A stretch of DNA of 64,000 nucleotides from a virus (taxonomy: Duplodnaviria; Caudoviricetes). Shown here piece by piece: positions 1 to 64,000 of this stretch. Within the stretch, counting starts at the first letter, position 1. Each line of letters begins with the position of its first letter. The DNA is taken from IMG/VR virus record IMGVR_UViG_3300005841_000939; one strand, 5' to 3'. The notes beneath the pieces are model-generated. The model made no database searches. It was not told the DNA's origin and worked only from the letters and a program-made list of their open reading frames with translations. Position numbers and translations under genes: made by a program.

Positions 1-1878
1 ACAAATCATGCAATTCCAGTTGTAATCAGTGGTTCAAGAAAAACTATTAAGCCTGGACAAATTTTGAATGGTCCTCAAGCATTACTTTCAATTCCTGGAC
101 TTCAACTAGTTCAATCTGAAAAGAAAATTATTATTCCAGATGCAGTAAACAAGCGGGTTGAAGATGTTATGTCATCTGAGACAAGCGTACAACCTACACC
201 ACCTGAAAAAGTTTCAGTTAATTTTGAATTTATACAAACGCAAGAGGATACTTTGGAAACAGAAAGTAAATTTAATTCTATTAATACATTTTTAAAAGAA
301 TATAGAGATAGAAATGATGTACCATCAGTAACAATTGGCATATTAACAAAAAATCAATATCAACTTGTCGTTGATTGCTGTGAATCTATTTTCAATAAAG
401 TTCAATATAAGAATGTGACACTTTTTATTATTGATACAGGATCAAATGATCAAAATGTGAGGAATTATTATAAACTTCTTCCACAAAAATGCGCTGATAA
501 AAATTGGACTTATCAGTTCATGCAAATTGATCATTATCACTTTAGTCAAAACTATAATTCAGCAGCACGTCAAGTAAAAACTGATTATTTCCTAATTCAA
601 AATAATGATACAGTTGCATTGAATGATTATGTTTCTCAAATGATGGTTGTTGCGATCAATCAAAAGGTTGGTTCAGTTGGAACGCGCATGTTGTACAAAG
701 ATGGTTCAATACAACATGATGGCCAATTCATTTACAATGGCCCTAATGGACAAATATCTACACCAGGACATTTGCATCTAAGAGTTAAGCCTGAACAATT
801 AAATGATCAACAAAACTTTGGAACACACTTGGTAGACGGAAACACTGCCGCTGGTGTCCTTATGAAAACATCAGAATATATTGCCATTGGTGGTATTGAT
901 GAGGGATATAAAGATATTTTCCAAGATGTTGATTTAATGATGAAAATTACTCCTATGTTGGGTAAATTTAATTATTGTTCAAGAGACGCAAATATTATTC
1001 ACATTGACAATGCAACACGATTAATGCAAGGACATGATCCGAAACGTGCAGCAGCAATGTGGGAAGATACACATTATTTGAAAGATCGTGTTGTTAAAAA
1101 TAACTGGATTTATTCAAAGAAACAAGAACCGGTAGATTTTTCATTTATTACGCTTGTTAGAGATACGCAAAAATATAATCAATTCTTGACTTCGCTTTCC
1201 CAACAAATGGGTGCTAACTCTTATGAAGTTATACCTATTCCAAATTACTTTAATCAAATAAATTCTGCTTTTAGAGGATTGAATATTGGTCAAGATATTT
1301 CAAACGGTAAATATTTAATTTTCTGTCATGATGATATTATTCTTTCAAATAATTGGATTGAACGGTTGAAATATCACATCCGAAACTTAGAAAATAATTC
1401 TATTCAATGGGGTGTTCTTGGACCTGCAGGTATAACTATTGGATCTGAACAAGGTGCATATTTCTTAACAACTGAAACAGGCGAAAATATAAAAATAAAA
1501 GATTCATCAGTAATAAATGATAAAGAAATTTATGAAGTTGGATGCCTAGATGAACTCTGCTTAATTACTAAAAAGTCAACAGGATTACGTTTCTCTGATA
1601 GAGAATTGAGTGGATTTCATTTTTACGGAGGAAATCTTTGCTTAGAGTCTAAGAGACTAGGATTGAGAAACTTCGCTATTGATTGCTGGACATTCCATCA
1701 AAGCGATGGCAATAAAAACGTTTCTAGTAAGGAAAAATTTGATCTTTTCTATGAGTCAGCAAAAACCTTTCAAATGTGGTCCATGAAAAGTGGCATAACA
1801 TCTTGGAGAACAACGACAACCAAGTGTTCCGGTCCACGTCAAGAAGACTTGATGATTTTTATAGATAGCCCCGTATGA
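1..1878 (+). CDS. Two-domain GT-A/GT2-type glycosyltransferase, 5'-partial (frame open from base 1)
   Basis: VTIGILT..IIDTGS..FLIQNNDT (DxD-like), GGIDEGY..FQDVDL; second GT-A domain FCHDDIIL..GVLGPAG..DELCLI..GFHFYG. Confidence 0.85.
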   Translation, partial: TNHAIPVVISGSRKTIKPGQILNGPQALLSIPGLQLVQSEKKIIIPDAVNKRVEDVMSSETSVQPTPPEKVSVNFEFIQTQEDTLETESKFNSINTFLKEYRDRNDVPSVTIGILTKNQYQLVVDCCESIFNKVQYKNVTLFIIDTGSNDQNVRNYYKLLPQKCADKNWTYQFMQIDHYHFSQNYNSAARQVKTDYFLIQNNDTVALNDYVSQMMVVAINQKVGSVGTRMLYKDGSIQHDGQFIYNGPNGQISTPGHLHLRVKPEQLNDQQNFGTHLVDGNTAAGVLMKTSEYIAIGGIDEGYKDIFQDVDLMMKITPMLGKFNYCSRDANIIHIDNATRLMQGHDPKRAAAMWEDTHYLKDRVVKNNWIYSKKQEPVDFSFITLVRDTQKYNQFLTSLSQQMGANSYEVIPIPNYFNQINSAFRGLNIGQDISNGKYLIFCHDDIILSNNWIERLKYHIRNLENNSIQWGVLGPAGITIGSEQGAYFLTTETGENIKIKDSSVINDKEIYEVGCLDELCLITKKSTGLRFSDRELSGFHFYGGNLCLESKRLGLRNFAIDCWTFHQSDGNKNVSSKEKFDLFYESAKTFQMWSMKSGITSWRTTTTKCSGPRQEDLMIFIDSPV

Positions 1879-1984
1879 TATTTTGTACATTGTCCGTTAG
1901 CTTGAGTTTTCAAATAGCTCCAGTTGTAAATTGATTAGGTGAGAAACAAAGCCTTTTCTTTTGAGTCAACGTTAAAAATTTGAG

Positions 1985-2205
1985 GAAGAGTTTGTGATAT
2001 TTCCTAGTAGATGAGGCGTATTATGGACGTGCCGAGGGGACAAAGGCAAGCAGAAAGTAACATCTACCGCCTATATCATAAGACAGCTCACAGGCGTTGT
2101 GTGATGAGTTTCTTCGGGCCCGAAGAATGGTCAAATATTTCCAGGTCTCCATACAGAGGATAACTCAGTATGGCCTAAGAGATACTCGGCTATTCTTAAA
2201 ATTTA
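1985..2205. other. GC-enriched non-coding segment with several stems (candidate structured RNA or origin)
   Basis: No ORF; stems CCATAC-agag-gataa-ctca-GTATGG, CACA/TGTG, GTAGATG/CATCTAC, AGGCG/CGCCT. Confidence 0.35.
2110..2127. repeat. Perfect 18-bp palindrome TTCTTCGGGCCCGAAGAA
   Basis: Read directly from the sequence. Confidence 0.95.
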
Positions 2206-2252
2206 ACGATTTTTCAGGGAAGAGCAGTTTTATTTAGAAAAAATTATTCAAG

Positions 2253-2277
2253 GAAGAATAAGAAGAATAAGAAGAAA
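2253..2277 (+). repeat. Purine tandem repeat (GAAGAATAA)x2.7
   Basis: Read directly from the sequence. Confidence 0.85.
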
Positions 2278-2390
2278 AAATACCAAAAAGAAGTTTATAT
2301 CCTCATTATTTGTAAATTATGAATATTCATAGTAATTACTAATATTTTTATTATTAGTAATAACGCCGAAAACACCCTCTTCTTACTTAT

Positions 2391-2438
2391 CCTTTACTTT
2401 CGCTACGCTCAAGATAAAGGACTCGCTCCTTTAGGAGC
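2391..2438 (-). terminator. Tandem hairpins just downstream of the minus-strand ORF ending at 2445
   Basis: CCTTTA...TAAAGG and GCTCCT-TT-AGGAGC stems; no clear U-tract. Confidence 0.45.
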
Positions 2439-2444
2439 TTCGTC

Positions 2445-3059
2445 TTACATTCTGTTTGTATTTGGTAAGTTATTTTTAAATTTCTTGGCGCCAAACTGTT
2501 TTCTTGCAGTAGGACCAACAACAATTCCATCGCTACTTTGATCTTTAAAATGACCAAGTTGATATTTACCAAGTGTTGCTTTTTCAACATTTTCTTGAAA
2601 AAAGTTTTCTTCATCTGAATCTTCAATATAAATTGGTTTCAAAAAACATTTACATGCTGAAAAGTATTCTTCTATTGCCTTTTTATCTTCATCTGATATG
2701 TTTCCATCAGGTGCAACAATTAATTTATGATTACCTGGTACATTTCCATTTGGATAAGGTATAGCATCAGCTTGTGGATGCACTTTAACAACACCAACAA
2801 TGACTAAATTCTGATTATCAGGTGTTTCTGTTGGAATTATTACATCCCATCCCATATCATCAGAAGGATTAATGTACAAAGGTGTTTCTCCATAAGAAAA
2901 TGGCAAAACAACATCTTGTCTCCAACGACCGTTTTCACCTTTATGCAACTCAACTGTAACAGGTACGGGGTTTGATGTACCAATATCAACTATCTCACGA
3001 AAAGAAGTTTTCTTTGATTCATTTTCAAAAATATATGTTAAAATACCTTGTGTATTCAT
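2445..3059 (-). CDS. Inorganic-pyrophosphatase-like (InPase-type) protein, late gene
   Basis: VELHKG..PFSYG..PSDDMGWDVII..IVGVVK..NHKLIVAP..IEEYF follows the family I PPase motif order; TATAAATA upstream. Confidence 0.5.
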   Translation of the reverse strand: MNTQGILTYIFENESKKTSFREIVDIGTSNPVPVTVELHKGENGRWRQDVVLPFSYGETPLYINPSDDMGWDVIIPTETPDNQNLVIVGVVKVHPQADAIPYPNGNVPGNHKLIVAPDGNISDEDKKAIEEYFSACKCFLKPIYIEDSDEENFFQENVEKATLGKYQLGHFKDQSSDGIVVGPTARKQFGAKKFKNNLPNTNRM

Positions 3060-3078
3060 GGATCATCCTGGTTAAACG

Positions 3079-3086
3079 TATTTATA
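3079..3086 (-). promoter_or_regulatory. T4-type late promoter TATAAATA
   Basis: Exact match 20 nt upstream of the minus-strand ATG at 3059, followed by SD AGGA. Confidence 0.75.
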
Positions 3087-3095
3087 GCTTTTTCA

Positions 3096-3123
3096 TTGAT
3101 TTATGATACAAAAATGATAAGAT
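3096..3123 (+). promoter_or_regulatory. Sigma70-like promoter TTGATT-N16-TAAGAT with TGn extension
   Basis: Upstream of nrdB; same layout as other promoters in the window. Confidence 0.6.
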
Positions 3124-3142
3124 TATCTTCTATTTGGTTTAG

Positions 3143-3150
3143 TATAAATA
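3143..3150 (+). promoter_or_regulatory. Late promoter motif TATAAATA upstream of nrdB
   Basis: Exact match in an intergenic region. Confidence 0.5.
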
Positions 3151-3279
3151 AAAATACAAGTTGAATCACAGAAAGTAAAGTTATGAACAAGTATTCGGTT
3201 AATTTGAATGCAACCACAAAAATCATTACTTCACTTTCTGTTCAACAATAAACTAAATTAATTTTTGAGGCAAAACACA

Positions 3280-4254
3280 ATGGTTGTTGAAGAACCTATT
3301 CTTATCCCCACCTTAGACCGATTTGTAGTGTTTCCTATCAAGTATCCGACTATTTGGGAATACTATAAAAAGCAAGAAAATTCATTCTGGACAGCAGAAG
3401 AATTAGACTTGTCAAGTGATGTCAGAGATTGGGAAGAAAAACTTACTGATGATGAAAAACATTTTATTTCATATACCTTAGCATTCTTTGCAGGGTCAGA
3501 TGGAATTGTCAATGAAAACATCGCTGCCCGTTTTTATAATGAAGTTCAAATTCCTGAAGCAAGAATGGCATATTCATTTCAGATCGCAATGGAAGGTATT
3601 CATGCTGAAACATATTCATTGTTGATTGATACATACATTCGTGATGCAAAACAAAAAGATTTCCTTTTAAATGCAATTAAGAATATCCCAATCATCAAGA
3701 AAAAGGCTGAATGGGCTTTTAAATATTTGGAAGGTGACCAATCATTTGCTGAACGTTTGATTGCCTTTGCCGTTATAGAAGGATTATTCTTCTCGTCTAG
3801 CTTCTGTTCAATCTATTGGTTAAAGAAGCGTGGATTAATGCAAGGTCTTGGAGTAAGCAATGAATTGATCGCAAGAGATGAATCAGTTCATAGAGAATTT
3901 GCTTGTCATCTTTATTCTTTCTTGAATGCAAAACTTCCAACAGGAAGAATTAAAGAAATAATTCAAGAAGCCGTAGAAATTGAAACTGAATTTGCAACAG
4001 AAGCTTTGCCTGTTTCTCTCATTGGCATGAACAAAGATTTAATGTCAACCTACATTAGATATGTTGCTGACAATATCCTAAGTGCATTGGGTGAAGAAAC
4101 AATTTACAATGTACAAAATCCATTTGATTTTATGGATCTTATATCTCTTCAAGGAAAATCTAACTTCTTTGAAAAACGCGTGACTGAATACCGTAAAGCT
4201 GGTGTAGGTCAATCTGTTGAGGGAAATAAAATCGTTTTTGACGCTGAAATTTAA
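3280..4254 (+). CDS. nrdB: Ribonucleotide reductase class Ia beta subunit
   Basis: FWTAEELDL, LAFFAGSDGIVNEN, EGIHAETY, EGLFFSSSF, IARDESVH, KSNFFEKRVTEY; ATG 3280 has a GAGG SD. Confidence 0.97.
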   Translation: MVVEEPILIPTLDRFVVFPIKYPTIWEYYKKQENSFWTAEELDLSSDVRDWEEKLTDDEKHFISYTLAFFAGSDGIVNENIAARFYNEVQIPEARMAYSFQIAMEGIHAETYSLLIDTYIRDAKQKDFLLNAIKNIPIIKKKAEWAFKYLEGDQSFAERLIAFAVIEGLFFSSSFCSIYWLKKRGLMQGLGVSNELIARDESVHREFACHLYSFLNAKLPTGRIKEIIQEAVEIETEFATEALPVSLIGMNKDLMSTYIRYVADNILSALGEETIYNVQNPFDFMDLISLQGKSNFFEKRVTEYRKAGVGQSVEGNKIVFDAEI

Positions 4255-4281
4255 ACGTATAATCTAACTTGGAGTTACTGA

Positions 4282-6726
4282 ATGCTAGTCTTAAAAAGGG
4301 ATGGACAAAAAGAACCTGTAAAATTGGAGAAAATCCAAAAGCGAATTAAAGTAGCTTCTAAAGGATTAAACCGTGTTGATGTTGATGCAGTTTCGCAAAA
4401 AGTTGTTGCTGGTCTTTACGATTGTGTTACATCAAAAGAACTTGATAACCTAGCAATTGAAACTGCTGCGTATCTTTCTGCAAAGGATCCTCAATACGAT
4501 ACCCTAGCAGTTCGTTTGGCAGTTTCAACTTTACATAAAGAGACTGATGAAACCTTTAGTTCAGCTATTGAAAAGTTGTACAACAATACAGATACACATG
4601 GTAATCCTAAGCCTCTTATTTCAGAAGAAGTTTATAAAATTGTAAAGAAAAATTCTTCATTTTTGAATTCTTCTATTGTAGATAATAGAGATTATTTGTT
4701 TGATTATTTTGGTTTTAAAACACTTGAGCGTTCTTATCTATTAAAGATTAAGAAGAAAATTATTGAACGTCCTCAACATATGTGGATGCGTGTTTCCATT
4801 GGTATTCATAAAACAGATTTGGAAGCCGCAGTCAACACATACAACAAAATGAGTTTGTTGGAAATGACTCACGCTACACCTACACTTTTCAATGCAGGTA
4901 CTCCAAAGAATCAAATGAGTTCATGTTTCCTTCTTCAAGTAGAAGATGATTCTGTTCATGGTATTTTTAATTCGTTGAAAGAAACTGCCCTCATTTCACA
5001 AAGTGCAGGTGGAATTGGTATCTCATTTTCAAATGTACGTTCAAAAGGCTCTGTAATTTATGGTACTGGTGGCTCATCAAATGGTATCGTTCCATTCCTA
5101 AAGATTTTTGAAGCAACTGCCCGTGGCATTGATCAAGGTGGAGGTAAACGCAAGGGTTCATTCGCAATTTATTTGGAACCATGGCACGCTGATATTTTTG
5201 AGTTCTTGGACCTGCGTAAAAACAATGGCAAAGAAGAAATGCGCGCAAGAGATTTAAATCTTGCTTTATGGATACCTGATATTTTCATGAAGCGTGTTGA
5301 GGCTGATGGCGATTGGACTTTACTAGATCCAAATAAGTGCCATGGTCTGCATGATTCATTTGGTGATGAATTTGAACAAAAGTATTTGAAGTTTGAATCT
5401 GAAGGTAAGGGTGAAAAAACTATCAAGGCCAGACAAGTTTGGGAAGCAATCATTACCTCTCAAATTGAAACAGGGCAACCATATATTCTTTATAAGGATG
5501 CAGCATGCCGTAAATCAAATCAAAAGAACTTGATTGGTAATGGAAAAAATTTGTCTTCAAATCTTTGTGCTGAAATTCTTGAAGTTGTTGGTAAAGATGA
5601 TATTTCCGTTTGTAACTTGGCATCAATTTCGTTGAAATCATGTATTGAAGGTAAAAAGGAAAAGATTTTTAACTTTGAAAAATTGGAAGAAATTGCACGC
5701 ACATTAACAGCCAATTTGAATCGTGTTATTGATGAAAATTACTATCCTGTAGAAAAAGCTAGAACAACTAACCTGCGTGATCGTCCAATTGGTATTGGTG
5801 TTCAAGGGTTAGCGGATGCATTCGCAGTTATGGGTTATTCATGGGATTCAGCAGAAGCTAAACAATTGAATAAAGATATTTTTGAAACAATATATTTTGG
5901 TGCTGTTTCAGAAAGTATTGTACAAGCAAGAGCTTCAGGCGTTTATGGTACATATGAAGGAAGCCCAGCATCACAAGGATTGTTACAATTTGATTTATGG
6001 AATATTGCACCTTCTGATCGTCATGATTGGAAGAAAGTAAAATCTGATTTGAAAAAATATGGCATGAAGAATAGTCTTCTTATTTGCTGTATGCCAACAG
6101 CATCAACTTCACAAATTCTCGGTAACACAGAATCAATTGAAATGACAACATCAAATCTTTATAAGCGTTCAACATTATCTGGTGAATTTGTTGTTATTAA
6201 TAAATATTTGGTAGATGATTTGATAAAGCAAAACCTTTGGAATGATGGATTACGTCAAAAGATCATGGCAGCAGATGGATCAATTCAAGGTATTGAAGAA
6301 ATTCCTGCAGAAATAAAAGCACTGTACAAAACTGTTTGGGAAACAAGTCAAAAAGTAATTCTCAATATGGCTGCTGATCGTGGTCCTTATATTTGTCAAA
6401 CTCAAAGTATGAATTTGTATGTAAGGGATGCAAATATGGCTAAAATGACAACAGCATTATTCCATGGTTGGAAAGCTGGTTTGAAGACTGGCATTTATTA
6501 CTTACGTCAGCAAGCTGCATCTGATGCTGTAAAGATTACTCTTGATAATAAGGTAAAAGTTAAGGATGATGAACTACTTTCTAAAGCAATAAAGAAACTA
6601 GAATATTCTGGATATGACAAGGAAACTATGGATATGCTTAAACAAAATCCTAAAGAATTAATTGAAATTGCCAAGGGCGTTTGTTCTATTGCTGATCCAA
6701 AAAGTTGCGATATGTGTTCAGGCTAA
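4282..6726 (+). CDS. nrdA: Ribonucleotide reductase class Ia alpha subunit with ATP cone
   Basis: VLKRDG cone, SSCFL, GGGKRKG, SNLCAEI, PTAST, KTGIYYLR, C-terminal CxxC. Confidence 0.98.
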   Translation: MLVLKRDGQKEPVKLEKIQKRIKVASKGLNRVDVDAVSQKVVAGLYDCVTSKELDNLAIETAAYLSAKDPQYDTLAVRLAVSTLHKETDETFSSAIEKLYNNTDTHGNPKPLISEEVYKIVKKNSSFLNSSIVDNRDYLFDYFGFKTLERSYLLKIKKKIIERPQHMWMRVSIGIHKTDLEAAVNTYNKMSLLEMTHATPTLFNAGTPKNQMSSCFLLQVEDDSVHGIFNSLKETALISQSAGGIGISFSNVRSKGSVIYGTGGSSNGIVPFLKIFEATARGIDQGGGKRKGSFAIYLEPWHADIFEFLDLRKNNGKEEMRARDLNLALWIPDIFMKRVEADGDWTLLDPNKCHGLHDSFGDEFEQKYLKFESEGKGEKTIKARQVWEAIITSQIETGQPYILYKDAACRKSNQKNLIGNGKNLSSNLCAEILEVVGKDDISVCNLASISLKSCIEGKKEKIFNFEKLEEIARTLTANLNRVIDENYYPVEKARTTNLRDRPIGIGVQGLADAFAVMGYSWDSAEAKQLNKDIFETIYFGAVSESIVQARASGVYGTYEGSPASQGLLQFDLWNIAPSDRHDWKKVKSDLKKYGMKNSLLICCMPTASTSQILGNTESIEMTTSNLYKRSTLSGEFVVINKYLVDDLIKQNLWNDGLRQKIMAADGSIQGIEEIPAEIKALYKTVWETSQKVILNMAADRGPYICQTQSMNLYVRDANMAKMTTALFHGWKAGLKTGIYYLRQQAASDAVKITLDNKVKVKDDELLSKAIKKLEYSGYDKETMDMLKQNPKELIEIAKGVCSIADPKSCDMCSG

Positions 6727-6774
6727 AATTTTTTACTTTGTAATACAATAAGTAAGAATTTTAAAAGGAAAAAT

Positions 6775-7170
6775 ATGAAAAGTAAAAAGTTAGTAACAGC
6801 GACAAAAGTAACCAATAGTGATCCATATATTGAAGCTGAAAATGATCCAAGAATCACTCCAAAAAGAACAAAGAAGGTTGCACTTGAACCTCTTGAAGAT
6901 AATGTAATTGTTCAAAAAATTGAAATTTCAAGAACAATTTCCCAAGGTGGAATTTTTATTCCAGAATCAGCTTCAAAAGAAAAACCACAACAAGCTACTG
7001 TAATTGCTGTTGGTCCTGGTCGCTATCTTCAAAATGGTCAATTAGTAAAATCAGTACTAAAGCCTGGAGATACTATTATAATGGGTCGTTTTGGTGGCAC
7101 AGATGTTACCGTAGAAGGTGATCTTTTGACAATCATCAAAGAACAAGACATAGTTGCTAAAGTTGTCTAA
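6775..7170 (+). CDS. groES: Co-chaperonin GroES with N-terminal extension
   Basis: PLEDNVIV..SQGGIFIPES..KEKP..VIAVGPG..VLKPGD..IKEQDIVAKV. Confidence 0.93.
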   Translation: MKSKKLVTATKVTNSDPYIEAENDPRITPKRTKKVALEPLEDNVIVQKIEISRTISQGGIFIPESASKEKPQQATVIAVGPGRYLQNGQLVKSVLKPGDTIIMGRFGGTDVTVEGDLLTIIKEQDIVAKVV

Positions 7171-7181
7171 ATAATAATAAT

Positions 7182-7784
7182 ATGAAGTTCAATCGCTATG
7201 TAGATTTAGAAGAAGGTAAAGATAATATTTCATTACCTAAACTCTGGCTACATGGCGATAGGAATAAAAGAACTTCATTTAAAGATCAAAAAATGGATCG
7301 TGATCCATATGGGAATGATTCTCCAAATGAAAGCGGTCCGGGTATTTATTTTACACAGCTATTAAGTGAAGCTAGAAATTATGCTGCACCTGATGGGTTT
7401 ATCTATCAATGTGAAATAACACCAAATAAAGTTCTTACTTTAAATACAAAAAACTCTAAAATAGCTATTGAAAAATTGATTAGTTGGGCTGAACCAGAAA
7501 ATCTTAAAAAATATTTGGAAAATTGGGATGAAAATCCCAAATTAGCGTTTAGAAAAGCAGTTTCAAACATGGTTAATCATTATTCAAAATTAATTGATGC
7601 CGCTTGGACTATTTCTAATGATGAGTATGCATATGATCCTAACGGTTGGGCAAATTCAATGCTAAACTTGGGATATGATGCATTTTATAACGAAAAACGT
7701 GATCATTTAATTGTTTACAATCCTAAAATTATTAGAATTGTAAAAGAAATACCATATGGTACTGAAAACGACGAAGAACTTTAA
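7182..7784 (+). CDS. ADP-ribosyltransferase-fold protein (ART-PolyVal-like)
   Basis: LHG..F..GPGIYFT..EARNYA..GFIYQCEI..GYDAF..LIVYNPKII; CTAAATA overlaps the groES stop. Confidence 0.65.
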   Translation: MKFNRYVDLEEGKDNISLPKLWLHGDRNKRTSFKDQKMDRDPYGNDSPNESGPGIYFTQLLSEARNYAAPDGFIYQCEITPNKVLTLNTKNSKIAIEKLISWAEPENLKKYLENWDENPKLAFRKAVSNMVNHYSKLIDAAWTISNDEYAYDPNGWANSMLNLGYDAFYNEKRDHLIVYNPKIIRIVKEIPYGTENDEEL

Positions 7785-8200
7785 GCTTCTTCGGTTGAAT
7801 AAATTTCAGGATGATCAAGACCGAACATATAGACTAAATCAGCAGCCTTAGTATTGGCTTCATCTTCCAATTGTTTATTGCGACCTTGCATTTTTTCTGG
7901 AATTCTTTTATCTTCATCTTGCTTATAATGCACTAATTCATGTGCAAGGGTTCTAAAGAAATCTGCCATTGCACGGCCAAGTTTTAAAACAGATACTTCC
8001 TTATCTTTAGGATCATAGCAACCAAATGTCATTCCTTCTTTTCTTTTAGAAAGAATTTTTATTGAAGGTAACTGCTTTATACCCAAGTTTTTAGCTACAA
8101 ATCTTATAAACAATGTTTGAAGGTCTGGTGTGGTATCTTCAATTTCAACAATTAACTTGACCTCAGCATTTTCAAAAAGTAAACCTAAGTTATTTGTCAT
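7781..8200 (-). CDS. Small zincin metallopeptidase-like protein, late gene
   Basis: GCY..TLAHELVHYKQ (HExxH)..EDEAN; TATAAATA 10 nt upstream. Confidence 0.75.
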   Translation of the reverse strand: MTNNLGLLFENAEVKLIVEIEDTTPDLQTLFIRFVAKNLGIKQLPSIKILSKRKEGMTFGCYDPKDKEVSVLKLGRAMADFFRTLAHELVHYKQDEDKRIPEKMQGRNKQLEDEANTKAADLVYMFGLDHPEIYSTEEA

Positions 8201-8209
8201 AGTAATTCT

Positions 8210-8217
8210 TATTTATA
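8210..8217 (-). promoter_or_regulatory. Late promoter TATAAATA
   Basis: Exact match upstream of the ATG at 8200. Confidence 0.75.
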
Positions 8218-8270
8218 TTTTTTAGTTTGATTTATGATACAAAGTGTGTAGTTGTTAGAGTTCAATACAT

Positions 8271-9041
8271 ATGCCAAATGCAATTTTGTTTCACGGAACG
8301 ACATCTCATTTTTTAGATTCTATTGAAAAGGAAGGATTAATACCATTTCCTAAAAATAGAATTTATAGTTTCCATGATGGATCAATTGATTGTTTTAGTA
8401 AAAAAAGTTTAGGTGGAGTGTATCTAACATCTAAACGCGAATCAGCAAAACATGCTGCTGATATTGCATGTGACAGAATCCAAGATGGAAATCCTATAAT
8501 ATTTCAAATTTCAGTTAATTTAAATGATGTTATTGCTGATGAGGATGAAATAACCCCAGGAATAGATCAAGCATGGTATGAGACTGTCTCGTATATGAAA
8601 CATAACTCAAATAATATGGGTGCTATATTAGCTGAAATACAAAATTCATCCTCAGATCATTTTAAACTTAGACATAATTTTATGAATTCACTTCATGCAT
8701 TCATTGGTGAAGGTGATGAAAGAAATGATGAATTATTAGAAAATACATTTTATGGATTAATAAGATTGAAATGTGCTCATTCGCATCATATAGATAAAAA
8801 ACATTTTTGTATTCAATATCAATCACATAATAAATTTTTTAGAAATCATAATGAAGAATTTTCAACATTAGAAGATGAAGAAGATAAGTTTCAGATAATT
8901 GTTGATAAGTTAACAAAACATTATGTTGGATATATCAAAAGCGCATTAGATACTAATTGGTTAGGAATAACCACTTGCCGAACATTACAAACCATTCCAT
9001 GGGAAACTGATAGAGATACAAAAATAATCAAGTTTGAATAA
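8271..9041 (+). CDS. ADP-ribosyltransferase-fold protein (H-Y type)
   Basis: LFHGT..SIEKEGLIP..GVYLT..A..AA..GNPIIFQI..DED. Confidence 0.6.
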   Translation: MPNAILFHGTTSHFLDSIEKEGLIPFPKNRIYSFHDGSIDCFSKKSLGGVYLTSKRESAKHAADIACDRIQDGNPIIFQISVNLNDVIADEDEITPGIDQAWYETVSYMKHNSNNMGAILAEIQNSSSDHFKLRHNFMNSLHAFIGEGDERNDELLENTFYGLIRLKCAHSHHIDKKHFCIQYQSHNKFFRNHNEEFSTLEDEEDKFQIIVDKLTKHYVGYIKSALDTNWLGITTCRTLQTIPWETDRDTKIIKFE

Positions 9042-10845
9042 CTTGCTTGCATTCTTGAATTTGATCTAACTTAGTAAATCCACCCTCTTTTTTCAAGTGG
9101 ACAATAGTATTAAAATTATCCTCAGAAATTTCTTTCTTGTGAGTGATAACATATGTTGCCAGTTCAGGATCCATTGTCTTAAAGTCTGATTTCAAGAATG
9201 TCATCAATGAGTAGATGCCATCTGAGCACATAGAGCTATCACAAACTTCATCCAAGAACAAAATATTGCAATCAACACTACTTTGTGACTTAGCAATAGA
9301 AATGATGCTAAACATAAAGGCTAAATCAATTCTCTTCTGTTCTCCACTTGAAAAGTTGCTGTAACCAAATTCTTCGCCACGTTTGGTTTTGAAAACTTCT
9401 TCAAGATCATGATTAAATGAAATTTTGTAATTAGCACCAAAATGAGAAAGATATTCATTCATCTTTTTATTGATGACCGGAATTATTTTTTTAATAACCC
9501 AAGTCTTAATGCCATTATCGCCAAATACATCTTTTAAGAAATCATTATATTTTAAAGAATTTTCAGAAGCTGCTACCTCAGCAATTTTTTCATCAAGAAT
9601 TACCTTAGCTTTATCAATCATTTCTTGTGTGATTGTCTGTTTGAATGATGCTGTTTTTACATTTTCTTTGTTAAAAGAGTCGTTTAAAGATTCCAATCTT
9701 TCTTCTAAACGAGACAAGTCTTTTTTAAACTCTCTTTGAAGGCTAATAGTGTTACTTATTTTATTAAGTTTTTCTTGAACTTCTTTTTGTTTCTCTTTAA
9801 AACCGAGAATCTTCTGAGCGATTTCTTTATTTTGTGTAAGTAATTCTTCTTTTCTTGCTTCCAGATCAGATAAATGCTTTTTTGCATGATCGCCATCGGT
9901 TGGACTATTGCATGAAGGGCATATTGGATTATCAAGAAGAGTGCGAATCTTTTGAGGAATTGACTGTACTTCAGTTTGACCTAAATCAAATTTAGCTTTA
10001 TATTTTGCAATAGCTTCTAATATTTTATCTTTCATTTCTTCAAGCTTTGCGTGCTTTTCAGAATAATCAATATCACATATTTGTTCAGCTTTCTCTTCAA
10101 TAGCTTTTTTTGTTGTTTCTATTTGTTTAAGGATTGATGCTTTCGCAGCTTCGTGATCAATGTGCCACTTCTTGATCATATCAGCATATGACTCAAACAT
10201 AGAAACTTGCTGATTGTAGTTTTCTCTTATTAACTTCAATTCAGCAGATGAAATCTTTAATAGACTTCTACTTTCATTGTAATCCTTACGAGAAATATCT
10301 AACATCTTGCCATATATGCATAAATTGTTGATGTCTTCAAATAATGACCGCTTTGATGCAATAGGCATTTTAAAGAATGGAATACTATAATTAATATTAA
10401 CCGCAATTATGTATTTAAATGTAGTAAATGAAATACCAATCAAATTTTGAATAACTTGTTGATCTTCACGTTTACTTGAACGTTCTTCATCTTGATGATC
10501 TTTTTTCTTTGCTACTGAAAGATCAATTAATCTGACATAACCAGGTTTCAATCCTCGTTCAATAGCATAATCTTTGTTATTAATTGAGAATGTTAGTCTA
10601 ACTTCACATTCATGTTCATTAACTGAATTGACTATCTTATCATTATTTAATTCTCGTAGAGTCTTCCCATATAATGCCCAAACAATAGCCTCACAAATAG
10701 TAGATTTTCCTACACCATTTGATGTGGTTTGGCCAATAACCTTACCCATAATGGCGTGTAGACCAGTCGTAAAGTTTAAAATAAATGGAACATTGCCAAC
10801 TGATAAGAAATTTTTAATCTCTATTGATTTGAAGTATATTTTCAT
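9028..10845 (-). CDS. gp46: Recombination endonuclease ATPase subunit (gp46/Rad50/SbcC)
   Basis: NFLSVG, NGVGKST Walker A, CPSC hook, FSSGEQKR, FLDEVCD, VITH. Confidence 0.95.
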   Translation of the reverse strand: MKIYFKSIEIKNFLSVGNVPFILNFTTGLHAIMGKVIGQTTSNGVGKSTICEAIVWALYGKTLRELNNDKIVNSVNEHECEVRLTFSINNKDYAIERGLKPGYVRLIDLSVAKKKDHQDEERSSKREDQQVIQNLIGISFTTFKYIIAVNINYSIPFFKMPIASKRSLFEDINNLCIYGKMLDISRKDYNESRSLLKISSAELKLIRENYNQQVSMFESYADMIKKWHIDHEAAKASILKQIETTKKAIEEKAEQICDIDYSEKHAKLEEMKDKILEAIAKYKAKFDLGQTEVQSIPQKIRTLLDNPICPSCNSPTDGDHAKKHLSDLEARKEELLTQNKEIAQKILGFKEKQKEVQEKLNKISNTISLQREFKKDLSRLEERLESLNDSFNKENVKTASFKQTITQEMIDKAKVILDEKIAEVAASENSLKYNDFLKDVFGDNGIKTWVIKKIIPVINKKMNEYLSHFGANYKISFNHDLEEVFKTKRGEEFGYSNFSSGEQKRIDLAFMFSIISIAKSQSSVDCNILFLDEVCDSSMCSDGIYSLMTFLKSDFKTMDPELATYVITHKKEISEDNFNTIVHLKKEGGFTKLDQIQECKQVIQT

Positions 10846-11930
10846 TAATTTTTTAGGGATCTTAAATAAATTTGGTTAGCATATTTTATCAGTTCAGTCT
10901 TATCAAGTCCATCAGGAATATTGATTTGATCAAGAAAAGAATTTATAAACATCTGTGGATCAAAATTATGATCAGTTGTTGCAGCTTCTAGGTCTGAAGT
11001 ATCTAAAGATTCAACTGTCTCATCAAGTATTTCTAAACGACGTGTACCTATAGTATCTATTACATCTAACGCTTCAATTCTTTGTGTAGCATCAGGCGTT
11101 TCATCAAACACTAATTTGACATAATTATCCTTAGCTTTCTGCAAAAGAGACATGTCTTTATTAACTGCTGACCATTTTAAAAGAACGTGCTTAGAACAGT
11201 TCTCTGATTGAATAAATTCCATACTATTTGTTTCAGTATCCCAAATAGTTACACCTTTATCATCACCCCAATCGTTCCAAGTAATTTCATATGGACATCC
11301 AAGGTATTGAATCTTATCAAATGCTCTACGTAAATGGAAGTGTCCACTAAAAGTTTGATCAAATGAATTGAATGCAGTCTGATCTAAACCCTTCTCTTCA
11401 ACAACTCCATTGACAATTTCAAATCCATTGATTTCAAAGTGTCCAAGACATAGGTTAGCAGTCTTTTTACCGGTTGTTTCAAAATCATTTACTATTTTAT
11501 TAAAGCTTTTCCAGCTTCTACTTTCTTCAACAAGCCAAGGTACTGCCAAAACTTTATAACCTTTGAAATTATATCCTTTTATTTGTGTAATTGTTTCAAC
11601 GCGATCATCAAATTTCTTAAACACATTGATAGATGCGACTTCGGTAGTTGTTTTAAAATAAATGTCATGATTGCCAGCTAAAATCTTTATTTCAAGCGTT
11701 GGCTTTGAATCAAGAAGGGCTTGCATAATATCAATTGCAATGCTTTTGACTAACACGCTTACCAATGTTCTTGAATCAAATAAGTCACCAAGAATCCAGA
11801 CAATATCAATGTCTTTTTCTTGAATTATTTTTACTACTTGATTTTTGAAAAAATCTCTCGTCTGATACAAGAAATCTTCATTATTATTTTTTACACCTAG
11901 ATGTATATCGCTTACTAGTAGAAATTTCAT
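10845..11930 (-). CDS. gp47: Recombination endonuclease nuclease subunit (gp47/Mre11/SbcD)
   Basis: SDIHLG, LGDLFD, GNHD, GHFE, SGHFH. Confidence 0.95.
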   Translation of the reverse strand: MKFLLVSDIHLGVKNNNEDFLYQTRDFFKNQVVKIIQEKDIDIVWILGDLFDSRTLVSVLVKSIAIDIMQALLDSKPTLEIKILAGNHDIYFKTTTEVASINVFKKFDDRVETITQIKGYNFKGYKVLAVPWLVEESRSWKSFNKIVNDFETTGKKTANLCLGHFEINGFEIVNGVVEEKGLDQTAFNSFDQTFSGHFHLRRAFDKIQYLGCPYEITWNDWGDDKGVTIWDTETNSMEFIQSENCSKHVLLKWSAVNKDMSLLQKAKDNYVKLVFDETPDATQRIEALDVIDTIGTRRLEILDETVESLDTSDLEAATTDHNFDPQMFINSFLDQINIPDGLDKTELIKYANQIYLRSLKN

Positions 11931-11938
11931 TTAACCAC

Positions 11939-12409
11939 TTATGGTAACAAGTGATCTTCTCTTTTCAACCAATTTTTCTCATGATAGTACTTTTCAACGT
12001 ATGCCTTCTTCATTTCAGCGTGCTTCTTTTCTTTCTTAATGACTTGAATGAAAGCGTTTTTTACGATTTGGGTGCAATATGCGAAAGCATTATCAGATTT
12101 TTCAGGTTTAAAAGATTTACTGTATTTTAATAGGAACAAAATAGCTCTACTTTTCATTTCTTCAAGATAACTATATGAAGAAAAGTTTTTCTTTGTCGCA
12201 TAATTTTCAACTAGGTCCATAAAGATTTCACCAAGACGATCAGTTGCGATACCTTTATCTTTACCATTTTTCTTCTCTGATTCAATATATTTGAGAAGTT
12301 CCTCTTTAAGCTCCTTATTATTAACGCGCTGACGCTTAACAATTTTCATCTTGCCTTTGCCACGCATACGATTTTTTTCTTCTGGTTTTGTAGCTTTGAT
12401 GTCTGTCAT
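11939..12409 (-). CDS. gp55: T4 gp55-like late sigma factor
   Basis: VNNKEL..RLGEIFMDLVENYATKKNFSSYSYLEEM..F.PEKS.NAFAYCTQIVKNAF; syntenic with 47-46. Confidence 0.85.
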   Translation of the reverse strand: MTDIKATKPEEKNRMRGKGKMKIVKRQRVNNKELKEELLKYIESEKKNGKDKGIATDRLGEIFMDLVENYATKKNFSSYSYLEEMKSRAILFLLKYSKSFKPEKSDNAFAYCTQIVKNAFIQVIKKEKKHAEMKKAYVEKYYHEKNWLKREDHLLP

Positions 12410-12457
12410 TTGTTCCCTAATTAAAATTTGTCTTAAATTATTATAATAAAAAAGACT

Positions 12458-12465
12458 TATTTATA
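12458..12465 (-). promoter_or_regulatory. TATAAATA upstream of the gp55-47-46 operon
   Basis: Exact late-promoter match about 50 nt before the gp55 ATG. Confidence 0.5.
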
Positions 12466-12482
12466 ACGGAATAGGAACTCCA

Positions 12483-13511
12483 ATGGCTGAATCAAAGAAA
12501 CTGCTTAACTTTCCCTCAGATAAGAATGGGTGTGGTTTCTATCGCACAATTATCCCTTTGGGATATTTGAGTGCAAAACTTGAATGGGATACAACATTTA
12601 TGTATCAATTCGTTTTTGATTTAAATCTTGTTCGCATGTCAGATTGGATCAGATTTCAACGTCAATGTACTGATAATCAAATGCGTTGTATTTGGGAATA
12701 CCGTAATTGTATTGATAAGACAGGTGGAAAATCTAGATTAGCATATGAATTAGATGACTTGGTACATGGAATTGAACCGCATAACGTTTTAGCTTACCAA
12801 TTCTATACACCAAAACGTAGAGAAAATGTTGTCAACATCATGAAAATGTCTAATGTTGTAACCTTTTCAACTCCATTTTTGAAGGATTTTTATCAACAAA
12901 ATTTTGGTATTAATCATTCAGTTGTAATTCCAAACTTTTTGCCAAAGTTCTTATGGAATCCTACATTTACTGATAAATCAGTGGGTGGTAAAAAGCCAAC
13001 TGTAGTTTGGGCTGGATCCGCATCGCATTGTGGTCCTGGTGGCGACTTAGAATTCATGATTCCTATGATTGAAGCAACCGTTGATGAATTTGATTGGCTG
13101 TTTATTGGCGTTGTACCTGAAAAGTTGAAAGGTAAAGTTCGCTTTATGCCATGGGTCAACTTTTGGGAATATCCAAGCATGATGCAAACCGTTCGTGCTG
13201 ACTGCGCTATTGCTCCAATTACAGACACAATTTTTAATATGGCTAAGAGTGATCTTAAATATAAAGAATTCGCTGCAATGAATATTCCTATCATTTGTTC
13301 AAGTATTGGAAATGGTAAAGGTCCATATGATTTGGCAAATGCTCCTTTGCTTGTTCAAAATGATCCTGATGCGTTTTATACAAAAATCAAGGAAGTAACT
13401 GAAAATGCTGCTCTTAAAGCAGATGTTTTAGCAAAACAGAGAGCGTACGTTGAACAAAATTGGTTTGAGAATCAATCCTCAATTGACTTATATGATCAAA
13501 CTTATCGTTGA
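12483..13511 (+). CDS. GT-B glycosyltransferase (phage GCGxYR type)
   Basis: SDKNGCGFYRTIIP, YELDD, VVWAGSASH, DCAIAPI..FN.AKSDLKYKEFAAM. Confidence 0.85.
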   Translation: MAESKKLLNFPSDKNGCGFYRTIIPLGYLSAKLEWDTTFMYQFVFDLNLVRMSDWIRFQRQCTDNQMRCIWEYRNCIDKTGGKSRLAYELDDLVHGIEPHNVLAYQFYTPKRRENVVNIMKMSNVVTFSTPFLKDFYQQNFGINHSVVIPNFLPKFLWNPTFTDKSVGGKKPTVVWAGSASHCGPGGDLEFMIPMIEATVDEFDWLFIGVVPEKLKGKVRFMPWVNFWEYPSMMQTVRADCAIAPITDTIFNMAKSDLKYKEFAAMNIPIICSSIGNGKGPYDLANAPLLVQNDPDAFYTKIKEVTENAALKADVLAKQRAYVEQNWFENQSSIDLYDQTYR

Positions 13512-13535
13512 TTGATCTAAAAATCCAACTACAAT
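13508..13535 (+). promoter_or_regulatory. Promoter TTGATT-N16-TACAAT overlapping the TGA stop
   Basis: Spacer counted by hand. Confidence 0.6.
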
Positions 13536-13537
13536 TG

Positions 13538-13568
13538 AATCCAACTTTACAATAGGTTGGGTTTTTTG
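13538..13568 (+). terminator. Intrinsic terminator
   Basis: AATCCAAC-loop-GTTGGGTT followed by a T tract. Confidence 0.7.
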
Positions 13569-13570
13569 TT

Positions 13571-14956
13571 ATGCGTATTGGTTTTTTAATATCTGATCAA
13601 CATTTTGGCGTTTGTGGTGGTATAGGTCAATTCGCTAAGAGTTTTTGTGAAATGGCTATTCGCCAAGGTTGGGTTGTTGATTTTATTGTTGATAAACCAA
13701 TTAGAAAACGTGAAGGTTCATTAGAAGATACTTTTGAAGCACATCAATTTTTTTATCCAACCAAGCCATTGTCATATGGGACTCACGCAAGCTATTTCCA
13801 GTTTGGTGATTCAATAAATCAAGAAAAAATCATAAATTTCAGAGATTCGGCAGTAAATGCATTGACTCATAATATTTACAATGTCTTTGTTGTAAATACT
13901 CCTGAAGGATTACCAGCATTACATACCCTTTGGGTACATAAACATGTTCCTATTGTATATTACACTCATATTGAAAATATGGTGTTCTTTGATAGTGATC
14001 GTAACGACACATTTCTTGATTCATTTAATCAACAAGTAACCAATTGGTTTACATTGGAGGGTGTTACTGTTGGTACACAGACTGAACAAAATAGAAAAAA
14101 CATTCTAGCAAAATATCCAAAAGCACGCGTGTTATCTTTGCCAATGTTTGTTCCTGAACAAGAGCTTTTGAAAAATAAAGAAACAAAACGTGAAGGTGTG
14201 TTATTCATCGGTAGACACGAACAAAGAAAAAATCCAACATTATTCATAAAAACATTAGTTGATATTAAGAAAAAATATGGTGTTGAATTACTTGCTAAAG
14301 TAATGACACGAGGAACGCATAAAGAAAAGTGGGAAGAAGCATTTGCTGAAGCAGGACTTAAAAACTATATATTGAAATTTGATATTATTGGTAAAGAAAA
14401 AGTTGATTTCATTCAAAGCGCAAAGGTAGCATTCCATCCTTCATTAAGAGAAAGTTTCGGATTTAGTGCCTTTGAAACTCTGCATTCATGCCGAACTATA
14501 TTGATTGAAGAGTTTGCTTGGTGGGAAAATTTTAAAGATTGGCCTAACTTGACTGTTTCTACCAAAGAAAAGGTAGTAGATGATGTTTTTACTCTTTATA
14601 ATTTAGATGCATATGATGCAGAAGAAATTAACAAATATTCAAAAAAAGTATATGACAATACACGATTGGAATGGGGTATGTTTTTTGAAGGTATTTTCAT
14701 GCAAGAAATACTCAATGAATCAGCAAACACATATATGGGAAGAAAAAATCAATTAACTGAATTGATGGATAATAACGATCAAATTAAAGTTTCGGAATAT
14801 TATGCAAATGGATTCCGACAAGATTTATTTGATAAGCTCATGCAGACAAGCAAGAAAAAATATAAGATATTCAATAAAAAAGGATATACTATATTATCAA
14901 ATAAAGACGCGATACGGTATGAAAATAATAATTCAATAACAGATTTGTTTTCTTAA
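13571..14956 (+). CDS. GT4-like glycosyltransferase
   Basis: GGIGQF, LFIGRHEQRKNP, PSLRESFGFSAFETL. Confidence 0.85.
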   Translation: MRIGFLISDQHFGVCGGIGQFAKSFCEMAIRQGWVVDFIVDKPIRKREGSLEDTFEAHQFFYPTKPLSYGTHASYFQFGDSINQEKIINFRDSAVNALTHNIYNVFVVNTPEGLPALHTLWVHKHVPIVYYTHIENMVFFDSDRNDTFLDSFNQQVTNWFTLEGVTVGTQTEQNRKNILAKYPKARVLSLPMFVPEQELLKNKETKREGVLFIGRHEQRKNPTLFIKTLVDIKKKYGVELLAKVMTRGTHKEKWEEAFAEAGLKNYILKFDIIGKEKVDFIQSAKVAFHPSLRESFGFSAFETLHSCRTILIEEFAWWENFKDWPNLTVSTKEKVVDDVFTLYNLDAYDAEEINKYSKKVYDNTRLEWGMFFEGIFMQEILNESANTYMGRKNQLTELMDNNDQIKVSEYYANGFRQDLFDKLMQTSKKKYKIFNKKGYTILSNKDAIRYENNNSITDLFS

Positions 14957-14959
14957 TTC

Positions 14960-14987
14960 TTGACGTGGAATTACAACAATTTAGAAT
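14960..14987 (+). promoter_or_regulatory. Promoter TTGACG-N16-TAGAAT, 9 nt before the folE ATG
   Basis: Spacer counted by hand. Confidence 0.7.
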
Positions 14988-14996
14988 GGATAACAT

Positions 14997-15620
14997 ATGA
15001 CGAAAATTAAAGCAAATGGTAATCAGCCTCTTACTGAAAAAGAATTGGCCAAAAAACAAAAGAAAATGGAAAAGGTCTTTCAAGACTTCTTTAAAGTTCT
15101 TGATTTTGATACAGAAAATGATCCTAATATTAAAGAGTCTTCACAACGCATGGCAAAAATGTGGGTTAGAGAACTCCTTGAAGGTAATTTCTCCGAAGAA
15201 CCAAAAATAACTACTTTTCCAAATCAACAAAACACAGACCAAATGATTATTTCTGGTCCTATCAAGGTTGATTCTGTATGTAGCCACCATGGAATTACAA
15301 TTGCCGGTTCATGCTATATCGCATACATTCCAGGTGACGAAGTTATTGGAATTTCAAAATTCTCAAGAATAGTTCGTTTCTTTAGTCGTCGTATGCAAAT
15401 TCAAGAAGAAATGACACAACAAATTTCTGATTACATACAAAACTTGATGAAGCCTAAGGGAATTATAGTGTTCATGAAGTGTCGTCACTTTTGCGAAATT
15501 GCCCGTGGTGTTAGAGAAGAAAATATCTGGATGACTACTTCATCCGTACAAGGTGTTTTTAAAGAAAACGCATCAGCAAGACAGGAATTCTTTAACTTGA
15601 TTAATGTAGGTAACAAGTAA
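14997..15620 (+). CDS. folE: GTP cyclohydrolase I
   Basis: RMAKMW, SVCSHH, IAYIP..IGISKFSRIVRFFSRRMQIQEEMT, HFCEIARG. Confidence 0.95.
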   Translation: MTKIKANGNQPLTEKELAKKQKKMEKVFQDFFKVLDFDTENDPNIKESSQRMAKMWVRELLEGNFSEEPKITTFPNQQNTDQMIISGPIKVDSVCSHHGITIAGSCYIAYIPGDEVIGISKFSRIVRFFSRRMQIQEEMTQQISDYIQNLMKPKGIIVFMKCRHFCEIARGVREENIWMTTSSVQGVFKENASARQEFFNLINVGNK

Positions 15621-15624
15621 TACA

Positions 15625-16926
15625 ATGGAATACCAATCAGATTTCATTTTTTTCCCTGCCATTTCAATTGCGACACATACGCAAATCATGAAGGCAGATT
15701 TCAAAGTTAAGGGTAAATCTCCAAGATTTTACTTAAATAGTCTTACAGATGATAAGAAGCTATTTAATCATCCTTATATTTTGACATCAGCAGCGCACAA
15801 CTTCAAGAATATAAATTTCATGAAGGATATTGGTGTTAATGATGTGAATAAAGATGTAAATCTGATTTTTGGTGACTCGGGTGGATTCCAAATCAAGACT
15901 GGAGTAATCAAAGATACACCAGAAATAAAGGATAAACTTTATACATGGATGGAAAACAATGTAACAATGGCACCAATCATTGATCATCCACCTACATATA
16001 ATGGAGATAAAGTATCAGAAAAAGATTTTGATGAATATTTGAATAAAACAAAAGAAAATATTGAATATCTTCAAAAGCGTCCAACAAAAAACAAGATTAA
16101 TTGGTTGAATGTTACCCAGGGCGTTCTTTATGAAGACCGTAAGAAGTGGTACGATGCTGTAAAGGACTATAACTTAGATGGTTGGGCTATGGGATCTTTA
16201 AGAAAAGATGCCAGAGTAATTCTAAATGCATTTGCTGTGTTCTTAGAAGGTGGTGAACTGGAAAAGAAAGATAGATGTAAACACATTCACTTCTTTGGTA
16301 TCACTGCAACCAAATACATGCCATTGATGATTTACATCAAGCATAAAATGCATCAAGCTGGATACAAAATTAACGTATCAATGGATAGTTCCTACGCAAC
16401 ACAAAATGGTGGTTGGGGAAAATTCCTATTCTCGCATAACGATTTTGAAGCCATAAATTCAATTGATAATAAAGAGTCATATTTGAGTTCAGAAAAATCA
16501 AAAGGATTCCTATCTTACCATTTGAGTAACAGACTTATTGGAAAGGTTAATGGTGATGTAAATCTTCCATGCTATTGCCCTGTATGTACTGGTATTAAAC
16601 TAAAAGATATTTTAAATGACAATGCGTTAAAAACTGTTGGTGAGTCGTATTACTATAATGTTGTTCAATCACATAACGTGTTCGTTTTAAAAGAATATGT
16701 GAATAGTCTTCAAAATATTATTTACACAAATTCATATGACCTGTACAGTAGCGCATTTAGAAGTTATGATGTATATTTGTTCAAATTAATTGATAAAATG
16801 TTTGATAATCCAAAACAAGCAAGTTATTTAATTGCAAGTGAAGGTGAAAGACTTTCAGATAGAGAAGAACAAGATAAAGCCCAAGAAAAAGAGGGTGAAG
16901 ATATGAAAAATGAGTTCTTTGAATGA
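15625..16926 (+). CDS. dpdA: TGT-family (DpdA/ArcTGT-like) 7-deazaguanine transglycosylase
   Basis: GDSGGFQ, IDHPP, VTQG, WAMGS, HIHFFG, SMDSS, Zn site LPCYCPVC..HN; adjacent to folE. Confidence 0.8.
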   Translation: MEYQSDFIFFPAISIATHTQIMKADFKVKGKSPRFYLNSLTDDKKLFNHPYILTSAAHNFKNINFMKDIGVNDVNKDVNLIFGDSGGFQIKTGVIKDTPEIKDKLYTWMENNVTMAPIIDHPPTYNGDKVSEKDFDEYLNKTKENIEYLQKRPTKNKINWLNVTQGVLYEDRKKWYDAVKDYNLDGWAMGSLRKDARVILNAFAVFLEGGELEKKDRCKHIHFFGITATKYMPLMIYIKHKMHQAGYKINVSMDSSYATQNGGWGKFLFSHNDFEAINSIDNKESYLSSEKSKGFLSYHLSNRLIGKVNGDVNLPCYCPVCTGIKLKDILNDNALKTVGESYYYNVVQSHNVFVLKEYVNSLQNIIYTNSYDLYSSAFRSYDVYLFKLIDKMFDNPKQASYLIASEGERLSDREEQDKAQEKEGEDMKNEFFE

Positions 16927-17843
16927 ATATGTTATTACATACTACAGGAAAAAGAGACATTGAAGAAATAGAGTGGTGTCCAACATTAGTTAAACCTGAT
17001 GAAATTATGATAAAAACTTGGGCATGTGGTGTATGTCGTAGCGATGTTGCTGCATATGCTGGATGGGAAAAACCAATGCCTTTTGGTCAACAAGGACATG
17101 AGGGGCTTGGGACTGTTACTGCTATTGGTTCAGATATTTTAAATGTAAAAATTGGTGATTATGTTGCAACATGGTCAGATCCTGCATATTCTGATTTTTA
17201 TAAAGCAAAAGTTGGTGAATATGTAAAAGTTCCAGAATTGAAAAAGGATTATATTCTTCAACCATCAGCATGTGCGATCAATATTGCTAGAAAGTTTTTA
17301 GCACAAGCAAGATATGGATGGCCAATTTTAATTATTGGTTCAGGATTTATGAGCTTGATTATTGGACAATACTTAAAAATACTTGGTAGAGAAGTAGTTG
17401 TGGCAGGGTCATCACATAAGTCTGAATGGGATAAAATAGGTATACCATTAACATCAGTGAATGAACTTGTTGAAAGTGGAAAGAAGTGGAAAGGTATCAT
17501 TGATTTAAGTAGTAAAGCTGAAAATTTTGATTTAATCAGTAAACATCTTGGTGATGTTGAAGCAGTTATTTGTTATGCTGCAACACCATTTACTCCTGTA
17601 ACTACAAATTTCTTTGATTCGTGCTGGAATTGTCATACATTCATCATGCCAAGTCCAAGAAATAAAGATTTCAATGACATGATGAGATTGACCGCAGAAT
17701 TAATTTCTTTAAACAGAATAACAGTTGGCAATTATTGGACGCAAGAATACAATAGATCATCTATGACCGAAGTTAAACAAGCATTTGAAGACGGAGTCAA
17801 TCGTCCAAGTGGTTATTTACGCGGCTACATTCGCTGGAACTAA
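16923..17843 (+). CDS. Zn-dependent medium-chain dehydrogenase/reductase
   Basis: CGVCRSD, GHEGLG.V..IG..V.IGD.V, IIGSGFM; structural-zinc lobe absent. Confidence 0.8.
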   Translation: MNMLLHTTGKRDIEEIEWCPTLVKPDEIMIKTWACGVCRSDVAAYAGWEKPMPFGQQGHEGLGTVTAIGSDILNVKIGDYVATWSDPAYSDFYKAKVGEYVKVPELKKDYILQPSACAINIARKFLAQARYGWPILIIGSGFMSLIIGQYLKILGREVVVAGSSHKSEWDKIGIPLTSVNELVESGKKWKGIIDLSSKAENFDLISKHLGDVEAVICYAATPFTPVTTNFFDSCWNCHTFIMPSPRNKDFNDMMRLTAELISLNRITVGNYWTQEYNRSSMTEVKQAFEDGVNRPSGYLRGYIRWN

Positions 17844-17845
17844 TT

Positions 17846-18913
17846 ATGAACGTTTATATTATGGCCCTTGAGGCAATTGAAAGTCGTTATACCTGGTATT
17901 GGGAAACAGAATTAGAAAAACGTATTAATGAATATATTAAAAACGATATAACTCTTAATGAAAAAAATATAAAAGTAATAACTTTAAAAGGTGATGATGA
18001 AGATAATGAAGTAGTAGCTACCCAAGGTGCATTTCTAAATTTCACAACAACAAATGCATGGAAAAATAGTCAGATGAATAAGCTAATTGGCTTATTTAAG
18101 AGTGGTGAAATAAAACCAAAAGATAAAATAATATTTCCTGATGCATGGCATCCTGGTATAATTCAAGTTAGATACATCAGTGAATTGACTAAAGTACCTG
18201 TATCAATTTATTCACTTTGGCATGCTGGTAGTTATGATTATCAAGATTTTTTAGGTAGAGAAATTCAAGATAAAAGTTGGGTAAGACACGCAGAAGCAGC
18301 ATTCTTTGATGCATCTGATTACAATTTATTTGCTACTAGATTTCATAAATCAATGTTTATGCAAACATTTAAATATAGAGTAAATAAGAATAAAGCGCAT
18401 ATTGTAGGATTTCCATTTCAATATATAAAAGATGTTAAGCAACCTGAAGTAATTAAAGAAAACATTATTCTGTTTCCACATAGAATAAGTTCCGAAAAAC
18501 AACCACAAGTATTTAAAGAATTGGCAAAGCGTATTCCAGAATATCAATTTATAATTTGCCAAGAAAAGAATTTATCTAAAACGCAATATGGTAATTTGCT
18601 TGCTAGATCAAAAATGGTATTCTCTGCGAATCTACAAGAGACACTTGGTATTTCATGCTATGAAGGTGCAGTAAACGGAGCATTACCCTTCGTTCCTGAT
18701 AGATTATCATATAAAGAAATGTATCCAAAATGGTGTCAGTATGAAGGATATTTAACTGGCGGTAGTTTGGAATCACGATATTTAGATATTTTATCATTTA
18801 TGGTGAAGGATATGCTCGCAAATTATGATGAACATGCAAAGAAATTGCCAAGTTTGGTGAAACGTCTAGATCGTTTCTTTACAATGGATAAAATGTTACA
18901 GGTTATATTTTAA
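17846..18913 (+). CDS. GT-B glycosyltransferase of the type found beside phage folE/queD-like genes
   Basis: LEAIESRY..W, DAWHPG, WHAGSYD.QDFL, FPHRISSEKQP, LQETLGISCYEG. Confidence 0.75.
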   Translation: MNVYIMALEAIESRYTWYWETELEKRINEYIKNDITLNEKNIKVITLKGDDEDNEVVATQGAFLNFTTTNAWKNSQMNKLIGLFKSGEIKPKDKIIFPDAWHPGIIQVRYISELTKVPVSIYSLWHAGSYDYQDFLGREIQDKSWVRHAEAAFFDASDYNLFATRFHKSMFMQTFKYRVNKNKAHIVGFPFQYIKDVKQPEVIKENIILFPHRISSEKQPQVFKELAKRIPEYQFIICQEKNLSKTQYGNLLARSKMVFSANLQETLGISCYEGAVNGALPFVPDRLSYKEMYPKWCQYEGYLTGGSLESRYLDILSFMVKDMLANYDEHAKKLPSLVKRLDRFFTMDKMLQVIF

Positions 18914-18917
18914 TAAT

Positions 18918-19094
18918 ATGAAAATAAAATATGATCTTTCTTATAAACATGTAGCTGGTGTTGGACCACTACCTCATATAACATTGGATTTGGATTTTAC
19001 TATAGAAGAAAAACCAATCTTGATGGAAGTGTTAGAAGAAATTAAAACCGCAACAATCATTAAGAGAAAAAATGAAAATAACAGTAAAAACTAG
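18918..19094 (+). CDS. Small hypothetical protein, 58 aa (not in the ORF track)
   Basis: ATG..TAG fills the gap in the operon and overlaps the next start. Confidence 0.55.
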   Translation: MKIKYDLSYKHVAGVGPLPHITLDLDFTIEEKPILMEVLEEIKTATIIKRKNENNSKN

Positions 19095-19425
19095 TTTCCC
19101 AGGTATTCATCGTTGGAAAGATGCTCCCGAACAAGTGGATTTTCTACGAAGTTTCCACAGACATATTTTTAACATTTCTTTTTCTCTTGAAGTGACTCAT
19201 GCTGATAGAGAGCTTGAATTCTTTGTATTAAAATCAGCAGTAGATTCATATATTGATGCTAAGTGGTCAAATTATAAAAATAACCATAATTTGAAATTTT
19301 TTGGAGATGATTCTTGTGAATCTCTTGCGTTAGCTATAAAAACTTTTCTTGAAACTGAATACGGTTCTGGTAGAAAAGTATCTGTAAAAGTTCAAGAAGA
19401 TGATGAAAATTATGGTGAAGTATGA
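19072..19425 (+). CDS. QueD paralog of T-fold type, DpdL-like
   Basis: GIHRW..FLRSFHRHIF = LxxxHRHxF instead of the QueD CxxxHGH; RELEF, SCE, EDDEN. Confidence 0.75.
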   Translation: MKITVKTSFPGIHRWKDAPEQVDFLRSFHRHIFNISFSLEVTHADRELEFFVLKSAVDSYIDAKWSNYKNNHNLKFFGDDSCESLALAIKTFLETEYGSGRKVSVKVQEDDENYGEV

Positions 19426-19880
19426 ATGAAAGTAAATTAATTACAGCCTTTGATATGGATGGCGTTATTGTATCCGATATTAATATGGATTATAATAATC
19501 CCGAGCAACTTGAAAAAATAAAACAAATTCGTATGGTTTGTGAACCAATTTTCAGACCACATGGCACATTTGTTATCATTACCGGTCGTCCAGAAAATGA
19601 GCATGATCAGACTTGGCAATGGCTGGAAATGTATAATGTAAAACCACAAAGAGTTTTCTTTAAACCAGAGCAATACGATTTCTCAAAACAATCAATAATT
19701 GATCATAAGGCAAGAACTATTCGTGAGTTGAATAGAACATTATACTATGGGTATGTCACAAAATTTGTTGAAAGTGATAAAACTCAAGTTGAAGGTATTT
19801 CTAAGCAAGTTGATATTCCTGTAATTCATTTTCCAGTATTTTCAAGCAATGCGTTAGTACATGCAGGATGGTGGTACTAA
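19422..19880 (+). CDS. HAD-superfamily phosphatase
   Basis: FDMDGV, ITGR, K, FVESD motifs I-IV. Confidence 0.8.
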   Translation: MNESKLITAFDMDGVIVSDINMDYNNPEQLEKIKQIRMVCEPIFRPHGTFVIITGRPENEHDQTWQWLEMYNVKPQRVFFKPEQYDFSKQSIIDHKARTIRELNRTLYYGYVTKFVESDKTQVEGISKQVDIPVIHFPVFSSNALVHAGWWY

Positions 19881-20168
19881 ATGCCAAAATATACACCTGA
19901 TGAACTTAATAAATTGCTTTTTAATAAAGTAAATCAAGCTATTAGTTTACATGCAATAGGTGATAATAAAAAGTCCGCAATTACATTAGCAAGTGCTGCC
20001 AGAATTCTTGATCGTTGGGATCGTTTAGTCAAAAATCCACCAGTAAAGAAAGAAAAACATATTGAAGAAAGTGTTGTAGAAAATGATCCAGGACGACGGC
20101 AGAGAGAAGGAACTGATAAAAAAGTTCAAACTGAAACAAGCTCCGAGTCGGAAACGTCAGGATCTTGA
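19881..20168 (+). CDS. Hypothetical protein
   Basis: ORF abutting the HAD stop; 3' end overlaps the next gene. Confidence 0.55.
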   Translation: MPKYTPDELNKLLFNKVNQAISLHAIGDNKKSAITLASAARILDRWDRLVKNPPVKKEKHIEESVVENDPGRRQREGTDKKVQTETSSESETSGS

Positions 20169-20730
20169 CGCTTTTTTGCATTATAAGCGTATCAGTTATG
20201 ATTTTGAATTAAAATCAACAACAGTTGGTGATGTTTCAACTGCAAGTCCAGTGACAATTGATCACATTAAAAAATGGCGTCATATACATTGGTTAATTGG
20301 AATTTATGATGAAACCACTGTTAAATTAAAACATGTTTTATATGCTAGTCCTGATATGATGACCGATTGGTTGAATGCACAAGAAGAAGATATTCAACGC
20401 GGTCTAACAATTTCACATGCGCTAGCTGGAAAAATTGATTACGACCTACTTTTTAAAATATTTGGAGAGAAACCTTTCTATACATTTGAAGAAGCTAAAA
20501 AGGTCTACAAGAAATTGTGGACTAAAAACGAATATATGTTGATGTCAGATATTCCTGGTGGATATTCATCAGAAACTATGTTGAAAATGTTCCAGGATCA
20601 CAACTTATCTTATATGATAAGAGGTAGCTTCTTAAATAATCCCAAGATAACGAAAAAGTATACCGATAAGTTCATTAAAATAGATGGTGATTTTGCTAGA
20701 ACACTGCGTAAAATCATTAGTCCAACGTAA
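20083..20730 (+). CDS. PvuII-like type II restriction endonuclease (PD-(D/E)xK)
   Basis: QDDG, R.DLDA, FELKS, VST, KKWR.IHWLIGIY, LNNPKI..KY are colinear with PvuII QDNG, REGNDA, YELKS, FST, AKYRQVPWIFAIY, INNPKIPVKY as recalled. Confidence 0.7.
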   Translation: MIQDDGREKELIKKFKLKQAPSRKRQDLDAFLHYKRISYDFELKSTTVGDVSTASPVTIDHIKKWRHIHWLIGIYDETTVKLKHVLYASPDMMTDWLNAQEEDIQRGLTISHALAGKIDYDLLFKIFGEKPFYTFEEAKKVYKKLWTKNEYMLMSDIPGGYSSETMLKMFQDHNLSYMIRGSFLNNPKITKKYTDKFIKIDGDFARTLRKIISPT

Positions 20731-20744
20731 CAAAGGGAAAATAT

Positions 20745-21173
20745 ATGTCAGAAGAAAAAGAAGATAAACCAAAAAAGATGTTCGTTATTGAGCACATTAT
20801 TTGGGATGATGGCGAGGTTGATTCAACAATGTGTGAATTCCGTAAATCAAATTCTGGTAGAGGAGCTCCTAAAAAATGGAATCTAGGTCCAAAAGATTTT
20901 CATCGCCGCGTGGAAGAGTTATTGGGTGCATCAGATCAGATAAATGAAATCTTGTCACAAAATACAGGACTTGTGGATATTTCATCCGTTAGCGTTAAAC
21001 AAGTTCTTCTTGATGATGTTGAAGAGGAGCCATCAACACCACAACATATAGTGGATGACGAAGAAAATAAACCACAAGAAAAACCAGCCAAAAAAGATAA
21101 AAAGTCAAAAGAAGCTAAGTCAAGTTCAGACGAAGGCTTAGATGACATCAATTTTGGTGAGTTTGACAAGTAA
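20745..21173 (+). CDS. Acidic hypothetical protein
   Basis: ORF with a SD (AGGGA); charged tail. Confidence 0.7.
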   Translation: MSEEKEDKPKKMFVIEHIIWDDGEVDSTMCEFRKSNSGRGAPKKWNLGPKDFHRRVEELLGASDQINEILSQNTGLVDISSVSVKQVLLDDVEEEPSTPQHIVDDEENKPQEKPAKKDKKSKEAKSSSDEGLDDINFGEFDK

Positions 21174-21212
21174 TTTTCATATATAATAACACAACAAACA
21201 AACGAGTAGTCA

Positions 21213-23804
21213 ATGACCTTTTCTTCAGTATCCTTTTCACCATTCAGCACAAAAATCCATTGTTGGGAATATGATGCTCAAGGCAATAAAGTTCATATTG
21301 AAGAAAAGGCACCGTTTTACTTCTTCATGAAAAATGATGAAGGTTCTTTTACAAGTATCTTCGGTGATAAACTCAAGAAAATTGAGTTTGAAAATTATGG
21401 TAAAATGAAAGAGACGCGTGAAATGTTTAAAGCTGCCAACAGACAGCTTTTTGAATCAGATGTTGATATTCCAAATAGATTTGTATTGGATAGATATAGC
21501 AATCAAGAAATTAAGAATATACCAAAATATGACGTATTCTTTATTGACATTGAAGTTCACTCGGAAGAAGGTTTCCCTGATCCAGATTTAGCTGAACATC
21601 CTATTACTATTATTACGGTATATTCAACTAAAAAAGAAAAGCTGTATGTTTTCAGTGAAAAAGATTTTGATAGATCATTCTTACCAGAAAATGCTTGGGT
21701 TAAAATATTTGATACAGAAGAGGAACTATTAAAGTCCTTTGTCGCGTTCATTAGAAAACTTCATCCTGACTTTTTAAGTGGTTGGAATAGTAGTGGTTTT
21801 GATATTCCTTATATCATAAATCGTGCTTATAAGATAATTGGTGAAGAAGAGACGCGGAAAATGAGTCCTGTCAAATACATCAAAGAAGTTAAAAAGAAGA
21901 TGCGATTTGGTAAGGAAAAGACAACATACGAAATTGCAGGTATTAACTGCATTGACTATTTAGATTTGTATCGTAAGTATCATCAAGGTGAACAAGAATC
22001 ATTCAAACTTGGTTATATTGCAAAAGTTGAAATTGGTGAAACTAAGTTGGAATTTGAAGGTACTTTGCGCGATTTGTATTTGAAGAATTGGCAGCGATAT
22101 GTTGAATATAACGTACAAGACGTTATGATTTTGGTAAAAATTGACAAGCGTATTAAGTTCATGGATTTGATGATTGGTATTTGCTTGAATTGCCGTGTTC
22201 CATTTGAACAGTTTGATAAAACCACGCGCGTTTTGGATGGAGCATTCATTTCACGCCTAAGTACTGAGAATACCATTCTTCCAGATGTTCCTCCACAAGA
22301 CGGTAACGATCAATATGCAGGTGCTTTCGTTCGTGATCCTGATGTTGGTATGCATGATTGGGTTGTTTCATTTGACGCAACATCTCTCTATCCATCAATT
22401 ATGATTCAACATAACATTTCACCTGAAACAAAGGTAATGGTTGTACATGATCAATTTGTTCCAGATATTTTTGACGCATTAGAAGGTAAACCTGTTGATG
22501 AAGGTACATTGAATCTTTTCTGTTTTGAAAACATGAAGATGAAAGATGTTATTGCCAAAATTAAAGAAAATGAATGGACTATTGCGGCTAATGGCGCAAT
22601 TTATCGTCATGATAAAAAAGGTGTTGTCGCATCATTCGTTAAAGATTGGTTTGATAAGCGTAAATATCACAAAAAGCTCATGCAAGTAGCTCAAACTGAA
22701 GAAAACGAAGATGAAGAACAATTGCAAAAAGGTCTTCAACAAAACTATAAGATCCTGATTAACTCAGTTTATGGATATGTTGGTAGTAAGTACAGTCGCT
22801 TATATGATCGTGATAATGCATTAGCGGTAACAATTACTGGTCAAGAAGTATTGAAGTCTGGTATGGCTGCTATTGATTTGTATTTCAAAGAGCGTTGGCC
22901 AACTACAGAGACTGGTAAGAAATTAAATGCGCAGTCAATTCCATCAACTTTGATATATGGTGACACTGACTCATTGTATTTGAATATCGGAAAGGTATTG
23001 AAGTCAATCAACTATAATTGGGAAGATGCTGCAAAGACTAAAGAATTTGTAGAAAAGAAAATAGAACCTTTGCTATTCAAGATCATCAACAATGCGATGG
23101 AAATCTTGACCATGAAACGCATGAATACCAAAGATTGCAAGATTTCATTCAAACGTGAAATGATAGCACGTAGAGCAGTATTCTTGAGCAAAAAACACTA
23201 TGCTGCTTGGATCATGAAATTGGAAGAAGAAGAAGTTAAGCCAGGTTCAAAGCATGAAATTGAAGCTAAGGGCCTTGAAATGGTTAAGTCTTCAACTCCT
23301 GAAATTATTAGAGATTTCATGAGAAATTATATTCTCCACTTTCTAAAAACTGCTGATTTAAAAGAATCAAACAATACGATTAGCGCAATTTATGATAAAT
23401 TTAAAGCAAGTGAATTCGCCAAGATTGCAAAAATCACAAACGTCAATAACATTGATGAATATACTGGATCAGATGGTAATCCAATTAAAGGTACACCAGG
23501 ACACGTAAAAGCAACTATACATTACAATAACCTTTTAATAAGAAATGGTTGTGCAAATGACTACCAAAAGATTTTTGAAGGTGATAAAGTTAAATTGGTG
23601 TACTTAAAAAATAGTAATCCATATGGTATTGATGCTATTACATTTAAGGACGTTATTCCAACAGAGTTTGGCTTGGATGGGTACGTAGATTATGATATAA
23701 TGTGGGAGAAAGTATTCATTGAACCAATCCGTCAATTCTATGATGTAATGCGTTGGGAAATGCCAGCTTTCGATAAAGAAAACATAGACGATTTATTTTG
23801 TTAA
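21213..23804 (+). CDS. gp43: Family B DNA polymerase
   Basis: DIE, GWNSSGFDIPY, YNVQD, DATSLYPS, KILINSVYG, YGDTDS, KKHY. Confidence 0.98.
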   Translation: MTFSSVSFSPFSTKIHCWEYDAQGNKVHIEEKAPFYFFMKNDEGSFTSIFGDKLKKIEFENYGKMKETREMFKAANRQLFESDVDIPNRFVLDRYSNQEIKNIPKYDVFFIDIEVHSEEGFPDPDLAEHPITIITVYSTKKEKLYVFSEKDFDRSFLPENAWVKIFDTEEELLKSFVAFIRKLHPDFLSGWNSSGFDIPYIINRAYKIIGEEETRKMSPVKYIKEVKKKMRFGKEKTTYEIAGINCIDYLDLYRKYHQGEQESFKLGYIAKVEIGETKLEFEGTLRDLYLKNWQRYVEYNVQDVMILVKIDKRIKFMDLMIGICLNCRVPFEQFDKTTRVLDGAFISRLSTENTILPDVPPQDGNDQYAGAFVRDPDVGMHDWVVSFDATSLYPSIMIQHNISPETKVMVVHDQFVPDIFDALEGKPVDEGTLNLFCFENMKMKDVIAKIKENEWTIAANGAIYRHDKKGVVASFVKDWFDKRKYHKKLMQVAQTEENEDEEQLQKGLQQNYKILINSVYGYVGSKYSRLYDRDNALAVTITGQEVLKSGMAAIDLYFKERWPTTETGKKLNAQSIPSTLIYGDTDSLYLNIGKVLKSINYNWEDAAKTKEFVEKKIEPLLFKIINNAMEILTMKRMNTKDCKISFKREMIARRAVFLSKKHYAAWIMKLEEEEVKPGSKHEIEAKGLEMVKSSTPEIIRDFMRNYILHFLKTADLKESNNTISAIYDKFKASEFAKIAKITNVNNIDEYTGSDGNPIKGTPGHVKATIHYNNLLIRNGCANDYQKIFEGDKVKLVYLKNSNPYGIDAITFKDVIPTEFGLDGYVDYDIMWEKVFIEPIRQFYDVMRWEMPAFDKENIDDLFC

Positions 23805-23816
23805 AGGAAAAATAAC

Positions 23817-24965
23817 ATGGCTAGAACTAAAAAACAAGTAGACGAACCTCAAGAAGTTGTTGATGTCGTCAAAACAGTAAATAAAGCAAAAGACTTTCTC
23901 AAGAAATATAACAAGAGCGCATATGCCTCAGTTCTAAGTGAAAGTAGAATCAGTAATGTAACTGATTGGATTTCATCGGGATCATTTTCATTGAATCGTG
24001 TTCTCAGTGGTTCATATATTAAGGGATTTGCAAACAATCGCCTATATATCATTGCTGGACCATCAAGTACAGGTAAATCACTTCTTTGCGCAAGAGCTTG
24101 TAAAGAAGCCCAATCAAAGGGATACACCATCTTTTACTTTGACTCAGAAAATGCAATTGATAATGAATTTATGCAACGTTTCGGTGTAGATACTGATGCA
24201 TTGATCTATATTCCAGTTAAGACAATTTCAGAATTCAGAAATACCGCAGTTCAAATGATGAAGGACTGGCGTACAGATGAAGCAACAAAAGATTCTCCTG
24301 CATTATTCTTCTGTGACTCTTTGGGTGGCATGATGGGTACTAAGGAAGCAAATGACGTTGTAGAAGATAAACACGCATCTGATATGGGACAACGTGCTAA
24401 AGAATTGCGTGCATGTGCCCGCGTTCTCACAATTGAATGTGCTCACCACATGATTCCAATGATTTGTACAAATCACACATACGAACAAGCAGCAGCAAAT
24501 CCACAAGCAGCACCAACAACAGTCATGTCAGGTGGTCAAGGATTCTTCTACGCTGGTTCAGCAATCATTTACTTGAAGAAGCGTCAAGTTAAAGAAGATG
24601 GAAAAAATGCTCTCGGTGATACTGTTAAGACAAAGACAGGTAATATCATCATTGCAACTGCTGAAAAGAATCGTTTCGTTCCAGAAGGTACGAAAGGTGA
24701 AATCTATTGTGACTTTGAACGTGGCATTCAAAAATGGTATGGCCTTCTTGAAGATGCTGTAAAACATGGATTCATTGAAAAGCGTTCAACACGTCTTTAT
24801 GTCAAGCATTTAGACAAGAGTTTCTTTGAATCACAAATTTTCACCAAAGAAGTATTTGAACCAATTTTTGATGAACTCAATAAAAAGGTTGAAGAAGATT
24901 TGAGATTCAGTATCACAGTTGATGATACTGAAGAAGCACCAGAAGTTGACGAAACACCAGCTTGA
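23817..24965 (+). CDS. uvsX: UvsX/RecA-like recombinase
   Basis: GPSSTGKS, FDSE, DSLG, NHTY, SGGQG. Confidence 0.95.
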   Translation: MARTKKQVDEPQEVVDVVKTVNKAKDFLKKYNKSAYASVLSESRISNVTDWISSGSFSLNRVLSGSYIKGFANNRLYIIAGPSSTGKSLLCARACKEAQSKGYTIFYFDSENAIDNEFMQRFGVDTDALIYIPVKTISEFRNTAVQMMKDWRTDEATKDSPALFFCDSLGGMMGTKEANDVVEDKHASDMGQRAKELRACARVLTIECAHHMIPMICTNHTYEQAAANPQAAPTTVMSGGQGFFYAGSAIIYLKKRQVKEDGKNALGDTVKTKTGNIIIATAEKNRFVPEGTKGEIYCDFERGIQKWYGLLEDAVKHGFIEKRSTRLYVKHLDKSFFESQIFTKEVFEPIFDELNKKVEEDLRFSITVDDTEEAPEVDETPA

Positions 24966-24989
24966 TTGCTGGTGTTTCCAACTTAAACT
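24962..24989 (+). promoter_or_regulatory. Promoter TTGATT-N16-TAAACT overlapping the uvsX TGA
   Basis: Spacer counted by hand. Confidence 0.65.
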
Positions 24990-25031
24990 TATCTATTCAC
25001 TGACTTTAAAATAACTAGAGACAACACCTAA

Positions 25032-26498
25032 ATGACAAGCACATCAAAATTAGAAGGTTATATCATTAAGAATTTAATGGTTAACAACAGTTTTACATTG
25101 AATTATCTGCAAAAACTTCATCCAGATTTTTTTAGTGATAAGTATAAAGAAATTATTAAAGGTATTCATGCCTTTTATAAGAAAAATCAAAGATCACCAA
25201 ACAAAGAAATTCTTTGTGATATAATCCTTCCAAAAGTTATTTCTTCTGACGATAAGAAATTAGCAGCTACGATTGATCTTGTTGAAAGTATTGGTTTAGT
25301 AACTATTGAAACCACTGATCTAAAAATAATTGAAGAAGAAACCCAATTATTCATCAAGAGAAATGTTTATATTAAGGCAATTACTGACGGTGTTGACCTA
25401 ATTAAATCAAATAAATTTGATGAAATCGTTTCTTTATTTGATAGTGCTCTTGAAAAGCTTTCTTTTAATGATGATTTTGGTTTGGATTATTTCTCTGATT
25501 TAGAAGGTAGATTAGAACGTGCTGCAACATTGAACGAAGCAACATCAACAACATATCCAAGTCTAGATAGATTGATGGGTGGTGGTTATCGCAGCAAAGC
25601 GTTGTTCATTTATGCTGGCCCTGCAAATACTGGTAAAACATTGGTATTGAATGACAGTGCAGCAAACTTGGTAATGCAGGGTAAGAATGTTGTTTATTTT
25701 ACCCTAGAATTAGCACAAGATTACATTGCACAAAGAACTGACGCAAAATATTCACAAGTAAGCATGAATGAAATTAATGCTTCGCCCGAAATGGCTTTGA
25801 AGAAAGCTATTTTGAAACGTGATGAAAATAAAACAAAGAACAAGAAGGTTGGAAAGTTAATTTATAAGTATTACGGTCCAAACACTGTTAGTTCAAATGA
25901 TATGTATGCTTTGATAAAAAATATGGAAATGAAAATGGGGATAAAGTTTGACTTTGTTTTCGTTGACTATCTCAAATTATTAAAACCAAATGGAAAATTG
26001 TATTCCGATAACATGTATGGAAAGTTGGAAGCTGTATGCCAAGAATTGAGAGGTATGGCTGCTGAATTGGATGTATGCGTAGTAACAGCATCACAAACAA
26101 CTAGAGATTCTTATAATTCAAATCAAATAGGTATGGCACAAATGTCAGACTCTTTGGGTATTGCTCAAACTGCTGACGTGATCATTACTTTAATTAGAAA
26201 TGATCAAATGAATGAACAAAATTTGATGATGTTGCAATTGGCTAAGAGTCGTTTTAGTAGAAATGAAGGTAGCGTAACTATGAAGGTAGATTATGATTAC
26301 ATGAGATTAATTGATGTTGATGAAAAAGATGGTCAAACAAATCTTAGAAAGAACATAACTATTGCTGGACCAAAAAATGTTAAGCAAGAAAAGAAAGAAG
26401 TACGGGTCAGAGTTGCAGAAGGTGATGAAGATTACGAAAATTCACCAATCCCAAAGACGACTCCAAAGGCAACAACACAAGTTGAAGAAGTTTTCTAA
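25032..26498 (+). CDS. gp41: Replicative DnaB-like helicase
   Basis: GPANTGKT, TLELA, VDYLKL, ASQTTR, SDSLGIAQTAD, KSRF. Confidence 0.95.
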   Translation: MTSTSKLEGYIIKNLMVNNSFTLNYLQKLHPDFFSDKYKEIIKGIHAFYKKNQRSPNKEILCDIILPKVISSDDKKLAATIDLVESIGLVTIETTDLKIIEEETQLFIKRNVYIKAITDGVDLIKSNKFDEIVSLFDSALEKLSFNDDFGLDYFSDLEGRLERAATLNEATSTTYPSLDRLMGGGYRSKALFIYAGPANTGKTLVLNDSAANLVMQGKNVVYFTLELAQDYIAQRTDAKYSQVSMNEINASPEMALKKAILKRDENKTKNKKVGKLIYKYYGPNTVSSNDMYALIKNMEMKMGIKFDFVFVDYLKLLKPNGKLYSDNMYGKLEAVCQELRGMAAELDVCVVTASQTTRDSYNSNQIGMAQMSDSLGIAQTADVIITLIRNDQMNEQNLMMLQLAKSRFSRNEGSVTMKVDYDYMRLIDVDEKDGQTNLRKNITIAGPKNVKQEKKEVRVRVAEGDEDYENSPIPKTTPKATTQVEEVF

Positions 26499-26506
26499 AG
26501 TAGGTG

Positions 26507-26534
26507 TTGTATTGTAAATCCCTGATGCTATAAT
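26507..26534 (+). promoter_or_regulatory. Promoter TTGTAT-N16-TATAAT
   Basis: Spacer counted by hand. Confidence 0.65.
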
Positions 26535-26585
26535 TGTTGCAATCGCTCAACACTTTAGAATGTAAAATTCTAAAACAGAGAGCGG

Positions 26586-26924
26586 ATGCAAATAATGAGT
26601 AATAATCAAAAACGTATAGAAAAAGAATTAACATACGAGGAGATAGGAAAGAAAATAGGCATAAGCCCACAGCAAGTGCATAAAATTGAAAAGGACGCTT
26701 TAAACAAAATCATCAGAATGATGAGAAATTGTAGTCCTAACAATACTATTTTTGAAATATTATTTGCCGTTAGCGATCATCTTGGTATAAGCTTAGAACA
26801 GCTTTATAACAAGTTAGATAAAGAGAATTTGGATGTTCTTGGCCTTTTTGTGCAAGAGCAATATGGTAAGACGATAGAAGGTTGGTCACCTGATGAAAAT
26901 CCTTTAGAAAAGTTTTTTGCATAA
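26586..26924 (+). CDS. Sigma70 region-4-like HTH protein in the T4 gp33 position
   Basis: LTYEEIGKKIGISPQQVHKIEKDALNKI; precedes gp59-like and gp32. Confidence 0.7.
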   Translation: MQIMSNNQKRIEKELTYEEIGKKIGISPQQVHKIEKDALNKIIRMMRNCSPNNTIFEILFAVSDHLGISLEQLYNKLDKENLDVLGLFVQEQYGKTIEGWSPDENPLEKFFA

Positions 26925-27538
26925 TGAATGGATGGCAATTACAATCTTTGTGTAGATCAATGAATGGATGGGCTAAGGTTCCATTAGATAGTTATCTAGT
27001 TTCTTCTGATAAGCCATTTTTTGAAATGTTAAATGAATATTTGTTTAGAACACGTCATTTATCAGACGAAGAAATTCGTGATTTTGTAAGAGCCAACTAT
27101 AATTTTTCAATTACTTCATATGAACCTCATGATTTAATGGAAGATAATGCTTGGGAAATATATATTCAATGGAAAACGGATTATTCCTCTCTAAGTCTTT
27201 ACTATGACACGATTAAAAAAAGTTTTAATTTCATTGAAAACTTCGTTATAAATAGTAGTATAGATATTGAACAATATAAAGAGTCTTTCGCTAAGAAACA
27301 TATTAGGGATAGAACTATAGATTGGTCAGTAGCTGTTCATTTAAAACTAGTAAATATAAAGTCATTAAACAAGGCTGACAAAATCTTGTTGAAAGACTAT
27401 CTAAAAAGTAATAAAATAATAACACAACGTTTGTTAACAAGTTCCGAACTCAAAAATCTTATGGTTAATGAAGAAGAACAAATGAAAAAGACGATTGAAA
27501 CATTCAGGCAAAAGTTTCAGCAGTCTATAAACAAGTAA
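26924..27538 (+). CDS. Helicase loader gp59-like
   Basis: DKPFFE..EIRDFVRANY..DL...AWEIY.QWK..SLS.YY; directly upstream of gp32 as in T4. Confidence 0.55.
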   Translation: MNGWQLQSLCRSMNGWAKVPLDSYLVSSDKPFFEMLNEYLFRTRHLSDEEIRDFVRANYNFSITSYEPHDLMEDNAWEIYIQWKTDYSSLSLYYDTIKKSFNFIENFVINSSIDIEQYKESFAKKHIRDRTIDWSVAVHLKLVNIKSLNKADKILLKDYLKSNKIITQRLLTSSELKNLMVNEEEQMKKTIETFRQKFQQSINK

Positions 27539-27564
27539 ATTGCCGGTAAAGAAAGAAGTATGTC

Positions 27565-28581
27565 ATGGGAAAATTAGCATCAATAATGAGTCAATTCAGT
27601 AAAGTGAAGGAAACTCTACAAGAAGAAAAAGATAAGGGAAAGAACAAATCATACGATAATCCGTATTTGTTTAAGCCAACTTTTGAACCGGGTGAAGAAA
27701 GAACTAAATTTACTGTTCGTTTCCTCCCAATTCAAGAAAGTGCAACTGGCAAGCCTTGGGTTGAATTGCGTTATCATATGTTCCAACGCGAAGGTGATAA
27801 TCGTTTCGTAAAGGTTATTGATCCAAGATCATTTGATCCAAAAGCAACAAATCCAATTGCTGAACGTGCAAATCAATTGTGGAAGAGTGATAATGTAGTT
27901 GATAAGGAATTGGCAAAGAAATTCTTCGCAAAAACACGTTGGTTCACCTTGGTTTATATCAAGAAGGCTCCAGAATCACAAAAGAAGTTTGAAGGTAAAG
28001 TTTTGTTGTTTGAAATTGGTAAGCAAATCTTTGATAAGTTGGATGCAGCCATTAATGATTATGATATGGCATTTTGGGATCCAAATGAGGGTACAGATAT
28101 GTTGTTGGTATTGAAACAAAAAAATACCAAAGATAAGTGGCCAGATTATACTGATTCAGCGTTCGTTCAAAAAACATCGCCAATTAGCACAGATGAATCT
28201 GTAATTGCGTCAATTGAAAAGGCATTGGATGAAATCACAATCAAGACTCAAGTTGTTGATCGTGATGGAATCAAATCAAGTTCAGAGTTGAAGGAATTGA
28301 TGTATGGCGGATTGCAAGAAGGTTCATCAGAATCAACAGAAGCAATTGATACAACAACCGTTTCGGATGTAGTTGGTAATACAGTTGTAGAAGTTACCAA
28401 TACAGATATTGAAGTTGAAACTGTAGTTGCAAAGCCAACTGCTAAACCAGCAGCAAAGCCAAAAGTTGAAGTTAAGGCAGAAGTCAAAGCTGAAACCAAG
28501 GTCACAAAGACCGAAGTAAAAACTGAAACACCAGACGATTCAACATTTGATGTTTCATTCTCAGATGATGATTTCAAGTAA
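27565..28581 (+). CDS. gp32: Single-stranded DNA-binding protein
   Basis: VRFLP..PWV, EGKVLLFEIGKQIFDKL, FWDP.EG, PDY..S.F, acidic tail SDDDFK. Confidence 0.9.
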   Translation: MGKLASIMSQFSKVKETLQEEKDKGKNKSYDNPYLFKPTFEPGEERTKFTVRFLPIQESATGKPWVELRYHMFQREGDNRFVKVIDPRSFDPKATNPIAERANQLWKSDNVVDKELAKKFFAKTRWFTLVYIKKAPESQKKFEGKVLLFEIGKQIFDKLDAAINDYDMAFWDPNEGTDMLLVLKQKNTKDKWPDYTDSAFVQKTSPISTDESVIASIEKALDEITIKTQVVDRDGIKSSSELKELMYGGLQEGSSESTEAIDTTTVSDVVGNTVVEVTNTDIEVETVVAKPTAKPAAKPKVEVKAEVKAETKVTKTEVKTETPDDSTFDVSFSDDDFK

Positions 28582-28640
28582 TTAGCACACATTGCTAATC
28601 AAAGGGGGCTGGGTATAATATTACTCAGTCCTTTTTTGTT
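28581..28640 (+). terminator. Hairpin followed by an intrinsic terminator after gp32
   Basis: ATTAGCA-cacat-TGCTAAT, then GGGGCTGGGTA-loop-TACTCAGTCC and a T tract. Confidence 0.85.
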
Positions 28641-28656
28641 TTAACGAGGTTGAGAG

Positions 28657-29694
28657 ATGGAACGTATTTTAATTGTTACAGGATGTGCAGGATTTATTGG
28701 ATTTAATTGGTTAAAATATTATCTCAAAAATAATAAGACTATTTGGGGCAGTATTGTTTCTATTGATAGTTTTACATATGCAGCACAATATAATATTGAA
28801 GAATATTTAGATTTATGTAAAACTCATGGAATTATTCATATTGAAAAAGATATTAATCTTTTATCAAATAAAGAATATGTTGAATTTTCTCCTAAGAGTT
28901 GGGATGCAAAATATACTGTTTTGAATTTCGCATCACAAAGTCACGTTGATAGAAGCATTGCAAGTCCATCGCAACTTTATTTTGATAATATTGGAATCCC
29001 AGCATCGTTAATTGATTGGTTAGGTGGAACTCAAAAGATTGAAGTTTTTAATCACATTAGTACAGATGAAGTTTATGGCGATATTAAAATTTCTGAGAAG
29101 GATGACAAATCAAAATGGTTCACCACAAAGAGTCCATTCAATCCAAGTAATCCTTACAGCGCAAGTAAAGTAGCTCAAGAAGCCTATTTGATGTCACTAT
29201 CAAGAACGTTTGGGTTGAATCTTCAAATTTATCGGATGGGAAATCAATTTGGAAAACATCAACATCCGGAAAAAATGTTGCCAATCTCAGTCCTTCGTTC
29301 CATGGCAAGTCGTCCAATAAAAATTTATGGTGAAGGCAAGAATTGCAGATTATGGACTTATGTTGAAACCACTGCAAAGATTATTAGTGATCGTTTGGAA
29401 AATCCTGTAGATAAAAATCCAAAACATCCTCAAGATATTTTACATATTGCCGATAAACGTTTCCTAGTTGATAATAATTATATAGTTGAATTGATACGAT
29501 TGACACTAAAACAAAAATATGATATAACAACATCCGTTGAATATGTTCCTGATCGCAAAGGTCATGATGAAGTGTACGCATTGATTACTGAACCAGCAAT
29601 TGATCAATATTTTACAAATTCATTGCAAGGAACAATTGAGGAAATAGTAGAATTTTACGTACAAGGATACAAAAATGCAACCTATGACAATTGA
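28657..29694 (+). CDS. rmlB: dTDP-glucose 4,6-dehydratase
   Basis: GCAGFIG, FASQSHVDRSI, ISTDEVYG, PSNPYSASK, QHPEK, DRKGHD. Confidence 0.9.
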   Translation: MERILIVTGCAGFIGFNWLKYYLKNNKTIWGSIVSIDSFTYAAQYNIEEYLDLCKTHGIIHIEKDINLLSNKEYVEFSPKSWDAKYTVLNFASQSHVDRSIASPSQLYFDNIGIPASLIDWLGGTQKIEVFNHISTDEVYGDIKISEKDDKSKWFTTKSPFNPSNPYSASKVAQEAYLMSLSRTFGLNLQIYRMGNQFGKHQHPEKMLPISVLRSMASRPIKIYGEGKNCRLWTYVETTAKIISDRLENPVDKNPKHPQDILHIADKRFLVDNNYIVELIRLTLKQKYDITTSVEYVPDRKGHDEVYALITEPAIDQYFTNSLQGTIEEIVEFYVQGYKNATYDN

Positions 29695-29974
29695 TTCTGA
29701 TAGAGAAGAATTACATGGATATTTTAAACAAGAAATTTTGCCATTAATTAAACAAAAAGAACACACGCAAGAGTTTAAAAAATCAATTGATACTCTAATA
29801 TCAAATAAATTTGGAATAAAATACAAAATTATCGTTAGATTCTATGATGATACGGTTCGTGTTTCTGCCCATAAGAAATCAAATGGTATCATATACTTTA
29901 TGGCAGCAACATCCGAGAACAAAGCTGATTATGATTTCAGCAATGAGGGTTGGGCTACTACTTTTTTTAAGTGA
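29675..29974 (+). CDS. Hypothetical protein
   Basis: ORF in the operon. Confidence 0.6.
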   Translation: MQPMTIDSDREELHGYFKQEILPLIKQKEHTQEFKKSIDTLISNKFGIKYKIIVRFYDDTVRVSAHKKSNGIIYFMAATSENKADYDFSNEGWATTFFK

Positions 29975-29981
29975 GATATAA

Positions 29982-31448
29982 ATGACAAATACGGTTGGAC
30001 ATAAAGAGCTTGAAAATTGGTGGGATGGCCGCGTCATAATTGATGAATTAAAAGAATTTGTTGATGCCCGGGGTTCGCTCACTGAATTATGGCGAAATGA
30101 TGATGATAAAGCAAAGGTAACTGAAAAAGATGAAACAAATTCATCTTTTTATGAACCGTGTATGTCATATTGGAGTGAAACAAAACCATTCGTACAGAGA
30201 GGTCCACATGAACATGTAGGACAAACTGATGTGTTTGTGACATGGAAAGCACGAATGATTTACAATCTTTATAATCCTGTTACAAAAGAAATGAAATATT
30301 TTGTAACTGACCCAACAAAAATTTATCGTGTAAAAGTTGGTATTGGCATTATTCATTCATATAGAAATATTGGTTTTTCAGATTCATTAACTGGCAATTT
30401 TCCAACATCATTATTCATGGGTTTGGATAAAAAGGGATGGAAAGATGGGCAAAAAGTTGATGAAATTCGTCATGAAGAAGAAGTAAAACCAGAGATAACA
30501 TATTGGTTGCTTGGTGCTGGTGGTCGTTTGGGTAATTCTTTCTTAAAATCTCTTCATAAGAAGATGGGTTATCACACATTCAACGTTATTCCTTTATTTG
30601 ATAAATTTGCAAACAATAAAGAAGGTTATGATAAGTTGAATGTTTTGTTGGAAGAAATTAAGAAGACAAAAAATAGTGTAATTATCAATTGTGTTGCTTA
30701 TACAAATACGGCTGATACAGGATCAGCATTACATAATGCATGTAATACATCACTACCAACATATTTGACATCATTTGCTGCATTAGAAAACGTACCATTA
30801 ATCCATTTCAGCACTGATTATGTTTATCAAACGGGCGCATTAAATGCTTATACTCAAAGCAAAATGCGTTATGAATCATGGCTTAAAGATTCAATATCAT
30901 CATCACATATCGCAGAATTTAAAGCAGCAAAAGAAGCCGAAATTCAAGATATGGAAAATAGTTCAATGGATGAAATAACAATAGAAGCATATCGGACAAA
31001 ATTTGAAGAGGTTGTTTCTACCTTAGAAAAAAATAAAGCTGATATTGAAAAAAATGTGCGTATTTTAAGAGTGGCGAATTTGTTTTCTGTTGATACTAAA
31101 GAAGATATGTTTGATAAAATTTATGCAAAAATTAAAGATGGGTCAATACGTGTACCATTTAAGAAGTGGTCAACCCTTCCAACATCAACGGATGACCTAG
31201 CTGATTGGGTCGTAAGTGATGTTTTGAATAGTTTTGACAAATTCAATGTATTTACTAATGTAAGTGGTAAGCAATATACAATGGAACAAGTTGTTAAGGA
31301 TCTATTCAAGAGTAATATTCCTATCATAGAAACTAATAATGCATTGGTAGACCTTAATCATACTGCTTTTATTTCAGACAATGCTGTTATAATCAATTGC
31401 GAAAAATCCATCCAACAAAAAATTAGTAAAATAACAGCACATGAGTAA
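29982..31448 (+). CDS. RmlC-like epimerase (cupin) fused to RmlD-like reductase
   Basis: DARGSLTELWR..RGPHEH..GIIHSY; then LGAGGRLG, NCVAYT, HFSTDYVY, YTQSK, LRV, PTSTDDLA. Confidence 0.8.
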   Translation: MTNTVGHKELENWWDGRVIIDELKEFVDARGSLTELWRNDDDKAKVTEKDETNSSFYEPCMSYWSETKPFVQRGPHEHVGQTDVFVTWKARMIYNLYNPVTKEMKYFVTDPTKIYRVKVGIGIIHSYRNIGFSDSLTGNFPTSLFMGLDKKGWKDGQKVDEIRHEEEVKPEITYWLLGAGGRLGNSFLKSLHKKMGYHTFNVIPLFDKFANNKEGYDKLNVLLEEIKKTKNSVIINCVAYTNTADTGSALHNACNTSLPTYLTSFAALENVPLIHFSTDYVYQTGALNAYTQSKMRYESWLKDSISSSHIAEFKAAKEAEIQDMENSSMDEITIEAYRTKFEEVVSTLEKNKADIEKNVRILRVANLFSVDTKEDMFDKIYAKIKDGSIRVPFKKWSTLPTSTDDLADWVVSDVLNSFDKFNVFTNVSGKQYTMEQVVKDLFKSNIPIIETNNALVDLNHTAFISDNAVIINCEKSIQQKISKITAHE

Positions 31449-33366
31449 AGATCAAAATATTAAGATTCTCAATGACCGGGAGCACTGTTTATTGCGTCCT
31501 GGTATGTACATAGGTTCAACAAAACCTGAAAAGCAATTCTTTTGGATTCCAACCGATGCTGGTAAGTTGAAGCGTGAAGAGATTTCTTATATTCAAGGTG
31601 AGTACAAACTATTTTGTGAAGTATTAGATAACGCTTTGGATGAACATATTCGTGGTTTTGGTAATCAAATTGATATTACCTATAGTCAAAAAACTGGTTA
31701 CATTACTATTCGTGATTACGGCCGTGGAATTCCCATTGACATGCATAAGGAAGCCAAAGTACCTATACCTCAAGTTGTTTTTACACAGTTGAAAAGTGGT
31801 TCAAATTTTGATGATTCCGATCGTGTGACTGTTGGCATGAATGGTGTTGGTGCTTCACTAGCAACAATTTTCAGTGAAAAACTCATGGTTCAGATTTGGC
31901 GAGACGGAAAAGCATATTCGCAATCTTTCTCAAAAAATATGGAAAAAATCAGTGAGCCATTGGTTGAAAAAGATAAAACAACAAAAACAGGTACATTAGT
32001 CAAATTCAAACCAGACCAAAATATTTTCTCAATTCAAATTCCTACTATTCTTTTTCATAAAAGATGCCTAGAATTGTCTTTTATGTATCCAAAATTGTCG
32101 CTGAATTTGACAATTGAAAGTGATACCGATGATTGCTTTGGATGTAATGATACGACAGCTTATGAAGGTAAGACTTGGGAATCTTTCATTAAGATGTTTG
32201 ATGCCCCATATTCAATCTATGAAGACAATAAAGCCCAAATTAAAATGGCTATTGTCCATAACACACATACTGAACAATTTGAGCACTATTCAAATGTAAA
32301 TGGTGCTGATACGTTCAGAGGTGGAACTCATATTGATGCTTTACGTGATTTATTTTGCGAAGACATCAAAACAAAGATTAAGAAGGATGCAAAGCTTGAA
32401 GTAACAAATGGTGATGTTGCTAAAAATATGATCCTAGTTAACTTTCAAGTGTGGAATGCTCCACAATTTGAAGGTCAAAATAAAGAAAAATTCGTCAACG
32501 ATAAAAATGAAGTAAAGAAAGTTTATGATGACATCTTTTCATCACGTCGTTTGACAATTATGGATGGTGAATGCCCTAATATCCGCACAGCAACCATTGA
32601 TTTTGTCCTATTAAAGAATGAGAAGAAAGAGCTTTTAGACCTAAAGAAGACTCAAAAGAATATTGATAAAAAGAAAATTGCAAAACTTATAGACTGTTCT
32701 TCAAAAATTAGAAAAGCCTGTTCAATTTATATTACAGAAGGTGATAGCGCCATTAGTAATTTGGCGACGGTCAGAGATTCAAAAACTATGGCAGGTTTAC
32801 CATTACGTGGTAAGGTGTTGAATGTTTTTGAAGAATCTGCGCGTGATGTTGTTGAAAATAAAGAAATTCAAAGCGTCATGTCTGCAATTGGTCTAAAAAT
32901 TGGCGAAAGTCCGCTATCAATTATTAATGATGAAATTGCTAGTAGCGATTTGAGTTATGGCAAAATCATCTTAGCAACTGACCAAGATATGGATGGTTAT
33001 TCAATTCGTTGCTTAATTATCAACTTCTTCTTTAAATTTTGGCCAGAAATCATTGAACATGGATGTGTTTATATTTTGGAAACTCCTTTATATGAAGTAG
33101 TTGAAAAGAAGACCGAAGAAATCAATTATTTCTATACTAAGCAAGAATACGAAACATTTATTGAAGGTAAAAAAACTGAAAAGTATGATATTTCATACTT
33201 CAAGGGACTTGGTTCATGTGGCAAAGAAGCTTGGGATTACATGATCAACAAGAAACCTAATCTTGTTCAAGTTAAAATAGATGATCAAAAGAAAACTGCG
33301 GAAAAACTAAAAACTGTCTTTGGTCAAGATACCGAAGCCAGAAAAAAGTGGATTATGGCTTCTTGA
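31441..33366 (+). CDS. gp39: Type II topoisomerase large subunit (gp39+60/GyrB-like)
   Basis: REH.LLRPGMYIG, EVLDNALDE, GMNGVG, TEGDSA, PLRGK, TDQDMDG, YFKGLG. Confidence 0.96.
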   Translation: MSKDQNIKILNDREHCLLRPGMYIGSTKPEKQFFWIPTDAGKLKREEISYIQGEYKLFCEVLDNALDEHIRGFGNQIDITYSQKTGYITIRDYGRGIPIDMHKEAKVPIPQVVFTQLKSGSNFDDSDRVTVGMNGVGASLATIFSEKLMVQIWRDGKAYSQSFSKNMEKISEPLVEKDKTTKTGTLVKFKPDQNIFSIQIPTILFHKRCLELSFMYPKLSLNLTIESDTDDCFGCNDTTAYEGKTWESFIKMFDAPYSIYEDNKAQIKMAIVHNTHTEQFEHYSNVNGADTFRGGTHIDALRDLFCEDIKTKIKKDAKLEVTNGDVAKNMILVNFQVWNAPQFEGQNKEKFVNDKNEVKKVYDDIFSSRRLTIMDGECPNIRTATIDFVLLKNEKKELLDLKKTQKNIDKKKIAKLIDCSSKIRKACSIYITEGDSAISNLATVRDSKTMAGLPLRGKVLNVFEESARDVVENKEIQSVMSAIGLKIGESPLSIINDEIASSDLSYGKIILATDQDMDGYSIRCLIINFFFKFWPEIIEHGCVYILETPLYEVVEKKTEEINYFYTKQEYETFIEGKKTEKYDISYFKGLGSCGKEAWDYMINKKPNLVQVKIDDQKKTAEKLKTVFGQDTEARKKWIMAS

Positions 33367-33390
33367 TTCTGGAAAAATAGCATCTATAAT
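33363..33390 (+). promoter_or_regulatory. Promoter TTGATT-N16-TATAAT overlapping the TGA stop
   Basis: Spacer counted by hand. Confidence 0.75.
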
Positions 33391-33423
33391 TGTTAGTCTC
33401 AACTCAGTATGGAGATTAATTAA

Positions 33424-34164
33424 ATGGGCGCATCATTCAGTGGAACCTTTGAAACTAAAGAACAAGCAGATGATTTTGGTAATGTTGTAAAGTATATTAT
33501 TCCTGTTCTTGCAGAAGGTGGGATCCTTCTAAAAGTTCAAAAAGATACGATGATCATTAACGTTTATCAAAAGAATATTTTGACACACGTTGTAAGTCGT
33601 GGAATTTATAATAAGTTCACTATGGTTGATGATACAAAGATTGGTATTCTCAAGCCTGCTGACTTCGTAAAATATATCAACATGTTCGCTGAAAATAGTT
33701 CGGTTAGCTTTGAAGACAATGTTTTCACAATTACCAATGGCGATTCTGACGTAAGCTTTAGAACTGCTGACGTTGACTTGATTAAAGAAGGTCCAGCAAC
33801 ATTCAAAGGCACAACATTCGTTGCTGATGTAATGATTGATAGTCGTTTTGATCGTTTTGCAAAAGCCATGAGTGTTCTTGCAAATGAAGATACAGTTAAT
33901 GTTAAGGGTGATAAGGCAACAGGTAAAGTGACATTCAAGATTGCAAATGCATCAATGGCTGTCAATACTTTCAAATTAGTTATTGATAAGATCGCAGTTG
34001 CTGATGATTTTGAGTTTAAATATTCCAAGGAAGATTTCCTGGCAATCTTGCAAACACCAATTCCAACAAAGAAAATGTCTTTCGCAGAAAAACTTCTTCG
34101 TTTAGAATGTACATCAGCAAACTTGGATATTACTTATTATATTCCAAAGAAGGCCGCTAAGTAA
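33424..34164 (+). CDS. gp45: Sliding clamp
   Basis: 246 aa, IGILKPADFVKYINMF, ends YYIP; upstream of the clamp loader. Confidence 0.7.
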   Translation: MGASFSGTFETKEQADDFGNVVKYIIPVLAEGGILLKVQKDTMIINVYQKNILTHVVSRGIYNKFTMVDDTKIGILKPADFVKYINMFAENSSVSFEDNVFTITNGDSDVSFRTADVDLIKEGPATFKGTTFVADVMIDSRFDRFAKAMSVLANEDTVNVKGDKATGKVTFKIANASMAVNTFKLVIDKIAVADDFEFKYSKEDFLAILQTPIPTKKMSFAEKLLRLECTSANLDITYYIPKKAAK

Positions 34165-34179
34165 TAGGAATCTATAAAC

Positions 34180-35112
34180 ATGTCAGACGCATTTTATCCT
34201 TGGGTTGAAAAATATCGCCCACAGACATTGGATGATGTAATTATTAATCCAGAATATCTGGCAAAGTTTAAAGAATTTGAAGCAACAAAGTCTTGCCAAC
34301 ATCTTCTATTTGAAGGTGGACCTGGTGTTGGCAAGACAACAATTGCAAAGATTCTAGCAAAAGCGATTGCAGGTGAAGATAATTATTTGTATATCAATGC
34401 TTCTGATAAAAATAATATTGATGCAATTAGAACAAACGTAATGGATTATTGTGGTTCAAGTGGATTTACAGATGATCTTAAAATTATTATTCTAGACGAA
34501 TGTGATGGGTTGACGCCTGTTGCTCAACGCGCTTTGCGTGCAGTCATGGAAGAATATGCAAAGAAAACACGTTTCATAATGACATGTAATTATGGAAATA
34601 AAATAATTGATGCATTGCGTTCACGTTGTGCTATTTTTGAATTTGAAGCAGCATCAAAGAATGATATTGCAAAACGTTGTTTCAAAATAATGCACAATGA
34701 AGGTGTAACAAACTTCAAAGAAGCAAAAGCAGATTTAGTTCAATTGGTAACTAAATATTATCCTGACATTAGAGCAGTGATCAATAATATCCAAAAGAAT
34801 ACAAAAGAAGGTATTTTCAAATTTAATCCAGAAACTGCAACATCAGATTACAATTCAACTTTTATTAAACTGTTGGCTGAGAAAAAGTTTAAAGAAATAC
34901 GTTCAGAATTTCTTTCACCAACAACTGATTATCAAAGTTTGTATAAAACCATTTTTGATAGTTTGCGTGGCGAAGAACTTACAAAGAATCCAACACAAAA
35001 AGGTGATATATACCTACTTGTTGCTGATTATCAATACAAAAGTGCATTGGTCCTAGATCAAGAAATTAATTTTATAGCAATGATCGTTGCAATCATACGA
35101 AATTTGCAATAA
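34180..35112 (+). CDS. gp44: Clamp loader large subunit
   Basis: WVEKYRP, GPGVGKTT, INASD, LDECD, SRC. Confidence 0.96.
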   Translation: MSDAFYPWVEKYRPQTLDDVIINPEYLAKFKEFEATKSCQHLLFEGGPGVGKTTIAKILAKAIAGEDNYLYINASDKNNIDAIRTNVMDYCGSSGFTDDLKIIILDECDGLTPVAQRALRAVMEEYAKKTRFIMTCNYGNKIIDALRSRCAIFEFEAASKNDIAKRCFKIMHNEGVTNFKEAKADLVQLVTKYYPDIRAVINNIQKNTKEGIFKFNPETATSDYNSTFIKLLAEKKFKEIRSEFLSPTTDYQSLYKTIFDSLRGEELTKNPTQKGDIYLLVADYQYKSALVLDQEINFIAMIVAIIRNLQ

Positions 35113-35149
35113 AAATAAAATAAACACATAGAATAATCATGGAGCAAAT

Positions 35150-35293
35150 ATGAATTACGAAGATAAGCAAAATGCAAAAAAGTTACGAAAGTTACTTGAT
35201 GCTAAAGTTAAAAAGTCATACCGAAACATAGCATTGAGTAATATCAATAAGAATGCCGAAAAATTGACCAAATTGTTAGAGAATGTTAAATAA
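35150..35293 (+). CDS. Small basic hypothetical protein, 47 aa (not in the ORF track)
   Basis: GGAG SD, ATG..TAA. Confidence 0.6.
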   Translation: MNYEDKQNAKKLRKLLDAKVKKSYRNIALSNINKNAEKLTKLLENVK

Positions 35294-35330
35294 GATAATA
35301 AAATTTTTTAAAAGAAAAAGAACCCCACTA

Positions 35331-36110
35331 ATGAAACTATATCTCATTGTTATTGACACAACAGAAGCATTTACCCGAGCAAACTTGCCTTCTGGTATTT
35401 TAAATACTGTTGTTGTTATTGCCGAAGATGCTGTACAAGCAAAAAACAACTTCCTTAATCAATATACTGGTGAAATGATCCGTAAATTGAATGAAGCCAT
35501 TTATGTCTATGATCTAAATGAAATTTCAGTTAATTTGGAACAAATCCAAAAAGGTGGTGGACAACCACAATGGACGTTTATTCCACTTCGTGGAGGTAGA
35601 CCACCTCGCCAAGTTGCATCAGCACCAATTCAAATGACTTCAAATGGCAATCAAACATTGTCAGGTACAATCGCTCAACCACCTAGAACGGAAGGAGCGC
35701 CTCGACCATTGAATGTTTCAAATGTCAGCAATAGCCCCCGTTCACGGGAATTTCAACCTGAACAAGTTTCGCCACAAACTCAGCCTATTCAAGACCCTAA
35801 TAAATTGGCTATGTTGAGAGATTTGGGTGTTCATACTGGCGGTGAATCTGCTGGTGAAGGATATAGTCCACGTCTCAATAGTTCAGTTGGAAGAAATGTT
35901 TCTATTGAACAGCCCCGTACAACTCATAGTGCTCCAGAAGGTATGAATGCTGAAAAGGCTGCGCTTTTGCGTGGTATTGGCGTAACACTTCCTGGTGGTT
36001 ATCCAGTTCAAAGTACTGGCGAAGATGTTATTTCAGATGCTGCATTACTTGATCCAAGTCTTGCAGAAATTCCAAATGATGCACCACCCGTTATTGAAAG
36101 CGAAAAATGA
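35331..36110 (+). CDS. Hypothetical protein with Pro/Gln/Ser-rich C-terminal part
   Basis: ORF; start could be 35283. Confidence 0.7.
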   Translation: MKLYLIVIDTTEAFTRANLPSGILNTVVVIAEDAVQAKNNFLNQYTGEMIRKLNEAIYVYDLNEISVNLEQIQKGGGQPQWTFIPLRGGRPPRQVASAPIQMTSNGNQTLSGTIAQPPRTEGAPRPLNVSNVSNSPRSREFQPEQVSPQTQPIQDPNKLAMLRDLGVHTGGESAGEGYSPRLNSSVGRNVSIEQPRTTHSAPEGMNAEKAALLRGIGVTLPGGYPVQSTGEDVISDAALLDPSLAEIPNDAPPVIESEK

Positions 36111-36478
36111 GTAATAAAGGCTCTGCAATGAAGAAGAAAGGTGGCAACGTTGTCACCAAAGCCATGATCGCAAAGCGCATGGAAGATGTTGCCCAATTAT
36201 CAGTTGCACTTGAAGCAACATTGATGGAATGGGAAATCTGGTATAAGATGCTCATGAATCAAAAGGGCTATCTAACCGCAGAAGAATTTGATAACTTCGT
36301 CAAAGAAGGTCCTATTTTCTCAGATATTCCTGGAAAAATCATGGCTAGTGTTCGTGCAGCAATGCCACAATTTGAACCAATTTCAAAAGAAGATGCCGTT
36401 AAACAAGATGCTGCTAAGCCAAAAATTCTTGGGGCAGATGGCTTGCCACCAGTGGAAAAGAAGAGTATAATCGTTTAA
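36107..36478 (+). CDS. Hypothetical protein
   Basis: ATGA overlap with the previous gene. Confidence 0.7.
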   Translation: MSNKGSAMKKKGGNVVTKAMIAKRMEDVAQLSVALEATLMEWEIWYKMLMNQKGYLTAEEFDNFVKEGPIFSDIPGKIMASVRAAMPQFEPISKEDAVKQDAAKPKILGADGLPPVEKKSIIV

Positions 36479-36479
36479 T

Positions 36480-37097
36480 ATGGCACGCAAAAAAACTACT
36501 GGTCCTGAACAAGTTATAGATTTCTTCGCTTTAGCTCAAGGTAAAGAAATCTATAATGATGATCCAACGTGGTTTGCTGATTGTGAAGTAAAGAAAGTTT
36601 CAGTTTTTGATATTGTAAAAGATATTCAAAAACAAAAATCAGGAACTATGTTAGATAAAGAAGAAGGTGTAAAAGCTTTCAATTTATTCATGGTTATGAA
36701 ATCTCTTTCTTCAAAAACCCATGATATAGTTGGATGGAAGCCTTATATAAACGAAGATGGCGAAGAAAAGAAAACACCAATATATAGCAAATATCCAGGG
36801 CACCAAGATATATTCATAGTAAATGAAATAAATCAATTATGGCGTGAGTTTGATAATGTCAGTGCATATAATTTCTTTACAGTAGCAATTCCAGAATATG
36901 GTCCTAAAGAATATTATCCACTCATTTCAAAAATGAGAAGTGCAGCAGAATCAGAAATTTTAGCTAGAGTTTCACATTACTACGAATGTTCTTTGCAGAC
37001 TGCCAAAGAATATGTTGATTTAAATGGTCCAGAATTTATTAAGATGATTAATGATAAATATGGTGACGTAGAAATGGTAAAGAAAGAAACTGTATGA
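36480..37097 (+). CDS. gp62: Clamp loader small subunit
   Basis: FNLFMVMKSLS..NEIN..YNFF..YYECS..AKEY; directly before regA as in T4. Confidence 0.7.
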   Translation: MARKKTTGPEQVIDFFALAQGKEIYNDDPTWFADCEVKKVSVFDIVKDIQKQKSGTMLDKEEGVKAFNLFMVMKSLSSKTHDIVGWKPYINEDGEEKKTPIYSKYPGHQDIFIVNEINQLWREFDNVSAYNFFTVAIPEYGPKEYYPLISKMRSAAESEILARVSHYYECSLQTAKEYVDLNGPEFIKMINDKYGDVEMVKKETV

Positions 37098-37483
37098 AAG
37101 TTGGTATATCTGTTCGTTTAAAAGAAGATTTTTCAGTAGTCCGAGAAACTTTAGAACGCATCGGTATTATTAATCAAAAGAAGAAGGAGTTTTTTCCTTC
37201 TTGCTATTGTATTGGTTCAACAACAGATGGTGTGTATAAAATTGTCCATTTTAAAGAGCTATTCTTACTTGATGGAAAGACTGCCAATGTTGAACCATTG
37301 GATTATGCACGTCTTAAAACAATAGTCTACTTGTTGAAAGATTGGAATTTGGTTGAATTGGTTGACCCAAAACAAGTAGATCAAATTCTCAGTGAAAAGA
37401 TCACTGTTTTGAAACGCTCTGAGAAGAAGGATTATAATATAATCCACAAGTTCAAATTCTATAAAAAGATCATATCTGATTGA
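37094..37483 (+). CDS. regA: Translational repressor RegA
   Basis: DF.VVRETLERIGI..SC..IVHFKELF.LDGK..LL.DW.LVE. Confidence 0.92.
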   Translation: MKVGISVRLKEDFSVVRETLERIGIINQKKKEFFPSCYCIGSTTDGVYKIVHFKELFLLDGKTANVEPLDYARLKTIVYLLKDWNLVELVDPKQVDQILSEKITVLKRSEKKDYNIIHKFKFYKKIISD

Positions 37484-37507
37484 TTCTGTGATTTTTAGTT
37501 CTATACT
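37480..37507 (+). promoter_or_regulatory. Promoter TTGATT-N16-TATACT, 6 nt before the primase ATG (probably leaderless)
   Basis: Overlaps the regA TGA; no SD present. Confidence 0.7.
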
Positions 37508-37513
37508 AAATCA

Positions 37514-38692
37514 ATGGAAGTGCCACGTTTTTTAGTAGAAACAACATTTTCTGAAGTTATTAGATGTGGTCGTCGTAAGAGGTCAAACTCTGACAAATTG
37601 ACCATGGAAGGAATATGCCCTTTCTGTGGTAATCCAAAAAGACCATCAAAGAAAAAATTCTATCTATATACCTCAAAAAGTGCATCATATAATGTTGAAT
37701 GCAAGTCTTGTGGTTATGGTACTACTTTTACAAATTTTATAAAAGAAAATTATCCAGAAAAGTACGAATATATTAAAATTCAATGTTTTGATTCTATCAA
37801 GAATGGAAAAGCATTTGAGCATCCAAAACAATCGGAAGTTATTTCAGTAAAACTTAAACCAGATGAAAAAATAGATCGGTTCTTGACAGCTTTTTTACAT
37901 ACTTGTTGCGTCAATCTATATAAACATCAAAAAGATCCAGAATTGGAATCTCGTAGAATTCACGCATTGACAAAGATGGAAAAAAGAAATATCTCAAAAG
38001 ATATTCTTGAAGAATATTGGCTTTGTTATAAAGGTAAATTTTCGGATCGTGTAATTATACCTTTCTTCAATGAATCAGGATTATTATATAATTTTCAAGC
38101 CAGAGACATTACAGATAATCCTGATGAATATCGTAAAGGTACAAAATACTTGTTCGCTTTATTTGAAAAAATAGTTTTGCCCGACGACAAAATTTACAAA
38201 ATGTATCTCGCAGATCCAAAGCAGACGGTATATATATGTGAAGGAATTCTTGATAGCGAGTTTATAGAAAATTCAGTTGGGTTATGTGGTGTTTCAATGA
38301 GTGAAGAGAAAATAGATTTAATGCGTGAACGTTGGCCAAAGCGTGTTTTCTGTATTGATTCTCCTTGGACTGATGAAGCTGGTTATGATACAATTTTCGC
38401 TTTATTAAAAATGGGAGAACGCTGCTTTATCATGCCAAAGGAACACAGTGATTGTAAAGATATAAATGATCTTGCTTTAAAACTAGGAGTATCTAAAATA
38501 AGTGAACAATTCTTGGAAGAAAATTGTTACGAAGGTATACTTGGTATAGCAGCAGTCAAAGTGTTGTTGGCAACATCTATAACTGCTAAAGGGCGAACGA
38601 TTAAAACATACGAACAAAGATTACAAGAATTTAAAGAACAGGAAGCGAAAGAGACATGGGATTACCTCACCTCACAAACGAAAAAGCAATGA
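37514..38692 (+). CDS. gp61: DNA primase
   Basis: CPFCG..CKSCG zinc finger, RVIIPF..QAR, ICEGILDS, KDINDL. Confidence 0.92.
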   Translation: MEVPRFLVETTFSEVIRCGRRKRSNSDKLTMEGICPFCGNPKRPSKKKFYLYTSKSASYNVECKSCGYGTTFTNFIKENYPEKYEYIKIQCFDSIKNGKAFEHPKQSEVISVKLKPDEKIDRFLTAFLHTCCVNLYKHQKDPELESRRIHALTKMEKRNISKDILEEYWLCYKGKFSDRVIIPFFNESGLLYNFQARDITDNPDEYRKGTKYLFALFEKIVLPDDKIYKMYLADPKQTVYICEGILDSEFIENSVGLCGVSMSEEKIDLMRERWPKRVFCIDSPWTDEAGYDTIFALLKMGERCFIMPKEHSDCKDINDLALKLGVSKISEQFLEENCYEGILGIAAVKVLLATSITAKGRTIKTYEQRLQEFKEQEAKETWDYLTSQTKKQ

Positions 38693-39492
38693 AGAACTAC
38701 TTCGGTCCACAAAGTGGTATCGGAGATAAGGCAGTATATTTAGCTGAAAAACCATTTGTAACCATTCAGGGTGAAGGTCCAAATGCTGGTAAGAATACAA
38801 TTTTCATCAGATTTTTTGGTTGTAACCTAGCAAATAGTTGCGGTGTTGATTGGTGTGATTCGGGTCACTCATTCTATACTGACAACGAATTAAAGAAGGA
38901 TCCTATAACTGGTAATCCAACAGAATATCCACCAAAACCTGATCGTTTGACGTATGCATCGGTTGAAAAATTTTGTGAAGTTATTTTTGAATTGGATTCA
39001 ATCGCCAAATTTAATAATATTGTATTTACGGGTGGTGAACCTTTATTGTGGCAGATGACTATTGCAAAAATTCTTGGCTATCTCAAGAATCAATATAATA
39101 GAACAGTAACTGTTGAAATAGAAACAAATGGAACTATTCAAATTGAACCAGAATTAACTGATTGGTTTAGAATGGTACATTTCAATATTTCTCCAAAAGT
39201 ACACGTTGTTAAGAAGTTTCCACTTGTTGAACAACTATCAACAAAAACGTTTGATCATGACGATTGGATCATAAAATTCGTTTATGAAGATGATGAAACC
39301 GAAGATCAAATTGCAAGTTTTATTAAAAAGTATGACATTGAAAACCATAAGGTTTATATAATGCCAGAAGGTATTACTACCGAAGTTCAAATTAAAAAAA
39401 TGCAACCTATAGCAGAATGGTGTATTAACAAGGGTTATAATTTTAGTCCAAGACTTCACGTACTTATTTGGAATTTAGCTAAAGGCATCTGA
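38689..39492 (+). CDS. queE: 7-carboxy-7-deazaguanine synthase (radical SAM)
   Basis: TIQGEG..FIRFFGCNL..C....CDS, FTGGEP, IETNGT, ISPK, PRLH; ATGA overlap at 38689. Confidence 0.9.
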   Translation: MKNYFGPQSGIGDKAVYLAEKPFVTIQGEGPNAGKNTIFIRFFGCNLANSCGVDWCDSGHSFYTDNELKKDPITGNPTEYPPKPDRLTYASVEKFCEVIFELDSIAKFNNIVFTGGEPLLWQMTIAKILGYLKNQYNRTVTVEIETNGTIQIEPELTDWFRMVHFNISPKVHVVKKFPLVEQLSTKTFDHDDWIIKFVYEDDETEDQIASFIKKYDIENHKVYIMPEGITTEVQIKKMQPIAEWCINKGYNFSPRLHVLIWNLAKGI

Positions 39493-40808
39493 TGAAAACT
39501 ATCACAGTAAATAATTTACTAGATACGCAATATAAAGCGTTCTCATTTTATACCCTAGAATTTCGCGCATTACCATATCTATCAGATGGATTGAAACCAG
39601 TTGCACGTAGATCAATTTGGATTGCAAATAAATTAGCAAAAGCTGAATATGTAAAGGTTGCTAAACTTGCTGGTGCAGTTTTATCAATTCATCCACATGG
39701 ATCCACATCTGTTGAAGATTGTATTTCAGGTATGGCCCAAGATTTTTGTGGTGCAAATAATGTAAATTATTTTCATGGCAAAGGTGCATTTGGTTCAAAG
39801 ATTGCTGGTCCAGGTAACGCTATTGGCGCGGCACGTTATGTTTCTGTCAAGTTATCAGAAAACTTTCACAAGATCATGGGACGTGATTTTGATTTGGTTA
39901 AAACAAAACCTGGATATGATGATTCAGAAGTTGAACCTGTAAGTTTCTTACCAATTGTTCCAACTGTTTTATTGAACCCATTGCAAGGTATCGCTGTTGG
40001 TTTTGCATGTACTATCCTTCCAAGAAAATTGGAAGATGTTATTCATTGTCAATTGGCACATTTGTCTGGAAAGGGATTCAGAGAACCAGATGTACATTAT
40101 GAAGGATTCAAAGGTACAGTAACAAAGACTGGCGATAATTCTTGGGAAACCAGGGGCGTGTTCACTCGCACTGGTCGTAAGTTGACTATTACTGAATTGC
40201 CAATTGGTTACACTAGAGAGTCATACATACGTGTTCTTGATGCATTAGAAGAAAAAGAAATCATTTCATCATACACTGATGACTGTACATCAGACTTTTT
40301 GTTTAGCGTAAACATCAAAGCAGAATTAAAAACTGATGAAGAAATTTACGAAAAATTCAAGTTAATTGGATCCTTATCAGAAAATATTACTTTAATAGAT
40401 TTTAATGGTAAAGTCAGAAAAATGACTGTTACAGAAATCATCAAAGAATTCACTGATGTTCGTTTCAAAATATATTTTGAACGATTCAAAAAAGAATTCA
40501 TGGATAATAGGGATGAATTTGAATTTAAACGTGATCTTCTTAAGGTAATAAAGAAGGGTTTATTTAAGAAGTTTCCAGACTTAAAGAAAAATGAAATTGC
40601 TGATTTGTTGATAGAGAATGAAATTAAAGAAAAGAACATTGCTAGAATAATCCAAACCCCAATTTATAGATTTGGTAAGGACGAAGTTGATCGTCTAGAA
40701 GAAGAGTTACAGAAGTTGAAGACCCTAATTGAATATTTAGTAACTCTTTGCAAGGATGAAGAATTGCGAAAAGTTGAATATGTTAAGGAATTAAAAGAAT
40801 TGAGATAA
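39492..40808 (+). CDS. gp52: Type II topoisomerase medium subunit (GyrA-like)
   Basis: DGLKPVARR, HPHG, AARY, GIAVGF, ITELP. Confidence 0.95.
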   Translation: MKTITVNNLLDTQYKAFSFYTLEFRALPYLSDGLKPVARRSIWIANKLAKAEYVKVAKLAGAVLSIHPHGSTSVEDCISGMAQDFCGANNVNYFHGKGAFGSKIAGPGNAIGAARYVSVKLSENFHKIMGRDFDLVKTKPGYDDSEVEPVSFLPIVPTVLLNPLQGIAVGFACTILPRKLEDVIHCQLAHLSGKGFREPDVHYEGFKGTVTKTGDNSWETRGVFTRTGRKLTITELPIGYTRESYIRVLDALEEKEIISSYTDDCTSDFLFSVNIKAELKTDEEIYEKFKLIGSLSENITLIDFNGKVRKMTVTEIIKEFTDVRFKIYFERFKKEFMDNRDEFEFKRDLLKVIKKGLFKKFPDLKKNEIADLLIENEIKEKNIARIIQTPIYRFGKDEVDRLEEELQKLKTLIEYLVTLCKDEELRKVEYVKELKELR

Positions 40809-40839
40809 ACGTTAGAATAAGACAAGATTGGAGTCGTTC

Positions 40840-41682
40840 ATGACCAATATTGTCTTTATTCAACCAATTTTTGCACCAGATGAGGGCATATCGGAGAGAA
40901 ATGTAAATTCTCTTCAATCTATTAAAAATTATATTGATGTGAATGGCCTAGATGGTTGCAATGTTCAGGTGATCATTGGTGGATGGGCTAGAACCGATGC
41001 ATTGTGGCAAAAAATGGTAGCAAAATGTAAAGAAGTATTTGGTGCAACATACGAACCAATCCGATTTGATAAGAATTATGGTAAAGCAATAGTTGTTAAT
41101 AAGCTTTATGAAGTTGCTCGCAAAAATGGTGTAAATCCTGATTTCTTGTTTACATGTGATTCAGATATTCTTTTTCAACCTGAACAAAAACATATGTTTT
41201 TGCGTTTAGTGGCAGCAGCTAATCATTTAACAGAAGTTAAAAAGATTCCATTTGGAATGATTTCATTAAATCAACTTTCTGGTAATTGTCATTGGCCAGT
41301 GTGCTATCAAAATCAGATTACATATACAATGTCAGTTAATGCGACTGAAAAATTTGAAGAAAAAATGGTTTGGCCAAATACACCAAGTGGAATTGCTGGC
41401 GGCTGTCTCTTTTTAAGTCGCGCTTTTTGGGATACAGTTGGTGGATATAAAGTATTTGGCGTATATTCTGGTGATGATGCATATTTACTTTTAGAATGTG
41501 GAAAACGTGGTTGGTCATATCAAATGGCTGATACAATTTCAATTATCCATCCAAATGAAAATGATGCAGAATATTCAGCTTGGAAGCACAAAGTCTGTGG
41601 TCGTGATATGATGTCAGGATTTAAACAAAATATTGATAATATCATTCAAGAAGCAGATGCATTTTGGGATGCAAAGAAATGA
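40840..41682 (+). CDS. GT-A glycosyltransferase (GT2/GT7C-like)
   Basis: NYGKA, CDSDI, GGCLF..VGGY..YSGDD; GGAG SD before 40840. Confidence 0.75.
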   Translation: MTNIVFIQPIFAPDEGISERNVNSLQSIKNYIDVNGLDGCNVQVIIGGWARTDALWQKMVAKCKEVFGATYEPIRFDKNYGKAIVVNKLYEVARKNGVNPDFLFTCDSDILFQPEQKHMFLRLVAAANHLTEVKKIPFGMISLNQLSGNCHWPVCYQNQITYTMSVNATEKFEEKMVWPNTPSGIAGGCLFLSRAFWDTVGGYKVFGVYSGDDAYLLLECGKRGWSYQMADTISIIHPNENDAEYSAWKHKVCGRDMMSGFKQNIDNIIQEADAFWDAKK

Positions 41683-42299
41683 AAATAGCAATCGTATGCA
41701 ATGGATGGAAATGTCGTTTGAAAGAAAATGGTACATTCATTGATTCATGTGATTATGTCATTCGCATGAATAGATTTAATTTAGAAGGATTTGAAAAATA
41801 CGTTGGATCTAAAACAAGTGCAGTATCACTAATGATAACTGGTGAAGGAACAACATCTGGAATTCTTGGACATGATCCTTTATTAAAATATGTACCAGAC
41901 GCCAAACATATTTGGATTCCTGACAAATATCGTGCAGAGCATCAGCATCAAAGAAATAGGGCAGCGGATCATTATCGTAAATCATTAGATGATTTTTTAT
42001 TTGTTGATGGCATAGTTTATGACAGACTTTATAATAAGATGCAATCATTATCTGAGGGTAAAGGTGTTAGACGAGAATGGTATTATCCTGATTCAGGGAT
42101 GACTAATATAGAAACAGCTTTATATAGATTTCCTAATTCACAAATATTTGTTTTTGGATTTGATCCTCATCGCAAACATCCATACAAATATTATTGGGAC
42201 AACAGTGAAGATGGTTTTGCTGAAAATGAACATCCACAAGTAGCGGAATCAATTTTGTTTGATGAATATATAGAAAAGGGTTTAGTTCATGAGCTTTGA
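41679..42299 (+). CDS. GT29 (sialyltransferase-like) protein
   Basis: IAIVCNG..G.FIDSCDYVIRMN resembles sialylmotif L; SGM, GFD..Y..Y, H...E. Confidence 0.7.
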   Translation: MKIAIVCNGWKCRLKENGTFIDSCDYVIRMNRFNLEGFEKYVGSKTSAVSLMITGEGTTSGILGHDPLLKYVPDAKHIWIPDKYRAEHQHQRNRAADHYRKSLDDFLFVDGIVYDRLYNKMQSLSEGKGVRREWYYPDSGMTNIETALYRFPNSQIFVFGFDPHRKHPYKYYWDNSEDGFAENEHPQVAESILFDEYIEKGLVHEL

Positions 42300-43062
42300 T
42301 TTACGCCAAAGTACTTTCATAATTCCATATAAGTATGATACTCCTGAAAGACTTAGGAATATTAATGCTGTAGTGACCTATTTACAAAAGCATTTACAAA
42401 CAAATATCATGGTTTGGGAAGAAGGTCCAAATTCAACGTACAAACCACATTCTGGCGTAGATTATACATACGTGCAGTCAACTGGTGAATTATTTCATCG
42501 TACTGCAATTCTTAATAAATTAACAAAGAAAACAGTCACCCCTGTTGTTTTTGTTTATGATACTGATGTTTTACTTGATCCTGCACAATATGTTGCTGCA
42601 CAAGAAATAATTGTTTCTAGAGGGGCTGATATGGTTTTTCCATATGATGGCCGTTTTTTAAATATTCATAATCCTGATATTATTAATTATGTAATACAAA
42701 CCTTGTCAGTTGCGGGACTTAATAATGAAACGGATACATCAGTAAATCATCCTAATAGTGTTGGTGGAGCAATCGCTTTCAAGCGTGAATCATATTTTAG
42801 ATTTGGTTTAGAGAATGAAAATTTTGTTAGCTGGGGCTGGGAAGATAATGAGAGAATAACACGAATTCAAAAGCTTGGTGGATCTATAATTCGCATTCGT
42901 GGTCCACTTTTCCACTTGAATCATCCATCATCAACAAACAGTGCTAATACATCACATAAACCTTATTTTGATAATCAGCAAGAGTATATAAAAGTGGCAA
43001 ACATGCCACCCGAACAATTACGGGCATATATTAATTCATGGCCCTGGAGATTTGATGAATGA
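42289..43062 (+). CDS. GT7C/GT2-like glycosyltransferase, paralog 1
   Basis: IIPY..RLRN, YDTDV, GG, ENENFVSWGWEDNER, LFHLNH. Confidence 0.85.
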   Translation: MSFDLRQSTFIIPYKYDTPERLRNINAVVTYLQKHLQTNIMVWEEGPNSTYKPHSGVDYTYVQSTGELFHRTAILNKLTKKTVTPVVFVYDTDVLLDPAQYVAAQEIIVSRGADMVFPYDGRFLNIHNPDIINYVIQTLSVAGLNNETDTSVNHPNSVGGAIAFKRESYFRFGLENENFVSWGWEDNERITRIQKLGGSIIRIRGPLFHLNHPSSTNSANTSHKPYFDNQQEYIKVANMPPEQLRAYINSWPWRFDE

Positions 43063-43835
43063 TTTCTTTAACTGATGTAACATTTACCATACCAGTTAAG
43101 TTTGATTCCAATGATAGAAAAAGGAATCTAGCAACTATAGTAGGGTATCTTCTTAAAAATTTCAATACAAATATAATAATTCTTGAAGATGGCCCTCATC
43201 ATGCCGTTCAAGATGTATTGTCGGAGTATAATAAAAAATATACTCACATATTTGTAAAAAAGACTAATAATGATTTGATGCATAGAACCATGTATTTAAA
43301 TTTCATGGCAAAGGAAGCAAAGACACCAATCATTGTTAATTATGATACTGATGTTTTATTGCCAATTGATCAATATGTTAAGTCGGTGGATTTAATTCGC
43401 AATGGAATAGCTGATGGTGTTTATCCTTATGCTGGAAAATTTATCAATATAGAAGGTCAGCTTCAAGAGCTAGTTATAAAAAATAAATCTCTCATGGGCA
43501 TCACGGAATCAAGTGGGCGCTGCTTGGCAGAAAATAGTTATGGTGGATGTGTTTTTTGGAATAAAGATAAATTCATACAAGGTGGAATGGAAAACGAAAA
43601 CTTTATTTCTTGGGGACCTGAAGATTTGGAACGTTATATCAGATTTACAAAAATGGGATATAAGATTCAACGTATACCTGGTGTACTTTACCATTTGAAT
43701 CATCAAAAGAGTTTAAATAGTGCAAATATGCAGCACTCTGCATTTCAAAATAATGAAGCTGAATATCAAAAAGTTAAGAATATGCATCCTGAAGAGTTGA
43801 AAAATTATATAAAATCTTGGAAATGGATGTCATGA
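43059..43835 (+). CDS. GT7C/GT2-like glycosyltransferase, paralog 2
   Basis: YDTDV, GGCVF, ENENFISWGPEDLER, LYHLNH. Confidence 0.85.
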   Translation: MISLTDVTFTIPVKFDSNDRKRNLATIVGYLLKNFNTNIIILEDGPHHAVQDVLSEYNKKYTHIFVKKTNNDLMHRTMYLNFMAKEAKTPIIVNYDTDVLLPIDQYVKSVDLIRNGIADGVYPYAGKFINIEGQLQELVIKNKSLMGITESSGRCLAENSYGGCVFWNKDKFIQGGMENENFISWGPEDLERYIRFTKMGYKIQRIPGVLYHLNHQKSLNSANMQHSAFQNNEAEYQKVKNMHPEELKNYIKSWKWMS

Positions 43836-44689
43836 ACGAAATACGATTAAGATTAATTGAATCTGATAATGGTGATTGGTCAACCCAATTTATTTCATGG
43901 AATGCTGGCAAAGATACTTATAAAAATATAAAAATAGTAAATGATGATTCATACACACACTTGGCATTATTCAATGATGTGTACATGCAAACGAATATTC
44001 CCAAAGAAAATGTTGTTGGATTTGTAACAGAGCCAAACTATTTTGAACGAATAAAAAAATATCAATCATTCGTTATAGAAAATATAAAAACATTTTATAG
44101 TTATAAATTGGATGAGCTGGATCCAATTCATTTCAAGTTTGGAATGTCATATTTGGGTCCAATAAAGCCACCAATTGATGCATCATTGCCACCAAAAACA
44201 AAAAAGATGTCTTTCCTAGCATCTAACAAGACATATTTTCCTGGTCATAGATTTCGGCACATATTAATTCATCATATTTTAAAAACCAATATGGATATTG
44301 ACATTTATGGCCGTGGATTGGAAACATTGTACCATGATCCAAGAATTAAAGGTACATTAGGATATGACGAAAAGTCAAAAGCATACGATGATTATCAGTT
44401 TACTATTTCAATAGAGAATGATTTCCTACCATATTGGGTTAGTGAAAAATATTGGGACCCTATTCTTTGTGGATGTATTCCACTATATTTGGGTGCTGAA
44501 AAAATTGATGAAATCTTTAGTGGACATAGTCACTATATCTTGAGAAAAGACACAGCATTTGACCAAATTGCTTGGATTTATAATAATTTTGACTCAATTA
44601 AAGATGATAAATCAGCAATTTTTAGTCAAAGTATCATCAAAAAAACACATAATATGCCTGAATTTATTTGGCAGCATTTTAACCATTAA
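43832..44689 (+). CDS. GT10 (alpha-1,3-fucosyltransferase-like) protein
   Basis: SFLASN..R..IDIYG..K..YQFTISIEN..YWVSEK.WD.ILCGCIPLYLG. Confidence 0.8.
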   Translation: MNEIRLRLIESDNGDWSTQFISWNAGKDTYKNIKIVNDDSYTHLALFNDVYMQTNIPKENVVGFVTEPNYFERIKKYQSFVIENIKTFYSYKLDELDPIHFKFGMSYLGPIKPPIDASLPPKTKKMSFLASNKTYFPGHRFRHILIHHILKTNMDIDIYGRGLETLYHDPRIKGTLGYDEKSKAYDDYQFTISIENDFLPYWVSEKYWDPILCGCIPLYLGAEKIDEIFSGHSHYILRKDTAFDQIAWIYNNFDSIKDDKSAIFSQSIIKKTHNMPEFIWQHFNH

Positions 44690-44706
44690 TCATATAGAAT
44701 ACTTAC

Positions 44707-45600
44707 ATGGAAAATACATTCATTTGGACTGAAATTTATAATTGCGGTAAGATTGCAAAAATTGCTTTGGAAAGTTTTTTCCATTGGCATCCTGATACAC
44801 GTATTCATGTATATGGATCACAAGAAGATTTTAAGTGGATCGCTGAATTTAAAGACAAAATAACTTTTTACGATATTCCAGAATTTATTAAAGAACGTTT
44901 TAGAACTGGACATTGGGGTACTGCATCATTATGGGCTGCACTTATTCAAAGTCGTCCTGAAAGATGGTTCATACATTTTGATTCTGATGTTGTTTTCAGA
45001 AATGAATCACTTTCTGATTTGTATAAGGCTGTAGAAGAAGGACATAGTGTAGCTGGTCCAATTAGAAATTACAAACACAATCCAAATAATCGGGATGATT
45101 GCAGACATTTACCTGATCTATCACAAACAGTATTTTTCGTTTTTGATAAAGAAAAAATCAAGAAATATGAATATGAAACATTTGCCAGAATGTGTCAAGG
45201 TACAAATAATCCATACAACCATCCAATGATTGATTTCTTTGATCCAGTCATGTTTGACATCATTTATAATGGTGGAACTATTAAGCATTTGGAACATAAT
45301 GACTACGGTGGATGCGATTATTTCGGTAAACGTATTACCAATAAATATGGTGAAATAAATCGTTGGATTGATTTTGGAGATAAATTAGCACATTTTAGTG
45401 CTGTAGGTTCTGGTATGAACTTTTATCACCACGCAGACAAAATAGTCAATGTACCTATTGGTTATGTCAATTATGCAGTTGAACGTTATGCACTATATTG
45501 TAAAATATTTTACAACGAAGACTTGGGCATACCAATTGATCAAGTAAAATATGGTCCATTTTTAAACTTGAGTCGCAATATGTGGTTTGGATTGGAATAA
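44707..45600 (+). CDS. Putative GT-A glycosyltransferase
   Basis: FIHFDSDVVF DxD motif; position in the island; TAGAAT 6 nt before the ATG. Confidence 0.55.
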   Translation: MENTFIWTEIYNCGKIAKIALESFFHWHPDTRIHVYGSQEDFKWIAEFKDKITFYDIPEFIKERFRTGHWGTASLWAALIQSRPERWFIHFDSDVVFRNESLSDLYKAVEEGHSVAGPIRNYKHNPNNRDDCRHLPDLSQTVFFVFDKEKIKKYEYETFARMCQGTNNPYNHPMIDFFDPVMFDIIYNGGTIKHLEHNDYGGCDYFGKRITNKYGEINRWIDFGDKLAHFSAVGSGMNFYHHADKIVNVPIGYVNYAVERYALYCKIFYNEDLGIPIDQVKYGPFLNLSRNMWFGLE

Positions 45601-45603
45601 TAC

Positions 45604-46332
45604 ATGAGCGACTTAACTAATCCAAAAATTCTCAATTTCCTATCAGTATTGAAATTCAATATAAGTAAAGAACCTTTTATTATTGATATTGGAACTGGAC
45701 GTGGAGATTTTGTAAGTCACTGTCGTCATGGTGGATTAGGTGTTCATGGTACAATTGGCCATTATGAAGTATTTGAACCAATTGATTATAACATTCATGA
45801 TTTAGTAAAACGTTTCGCTAGTAATAAAGTTGTGGTAAATCCATTCGCAATTGATCTTGAAGATGGTGAAGGTACATTTCATCTTATAGGAAATAGAACA
45901 CCAGAAGATGCAATGAGTAGTTTGCACAATAGACCAGCATTTGCTAACTTTCCACGTCAAGAAATAACAGTAAAAAAGAAACGTATGGATACTTGGTGGT
46001 CTGAAAGATTTCCAAATGCTACCGCAGGAATTATTGATCTAATTAATATTGATACCGAGGGTAACGAACTCAGAGTATTGCAAAGTTTTGGTGCAATACT
46101 TGATGGCAATATTCATGCAAGAGCAATTCAATTCAAATATGGTTTATGTTGGAAAGATAGTGGAGCATCTATCAAAGATATGAAAGCTTTACTTGATAAC
46201 AAAGGTTATGCTTTATTTGAACACCTTACATTTGAAGGTGGCAGACCATTGAATATAATAGAAGACGATTACGAAACCAGAACACATGACGTATTTTTTG
46301 CTGTCAGCAAGAAACTTTGGAACATAAAATGA
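45604..46332 (+). CDS. FkbM-family SAM methyltransferase
   Basis: IIDIGTGRG, VFEP, NIDTEGNEL.VL. Confidence 0.85.
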   Translation: MSDLTNPKILNFLSVLKFNISKEPFIIDIGTGRGDFVSHCRHGGLGVHGTIGHYEVFEPIDYNIHDLVKRFASNKVVVNPFAIDLEDGEGTFHLIGNRTPEDAMSSLHNRPAFANFPRQEITVKKKRMDTWWSERFPNATAGIIDLINIDTEGNELRVLQSFGAILDGNIHARAIQFKYGLCWKDSGASIKDMKALLDNKGYALFEHLTFEGGRPLNIIEDDYETRTHDVFFAVSKKLWNIK

Positions 46333-47123
46333 TTGATCTAAAAGACTGTACACTCATAATTCCAGTAAGATTTGATGGCCCTGATCGCTTCAGAAATGTT
46401 GATATTGTATTGAATTACGTATCAAAATTTTGTGATACAAATTTTCTTATCTGTGAACATGATGATGAAACGAAAATAAAACCAGAATACTTAGAAATTC
46501 CTAACGTTAAACATTTGTTTATTCCAACAACCGATGCATTATTTTATAAAACAAAGTGCATAAATGATGCTGTTAAGCAAATTGAAACACCATTTTTTGC
46601 TATCTATGATGCTGATGTTATCATGCCGCCAGAGCAATATGAGCACACAATAAACGCTCTCCGTAATGCTCGCATGGACATTGTGTATCCATATGATGGC
46701 AATTTTTTAAATGTACCTATTTTCACGATTGGAAAGATTCGTCGTGAACTTGATACTAGTTTTATCAATCAACATCACTGTAAGCCAGGATTTGGTATGC
46801 CTGAACTAAACACCAATAAAGGTTCAGTTGGTGGCTGTGTATTTTTCAATAAAGAAAGTTTTATTGAAGGTGGAATGATGAATGAAAACATGATTTCATA
46901 TGGTCCAGAAGATGCAGAAGTATTTTGGAGATTTAGAGCATTAGATTATAAATTGCATCGTGTGAGTGGTCCATTGTATCATCTAACACATGCTCGCGGT
47001 CTAAATAGTGGAGAATCCCACCCAAATGCTGAAAAGAATCATGAAGAATTTCAACTTATCATGAGATTAGATAAAGAAGATTTGAAGGCATATGTAGCAA
47101 CTTGGAAATGGACAAAAGAATGA
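46329..47123 (+). CDS. GT7C/GT2-like glycosyltransferase, paralog 3
   Basis: YDADV, GGCVF, NENMISYGPEDAE, LYHLTH. Confidence 0.85.
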   Translation: MIDLKDCTLIIPVRFDGPDRFRNVDIVLNYVSKFCDTNFLICEHDDETKIKPEYLEIPNVKHLFIPTTDALFYKTKCINDAVKQIETPFFAIYDADVIMPPEQYEHTINALRNARMDIVYPYDGNFLNVPIFTIGKIRRELDTSFINQHHCKPGFGMPELNTNKGSVGGCVFFNKESFIEGGMMNENMISYGPEDAEVFWRFRALDYKLHRVSGPLYHLTHARGLNSGESHPNAEKNHEEFQLIMRLDKEDLKAYVATWKWTKE

Positions 47124-47911
47124 CTCAAGCAAAAATAAATCTAAAAGATTTAACTTTTACTATTCCTGTTAGATATGATACAGATGATAGAATCAGAAAT
47201 CTGATAGCCCTTTTAAACTATTTGACGCATTGGTTTGACACAAATATCATTGTTTGGGAAGAAGATAATGCACCTAAATTTCACACATTTCTTCAATCAT
47301 ACCCAAATGTAAAGTATGTTTTCAAACAAGCTGAAAATGATATTTTCTTTCGCACACGGATTTTAAATGATATGGCAAGAATGGCTGATACTCCATATAT
47401 TGCTAATTATGATTGTGATTGTATTTTATATCCTCAACAATATGTTGATGCAGTTAATCAATTAAGAAATAACACAAGTGATATTTGTACTGCATTTACA
47501 TCTTTTACATTTGATGTTCCAAAACAATTTCATTCTCGCATTATTCAAGAACGTAGTGTATTTTGGTTACATCCAAATCAATGCGTATGCGTAAATAGTA
47601 CAGCAGTTGCAATGGGTGGTTGTGTTTTCTGGAATAAAGCAAAGTTCATTGAAGCTGGTATGGAAAATGAAAACTTTGTTTCTTGGGGTCCAGAAGATCA
47701 GGAACGTGTTCACCGCGCATTAAAATTGGGTATGCGTTATACCAGAGCACAAGGTATATTATTCCATTTGCAGCATGATCGTTTACAAAATAGTGGCGAT
47801 GGTCATAGATTTATCACTCAAAACAATAAAGAGTTTGAGAAGATTAAACAAATGGATAGCGCACAATTGCGTTCTTATATTGCAACTTGGCCGTGGGTTT
47901 CGCGAAAGTAA
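47120..47911 (+). CDS. GT7C/GT2-like glycosyltransferase, paralog 4
   Basis: YDCDC, GGCVF, ENENFVSWGPEDQER, LFHLQH. Confidence 0.85.
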   Translation: MTQAKINLKDLTFTIPVRYDTDDRIRNLIALLNYLTHWFDTNIIVWEEDNAPKFHTFLQSYPNVKYVFKQAENDIFFRTRILNDMARMADTPYIANYDCDCILYPQQYVDAVNQLRNNTSDICTAFTSFTFDVPKQFHSRIIQERSVFWLHPNQCVCVNSTAVAMGGCVFWNKAKFIEAGMENENFVSWGPEDQERVHRALKLGMRYTRAQGILFHLQHDRLQNSGDGHRFITQNNKEFEKIKQMDSAQLRSYIATWPWVSRK

Positions 47912-48822
47912 GCAATAGTTTTATCTAAACCAGAATCCAAATTTATTGTTGGGTTCCATTTAAGCTGGGCATTCGCTAATGTGATGTCCGGCTTTCTTTG
48001 TTTTGGATCATCCTTGGGGAGTGGTTCAAATACAATTTTTGATTGTGATCCAGTTTTTTGAATTATTTTTTCAGCCAATTCAAGCATTGTAAATTCACCT
48101 GGATTCCCAATATTGATTGGCCCATTTACTTTTTTAGCCGATTGCATCATTTGAAATATACCTGCAATAGTATCATCAACGTAACCAAATGATCTTGTTT
48201 GTTGACCTTGACCATAGATGGTAATTGGCTTATTGTTTAATGCTTGCATGATGAAATTTGAAACAACTCTTCCATCATTTGCTGCCATTCTTGGGCCATA
48301 TGTATTGAATAATCTAACGATTTTCCATTCAAGTTTGTGCTTCTTACCAAATTCCATTATCATTGTTTCAGCAGCACGTTTACCTTCGTCATAACAACTA
48401 CGCGGCCCTTGAGTATTTACATTACCCCAATATGTTTCGGGTTGAGGATGAATTGATGGATCACCATATACTTCGCTTGTTGATGTATATAAAAATTTAG
48501 CTCTATTGGTTTTGGCAATTTCTAATATATTTCTTGTACCTTTTACACATGTATCAAATGTGTAAAGTGGATCTTTCTGATACCAAATTGGACTTGCAGG
48601 GCACGCTAAATGATAAACTTGATCAATTGAACCAAAATCTATTGTATCGTTTACATCACCATTGATGAATATAAATTGTTTATTTCCTTCTAATTCTTTG
48701 ATATTTTCATAACTACTGGAATAAAGATTATCTAAACAAAGCACAGTATGTCCTTTGCTAATGAGTAATCTTGTTAAATTGCTGCCAAGAAAGCCAGCAC
48801 CACCAGTAATTAGAATTCTCAT
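47875..48822 (-). CDS. uxs: UDP-glucuronate decarboxylase (UDP-xylose synthase)
   Basis: GGAGFLG, HLACPASP..YQ, TSTSEVYG, RSCYDEGKR, DGRVVSNF, DDPKQRKPDI. Confidence 0.93.
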   Translation of the reverse strand: MRILITGGAGFLGSNLTRLLISKGHTVLCLDNLYSSSYENIKELEGNKQFIFINGDVNDTIDFGSIDQVYHLACPASPIWYQKDPLYTFDTCVKGTRNILEIAKTNRAKFLYTSTSEVYGDPSIHPQPETYWGNVNTQGPRSCYDEGKRAAETMIMEFGKKHKLEWKIVRLFNTYGPRMAANDGRVVSNFIMQALNNKPITIYGQGQQTRSFGYVDDTIAGIFQMMQSAKKVNGPINIGNPGEFTMLELAEKIIQKTGSQSKIVFEPLPKDDPKQRKPDITLANAQLKWNPTINLDSGLDKTIAYFRETHGQVAI

Positions 48823-50039
48823 GCCAAAATAGCTTTCAATGTCTTGGCAAAGTATTTTATTTCTTCGTGGAGTACCAAGTGACTATTTCCAATGAAGAAT
48901 CCACAACGATCAATTTCATCTGCAACAGACATTGAACCAAATATTTCATGGTCCATGTACTTAATAACAGGATTTTTTGTAAAATTACCAGCAACAATAG
49001 GTCTACATTCAATTCCAGCGGCAACTAACTTTGAAACGACCTCATCACGTTTTGATGATGATTTGCCAGTCAAAATTATTGAGAATCCAAAATAACTATG
49101 TGTTGATTCATTATGACTTAATTGAATTCTAATATCTTTAATATCATGGGTTTCACTCATAAATGATAAAGCATTGTTTTGGCGCTGTTCAATCAAACCA
49201 TCTAATTTGTCTAATTGATGCAAGCCAATAGCTGCATAGATTTCATTTGGACGAAGATTATATCCTGGCAATACGAATCTGAACAAATCATTAAACGGTA
49301 CGCCATCTTTAACCCAAACATGGTTATTGACTGGCAATTCTCTTGTCCATCCGTGAGCACGAAGTGATAACATTATTTGATACAATTCTTCGTTGTTAGT
49401 GAGAGTTATACCACCTTCAACTGTGCAAATGTGATGTGAGAAGAATGAAGAAAATGTTCCTAACAAACCATGTGCTCCACAATATGCATTTTCATAAGTT
49501 GCGCCCATTGATTCACAATTGTCCTCAATAAGAATAAGATTATGAGCATCACAAAGCTTCTTTAAGCTTTTTAAATTGCATGGATTACCAAGCAAGTGAA
49601 CAGCAAGAATAGCTTTTGTTTTTGATGTAATTGCAGCTTCAACTAAACCAGCATCCATATTCAAAGTTTTTGGATCAATATCAACAAATTTGAGCTTCAA
49701 ATTATATTGTTGTAAAGGATAATATGTAGTACTCCAAGAAACTGCAGGGACGATAACTTCATCCCCTTCTTTTAATCCACCTTCTTTTTTGAACATCAAT
49801 GCGCCAATAGCAAGAAGATTAGCAGATGATCCACTATTGGACATGACTGCATATTTTGAACCAAATTTCTTAGCAAATTTCTCTTCAAACTGTTTTACGA
49901 TTGGTCCCATGGTGCATCTACCAGACTTAATAACGTCAATAGCTGCATTTATTTCACGTTCATCCCATGATGAACTCGCCAATGGATAAACAGGGACACC
50001 TTTGTTTTTATCTTTAAAAATTAATTCTGTCTCAGACAT
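48819..50039 (-). CDS. colD: GDP-4-keto-6-deoxy-D-mannose 3-dehydratase
   Basis: YPLASSSW, SGSSANLL, PAVSWSTTYYPLQQY, EDNCESMG, SFFSHH (His at the PLP-Lys position), RAHGWTR, GIECRPIV.GNF. Confidence 0.9.
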   Translation of the reverse strand: MSETELIFKDKNKGVPVYPLASSSWDEREINAAIDVIKSGRCTMGPIVKQFEEKFAKKFGSKYAVMSNSGSSANLLAIGALMFKKEGGLKEGDEVIVPAVSWSTTYYPLQQYNLKLKFVDIDPKTLNMDAGLVEAAITSKTKAILAVHLLGNPCNLKSLKKLCDAHNLILIEDNCESMGATYENAYCGAHGLLGTFSSFFSHHICTVEGGITLTNNEELYQIMLSLRAHGWTRELPVNNHVWVKDGVPFNDLFRFVLPGYNLRPNEIYAAIGLHQLDKLDGLIEQRQNNALSFMSETHDIKDIRIQLSHNESTHSYFGFSIILTGKSSSKRDEVVSKLVAAGIECRPIVAGNFTKNPVIKYMDHEIFGSMSVADEIDRCGFFIGNSHLVLHEEIKYFAKTLKAILA

Positions 50040-50051
50040 ACCTTACTCCAT

Positions 50052-50846
50052 TTATGCCCATACGTATTTGAGCGGACCGTGACACATATTATAGACTATG
50101 CCATGATTTACTTCTGTTGATAATCTTCTATTCTTTAGGAATTCAGCATTCAAATAATCCAACGGATCAGTATTTGAGTGATGATTTCCATTTTCTGTTT
50201 GTACTTTGTTGTTTGTTGAACAAATACATTTTTGATTTTCAAAGCAAATCATCAAGTTTTCACTTGGCATATTTCCACACATCCCACCTTCTAAACTGTT
50301 TGGTCCTCTAAAATTCATGTTATTGAGATATGCCAAAGAAGCAGTTCTAAAGATTTGGAATGATGCGATTGATGGAGGATAGCCCCAATCACCAGATAAA
50401 CCTTTCCAATTCCAACTTCTATCAGCATTGAATTGTGGTTGTGGTTGTGATCTATTTTCTGTGAAACAAAAGTTTACATAAGGTGCTAAACGTGGGCTTA
50501 CACAATAAATATCAGGATTTACTAAAAAAGCTCTTACTTCAGGTGAATCTAATGTGAAATGATTAATAAAAACGTCATCATCAACAATAAATGTTGTTAA
50601 TGGTCTGCCACCATGACTATTATAAGCTGCAATGGTATCTTGCCTGAAATTTGTTTCAAAAATCCATTTAAATTCTGGATGTAAGGCTTTGCAACGTTCA
50701 TAACCAATTCTGAAAAAATCATTACTATATTTGTAGATGATTGTATATTGTTGATCTTTCCAACCCATGAAATATTTTTTCAAAGTTGACAATGTCAAAT
50801 CAAGTTGTGCTGCTCTATCTTTGGAAAAAATTATTACATTAATCAT
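50052..50846 (-). CDS. Putative GT-A-like glycosyltransferase
   Basis: IFSKDRAAQL, FIVDDDVF; position in the sugar operon. Confidence 0.55.
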   Translation of the reverse strand: MINVIIFSKDRAAQLDLTLSTLKKYFMGWKDQQYTIIYKYSNDFFRIGYERCKALHPEFKWIFETNFRQDTIAAYNSHGGRPLTTFIVDDDVFINHFTLDSPEVRAFLVNPDIYCVSPRLAPYVNFCFTENRSQPQPQFNADRSWNWKGLSGDWGYPPSIASFQIFRTASLAYLNNMNFRGPNSLEGGMCGNMPSENLMICFENQKCICSTNNKVQTENGNHHSNTDPLDYLNAEFLKNRRLSTEVNHGIVYNMCHGPLKYVWA

Positions 50847-50848
50847 TA

Positions 50849-51574
50849 TTAGATCCTCTCACCGATCATATAAAATTGGCCACCATATAAATGATCAATT
50901 TTCTTTATGGTAAATTTGACGCCAGGAATTTGTAAATCTTTGAAATATGTTGTATTATCAATACCTTCAATTTCTTCTTGGAATGCAATCAAATACTTTT
51001 TAGCTTTAACTTTACTAAATACTTCATTTCTAAATGTTGCAGGACATTCAGAAATAGACCACATTGCTATAAACAAATCAACTTCTTTTTCAGGGATGCT
51101 AGTATTTAATAGTGTTGTATTATCAATACCTTCCAAGTAATATTCTTGAATAAGATTTAAGGTTGGGAAGTCAAAAATAGTGTAATCGGCTGGTCCAATA
51201 ACTTGATCAAAGACTTTTCTCAAACATCCATACCCACCACCAAATTCAAAAACACTTTTTACATCAGAATAATCTGATAATTGGCTCAAATGATATGCCT
51301 GATGAATTCCAGTATTTGATTGTTCTTTCAAGTTTGCAATAAATTTTGGTGGTAAAGCACCATATTCTAAGCCAATGTAATTATTAACTGTAATTTCCAT
51401 TGTATCAGTCAAAGGAACCCATGACCTAAAATTTCTAATATCTCCATTGATAATTAAATTAAGAAGTTGAACTTGCTTCTCTTGCCAATATTGAATTGAT
51501 TGTAAGTTAATTTCTTTCAGCAACTCTTGTGCTTTTTGTTTATAGTCGGTCACTTGATGTTTTCCTTGAACCAA
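50849..51574 (-). CDS. Putative sugar O-methyltransferase
   Basis: VFEFGGGYG, IFDFP, FIAMWSISE. Confidence 0.7.
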   Translation of the reverse strand: MVQGKHQVTDYKQKAQELLKEINLQSIQYWQEKQVQLLNLIINGDIRNFRSWVPLTDTMEITVNNYIGLEYGALPPKFIANLKEQSNTGIHQAYHLSQLSDYSDVKSVFEFGGGYGCLRKVFDQVIGPADYTIFDFPTLNLIQEYYLEGIDNTTLLNTSIPEKEVDLFIAMWSISECPATFRNEVFSKVKAKKYLIAFQEEIEGIDNTTYFKDLQIPGVKFTIKKIDHLYGGQFYMIGERI

Positions 51575-52479
51575 TTGTAAGTCTTAATAATACCATCTTC
51601 TAGAGAAATTTTTGATTTCCAGCCAAGATTTGCGAGCTTTGTTACATCCATTATTTTTCTTGGCATGCCGTCTGGTCTGCTAGAATCCCAATGAATTTCG
51701 CCAGTGTATCCAACAATACGTTTTATTGTTTCTGATAACTCTTTGATTGTACAATCTGTACCAGAACCTACATTAATATGTTCTGAATTGTCATAATTGT
51801 GCATTAAAAATATGCAAGCATCAGCAACATCTTCAACGTGTAGGAATTCTCTACGGGCAGAGCCAGTTCCTAAACATTGTACAAATTCTTTTTTTTCAAT
51901 TTTTGCTTCATGAAATTTTCTGATCAATCCGCTCATAACATGTGATGTTTTTAGGTCAAAATTATCATTTTGACCATATAAATTGCATGGCATACATGAA
52001 ATAAAATTGTCATTATATTGCTTTTTATATGCTGCACATAGCTTCAAACCAGCAATTTTAGCAAGCGCATACATTTCATTAGTTGGTTCAACTGGTCCTG
52101 TCAATAAATATTCTTCTTTCATTGGCTGAGGGCATTCTCTAGGATAAATACAAGAGCTTCCCATAAATAAAAGCTTTTTAACTTTCATTTCATGTGCCGA
52201 TTGAATTACGTTATTCTGCATCATTAGATTTTCATAGCCAAACACTGCTGGAGAACTGATGTTGGCCATAATACCACCAACTTTTGCAGCTAAAAAGAAA
52301 ATGTGAGATGGTTCTATGGTTGCGAATACTTCTCTAACTTCTTTCTGTTCCAACAAATTCAAATGAGAACTTCTTGGAGAATAAACATTTTCATAACCTT
52401 GACTTTTTAGTTTTGAAATAAGGGTTTTGCCAACCATTCCATTACCACCAAGAACTAGGATATTAGATGTTTTATGCAT
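51550..52479 (-). CDS. fcl: GDP-L-fucose synthase-family reductase (Fcl/ColC)
   Basis: GGNGMVG, AAKVGGI.AN, GSSCIYP, YALAK, NLYG, SHV, RREFLHVED, DGMPRK. Confidence 0.93.
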   Translation of the reverse strand: MHKTSNILVLGGNGMVGKTLISKLKSQGYENVYSPRSSHLNLLEQKEVREVFATIEPSHIFFLAAKVGGIMANISSPAVFGYENLMMQNNVIQSAHEMKVKKLLFMGSSCIYPRECPQPMKEEYLLTGPVEPTNEMYALAKIAGLKLCAAYKKQYNDNFISCMPCNLYGQNDNFDLKTSHVMSGLIRKFHEAKIEKKEFVQCLGTGSARREFLHVEDVADACIFLMHNYDNSEHINVGSGTDCTIKELSETIKRIVGYTGEIHWDSSRPDGMPRKIMDVTKLANLGWKSKISLEDGIIKTYNWFKENIK

Positions 52480-53528
52480 TAGATACCTGCTTTCGCTAAA
52501 TCAGAATTTACCATATCAGCAACTAAATCATCAAATGAAAATTCAGGTTGCCAGCCAAGAACAGTTTTGGCCTTTGTTGGATTTCCAAGTAAATAATCAA
52601 CTTCAGATGGTCTATAATATTTAGGATTGACTTGTACGACAACTTCGCCATCTACAATACCTTTTTCAGAGTCTTTATGACCTTCCCATGCAATTGTTTT
52701 TCCAATATGCTTAAACGATTTCTCTATGAATTCTTTAACAGTATGTGTTTCACCAGTAGCAATCACATAATCATCTGGTTTATTTTGTTGAAGGATAAGC
52801 CATTGTGCTCTTACATAGTCTTTTGCATGCCCCCAATCACGGTAAGCATCCATATTGCCTATTTGTAAAGCCTTTGTATTTTTTGGATCTTTGACCCATT
52901 TAGCAAGCCATAATGTTATTTTTCTTGTAACAAAGGTTTCACCACGTCTTGGGCCTTCATGATTAAAAAGGAGCCCATTACATCCAAAAATGTCATACGC
53001 TTCACGATAATTGCGTGTAATCCAATATGCATAGATTTTTGCACAACCATAAGGTGAACGTGGATGAAATGGCGATGTTTCCACATATCCGCCTTCTGGC
53101 ATATTATAAGCCATACCTCCAAACATTTCACTGGTACTGGCTTGATAAACTTTAGTGGTTGGTGAGAAGTTTTTTACTGCTTCTAAGATATAAAGTGACC
53201 CTAAACCATCAACCTGTGCTGTAAAGTTTGGAATATCAAAGCTTACCTTAACATGTGACTGTGCAGCTAAGTTATAAATTTCGTTAGGCTTTAGATCGTA
53301 AATGAGTTTTCCTATAATATTTGAGTCAACCATATCCCCATAATGCAGGAAGAACGTCTTGCCAAAAATCTCAGAATCATTTATGATATGATCAATTCGG
53401 TCAGTATTAATTGTTGAGGCTCTACGTATAATTCCATGGACTTCATATCCTTTACTCAAAAGAAGTTCAAGAAGATAGGAACCATCTTGTCCTGTTATGC
53501 CCGTTATCAAAGCGCGCTTAGTTGCCAT
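52479..53528 (-). CDS. gmd: GDP-mannose 4,6-dehydratase
   Basis: GITGQDGSYL, NLAAQSHV, QASTSE, PRSPYGCAK, NHEGPRRGETFVTRK, RDWGHAKDY. Confidence 0.97.
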   Translation of the reverse strand: MATKRALITGITGQDGSYLLELLLSKGYEVHGIIRRASTINTDRIDHIINDSEIFGKTFFLHYGDMVDSNIIGKLIYDLKPNEIYNLAAQSHVKVSFDIPNFTAQVDGLGSLYILEAVKNFSPTTKVYQASTSEMFGGMAYNMPEGGYVETSPFHPRSPYGCAKIYAYWITRNYREAYDIFGCNGLLFNHEGPRRGETFVTRKITLWLAKWVKDPKNTKALQIGNMDAYRDWGHAKDYVRAQWLILQQNKPDDYVIATGETHTVKEFIEKSFKHIGKTIAWEGHKDSEKGIVDGEVVVQVNPKYYRPSEVDYLLGNPTKAKTVLGWQPEFSFDDLVADMVNSDLAKAGI

Positions 53529-53529
53529 A

Positions 53530-53591
53530 AAACCCTTTACATATGAATCGTTTTGCTAGAATAATTCTATTCATAATTAGGGGAAAATCAT
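53530..53591. promoter_or_regulatory. Divergent promoter region with inverted -10 boxes TAGAAT-A-ATTCTA
   Basis: + strand TTTACA-N15-TAGAAT; - strand ATGATT-N16-TAGAAT. Confidence 0.55.
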
Positions 53592-54201
53592 GTTAGATGT
53601 AAAGCAAACACAAGCTGAACCAGATTCATTTATAGATCCTATTAGTTTAACAGTTAAAATGGATGATAAAACTGTTGTAATTAATAATGCTTTGATTGAA
53701 AATTATTTAAATTTTTGTGATCGTTCGTTTTTTGTAGAATATGCTGTTGAAAATATCTTGAAAGAGAAATTTGGTATTGTTGAAAAGGATGCTGCGAAAC
53801 AAGTGTCAGATTATTTTCTTTTCTTGGAACGAACCAATAAAAATGAGAATTTTTTCAAGAAAATAGCAGAAGATATTACAAATAATCTTGCAATTAATAA
53901 CACATTAATTATGAATTTATTGGAATCAAATGACCATACAAAAAATGTTAAGGTTGTTAATACTCCAAGATTTGTAGATCAGTATGGTGAAGAACATCAA
54001 ACAAAATTCGCAGTTGCTAAAAATAGTGAAGTATCCGGGGATGACTTTATAAAAATTTCTCCTGAAAACTTTAATGTATTTAATAAACAATTTGTAAGTG
54101 GTGTACTTAATACAGTTTTAAACAACAACATGAAATATGTTTATAAAATTGTTATTACCTTTGCAGATGGATTTTTTAAATTTGGTGTTTACGGTTGTTA
54201 A
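53590..54201 (+). CDS. Hypothetical protein
   Basis: ORF with AGGGG SD. Confidence 0.7.
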   Translation: MLDVKQTQAEPDSFIDPISLTVKMDDKTVVINNALIENYLNFCDRSFFVEYAVENILKEKFGIVEKDAAKQVSDYFLFLERTNKNENFFKKIAEDITNNLAINNTLIMNLLESNDHTKNVKVVNTPRFVDQYGEEHQTKFAVAKNSEVSGDDFIKISPENFNVFNKQFVSGVLNTVLNNNMKYVYKIVITFADGFFKFGVYGC

Positions 54202-54219
54202 TAAAAACTTAACAATACA

Positions 54220-54227
54220 TATAAATA
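54220..54227 (+). promoter_or_regulatory. Late promoter TATAAATA
   Basis: Exact intergenic match. Confidence 0.6.
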
Positions 54228-54259
54228 ATATTACTAAAAGATTGTAGAAAGGTACAATT

Positions 54260-54406
54260 TTGTCTCAAACACAGCCTCAAATACAAGATTTCAGTAAACA
54301 AGAATTGAAGTTATTGAAGAATATGATTGAACAATATGCTGATACCAATCGTGCAATTGTCAAAAGCACCCTTGATAAAATAGAAGAAAAGATTAAGATT
54401 TCATAA
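54260..54406 (+). CDS. Small hypothetical protein, 48 aa, TTG start (not in the ORF track)
   Basis: AAGG SD; TAATG overlap with the next gene. Confidence 0.55.
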   Translation: MSQTQPQIQDFSKQELKLLKNMIEQYADTNRAIVKSTLDKIEEKIKIS

Positions 54407-54792
54407 TGTCACAATACGAAGAAATAAAAGTTTATTTAGAAAAAACTGATAAAGAAGAAATAAAAGAATTTTTCAAAGCTTATACTAAAGAAGAACACAA
54501 AACTGTTGAACTTTTCAAAGTTATAACAGATGTTGATAGAGAAGTTCATCAAGCTGACTGGGTTTTCCGTTATTTTTATTATCGTGATTTGATCATTGAA
54601 AACAAATCAGACGATGATGTTGTTGGTTTCTTAAAAGAAATTATTGCACAAAATCAAAAGGTTTGGGATGATTATGTTGGCGGGAAAGATGGAGCCAGTG
54701 GCCGCTTTATAGGTGGTTTGGTTGGAAAATACAAGGTACCTGCCGAGAAAGCTAAAGAAGTAGTTGAAAAAATGCGTATTTCTAAGGATTAA
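54406..54792 (+). CDS. Protein with GatB/YqeY-tail-like C-terminus
   Basis: EIIAQNQKVWDDYVGGKDGASGRFIGGLV resembles GatB VLAANP..V..YK.GK....FFVGQVM. Confidence 0.5.
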   Translation: MSQYEEIKVYLEKTDKEEIKEFFKAYTKEEHKTVELFKVITDVDREVHQADWVFRYFYYRDLIIENKSDDDVVGFLKEIIAQNQKVWDDYVGGKDGASGRFIGGLVGKYKVPAEKAKEVVEKMRISKD

Positions 54793-54799
54793 ATTAATC

Positions 54800-54827
54800 T
54801 TTACAAATTAATTGGTGTCGCTAGTAT
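54800..54827 (+). promoter_or_regulatory. Promoter TTTACA-N16-TAGTAT
   Basis: Spacer counted by hand. Confidence 0.65.
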
Positions 54828-54846
54828 TCCACGCAAGGAATGACAC

Positions 54847-55404
54847 ATGTCCGATAAAATTCATCGCAATGTGGTTGTAAAGACCTGTGAAAACATCATC
54901 TTCAATGTCAAATGGGGATTGATGTTGTTTTATATCGGACTAATTGTGGTATTTGGCGTGTATGCTTATACCTTTATCCTTGATATAATTGGTATAATCC
55001 GTGGTACAAATCATACGATGGAAGGTATGAAGATTATTATCCTGGATTTCATAGATGTAGTCATGGTTGCAAATCTGACTAAAATGATTATCGCAGGATC
55101 ATATCACAGCTTTGTTTCTAAGGAACATCAGCGCAAAAATGAGGAAGTTTCAAGTGGTGTCCTGAAAACCAAAATCAGTACATCAATTATTGTTCTCGCA
55201 ATGATCAATATATTGAAAACCTTTATAGCAGCAAGTGAACATCACGTTGAAATGATTGTTGTCTATCAGCAATTAATGATGTTTGGTGCATTTTTAGTTG
55301 GTGCATGTGTGCTTGGTGCGTTAGAATATCTCCATATCAAAGGTGAAAAGATTGAACATGATATTCACCATAATGACAAAAAGAAAGATGATTCCCATGA
55401 ATAA
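54847..55404 (+). CDS. YqhA (UPF0114)-family membrane protein
   Basis: LDFIDVVMVANL.KMII.GSY..FVSK..SGVLK.K...II.L..I.ILKTFI; several TM helices. Confidence 0.8.
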   Translation: MSDKIHRNVVVKTCENIIFNVKWGLMLFYIGLIVVFGVYAYTFILDIIGIIRGTNHTMEGMKIIILDFIDVVMVANLTKMIIAGSYHSFVSKEHQRKNEEVSSGVLKTKISTSIIVLAMINILKTFIAASEHHVEMIVVYQQLMMFGAFLVGACVLGALEYLHIKGEKIEHDIHHNDKKKDDSHE

Positions 55405-55981
55405 GACTCTCATATTCCTCGCAATTGTTTCCATGTTGCTCATCGTTGGATGTGGGCATGATAAGAAGGTCTCCCACCATCACAAGAAAGCAGTTGAAAA
55501 AGAAGTCGCACATAAAAATGTGGACAAGATACACGAATATATTGTCCAACAACCAGACAATTCATTTCTGTATTGGTATTTAATTTATGGTAATAATTCC
55601 ACTTATTACTATTCAAGTCCTAGACCAACGGCAAATTTTTCAGGTGTACAGTTCTCATCAAGTCCAAATACATCTGTAAATGGTGTTGCTACGAGAAGTG
55701 TTCCTGTAGAAGTCAAAGAAGCAGTTGAAAAAGGTGTTGATAAAGGTGAGCTTGAAACTGAGGCTGAACAGGAACCTGAAATTGTTGATGAAACAGAAAT
55801 TGCTGGAGTAGAAAATCCAGATGATGCAGCAGATAATCCTGCAACAGAAAGTTCCGAATCAGAAAGTGCATCTGAGAGTTCATCTGAATCCTCAAGTAGT
55901 GATTCCTCGTCAAGTTCAGGTAGTGGGGATTCAAGTTCTTCATCATCAGGCGATTCTGGTGGAGGTGGTGGGGGCGATTAA
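55397..55981 (+). CDS. Lipoprotein with acidic Ser/Gly-rich tail
   Basis: MNKTLIFLAIVSMLLIVG-C lipobox; SSSSDSSSSSGSGD..GGGGGD. Confidence 0.75.
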   Translation: MNKTLIFLAIVSMLLIVGCGHDKKVSHHHKKAVEKEVAHKNVDKIHEYIVQQPDNSFLYWYLIYGNNSTYYYSSPRPTANFSGVQFSSSPNTSVNGVATRSVPVEVKEAVEKGVDKGELETEAEQEPEIVDETEIAGVENPDDAADNPATESSESESASESSSESSSSDSSSSSGSGDSSSSSSGDSGGGGGGD

Positions 55982-56019
55982 GTATTGTCTTCACTGTGAA
56001 ATAGTTTAAAATAATTGGC

Positions 56020-56232
56020 ATGCCATCGCCAATTATAAAATATTTTGAATATAGTCATTTATCTGCTAAACTACAAGTTGTTAGTAAACAATTATGTGAT
56101 GTAGCAAAAGCATTAGATGCAAGCTTACCTGATGGTCCAGAAAAGTCTGCTGGACTTCGTAAATTGCTTGAAGCAAAAGATTGTTTTGTTAGGGTTGCAG
56201 TGGATATTAAAATAGATGACAACCTTACCTAA
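56020..56232 (+). CDS. Small conserved-type phage helical-hairpin protein
   Basis: YFEYSHL..LPDGPEKSAGLRKLLEAKDCFVR. Confidence 0.75.
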   Translation: MPSPIIKYFEYSHLSAKLQVVSKQLCDVAKALDASLPDGPEKSAGLRKLLEAKDCFVRVAVDIKIDDNLT

Positions 56233-56509
56233 TAAGCCTTACATGTTCTACTACATAGTAGAAGAAGAATCTAAATCATTATTTGAAAGAATTTATAAAG
56301 ATGTACTTGTTGGATTTTTAAGTCGCATATGTAACTCAGATAAAGAGGAATTGCATAAAAAATATTCAAGATTCAATAATCAACCAGATTTTTTTGAAAA
56401 AATAATGGAACGATCAATAAAATCTATTTCTGTACACAATAAAAATGATGAAATAATTAAAAGAGAAAAAATTAAAAAAGAACCAGGATTTTTGAGGTTT
56501 TATCCATGA
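56216..56509 (+). CDS. Hypothetical protein
   Basis: ORF. Confidence 0.6.
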   Translation: MTTLPNKPYMFYYIVEEESKSLFERIYKDVLVGFLSRICNSDKEELHKKYSRFNNQPDFFEKIMERSIKSISVHNKNDEIIKREKIKKEPGFLRFYP

Positions 56510-56847
56510 AAGTTATCATTGCAGGAAAAAGAGATTATTATAAATATGAAGCTGTCCAAGAAGCAGTTAAGGCGAGTGGATTTGTAATAACTGAAGAAGT
56601 TTCTGGTGCTGCATCTGGTGTTGATGCTTTGGGTGAAAAATGGGCCAAAGATAATAACGTCCCTATCAAACGTTTTCCTGCCGATTGGGGTAAGAATGGT
56701 AAAGCTGCTGGACCTATTCGTAATAAACAAATGGCAGATTATGCGGAAGCATTAATTGCCCTTTGGGATGGTAATAGTAAGGGTACAGCTAACATGATTA
56801 TGCAAGCAAGAAATGCTGGACTAAAAGTTTTCGTCTATAAAATATGA
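56506..56847 (+). CDS. SLOG-superfamily (YspA/DUF2493-like) protein
   Basis: KVIIAG.R, VSG.A.GVD.LGE.WA, ADW...G.AAGPIRN..MA, WDG.SKGT. Confidence 0.85.
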   Translation: MKVIIAGKRDYYKYEAVQEAVKASGFVITEEVSGAASGVDALGEKWAKDNNVPIKRFPADWGKNGKAAGPIRNKQMADYAEALIALWDGNSKGTANMIMQARNAGLKVFVYKI

Positions 56848-56850
56848 CGC

Positions 56851-57717
56851 ATGCTATTTACCGAAGAGTCACTTTTCAATAAAATTGAAGAAAATCTATC
56901 AAAAAATTTAATATACGATAAACCTGATTATAACATAAACGTTTTATATTCAGGAGGATGTGATAGCACATTGGTATTGTTTGATATTTTAGTAAGTCTA
57001 AAATCTAAAAATGATGGTAGAGATATTGATGCATATTGTTTTACGCATGGCCAATTAGGTCATAAAGTTGTTATGGAGCGTAAAGCCCGTGACAGTTTTT
57101 TAAAGCATATGAAAGCAAACGGATACATTAACAATGTGATTGTCCATGAAATTGAGCTTCCTAAAGAAGTTATCTATGCACAAAGATGTGGTCAACCTGC
57201 ATTATGGATTTCAAATATTCTTCCATTGATTAGAGATAAATCGTTGATTTATGCTGGGTATCATCAAGGTGATTGTTTTCTATCGTATGGAGTTCATAGA
57301 GATTGGTTAAAAGCTACAACTGGTTTACTAAATCTTTATGGAAAATTTGATGTAGAAATAACATATCCCCTTCAAAATGCATCTAAGGAAGATATTCTAA
57401 GAAGATTGCGATATGAGAGAATTTATGATTTTACATGGCATTGTGAAACTGTTTATGCTAGTACTGAAACTCCATGCGGAAACTGTGCACCTTGTAAATT
57501 ACACAGAGCATCATTGCATTTAATTGAATTGGATGAAGCTAAGCTGGCGGAAGAACGCGCCAAATATATCGTTTGTTCTACTGATAGAGATATTCCTATA
57601 ACAAAAGATTTTAAATCAGAAGAATCCGTTCAAGAAACCAAAGATGTGTTAATTAAAGAATTGAGTTGTGAAATGATGAGTACTGATCACGATATTATAA
57701 AAGAATTTTCGCCATAA
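56851..57717 (+). CDS. QueC-like PP-loop ATPase with Zn cluster
   Basis: LYSGGCDST, HGQ, YAG...GD, YPL...KEDI, TWHC-x10-CGNCAPC. Confidence 0.7.
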   Translation: MLFTEESLFNKIEENLSKNLIYDKPDYNINVLYSGGCDSTLVLFDILVSLKSKNDGRDIDAYCFTHGQLGHKVVMERKARDSFLKHMKANGYINNVIVHEIELPKEVIYAQRCGQPALWISNILPLIRDKSLIYAGYHQGDCFLSYGVHRDWLKATTGLLNLYGKFDVEITYPLQNASKEDILRRLRYERIYDFTWHCETVYASTETPCGNCAPCKLHRASLHLIELDEAKLAEERAKYIVCSTDRDIPITKDFKSEESVQETKDVLIKELSCEMMSTDHDIIKEFSP

Positions 57718-57727
57718 GGTATATTAT

Positions 57728-58618
57728 ATGGGTTCATTTTCCGTTAGATGCTTATTTACAAATGTGCAAATAGATCATTATGATCACTGTGTAGCGATCC
57801 CGATATGTGCTGACAAATTTTCCAGAGATACTTTTTCTGACATGATAACCCGTGTCGGTGATTATTGGCGCCCTGCTGGATTACCATTATATGGAAAATA
57901 TAATGATTATGGGTCTATTGACTCTGATATGAGCAATATAACAAAATCAAATGAAGTTTTTAATAAAAAATTGTTTGATACTGACGAATTAGAGTTTAGA
58001 CGTAAATGGTTAGTTAATATTGATTATTCTACAATAAAACTCATTGATGAACCTGAATATAATTCTGAGGAACACGCTAAACTATTAGAAAATCATTGTG
58101 ATATTACTTGGGCATTTATCCATAAAGATGTATGGGATGAAAAAATGAAAGGTGTTGATGAAGTTTTAAAAAATTTCACAAAATCAATTGATAAATTTGT
58201 AAAAAACTATACACCAGGTAAACACCATGAAGAGTTTCCTGGGATGATAAAAGATAATTACTTAATGTCGTTAGATGATGATACAGAAACAAGACTTTTT
58301 TATTGGATGTTTGAAGAACAACAACGATATTATACATTTTTGAAGATGGAAATTTTTGAGATTTTTGGAAAATTCGTTTTAGATGTATATAAAAATATTA
58401 AAACTATTGATCAAATGCCAAATGAATTGATTGAATTTATAAAAATTCAGCAAATGCATGATGCCTTAGGAGGAATTGGAAAATTTTGGTTTGCAACTTC
58501 TGTATTAGGTGAACAATTTCCTTCTTCAGAATCTATGGATTATGAAATAAGAATGAATATGCTGGCAATTAAAATAATGCTTGATAAAATTCAAAGAAAT
58601 AAAGAATTTGAAGAATAA
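57728..58618 (+). CDS. Hypothetical protein
   Basis: ORF. Confidence 0.75.
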   Translation: MGSFSVRCLFTNVQIDHYDHCVAIPICADKFSRDTFSDMITRVGDYWRPAGLPLYGKYNDYGSIDSDMSNITKSNEVFNKKLFDTDELEFRRKWLVNIDYSTIKLIDEPEYNSEEHAKLLENHCDITWAFIHKDVWDEKMKGVDEVLKNFTKSIDKFVKNYTPGKHHEEFPGMIKDNYLMSLDDDTETRLFYWMFEEQQRYYTFLKMEIFEIFGKFVLDVYKNIKTIDQMPNELIEFIKIQQMHDALGGIGKFWFATSVLGEQFPSSESMDYEIRMNMLAIKIMLDKIQRNKEFEE

Positions 58619-58627
58619 AGAGAAATT

Positions 58628-59119
58628 ATGAGAAAAACTGATAAATATTATTTCTTTTATAAACATATTTTAGGCCAATGGCACAAGTTTGATTTTACTG
58701 TTGAAGGTATAACATTCAATTGCCCTGAACAATGGATGATGTACCAAAAAGCAATTCTTTTTAATGATCAAGCTTCTGCTGACAAAATACTTTTAGAAAA
58801 ACATTCATATCAACAGCAACAACTTGGTAGAACTGTTAAAGGTTACAAGCAAGATAAATGGGATGCTTACAAATTTGAAATTGTTAAACAAGGTAATTTA
58901 CATCGTTTTAGAGCAGATGAAGAAGGTAGAAAAGTTCTTTTTTCTACCGCTCCACTGATTCTTGTTGAAGCTTCACCTGTAGATCGTGTTTGGGGTATTG
59001 GATTGGGTGAAGGAGATCCATTAGCTGATGATGAAAATAATTGGCGTGGATCAAATCTTCTTGGTAAAGCATTGACTGAAGTTAGAACTATATTGATGAA
59101 AGAATATGGTGCAGTATGA
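58628..59119 (+). CDS. NADAR-family hydrolase
   Basis: LGQW, EQWMMYQKA.LF.D, LGR.V, LVEASPVDRVWGIG, G.NLLGK.L..VR. Confidence 0.92.
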   Translation: MRKTDKYYFFYKHILGQWHKFDFTVEGITFNCPEQWMMYQKAILFNDQASADKILLEKHSYQQQQLGRTVKGYKQDKWDAYKFEIVKQGNLHRFRADEEGRKVLFSTAPLILVEASPVDRVWGIGLGEGDPLADDENNWRGSNLLGKALTEVRTILMKEYGAV

Positions 59120-59349
59120 GTGACGCAGATGCAAAAATAAGAGAGATTGATTATTTTGTTAGACAGATTGGGGTAGATGAATGGCTGAAATTTGCCAAAG
59201 AATTTACTTGTGATAATAAAAAAATTGAAAAGTTTATTAAATCAGTTTCTCCACAAGATATTTCAAAGATATATGGCCCGGGATTTAAATCATCATATTC
59301 CTCAGGTTATCAAAATGGCTTTAATGATGGTTTACACGCAGGAGAATAA
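59116..59349 (+). CDS. Hypothetical protein
   Basis: ATGA overlap. Confidence 0.6.
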   Translation: MSDADAKIREIDYFVRQIGVDEWLKFAKEFTCDNKKIEKFIKSVSPQDISKIYGPGFKSSYSSGYQNGFNDGLHAGE

Positions 59350-59351
59350 AT

Positions 59352-59786
59352 ATGATAAGTTATGTTTTAGGCTTTGCATTTTCAAGTAATGAAAATGATG
59401 TATTATTAATTCAGAAAATCAAACCAAAGTGGCAAAATGGTAAACTGAATGGAATTGGTGGCAAAGTTGAAGAAGGTGAAACTTCCAAATTTGCGATGGT
59501 TCGTGAATTCAACGAAGAAGTTGCATTAACAACAACTGAAGATGATTGGAGTCACGAATTAACTATGCGTGGCGTTGAATCTGGCTTTAATGTTGATGTA
59601 TTTTCAATGTTCAGCGATAATATTTACAACTTTAAGCATGTTGAAGCTGAAATTCCTTTTATATTTTCAGTTGATGCGTTGGCGCAATCGGATAAAGTTC
59701 TTCTCAATTTGAAATGGTTGATTCCATTGATTCTTGATCATGAATGGAGCCGAATTGGTCATCGTCCAATTATTCCATATAGATAA
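59352..59786 (+). CDS. NUDIX hydrolase
   Basis: GGKVEEGET...AMVREFNEEVAL Nudix box. Confidence 0.9.
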   Translation: MISYVLGFAFSSNENDVLLIQKIKPKWQNGKLNGIGGKVEEGETSKFAMVREFNEEVALTTTEDDWSHELTMRGVESGFNVDVFSMFSDNIYNFKHVEAEIPFIFSVDALAQSDKVLLNLKWLIPLILDHEWSRIGHRPIIPYR

Positions 59787-59788
59787 CC

Positions 59789-59816
59789 TTGACTTGTGTT
59801 TTATTTAATTTAGAGT
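59789..59816 (+). promoter_or_regulatory. Promoter TTGACT-N16-TAGAGT, 6 nt before the ATG (probably leaderless)
   Basis: Spacer counted by hand. Confidence 0.7.
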
Positions 59817-59822
59817 TATAAG

Positions 59823-60593
59823 ATGGAGCTTCCACTACACCCAATCACTAAGCGTTTTTACGGCAACTGGACTGTTCATGGTCCTGATGGCGTATTTATG
59901 TTCAAATGTGATGCCAAAAAAGCAAAATGGTATCTTAGTCGGAATTTAGCAGCCGATATGGGTGGCAATATTATTCAATTGAATTTTACTCCTAAGGGAA
60001 GTGGAAAAGTTGAGGCATGCCCATACTTCCAGGAATTTAGAGAAAATCAATGTGTAGTGTGCGGGGCTAAGGAAGACCTGACTCGCCATCACGTAGTTCC
60101 TAAAGCCTTCCGTTCACATATGCTGGACCTAGCATCACATGATTCATATGATGTCTTGATGGTTTGTATCAATTGCCATGAAAAGGTGGAGCATACATAC
60201 ACTGATCAGAAAAAGATTTTGGCAAAGAGTATCAAGTGGGATCGTAAAAAGAAATCCGATGAAGATCGTAGAAAAGATCGGATTTCAAGCCTGATTGCTG
60301 GGTATCAGAAATACTCTTCGCAAATTCCTATGTACAAAAAAGCAGCGATGCTTGAGGAATTACATGCTTTGACTGGTGGGAAAATTGAATCCTTCAAAGA
60401 TATTCTTGAAACAAAGAATGAAAAGTCAAGTTGGTATGATGATGACTTCCCTTACCAGGATATTTTAGCAGTTCAGCCTGATCGCAAACAATTTATTGTT
60501 ATGTGGCGTAAGCTGTTTTTAGAAGCAGCAAAGCCTAAGTTTCTTAGTCAATCATGGATTGATTGTCACGAAACATATTTTATGGACTCTTGA
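59823..60593 (+). CDS. HNH-like nuclease resembling the EXD2 C-terminal domain
   Basis: PDG..CD.KKA.WYL, CVVCG..RHHVVP, SHD..DVLMVCINCH, WRKLFL...P.FL...W. Confidence 0.75.
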   Translation: MELPLHPITKRFYGNWTVHGPDGVFMFKCDAKKAKWYLSRNLAADMGGNIIQLNFTPKGSGKVEACPYFQEFRENQCVVCGAKEDLTRHHVVPKAFRSHMLDLASHDSYDVLMVCINCHEKVEHTYTDQKKILAKSIKWDRKKKSDEDRRKDRISSLIAGYQKYSSQIPMYKKAAMLEELHALTGGKIESFKDILETKNEKSSWYDDDFPYQDILAVQPDRKQFIVMWRKLFLEAAKPKFLSQSWIDCHETYFMDS

Positions 60594-60617
60594 AATGAGC
60601 TAACGTTGCGATAGAAT
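60590..60617 (+). promoter_or_regulatory. Promoter TTGAAA-N16-TAGAAT overlapping the TGA stop
   Basis: Spacer counted by hand. Confidence 0.65.
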
Positions 60618-60627
60618 CTGGCGCAAC

Positions 60628-60933
60628 ATGAAGTTTTCCATAAAAATACCATTAAATAATATAGGTTTAAGACAAATAGAAGTCGTTAATATTTTAGGTT
60701 ATTATATAATCTTTAGAAGAAATTTCTTTGGCTTTTGGGTGTATGTAAGTGTCATTGATTTTGCAAAAATGGTATCATTTTTTGATGGTAATAATTTAGC
60801 AACAAAAGAAATATGCAGAGAAATGCATCCTACGGAATGGGGTGCTTGGTTTTCTAGTGAAAAATCAGCAAGAACTACTGCAAGATACTGGATTAAATGG
60901 AAGCGCCTTACAAGAAAAGGAAAGAAAAAATGA
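60628..60933 (+). CDS. Hypothetical protein
   Basis: ORF. Confidence 0.6.
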   Translation: MKFSIKIPLNNIGLRQIEVVNILGYYIIFRRNFFGFWVYVSVIDFAKMVSFFDGNNLATKEICREMHPTEWGAWFSSEKSARTTARYWIKWKRLTRKGKKK

Positions 60934-61421
60934 ACAACACCATGATAGAAACAAAAGAAAATTCCCAAATACAACTTGGTAGAATAGAAAAACCAACAAC
61001 AATTATTCAATTTACAACAGAAACACTTACACCAAAATTTTTCCATTATGTAAAAGATGCAACTAGATTGCATGCATATGAATGTGTTAATACAAAGTGC
61101 TATTTGTGTGATAAAGCTAAAGAATTAATTCGGTCGCAAAACTATATTGAACGTGATGAAGGTAAAATGCTTTTTAGAAAAGCAACAACCTACGCTGATG
61201 TAAAAATTGATGGCAAGTTGATTAAACTTCGCATACCTAATCCAATTGTTAGGCTGATTGATAAAACTTTAATCAGAAATGATTACAATAAGTTTAGAAA
61301 GACTTTATTGAATAAAAAGAAATTTGTTATTCTTATGGATCGTTCTCATGGCCCATATCCTGAATATACTGGATATTTCTTAAACCGTGATGGTACTAGA
61401 TTCAAAGGTCGTTCAGAATGA
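60930..61421 (+). CDS. Hypothetical protein
   Basis: ATGA overlap at 60930; CxxxxCxxC. Confidence 0.65.
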   Translation: MNNTMIETKENSQIQLGRIEKPTTIIQFTTETLTPKFFHYVKDATRLHAYECVNTKCYLCDKAKELIRSQNYIERDEGKMLFRKATTYADVKIDGKLIKLRIPNPIVRLIDKTLIRNDYNKFRKTLLNKKKFVILMDRSHGPYPEYTGYFLNRDGTRFKGRSE

Positions 61422-61816
61422 AACAAGTCTACATAGTTCGTAAAGATTTGAATATGCGCAAGGGAAAAATTGCTGCGCAATGTTCACATGCCGCAGAAAA
61501 TGTTTTGACTAGTTCAATGACTATAACAACTGATGAAAATGGTAATTCATTTTACATTCAGAAGATACCATTAAGTCCTCAACGTGTTGAATGGTCTAAA
61601 GATAATACCAAGAAAAAGATCACAGTTTCAGTAGATTCAGAAGCTGAAATGGATGCAATTCGTCAAAAGGCTGCTGATCTTGGTATGGAACATTATCAAG
61701 TTATTGATCACGGTTTGACTGAATTTCATGGGGTTCATACCAAAACAGTCTTAGTAATTGGACCTTGGGATGATGCTGTTGTTGATACATTAACTGGACA
61801 TTTACCTTTATTATGA
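61418..61816 (+). CDS. pth2: Peptidyl-tRNA hydrolase, Pth2 (archaeal/eukaryotic) type
   Basis: VRKDL.M.KGKIAAQCSHA, KKITV, IDHGLTE, T.LVIGP, VD.LTGHLPLL. Confidence 0.93.
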   Translation: MKQVYIVRKDLNMRKGKIAAQCSHAAENVLTSSMTITTDENGNSFYIQKIPLSPQRVEWSKDNTKKKITVSVDSEAEMDAIRQKAADLGMEHYQVIDHGLTEFHGVHTKTVLVIGPWDDAVVDTLTGHLPLL

Positions 61817-62082
61817 ATAATATTGATTACTCTAAATTAAAAAATGAACCTATATTAGCAGTTAAATGCGATATTTGTGGGCAGTTGCATGAAGCTGAAA
61901 GTAATAAATTCGTAACAATACATGGAAATATTACTGTTGGGCTTGGTGGTGGTATTATTGGAAATAATTTTGATAAAGACGGGCATTTATTCAGACAATT
62001 TATTTTCTGTGATACAAGAGATTGCATGCAAAAATTTATTGATAAAATTAATTTATCAAAACACGATTTTGAAGATAATTAA
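61813..62082 (+). CDS. Hypothetical Cys-containing protein
   Basis: CDICG..CDTRDC. Confidence 0.65.
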   Translation: MNNIDYSKLKNEPILAVKCDICGQLHEAESNKFVTIHGNITVGLGGGIIGNNFDKDGHLFRQFIFCDTRDCMQKFIDKINLSKHDFEDN

Positions 62083-62568
62083 ATGAGAAAAGATTATAAA
62101 ATTTATAGTGTGGATACTCAGAATAAATGTACAAAATGCATTGATGATACATTCTTTCCTTATGATAACAGTGTTGTTTGTATTCATTGTAAAAATACTA
62201 GAATTGAACCTGTACATCCATTTAAATTTATAAGAGTTCAACATCACGGTAAAACGCTTGATGCGACTTTTGAAACATTTACTAACAATGATGATAAATT
62301 TTTAGTAAGATTTTCTGGTAATGATGGTACACATTTGATTGGCAGTTATGCTGATTGGTTTTATTATGTCGGAGAGAATTCAGTTGAAATTCAAGGAATA
62401 CGTTGGCGAGTAATAAAAGTTTTTGGTCAAACAACTGAGTTTAAATATCGCAGAAGACAACTTTTAAGGTCACGAATAGTAGAATTGGAACAAAAAATAT
62501 CAGAAACATATAACGAATTGAGTTTTTTCAAAGATGCGTTTAACAGATTAGAAAAATCATTTAAATAA
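62083..62568 (+). CDS. Hypothetical protein with N-terminal CxxC pairs
   Basis: CTKC..CIHC. Confidence 0.65.
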   Translation: MRKDYKIYSVDTQNKCTKCIDDTFFPYDNSVVCIHCKNTRIEPVHPFKFIRVQHHGKTLDATFETFTNNDDKFLVRFSGNDGTHLIGSYADWFYYVGENSVEIQGIRWRVIKVFGQTTEFKYRRRQLLRSRIVELEQKISETYNELSFFKDAFNRLEKSFK

Positions 62569-62576
62569 GAATACAC

Positions 62577-62822
62577 ATGATAAAAAAGATGTTAATAATT
62601 GAATGGCCCTATATTAAAAACACAGAGCTTAAAGAATTGATAAGCGAGCAATGCGAAGAATCATCTAATGGTAGTTTTCATAGACTATATTTTGATGATT
62701 CAAATGCCCAAATTGCAAATCTTTTAAAAGAAGAATATCCTGATCACGCTGATGCATTTCCAATAAGTGAAGAAGATCAGAAAGATGATGCATTAGAAGT
62801 TGCTGTTCATTTTTGGTGGTAA
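62577..62822 (+). CDS. Hypothetical protein
   Basis: ORF. Confidence 0.6.
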   Translation: MIKKMLIIEWPYIKNTELKELISEQCEESSNGSFHRLYFDDSNAQIANLLKEEYPDHADAFPISEEDQKDDALEVAVHFWW

Positions 62823-63074
62823 ATGATAATTCAATTTAAACAAGAAGGAAAAAAGAATTCAGTTTCAATAAATTTTAAAACTTTACGTTGCAAATGGCAC
62901 ACTGATAATTTAAGATATGTTGCTGAAACAAATGGTAATGTTTTAGGATTTGTTGACGATTTGCTTGATTTGATTGTCTCTGATTATAAACTGGAGTTCA
63001 ATTTACCAGCAACAGATGAACAAATTGCTAAAATTCGTCAAGAAATAATAAATTTTTATAGTGAGAATATATGA
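62823..63074 (+). CDS. Hypothetical protein
   Basis: ORF. Confidence 0.6.
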   Translation: MIIQFKQEGKKNSVSINFKTLRCKWHTDNLRYVAETNGNVLGFVDDLLDLIVSDYKLEFNLPATDEQIAKIRQEIINFYSENI

Positions 63075-63445
63075 AAATAGGATATTTTAATTCAATTATT
63101 CGCTATTGCCCAACTGAAGGTAAAGAAAAAGAATTCATAGAAATTATGAATTCTGAATTTTTAATTATTGGAAACATGGCATCTTCCAGAAATTTTGCAT
63201 TAGGTGATGAAATTTCTGAATTTTTATCAGAGCATGGACCGTTTGGTGATTATATATTGCAAGATGTTATAAAAAATAAAGATAAAGAAATTTATTTTAG
63301 TTTTTCAGGATCAATTGTATATGAAACTCATAGGACATGGGATGACATTTTAGAAGCAGAAATATATGTTGAAGACGACAAATATGAATTATTATCTGAT
63401 AAAGAAACTCAAGACTTTTTGCATTTTTTAAATTCTGAGGGATAA
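63071..63445 (+). CDS. Hypothetical protein
   Basis: ORF. Confidence 0.6.
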   Translation: MKIGYFNSIIRYCPTEGKEKEFIEIMNSEFLIIGNMASSRNFALGDEISEFLSEHGPFGDYILQDVIKNKDKEIYFSFSGSIVYETHRTWDDILEAEIYVEDDKYELLSDKETQDFLHFLNSEG

Positions 63446-63517
63446 AACGAAAATTAGTTGTAGTGATAGTTTTTAATAATAAAATATTATCATTAACCAC
63501 TGTTATAAGAATTAAAA

Positions 63518-63895
63518 ATGACAAAAGTCACTAAAACAGCTAAACCCACAAGAAAATATCTAATCACGTATTCTGATAATTGGGCAGATGAAATGGATAT
63601 AGAGGGATTTGGAATATGTGAATCGGATTCCAAACTTAATATTGATGAATATCTCAGTGATTTTAAACACGGTTTCAAAATTGCTGGTAGTTTTATATAT
63701 TGTATAGGAACTAATGAAGAAATTGAATATGATTCTTTTGAAGATTTTAAATCAAAGTTTACTATCAAAGAAATTACAGATGAACAGTATAAAGTTTTAT
63801 ATAAATTAAACATCCCAACGGGGTTCTTTCCTGAACCAAGGGATGAGTGGTATGATGATAATGAAAACCTACTTGATAAGTTGGAGGAATACTAA
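63518..63895 (+). CDS. Hypothetical protein with DNWADEMD motif
   Basis: ORF. Confidence 0.7.
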   Translation: MTKVTKTAKPTRKYLITYSDNWADEMDIEGFGICESDSKLNIDEYLSDFKHGFKIAGSFIYCIGTNEEIEYDSFEDFKSKFTIKEITDEQYKVLYKLNIPTGFFPEPRDEWYDDNENLLDKLEEY

Positions 63896-64000
63896 TGTCA
63901 GACGAAACTAAATATTTAGTGATATATGCCGATAATTGGGCAGATGAAATGGATGTTGAAGGTTCTAGGATTTTTGAATCAAAAACTGAATTGGATAAAT
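63895..64000 (+). CDS. 3'-partial paralog of the preceding gene
   Basis: YLVIYADNWADEMDVEG versus YLITYSDNWADEMDIEG. Confidence 0.75.
   Translation, partial: MSDETKYLVIYADNWADEMDVEGSRIFESKTELDK

Follow-up and report, generated by a model that had tools for sequence, protein, structure and literature searches.

In a T4-like jumbo phage from soil with a genome of ~380 kb, genes of 7-deazaguanine synthesis lie in the gp55-gp43 slot next to glycosyltransferase genes, which raises the question of whether the two belong to one pathway and whether this phage carries a sugar on a deazaguanine base of its DNA. We addressed this in a 64,000-nucleotide stretch of viral DNA (the window). On balance we consider it probable that the segment from 13571 to ~20170, together with a dispersed QueE-like gene, encodes a system of the DpdL type that modifies DNA with 7-deazaguanine and to which a dedicated glycosyltransferase has been added.

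Layout of the locus and limits of the cassette

The flanks of the locus are of T4 type, with gp46, gp47 and gp55 upstream and gp43, UvsX, gp41 and gp32 downstream. A co-oriented run of nine ORFs with short gaps or overlaps had been described in an earlier sequence-only reading of this DNA, and all nine were confirmed on the + strand, from GT_A to the HAD gene, either overlapping or spaced by 0-59 nt. These ORFs and the other features referred to below are as follows.

12483-13511, + strand: GT_A, GT-B-type glycosyltransferase (phrog_7162, E 1.8e-32)
13537-13564, + strand: terminator-like hairpin, 11-bp stem and T run, between GT_A and GT4_B
13571-14956, + strand: GT4_B, GT4 glycosyltransferase, possible second sugar transferase (PF00534, E 1.8e-9)
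14997-15620, + strand: FolE, GTP cyclohydrolase I (PF01227, E 1e-49; NF006824, E 2.3e-53)
15625-16926, + strand: TGT-superfamily transglycosylase, DpdA-like, presumed base-exchange enzyme (PF01702, TIGR00449)
16923-17843, + strand: MDR-type Zn-dependent dehydrogenase, optional accessory (ADH_N, E 3.4e-11)
17846-18913, + strand: GT_C, retaining-type GT4 glycosyltransferase, conserved partner of the transglycosylase
18918-19094, + strand: ORF of 58 aa
19072-19425, + strand: DpdL-family T-fold protein, QueD paralog (FLRSFHRHIF motif; PTPS/QueD fold)
19422-19880, + strand: small HAD-type phosphatase (DMDGV and TGR motifs; phrog_415 and phrog_1238, both weak)
19881-20168, + strand: ORF of 95 aa, followed by a terminator-like hairpin at 20155-20170
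20083-20730, + strand: PvuII-like endonuclease, 3' edge of the cassette
38656-39492, + strand: QueE-like radical-SAM enzyme, CDG synthase type, dispersed from the cassette
56851-57717, + strand: QueC-like PP-loop protein (PF06508, 36.8 bits)

The clustering of the cassette genes is not a matter of chance, since the same families were found together in hundreds of unrelated contigs. The 58-aa ORF had no family match and no homolog among the relatives.

The three glycosyltransferases of the run had been taken as one module, and this grouping stood for GT_C (see below) and failed for GT_A. GT_A is 58-64% identical across all close relatives, and one of these (L100) retains it while missing the whole cassette, including FolE, TGT and the PvuII-like gene. 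Because GT_A is present in this cassette-less relative, and because the terminator-like hairpin sets it apart from GT4_B, we regard it as probably a separable resident of the gp55-gp43 slot and not a member of the cassette. GT4_B, in which an E-x7-E motif is readable, was not found in the close relatives; it recurred independently once, in Synechococcus phage BUCT-ZZ01, where a 37%-identical homolog immediately precedes the TGT-like gene.

At the other end of the cassette, the PvuII-like protein is 49-55% identical to relatives that match PF09225, with a readable D...ELK motif, and within this clade its presence co-varies with that of the cassette. Palindromes of the restriction type are strongly depleted in the window, with TCGA observed 2 times compared to 192 expected, and CAGCTG is purged as well. 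Were each G shielded, such purging would not be expected, which is a point against the reading as a DNA-modification system.

Association of GT_C with a DpdA-like transglycosylase

The AF2 model of GT_C (pLDDT 91.5) has the two-Rossmann GT-B/GT4 fold. In a structural comparison of the model, the top matches were BshA, MshA, GlgM and PglA (E 1e-9 to 1e-10), with sucrose-phosphate synthase also among the closest, and neither T4 AGT nor BGT appeared within the top 50. Both Glu residues of the donor-domain motif E265-x7-E273 were invariant in 24 sequences, and the acceptor domain is unusually conserved and rich in aromatic residues. Pfam Glycos_transf_1 scored 17.8 bits on the window protein, under the curated cut-off of 26.4, and matched only 9 of the 24 family members at E<=0.01. 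At E<=1e-3 the whole family came to no more than 1147 representatives out of 1.84 billion. GT_C is a divergent, self-contained and sharply delimited family, not a generic GT4.

We retrieved 79 new IMG/VR loci with GT_C relatives, 33 of which have at least 8 kb of flank on both sides. Every one of these 33 contained a TGT-like and a DpdL-like gene; FolE and QueE were each found in 31 and MDR in 14. The pairing of GT_C with the TGT-like gene was kept across at least five gene orders, among them the PA5oct type and gp43-GT_C-TGT with overlapping stop and start codons, and the modules adjoin DNA polymerase. In 29 bacterial-genome loci with GT_C, a TGT-like gene adjoined it wherever the flank sufficed; the conserved core there consists of these two genes, often without FolE nearby. 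Among 50,697 phage records only 23 had GT_C, and each of the 23 also had a TGT-like or DpdL gene, either close by or elsewhere in its genome; the cultured phages with the pairing are the PA5oct group, ACP17, BUCT-ZZ01 and Phosso. Unlinking of the GT and MDR genes from dpdA in related phages had been set beforehand as the observation that would tell against a joint pathway, and the genes were found linked. Judged by gene neighbourhood, the function of at least one glycosyltransferase, GT_C, is tied to that of the deazaguanine and transglycosylase genes.

The transglycosylase itself belongs to the TGT superfamily. It scored 26.7 bits with PF01702 (cut-off 26.3) and E 3.8e-7 with TIGR00449, and it retains DSGGFQ, the nucleophile Asp, and CxCxxC and H. 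D84 (of DSGGFQ), D120 and D254 were invariant in 34 sequences of the family, and the CxCxxC...H site is present in the clade of the window phage. Searched against PDB, the family profile matched TGTs only, and weakly (E 0.03), with the catalytic Asps and the Zn-site His aligned; there was no match to the bacterial DpdA chains in PDB. The family includes the 540-aa PA5oct gene product EST35_0316 and a 424-aa protein of ACP17, and hhalign to phiST DpdA3 gave a probability of 64% over 112 columns, which is a remote similarity. In a sister phage (L003), PRT and QueC replace MDR, GT_C and DpdL in the same slot, and the transglycosylase is 72% identical to that of the window with identical active-site motifs.

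Data on cultured relatives suggest that the target of this enzyme would be DNA. The Pseudomonas jumbo phage PA5oct (Wroclawvirus) carries the TGT-like gene, immediately followed by a GT_C homolog of 44% identity; a DpdL-like gene and QueE lie close by, and an MDR homolog is found at another place in the genome. It differs from the window phage in family, in gene order and in having a PRTase-containing module. PA5oct DNA resists restriction enzymes with G in their site, according to an END-nuclease preprint that names QueE and PTPS only and leaves the identity of the base unreported (PMC12191111).

The DpdL-family protein and the precursor genes

The AF2 model of the T-fold protein (pLDDT 93.3) gave PTPS and QueD as its best Foldseek matches (TM 0.68-0.73, E 1e-5). 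DpdL is distinguished by the signature LxxxHRHxF in place of the CxxxHGH of QueD (PMC10516641); the window protein reads FLRSFHRHIF, with Leu at the position of the catalytic Cys of PTPS/QueD, and H29, R30, H31 and F33 were invariant in 40 family members. By tblastn its match (E 8e-10; 31% identity across 98% of the query) fell exactly on phiST CGPG_00067 (DpdL), to which the T-fold family HMM also matched, at E 7e-30. The window T-fold protein belongs to the published DpdL family. DpdL is the proposed CDG decarboxylase, with 7-deazaguanine as its proposed product (Cui et al. 2023, PMC10516641); dpdL and dpdA of ACP17 expressed in E. coli gave no detectable dDG in the same study.

The gene context taken as the criterion for DpdL is FolE, QueD, QueE and DpdA without QueC. 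In the window we found FolE, the QueE-like gene and the TGT-like gene, and also the QueC-like gene; canonical QueD was not found within the 64 kb. In PA5oct, ACP17, BUCT-ZZ01 and a 100%-complete 364-kb genome, QueC was absent and canonical QueD present in all. The QueE-like gene matched TIGR03963 (E 1.5e-20) and TIGR04322 (E 1e-16), both under the curated cut-offs, and matched the QueE family of the GT_C modules at E 1.3e-35. The QueC-like protein has readable SGGxDS and CxxCxxC motifs, is unrelated to the QueC of the sister cassettes and has its best cultured match in Bacillus phage SP-15; its place in the deazaguanine pathway is uncertain.

The closest described system is the DpdL/DpdA3 pathway of Cellulophaga phage phiST, which yields dDG (2'-deoxy-7-deazaguanine) in DNA (Cui, Hutinet et al., NAR 2023, PMC10516641). 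It shares with the window FolE, QueE, the LxxxHRHxF QueD paralog, a TGT-superfamily transglycosylase and the position adjoining DNA polymerase. QueC is missing from the module in both; the window contains in addition a QueC-like gene at a distance of 37 kb. Glycosyltransferase, dehydrogenase and HAD genes are absent from phiST, and its remotely similar DpdA3 is of 259 aa.

Proposed pathway and its alternatives

We lean towards the view that the DNA of this phage carries a glycosylated 7-deazaguanine. By homology, FolE and QueE, together with a canonical QueD encoded outside the window, would produce 7-carboxy-7-deazaguanine (CDG). The DpdL-like T-fold protein would alter CDG, putatively by the decarboxylation to 7-deazaguanine that has been proposed in the literature, and the DpdA-like transglycosylase, to judge from its family, would act post-replicatively and put this base in the place of guanine in phage DNA. 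GT_C, as a retaining GT4 enzyme, would add a sugar to the deazaguanine, most likely on DNA after insertion, since the transglycosylase is nearly unchanged between sugar-type and QueC-type cassettes. MDR, or a Gfo/Idh/MocA enzyme in other lineages, may tailor the sugar, GT4_B may add a second one, and the HAD phosphatase may play a supporting role. 7-Deazaguanine has no hydroxyl, so O-glycosylation requires another acceptor; the sugar might be attached as a C-glycoside or N-glycoside, CDG might carry it as an acyl glycoside, or DpdL might yield some other product.

The sequence-only reading had instead proposed that MDR reduces a 7-substituent to a hydroxyl or amine handle for glycosylation. 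This does not serve as a general mechanism, as 19 of the 33 fully flanked modules have no MDR, nor do ACP17 and BUCT-ZZ01, and the "QueD paralog" of that reading is DpdL, whose proposed product has no 7-substituent to reduce. In MDR, CGVCRSD, GHEG and SACA align to the catalytic Zn ligands of 6iqd and GSGFMS occupies the dinucleotide site; the lobe for the structural Zn is missing, ~30 residues being gone between query positions 84 and 86 (chain 87-117). Full-length homologs among cultured phages were confined to 11 PA5oct-group genomes, and in one lineage MDR adjoins a Gfo/Idh/MocA sugar-type oxidoreductase. MDR looks more like a sugar-tailoring enzyme.

The glucosyl-hydroxymethylcytosine of T-even phages is a parallel in that it involves a T4-type phage, a GT-B fold enzyme and the same expected logic, in which DNA is protected by a sugar placed after replication on a non-canonical base. 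It differs in that a pyrimidine is made at the nucleotide level, compared to a purine analogue installed by base exchange in the window system, and in that GT_C is a GT4 with no hydroxymethyl handle evident. The string "glycosyl" does not occur in Cui et al. 2023 (PMC10516641). Our literature searches found no paper on this module and no glycosyltransferase in any described phage deazaguanine pathway, in line with the statement of the sequence-only reading that described phage deazaguanines need no redox-plus-GT module. The pairing of GT_C with the transglycosylase predicts a sugar-bearing purine-like DNA base, and none was reported in the literature found.

GT_C might act in the pathway without leaving a sugar in virion DNA, the final base being dDG or another plain deazaguanine. 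In that case a sugar might be added transiently to an intermediate or to the free base, serving solubility, transport or self-protection, or the GT_C product might be taken away upon insertion or later. The nearest GT_C structures are small-molecule GT4 enzymes, several with a partner phosphatase; the cassette includes a HAD phosphatase, and phiST makes dDG with DpdL and without a glycosyltransferase. However, such a detour has no obvious benefit, as phiST reaches full replacement otherwise; the glycosyltransferase and transglycosylase genes overlap in several lineages; and HAD is conserved in every cassette found in this T4-like clade, even in those of QueC type, which have no GT_C. We consider this unlikely.

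It is decidedly unlikely, in our view, that the TGT-like enzyme and GT_C act on tRNA, producing a queuosine-like wobble base with a sugar attached, in the manner of QTMAN and QTGAL of animals. TGT-superfamily members are primarily tRNA enzymes, and tRNA-queuosine alpha-mannosyltransferase (QTMAN) was the second-best Swiss-Prot structural match of GT_C. The animal system (QTMAN/GTDC1, QTGAL) likewise uses a GT4-fold enzyme on a 7-deazaguanine derivative already inserted into nucleic acid by TGT; its substrate is tRNA and its acceptor a cyclopentenediol, which the window pathway cannot make. The likeness to QTMAN is that of a generic GT4 (TM 0.65, 13% identity), and the QTMAN_N domain (PF12038) was found in 0 of 24 GT_C family members at E<=0.01. 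It is the DNA of PA5oct itself that resists restriction, DpdL accompanies dDG in DNA, and the position of the modules beside DNA polymerase, often with a phosphoribosyltransferase, fits bulk guanine salvage.

The glycosyltransferases could alternatively serve virion or cell-envelope glycans, as the 40.8-53.5 kb island of the window would, with their proximity to deazaguanine genes incidental. The window contains at least nine further glycosyltransferases together with sugar-nucleotide genes, GT_A is independent of the cassette and GT4_B is missing from close relatives. For GT_C this is untenable, as it adjoins the transglycosylase in at least five orders, in hundreds of viral contigs and in bacteria, and belongs to a sharply delimited family with a very conserved acceptor domain; as a whole we hold the idea to be quite improbable.

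Synthesis of a small molecule, either a pterin glycoside or a deazapurine nucleoside of the toyocamycin/tubercidin kind, is very improbable. FolE, a PTPS-fold enzyme, a reductase and a ~355-aa glycosyltransferase make up the parts list of the pteridine glycoside pathway (BGluT/PGT; cyanobacteria, Chlorobium), whose glycosyltransferases are of ~356 aa (PMC5683033), and PRTase with HAD or HIT genes recurs in related modules. But the window T-fold protein lacks the PTPS/QueD catalytic Cys, the window system needs QueE and, above all, the transglycosylase, which are co-conserved with GT_C and required by neither route, and the bacterial core often has no FolE nearby.

A more elaborate form of the favoured reading, in which GT_C adds the first sugar, GT4_B and some of the island's nine further glycosyltransferases extend it to an oligosaccharide on 7-deazaguanine in virion DNA, and the co-varying PvuII-like nuclease destroys unmodified host DNA, would if true amount to a purine-linked DNA glycan, and we give it very little chance. 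The sugar-nucleotide genes of the island would supply GDP-fucose/colitose-type and UDP-xylose-type sugars, and two methyltransferases accompany them.

Gene layout between gp55 and gp43

The window belongs to a T4-like jumbo phage from soil, about 380 kb in size, and we read it as carrying a deazaguanine DNA-modification cassette of the DpdL type to which a GT4 glycosyltransferase is dedicated. The cassette is preceded on its 5' side by NrdAB, gp46, gp47 and gp55 and followed on its 3' side by gp43, UvsX, gp41 and gp32. As the sequence-only reading had described, glycosyltransferase and deazaguanine genes form a co-oriented run here: all genes of the gp55–gp43 interval share the + strand, and most of them touch or overlap their neighbors.

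Features of the window discussed in the text
12483–13511, + strand: GT_A, glycosyltransferase (phrog_7162)
13537–13564: terminator-like hairpin 3' of GT_A
13571–14956, + strand: GT4_B, glycosyltransferase (PF00534)
14997–15620, + strand: FolE
15625–16926, + strand: TGT-superfamily protein, DpdA-like putative base-exchange enzyme (the transglycosylase)
16923–17843, + strand: MDR Zn-dehydrogenase
17846–18913, + strand: GT_C, glycosyltransferase
between GT_C and the 117-aa protein, + strand: 58-aa ORF
19072–19425, + strand: 117-aa protein (DpdL-like)
19422–19880, + strand: HAD-type phosphatase
between the HAD and nuclease genes, + strand: 95-aa ORF
20083–20730, + strand: PvuII-like nuclease
20155–20170: terminator-like hairpin closing the cassette
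38656–39492: QueE-like radical-SAM gene
56851–57717: QueC-like gene

A DNA-level search of cultured phages gave no match, and the result of a promoter scan was not above chance. The sequencing runs that contain this DNA are solely 2017 rhizosphere metagenome runs, available as assembled contigs. Cysteines of the QueE-like protein are spaced C-x5-C-x4-C (CNLANSCGVDWC) where radical-SAM enzymes usually have CxxxCxxC, and the protein scored well under curated QueE cut-offs. In the QueC-like PP-loop protein, both SGGxDS and CxxCxxC are present. It is no relative of the sister-cassette QueC, and among cultured phages only Bacillus phage SP-15 has a related gene, itself QueC-like (33% identity). Between gp32 and topoisomerase genes, at 28657–31448, are genes for an NDP-sugar epimerase/dehydratase and an RmlD-domain protein. 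A series of transferases resembling GT29, GT7C/GT2 and GT10, together with an FkbM methyltransferase, occupies 40828–53528, beginning directly after the topoisomerase subunit located 3' of queE.

Linkage of GT_C to deazaguanine genes

The proposed tie between a glycosyltransferase and the deazaguanine genes held emphatically for GT_C. When IMG/VR was searched with an alignment of GT_C relatives, at least 566 stretches matched and 80 loci were retrieved; co-occurrence was counted by profile searches of ORFs only where each flank measured 8 kb or more, which left 33 loci. All of these carried the transglycosylase (33/33) and a DpdL-like gene (33/33), together with FolE (31/33), QueE (31/33), gp43 (32/33) and MDR (14/33); GT_C loci missing a partner gene were truncated contigs. 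The commonest order was gp43, transglycosylase, [MDR], a 177-aa protein, DpdL-like, an 83-aa protein, GT_C, FolE, PRTase, HIT, QueE. A second lineage was arranged as QueD, QueE, FolE, PRTase, gp43, [Gfo/Idh/MocA oxidoreductase, MDR], GT_C, transglycosylase, with the last two genes overlapping and DpdL absent. Phage ACP17 and cyanophage BUCT-ZZ01 presented further gene orders with GT_C.

Among 50,697 cultured-phage records, GT_C was present in only 23 (the PA5oct group, Phosso, ACP17, BUCT-ZZ01 and several Xanthomonas, Erwinia and Burkholderia phages), and these were the same genomes that bear the transglycosylase or DpdL genes. Bacterial assemblies held the GT_C–transglycosylase pair at 29 loci, isolates among them being Magnetospirillum, Pelagibacterium, Devosia, Ochrobactrum, Azospirillum, Shimia and Sulfitobacter. 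FolE or QueE was often absent within 8 kb of these bacterial loci, which indicates that the invariant core is GT_C plus the transglycosylase. In one set of such pairs (L104–L127), located on large chromosomal contigs of isolates that also include Thalassobius, some had DpdL and no FolE or QueE was found within 8 kb.

QueC was not found in PA5oct, ACP17, BUCT-ZZ01 or a complete 364-kb viral genome, and canonical QueD was present in all four. A PRTase (PF00156) was observed in about 59 of 77 IMG/VR modules (L015–L093; e.g. L023:2820–3335 and L054:13778–14314), with XGPRT annotated at the equivalent place in BUCT-ZZ01; it may salvage guanine released by bulk base exchange. A HIT-domain protein occurred in about 33 of the 77. 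An atlas look-up of the 177-aa protein of PA5oct-type modules gave no usable lead.

Identity and membership of the cassette proteins

GT_C was predicted to adopt a GT-B fold (pLDDT 91.5), its best structural matches being the GT4 retaining transferases BshA, MshA, GlgM and PglA. The E-x7-E pair (E265, E273) is invariant in the family alignment. The N-terminal acceptor domain is unusually conserved, with invariant aromatics Y15, W19, F63, F66, W101, Y110, Y130, F135 and W145, and this aromatic-rich conservation suggests that the acceptor is fixed and probably planar. Of 1.84 billion representatives searched exhaustively, only 1147 matched at E≤1e-3, indicating a delimited family rather than a generic GT4. 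QTMAN was a high-ranking, generic GT4 structural match, and membership in that family was rejected because its Pfam domain (QTMAN_N) is absent. The isoelectric point was uninformative as a hint of DNA binding, since the family median (pI 5.75) equals that of the transglycosylase.

The 117-aa protein had no match in Pfam or, searched as a single sequence and as a profile, among PDB sequences. It was placed solely by its predicted PTPS/QueD T-fold (pLDDT 93.3; it carries FLRSFHRHIF) and by a match in Cellulophaga phage phiST that falls exactly on CGPG_00067, a protein named DpdL and proposed without proof to be a decarboxylase of 7-carboxy-7-deazaguanine (CDG) (Cui et al. 2023, PMC10516641). The transglycosylase scores at the Pfam threshold and retains DSGGFQ, the nucleophile Asp and the Zn site; it shows only remote similarity to phiST DpdA3, its group mates being proteins of ACP17 (424 aa) and PA5oct (540 aa). 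Comparing the HAD and transglycosylase proteins with PDB sequences was uninformative.

The sequence-only reading had counted three glycosyltransferases in the module, of which GT_C is linked. GT_A is conserved in all close relatives and was rejected as a member, as it is kept in L100, a relative with the order gp46, gp47, gp55, GT_A, a homolog of the 142-aa ORF, gp43. FolE, transglycosylase and PvuII-like genes are absent from the L100 slot, and the first two also from the rest of its 67.8-kb contig. This state, together with the hairpin at 13537–13564, indicates that GT_A is a resident of the slot and not a cassette gene. GT4_B was not found in close relatives; a homolog (37% identical) lies directly upstream of the transglycosylase gene in BUCT-ZZ01, one independent recurrence.

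MDR, in which the catalytic Zn ligands are conserved and the structural-Zn lobe is missing, had been proposed to reduce a 7-substituent to a handle for glycosylation. As a general mechanism this did not hold up: MDR is optional, being absent from ACP17, BUCT-ZZ01 and most flanked modules, and in PA5oct it lies 27 kb away from the module. One lineage has it next to a Gfo/Idh/MocA enzyme, and members of that family typically oxidize or reduce sugars. From its optional presence and this pairing, we read the redox genes as probably tailoring the sugar rather than making the handle.

Sister cassettes in this slot come in three states that differ in what surrounds the transglycosylase. The window-type cassette (MDR, GT_C, DpdL, HAD) also occurs in L004 and L008, with a transglycosylase 77% identical, and a reduced cassette in L002 has a distant glycosyltransferase with DpdL. 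In four relatives (L001, L003, L005 and L006) the cassette is of a QueC type: QueC is accompanied by HAD and a PRTase-like gene and, in some cases, by a methyltransferase, a GT2 or a GT9-like gene, and the transglycosylase is 46–72% identical to that of the window. L100 carries no cassette in the slot. With 72% identity and every active-site motif identical, the L003 enzyme likely inserts the same or a similar base as the window's. Among these T4-like relatives, a QueC-type and a sugar-type set of finishing genes replace one another while the transglycosylase hardly changes, which points to tailoring after insertion; finishing, whether by amidation or nitrile formation or by glycosylation, would then plausibly take place on DNA.

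Predicted product and its probable DNA target

The evidence that DNA is the target is indirect but consistent. The modules are located among replication genes, the DpdL phage phiST has 2'-deoxy-7-deazaguanine (dDG) replacing dG in its DNA (PMC10516641), and DNA of PA5oct resists restriction enzymes with G in their sites; the authors suspected a modified G there without naming the base (PMC12191111). The recurrent PRTase would also fit, as a salvage enzyme for guanine set free by bulk base exchange. We lean slightly toward a sugar-bearing 7-deazaguanine in DNA as the product of the cassette. What stood of the original interpretation is the dedicated glycosyltransferase beside a deazaguanine cassette, without the MDR handle route or GT_A. 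Counting against a sugar-bearing base in DNA, the structural neighbors of GT_C act on small molecules. Also, 7-deazaguanine lacks a hydroxyl to take the sugar; the linkage could be a C7- or N-glycoside or an acyl glycoside of CDG, or DpdL may make a product other than the one proposed.

The locking of a glycosyltransferase to a base-exchange enzyme across hundreds of phage lineages and some bacteria predicts a glycosylated purine analogue in DNA. Our literature search found no paper on glycosylated deazaguanine in DNA, and none on the chemistry of this modification in MIJ3, Burkholderia phage S13 or jumbo phages; the sugar-bearing DNA bases in the papers found were all pyrimidines (glucosyl-hmC, glycosylated 5hmC and 5-hydroxycytosine). 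Cui et al. 2023 count eight 7-deazaguanine bases in DNA, none of which bears a sugar (PMC10516641). If true, the prediction would add a new layer to phage DNA modification against restriction enzymes, CRISPR, DNA glycosylases and END nucleases, and would explain both the PA5oct G modification and the fact that ACP17 dpdL plus dpdA did not yield dDG in E. coli (Cui et al. 2023, PMC10516641). Cultured phages, the therapy candidate PA5oct among them, allow it to be tested.

Restriction-type palindromes are strongly depleted in the window. TCGA was observed 2 times against about 192 expected. For AGATCT, GATATC, ATCGAT and TTCGAA the count was 0 each where about 22 were expected, and CTTAAG was seen once; palindromic 6-mers had a median observed/expected ratio of 0.39, compared with 0.84 for the remaining 6-mers. 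This purge also counts against a sugar-bearing base in DNA and suggests that the DNA is incompletely shielded, or is exposed before post-replicative modification. TCGA depletion is shared by L004, the closest relative (5 versus 28 expected). Every cassette-bearing relative (L001–L007) has the PvuII-like nuclease, which shows a D...ELK motif, at the end of its cassette; L100 lacks the nuclease. CAGCTG occurred once versus 12.1 expected across nuclease-bearing loci (Poisson P 7e-5) and 25 times versus 19.1 expected in nuclease-less loci. The phage appears to avoid the likely site of its own nuclease instead of relying on base modification.

What the first reader, a model, noticed from the sequence alone, without database searches (positions are those of the whole stretch)
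20083..20730. Orphan PvuII-like endonuclease in a phage region that appears purged of CAGCTG
Seen: the ORF keeps a PD-(D/E)xK core (DLDA..FELKS) and the colinear segments QD, ST and NNPK, which in PvuII (as recalled) hold the catalytic and DNA-reading residues. The PvuII His83-85 stretch is replaced by ASP. No DNA methyltransferase gene is present in the window. A line-by-line scan by eye found no CAGCTG in 64 kb. One-mismatch neighbours were frequent (roughly 30 CAGCT[T/A/C], roughly 40 [A/T/G]AGCTG), and other palindromes occur (AAGCTT 4001, GGATCC 4485, GAATTC 4665, CAATTG 13532, CATATG 14994). In NCA-Ala-G codon contexts the phage repeatedly uses GCA rather than GCT. Inference: a phage-encoded restriction enzyme that cuts host or competitor DNA, with self-protection by site elimination rather than methylation.
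Basis: partly seen in the sequence, partly recalled or inferred. Interest (0 to 1): 0.88.

Follow-up and report, generated by a model that had tools for sequence, protein, structure and literature searches.

The report
Lone PvuII-like restriction enzyme in phage
A giant soil phage carries a restriction enzyme of the PvuII type with no protective methylase, and it can do so because its DNA has none of the two short palindromes the enzyme most plausibly cuts; whether the enzyme caused that loss is only partly supported.

Summary
The window has no DNA methyltransferase and no CAGCTG (expected 7-13).

- In bacteria the same family sat beside a C5 cytosine methylase in every full-length copy examined, 22 loci. 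In 16 phage sequences from at least three independent lineages it is always solitary.
- Over 902 kb, those phages have 0 CAGCTG (expected 86-126) and 2 CACGTG (expected 41-59). About 1 Mb of ordinary T4-like phage DNA has normal counts.
- CAGCTG is not the only missing palindrome in the window: GATATC, AGATCT and CACGTG are also absent.
- A sister clade, and one nested relative that lost the gene, lack the enzyme at its conserved slot and still have 0 CAGCTG. They do keep CACGTG.

So loss of CAGCTG may predate or be independent of the gene, and loss of CACGTG tracks the gene better. The true cleavage site (CAGCTG, CACGTG or both) and the biological role (host or rival DNA destruction) are inferred, not shown. 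I rate this a new variant of a known kind.

The parts
20083..20730 (+). Gene for the solitary PvuII-fold type IIP restriction endonuclease (215 aa). Catalytic residues are D29, E42 and K44. DNA-reading elements are Q3-D4, S52-T53-(A-S-P) and N185-N186-P187-K188. Residues about 90-182 form a helical insert that PvuII lacks.
1..64000 (.). The whole window is free of CAGCTG and CACGTG. It is also free of GATATC and AGATCT, which vary among relatives and look host-specific.
19881..20168 (+). Small lysine-rich ORF whose end overlaps the enzyme's start by 86 nt. Relatives carry an 86-101 aa ORF in the same place, overlapping the enzyme's start by 4-17 nt. Conservation is poor and the role is unknown.
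20745..21173 (+). Conserved acidic 142-aa protein between the enzyme and the DNA polymerase. It is also present in relatives that lack the enzyme, so it is a synteny anchor and not a partner of the enzyme.
21213..23804 (+). Family B DNA polymerase. It is the downstream anchor of the conserved slot that holds the enzyme gene.
12483..13508 (+). Glycosyltransferase. It is the upstream anchor of the slot. In relatives without the deazaguanine cluster it lies directly before the enzyme or, in gene-less relatives, directly before the polymerase.
14997..19880 (+). 7-deazaguanine-type DNA modification cluster (FolE, TGT/DpdA-like, dehydrogenase, glycosyltransferase, QueD-like, HAD) inserted upstream of the enzyme. 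It is context only: the enzyme also occurs without this cluster in G001, G002, L155 and L156.

Best explanation
The gene encodes an active, Mg-dependent, probably dimeric type IIP restriction endonuclease of the PvuII lineage. A clade of soil jumbo phages carries it without any modification enzyme.

Its target is most likely one or both of the CA-SS-TG palindromes, CAGCTG (the PvuII site) and CACGTG. The phage chromosome contains neither, so the enzyme cannot harm its own genome. It can cut any unmethylated DNA that carries the sites, such as the host chromosome or co-infecting phages and plasmids.

Shown here: the fold, the catalytic residues, solitary status in phages against R+M pairing in cells, and the absence of both words.

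Inferred: catalytic activity, the exact site, and the biological use. The most likely use is fragmenting host DNA for the neighbouring gp46/47-type exonuclease and ribonucleotide reductase to recycle, as T4 does with EndoII/IV. Excluding rival phages is the alternative.

The loss of CAGCTG probably came before, or is maintained independently of, the gene. Being site-free is the condition that lets a phage keep a lone restriction enzyme. Loss of CACGTG appears to accompany the gene.
For: Fold and homology:
- AlphaFold2 model with pLDDT 91.5.
- Foldseek top 12 hits are all PvuII, E about 2e-5.
- VIA-align gives Z 13.2-14.4, rmsd 2.0-2.5 A over about 120 residues; the next fold scores Z 9.5.
- The family profile hits PvuII chains at E 1.4e-3, and 3e-7 for the fused dimer.
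- Shorter relatives found at E about 1e-22 to 1e-25 pass Pfam PF09225.
- D29, E42, K44 and NNP are invariant in 25 sequences.

Pairing:
- 17 of 18 bacterial loci, 4 higher-GC viral-catalogue contigs and 1 assembly have an orthologous C5 MTase directly beside the gene; the 18th locus holds only a truncated copy.
- No phage copy has one. There is no PF00145 hit in G001-G005, including the 92%-complete 332-kb G001.

Site loss:
- Of all 2080 hexamer classes, only CAGCTG and CACGTG are absent from all 10 first-examined enzyme phages.
- Over 16 sequences and 902 kb the counts are 0 vs 86-126 and 2 vs 41-59.
- CAGCTG is the only palindrome significantly depleted in all 5 large genomes.
- 1.0 Mb of T4-like controls has 206 and 110. 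G006, 597 kb without the gene, has 36 CAGCTG.

Independence:
- The enzyme tree needs 3 switches between paired and solitary states.
- G004 shares only this gene with the others, and CAGCTG is its most depleted palindrome.
- Contigs with the R+M pair keep the sites.

Retention: the gene sits in a conserved slot before the polymerase in 10 or more clade members at about 50% identity.
Against: - Clade B (9 contigs, 156 kb) and G024, which is nested in clade A, have the slot empty and no homolog by tblastn. They still have 0 CAGCTG, against about 18 and 4-11 expected. The CAGCTG purge therefore cannot be credited to this gene alone. These contigs are 6-34% complete, so a copy elsewhere in those genomes is not excluded.
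- L157 carries the gene and has 2 CACGTG.
- The window protein alone fails Pfam and PDB sequence searches.
- PvuII's His83-85 loop and N-terminal dimerisation helices are missing, so the specificity cannot be read from homology.
- These phages avoid many other palindromes, as is typical of host-restriction pressure.
- I have no activity, expression or host data.
- Only 64 kb of a genome of at least 380 kb could be examined.
Confidence: 0.68

Rival explanations
1. Host-driven avoidance came first and the gene is a passenger. Hosts of this phage group carry restriction systems that cut CAGCTG (and CACGTG), so the phages lost the sites for the ordinary reason. The endonuclease half of such a system was later captured and is tolerated because no sites remain. 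It may give little or no benefit.
For: - The gene-less sister clade B and G024 also have 0 CAGCTG.
- The same genomes lack other palindromes that differ from phage to phage.
- The family is a normal R+M pair in bacteria of several phyla.
Against: - The gene is kept at one slot, with invariant catalytic residues, across a deep clade (about 50% identity). That argues for selection on function.
- Other avoided sites turn over among clade members, whereas CAGCTG never reappears.
- CACGTG loss distinguishes gene-bearing clade A from gene-less clade B.
- Three independent solitary lineages all lack CAGCTG, and none carries a CACGTG site, though in the smaller ones the expected CACGTG count is too low to test.
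Confidence: 0.17
2. Self-protection is by base modification. The adjacent 7-deazaguanine pathway replaces G in the phage DNA, and this, rather than site loss, shields the genome from its own nuclease. The pathway would then act as a restriction-modification pair with an unusual modification.
For: The gene ends a co-directional run that starts with folE and a TGT/DpdA-like gene in the window, L001-L003, L157, L159 and L160.
Against: - G001, G002, L155 and L156 carry the enzyme but have no match to the window's FolE, DpdA-like or QueD-like genes.
- There are no candidate sites left to protect.
Confidence: 0.05
3. The gene is a free-standing homing endonuclease or another selfish mobile nuclease lodged beside the polymerase gene. 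It would have a long, degenerate target in gene-less relatives.
For: - It lies in an intergenic slot next to DNA polymerase that is empty in clade B and in G024.
- A PD-(D/E)XK homing enzyme, I-Ssp6803I, appears among the weaker fold matches at Z 8.8.
Against: - Its closest relatives are bona fide R+M partners.
- Within clade A it is nearly universal and evolves at about the pace of core genes.
- A long-target enzyme would not go with genome-wide loss of 6-bp palindromes.
Confidence: 0.05
4. The protein is an inactive or re-purposed DNA-binding protein that has lost cleavage activity.
For: A lone restriction enzyme is normally lethal. The recognition loop and the dimerisation region differ from PvuII.
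Against: The catalytic D, E and K and the NNP motif are invariant across 25-37 sequences, including all phage copies.
Confidence: 0.05

Closest known systems
R.PvuII (Proteus hauseri; Pfam PF09225; type IIP, CAG^CTG)
   Same: - Same fold: Z 14.4, rmsd 2.0 A over 119 residues, 23% identity.
- Same D...E-x-K catalytic triad.
- The S-T and N-N-P-K DNA-contact segments fall in the same order.
   Different: - It lacks PvuII residues 1-31, the dimerisation helices.
- It has an insert of about 90 helical residues.
- His83-85 is replaced by A-S-P in phage clade A or V/A-R-D in cellular copies.
- The cellular partner is a C5 methylase. M.PvuII is an N4-cytosine enzyme (textbook knowledge).
- The window protein does not reach Pfam's threshold on its own.
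PacI of Pseudomonas alcaligenes, a solitary restriction enzyme whose host genome lacks its site (cited in PMC3488263)
   Same: A restriction enzyme with no methylase that is tolerated because the carrier genome has no recognition site.
   Different: PacI is a bacterial HNH enzyme with an 8-bp AT-only site in a GC-rich genome. Here the carrier is a phage, the sites are 6-bp words expected dozens of times per genome, and the trait is kept across a clade.
Virus-encoded complete R-M systems of chloroviruses and marseilleviruses (PMC7253447)
   Same: A virus carries a type II endonuclease of bacterial origin. The proposed uses are degrading host DNA or excluding co-infecting viruses.
   Different: Those viruses always carry the cognate methylase next to the endonuclease and methylate their own DNA. 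Here there is no methylase and no site.
T4 EndoII (denA) / EndoIV (denB) host-DNA degradation with the gp46/47 exonuclease
   Same: This is the proposed logic, not homology. An early phage nuclease cuts host DNA but not phage DNA, and the fragments feed nucleotide salvage. gp46/47-like and RNR genes lie 9-17 kb upstream in the window.
   Different: T4 tells self from host by hydroxymethylcytosine. This phage would do so by lacking the site. The function is untested here.

Membership tests
PvuII endonuclease family (PF09225) | PvuII-type PD-(D/E)XK fold | tested here: met
   Foldseek's top 12 hits are all PvuII, E 1.7e-5 to 1.6e-4. VIA-align gives Z 13.2-14.4, rmsd 2.0-2.5 A, with model residues 1-201 on PvuII 32-157; the next fold scores Z 9.5.
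PvuII endonuclease family (PF09225) | Sequence match to the family model | tested here: inconclusive
   The window protein has no PF09225 or PDB hit at E<=1 or E<=10. 3 of 25 relatives hit PF09225, best 1.7e-7. The family profile hits PvuII at 1.4e-3. Shorter relatives linked at about 1e-22 to 1e-25 pass the gathering score.
PvuII endonuclease family (PF09225) | Catalytic Asp...Glu-x-Lys (PvuII D58, E68, K70) | tested here: met
   D29, E42 and K44 align to them and are invariant in 25 sequences.
PvuII endonuclease family (PF09225) | His83-His84-His85 loop that reads the central G:C pairs | tested here: not met
   It is replaced by A-S-P in phage clade A and by V/A-R-D in cellular and other phage copies.
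PvuII endonuclease family (PF09225) | N-terminal helical dimerisation subdomain (residues 1-31) | tested here: not met
   Model residue 1 aligns with PvuII residue 32. A helical insert at about 90-182 is present instead.
PvuII endonuclease family (PF09225) | Cleavage of CAG^CTG | not testable with these tools
   Only indirect evidence exists. CAGCTG is absent from all 16 enzyme-bearing phage sequences, but it is also absent from gene-less relatives. CACGTG is an equally live candidate.
Type II restriction-modification system | Cognate DNA methyltransferase encoded with the endonuclease | tested here: not met
   The window has none. No C5 MTase is found in G001-G005. G001 has one unlinked N6/N4 MTase 113 kb away. 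Cellular relatives do meet this feature: 17 of 18 bacterial loci, plus L005, L006, L007, L012 and L158.
Solitary restriction enzyme tolerated through absence of sites (PacI-type situation) | No methylase, and no recognition site in the carrier genome | tested here: met
   CAGCTG is 0 in the window and in the whole records G001-G005. CACGTG is 0 in the window and in G001-G004. This assumes the site is one of these two words, and the rest of this phage's genome was not available.
Free-standing homing endonuclease | Patchy presence among close relatives, with a long target in the empty allele | tested here: inconclusive
   The slot is empty in G024 and in clade B. The gene is nearly universal in clade A, and its nearest kin are R-M enzymes. 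The target length cannot be tested here.

The most novel reading that the evidence does not exclude
A lineage of soil jumbo phages wields restriction without modification. A PvuII-derived enzyme with a re-modelled recognition loop cuts both E-box-type palindromes, CAGCTG and CACGTG, which would be a specificity not known for any characterised enzyme. It destroys host or rival DNA, and the phage is immune because it has erased both words. Related phages that lack the gene may have erased CAGCTG as a counter-measure against their armed cousins.
Probability: 0.25. Interest if true: 0.8.

Novelty: new variant of a known kind. Interest (0 to 1): 0.6.

Why it matters
Restriction enzymes are thought of as bacterial defences that need a partner methylase. 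This family is a normal R+M pair in bacteria. Phages have taken only the cutting half at least three separate times, and each time in genomes that lack the candidate sites.

If the enzyme is active, a virus can use restriction offensively and make itself immune through sequence composition alone. That would be a cheap alternative to the base modifications used by T4-like phages.

The family also offers a natural series of recognition-loop variants (His-His-His, Val-Arg-Asp, Ala-Ser-Pro, Ala-Arg-Asn) on one scaffold. That series could help in studying how type IIP specificity shifts. The family is missed by NCBIfam and largely by Pfam.

Tried and rejected
- Whole genome of the window: not held. 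Exact look-up of the window's protein failed.
- GenBank phages: no DNA or protein match to the locus or the enzyme. The closest cultured relatives share no more than 35% topoisomerase identity, so no cultured control exists.
- Single-sequence Pfam, PDB and NCBIfam searches: negative. PADLOC gave only a weak REase_II hit, E 6e-4.
- Reading the site from host genomes: CAGCTG and CACGTG are both low in the 17 R+M-bearing genomes, but so are the control words. In one cyanobacterial order CACGTG is rare in all 61 genomes, with or without the pair. This was not decisive.
- Gapped palindromes (3-bp half-sites, gaps 0-8): none is fully absent apart from the two hexamers.
- A second shared gene that could explain CACGTG: G004 shares only the enzyme with the other four genomes.
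- Acidic downstream protein as an inhibitor or partner: rejected, because it also occurs in gene-less relatives.
- Promoter and terminator scan: fewer promoter-like sites than in shuffles, so uninformative.
- Literature: I found no paper describing a solitary phage type II enzyme protected by site loss. The library is incomplete.
- Sequencing runs: only rhizosphere and soil DNA metagenomes hold the stretch, with no RNA runs.

Full report
**1. The observation**

The plus-strand ORF 20083-20730 encodes 215 aa. Its start is supported by a family-wide conserved N-terminus.

CAGCTG is absent from the 64-kb window. Three kinds of expectation all predict several copies:
- dinucleotide shuffles: mean 6.8;
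- Markov orders 1-4: 7.5-13.5;
- synonymous-codon shuffles of 77 ORFs: 10.6 +/- 2.9, never below 2 in 1000 shuffles.

All five quoted palindrome positions and the neighbour counts are correct.

**2. What the protein is**

Alone, it matches nothing in Pfam or the PDB. It has 47 close homologs, and about 377 clusters at 50% identity match a family profile.

Links to PvuII:
- The family profile finds PvuII chains at E 1.4e-3, and 3e-7 for the fused dimer. The alignment puts D29/E42/K44 on PvuII D58/E68/K70, S52-T53 on S81-T82, A-S-P on H83-H85, and NNPK on N140-K143.
- Shorter relatives reached at about 1e-22 to 1e-25 pass PF09225's threshold.
- An AlphaFold2 model (pLDDT 91.5) retrieves PvuII as its top 12 Foldseek hits.
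- VIA-align gives Z 13.2-14.4, rmsd 2.0-2.5 A, with model residues 1-201 on PvuII 32-157. The next fold scores Z 9.5.

Differences from PvuII:
- PvuII's N-terminal dimerisation helices are missing.
- A helical insert of about 90 residues is present.
- The His triplet is replaced.

NCBIfam has no model for the family.

**3. Paired in cells, solitary in phages**
- Four higher-GC contigs from the viral catalogue have a C5 cytosine methylase directly beside the gene (PF00145, E 1e-50 to 6e-56).
- 17 of 18 bacterial genome loci have the orthologous methylase convergent and abutting. These come from Cyanobacteriota, Chloroflexota, Actinomycetota, Nitrospirota and Margulisiibacteriota. The exception is a truncated gene. 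One further assembly shows the same pairing.
- None of the phage copies has it.
- G001-G005 have no C5 methylase. G001, which is 92% complete, has one unlinked N6/N4 methylase.
- The window has no DNA methylase.
- On the enzyme tree the solitary state needs three changes: the jumbo-phage clade, G003, and G004/G005.

**4. Site loss goes with the solitary gene**

An unbiased scan of all 2080 hexamer classes over the first ten enzyme-bearing phage sequences (808 kb) found only two words missing from all of them, CAGCTG and CACGTG.

Counts by group:

| Group | Size | CAGCTG (obs vs exp) | CACGTG (obs vs exp) |
|---|---|---|---|
| 16 enzyme-bearing phage sequences | 902 kb | 0 vs 86-126 | 2 vs 41-59 |
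| T4-like metagenome loci without the gene | 1.0 Mb | 206 vs 142-207 | 110 vs 85-89 |
| G006, a distant relative without the gene | 597 kb | 36 observed | not counted |

- The hybrid word CACCTG/CAGGTG is about 2-fold depleted in the enzyme-bearing set (101 vs 178-208). In the T4-like controls it is not depleted (523 vs 242-474).
- Whole-record counts of CAGCTG are zero in G001 (332 kb), G002 (198 kb), G003, G004 and G005.
- CAGCTG is the only palindrome significantly depleted in all five large genomes. The other avoided palindromes differ from genome to genome.
- G004 shares only this one gene with the others, and CAGCTG is its most depleted palindrome.
- Contigs with the R+M pair retain both words.

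**5. The complication**

A tree built from polymerase, UvsX and DnaB-like helicase shows the following:
- Clade A holds ten enzyme-bearing phages, including the window.
- G024 is nested inside clade A. In G024 the glycosyltransferase|polymerase slot is empty, which implies secondary loss.
- Sister clade B holds nine contigs whose slot is only 100-475 bp and holds no homolog.

| Group | CAGCTG (obs vs exp) | CACGTG (obs vs exp) |
|---|---|---|
| Clade A (enzyme present) | 0 vs 64-85 | 2 vs 28-44 |
| G024 (gene lost) | 0 vs 4-11 | 0 vs 1-3 |
| Clade B (slot empty) | 0 vs about 18 | 5 vs 4-11 |

Within this natural experiment the loss that tracks the gene is CACGTG. CAGCTG loss is a trait of the wider group. 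The gene-less contigs are only 6-34% complete, so a copy elsewhere in those genomes cannot be ruled out. L157 carries the gene, with an A-R-N loop, and has two CACGTG sites.

**6. Reading the site**

Three sub-hypotheses remain.

(a) The enzyme cuts both palindromes. It would have a relaxed centre after losing the histidines, while keeping the Asp that in PvuII reaches the central pair from the minor groove. That role is known from the D34G PvuII structure, 3PVI. This fits all the solitary lineages and the 2-fold hybrid depletion. It leaves clade B's CAGCTG loss to another cause, and L157 as an exception.

(b) Loop variants differ in specificity. V-R-D copies, which include all the cellular ones, would cut CAGCTG. 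A-S-P copies (clade A) would cut CACGTG.

(c) The enzyme cuts CAGCTG only, and CACGTG loss is coincidental.

I rank (a) and (b) about equal, and both above (c). Host-genome word counts could not settle this.

**7. Context and likely use**

The window is part of a T4-related jumbo phage from rhizosphere metagenomes. Earlier notes from this scan put the genome at 380 kb or more.

The gene lies in the replication module, co-directional with the polymerase. gp46/47-like nuclease genes lie 8-11 kb upstream and ribonucleotide reductase 13-17 kb upstream.

A 7-deazaguanine cluster sits just upstream in the window and in some relatives. It is absent in G001, G002, L155 and L156, which still carry the enzyme. 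So the nuclease is not an obligate part of that operon, and modification is not what protects these genomes.

By analogy with T4 EndoII/IV plus gp46/47, host-DNA fragmentation for nucleotide salvage is the most economical role. Exclusion of site-bearing rival phages is the alternative, as proposed for marseillevirus R-M systems (PMC7253447). Both are inference.

**8. Novelty**

A solitary enzyme tolerated because its carrier genome lacks the site has a bacterial precedent in PacI (cited in PMC3488263). Viruses with complete R-M systems are also known (PMC7253447).

I found no description of a phage lineage that keeps only the endonuclease and is site-free.

Verdict: a real feature and a new variant of a known kind.

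One of the 17 host genomes counted (G011) is flagged unpublished. No claim here depends on it alone.

Noticed in passing
window:1-64000: Besides CAGCTG and CACGTG, the window has 0 GATATC (expected 17-25), 0 AGATCT (8-19), TCGA 2 vs 75 and CTTAAG 1 vs 8-15. These differ among relatives and look like host-specific restriction avoidance.
   Followed up: partly
window:20745-21173: A conserved acidic 142-aa protein (WDDGE...SGRGAP..KW core, acidic tail ending NFGEFDK) sits just upstream of the DNA polymerase in clade A and in gene-less relatives (L058, L061, L068, L113, G024). It has no family match. It may be a replisome accessory factor.
   Followed up: partly
window:19881-20168: A small lysine-rich ORF overlaps the endonuclease start by 86 nt. 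Relatives carry an 86-101 aa ORF overlapping the start by 4-17 nt, with barely detectable similarity. It could be a coupled regulator or nothing at all.
   Followed up: partly
G003 (L041-L044); G001 (L014-L030): Extreme 4-mer avoidance: G003 has GATC 0 vs 248 and GGCC 0 vs 45; G001 has TGCA 103 vs 825 and CTAG 128 vs 523.
   Followed up: no
window:14997-19880; L001, L002, L003, L157, L159, L160: The folE / TGT(DpdA-like) / QueC / QueD-like cluster lies next to the endonuclease in only part of clade A. It is missing from G001, G002, L155 and L156, so it looks like an insertion into the glycosyltransferase|endonuclease junction.
   Followed up: partly
G001:126534-128294; G002:174781-176514; G024:49996-51726; L002:9879-12032: In these relatives the match to the window's DNA polymerase stops at about residue 590 in one piece. 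This suggests a split gene, or an intein or intron, in the polymerase. L160 has a UvsW with Hint/intein domains.
   Followed up: no
G013, G019, G029-G087 (61 genomes of one cyanobacterial order): CACGTG is very rare (2-371 copies in genomes of 3-9 Mb) whether or not the genome holds the R+M pair. GTCGAC and GTGCAC are often near zero as well.
   Followed up: partly
G072:C5:6392-6631: A decayed remnant of the endonuclease gene (74 aa open, with 3 stop codons) in one cyanobacterial genome.
   Followed up: no
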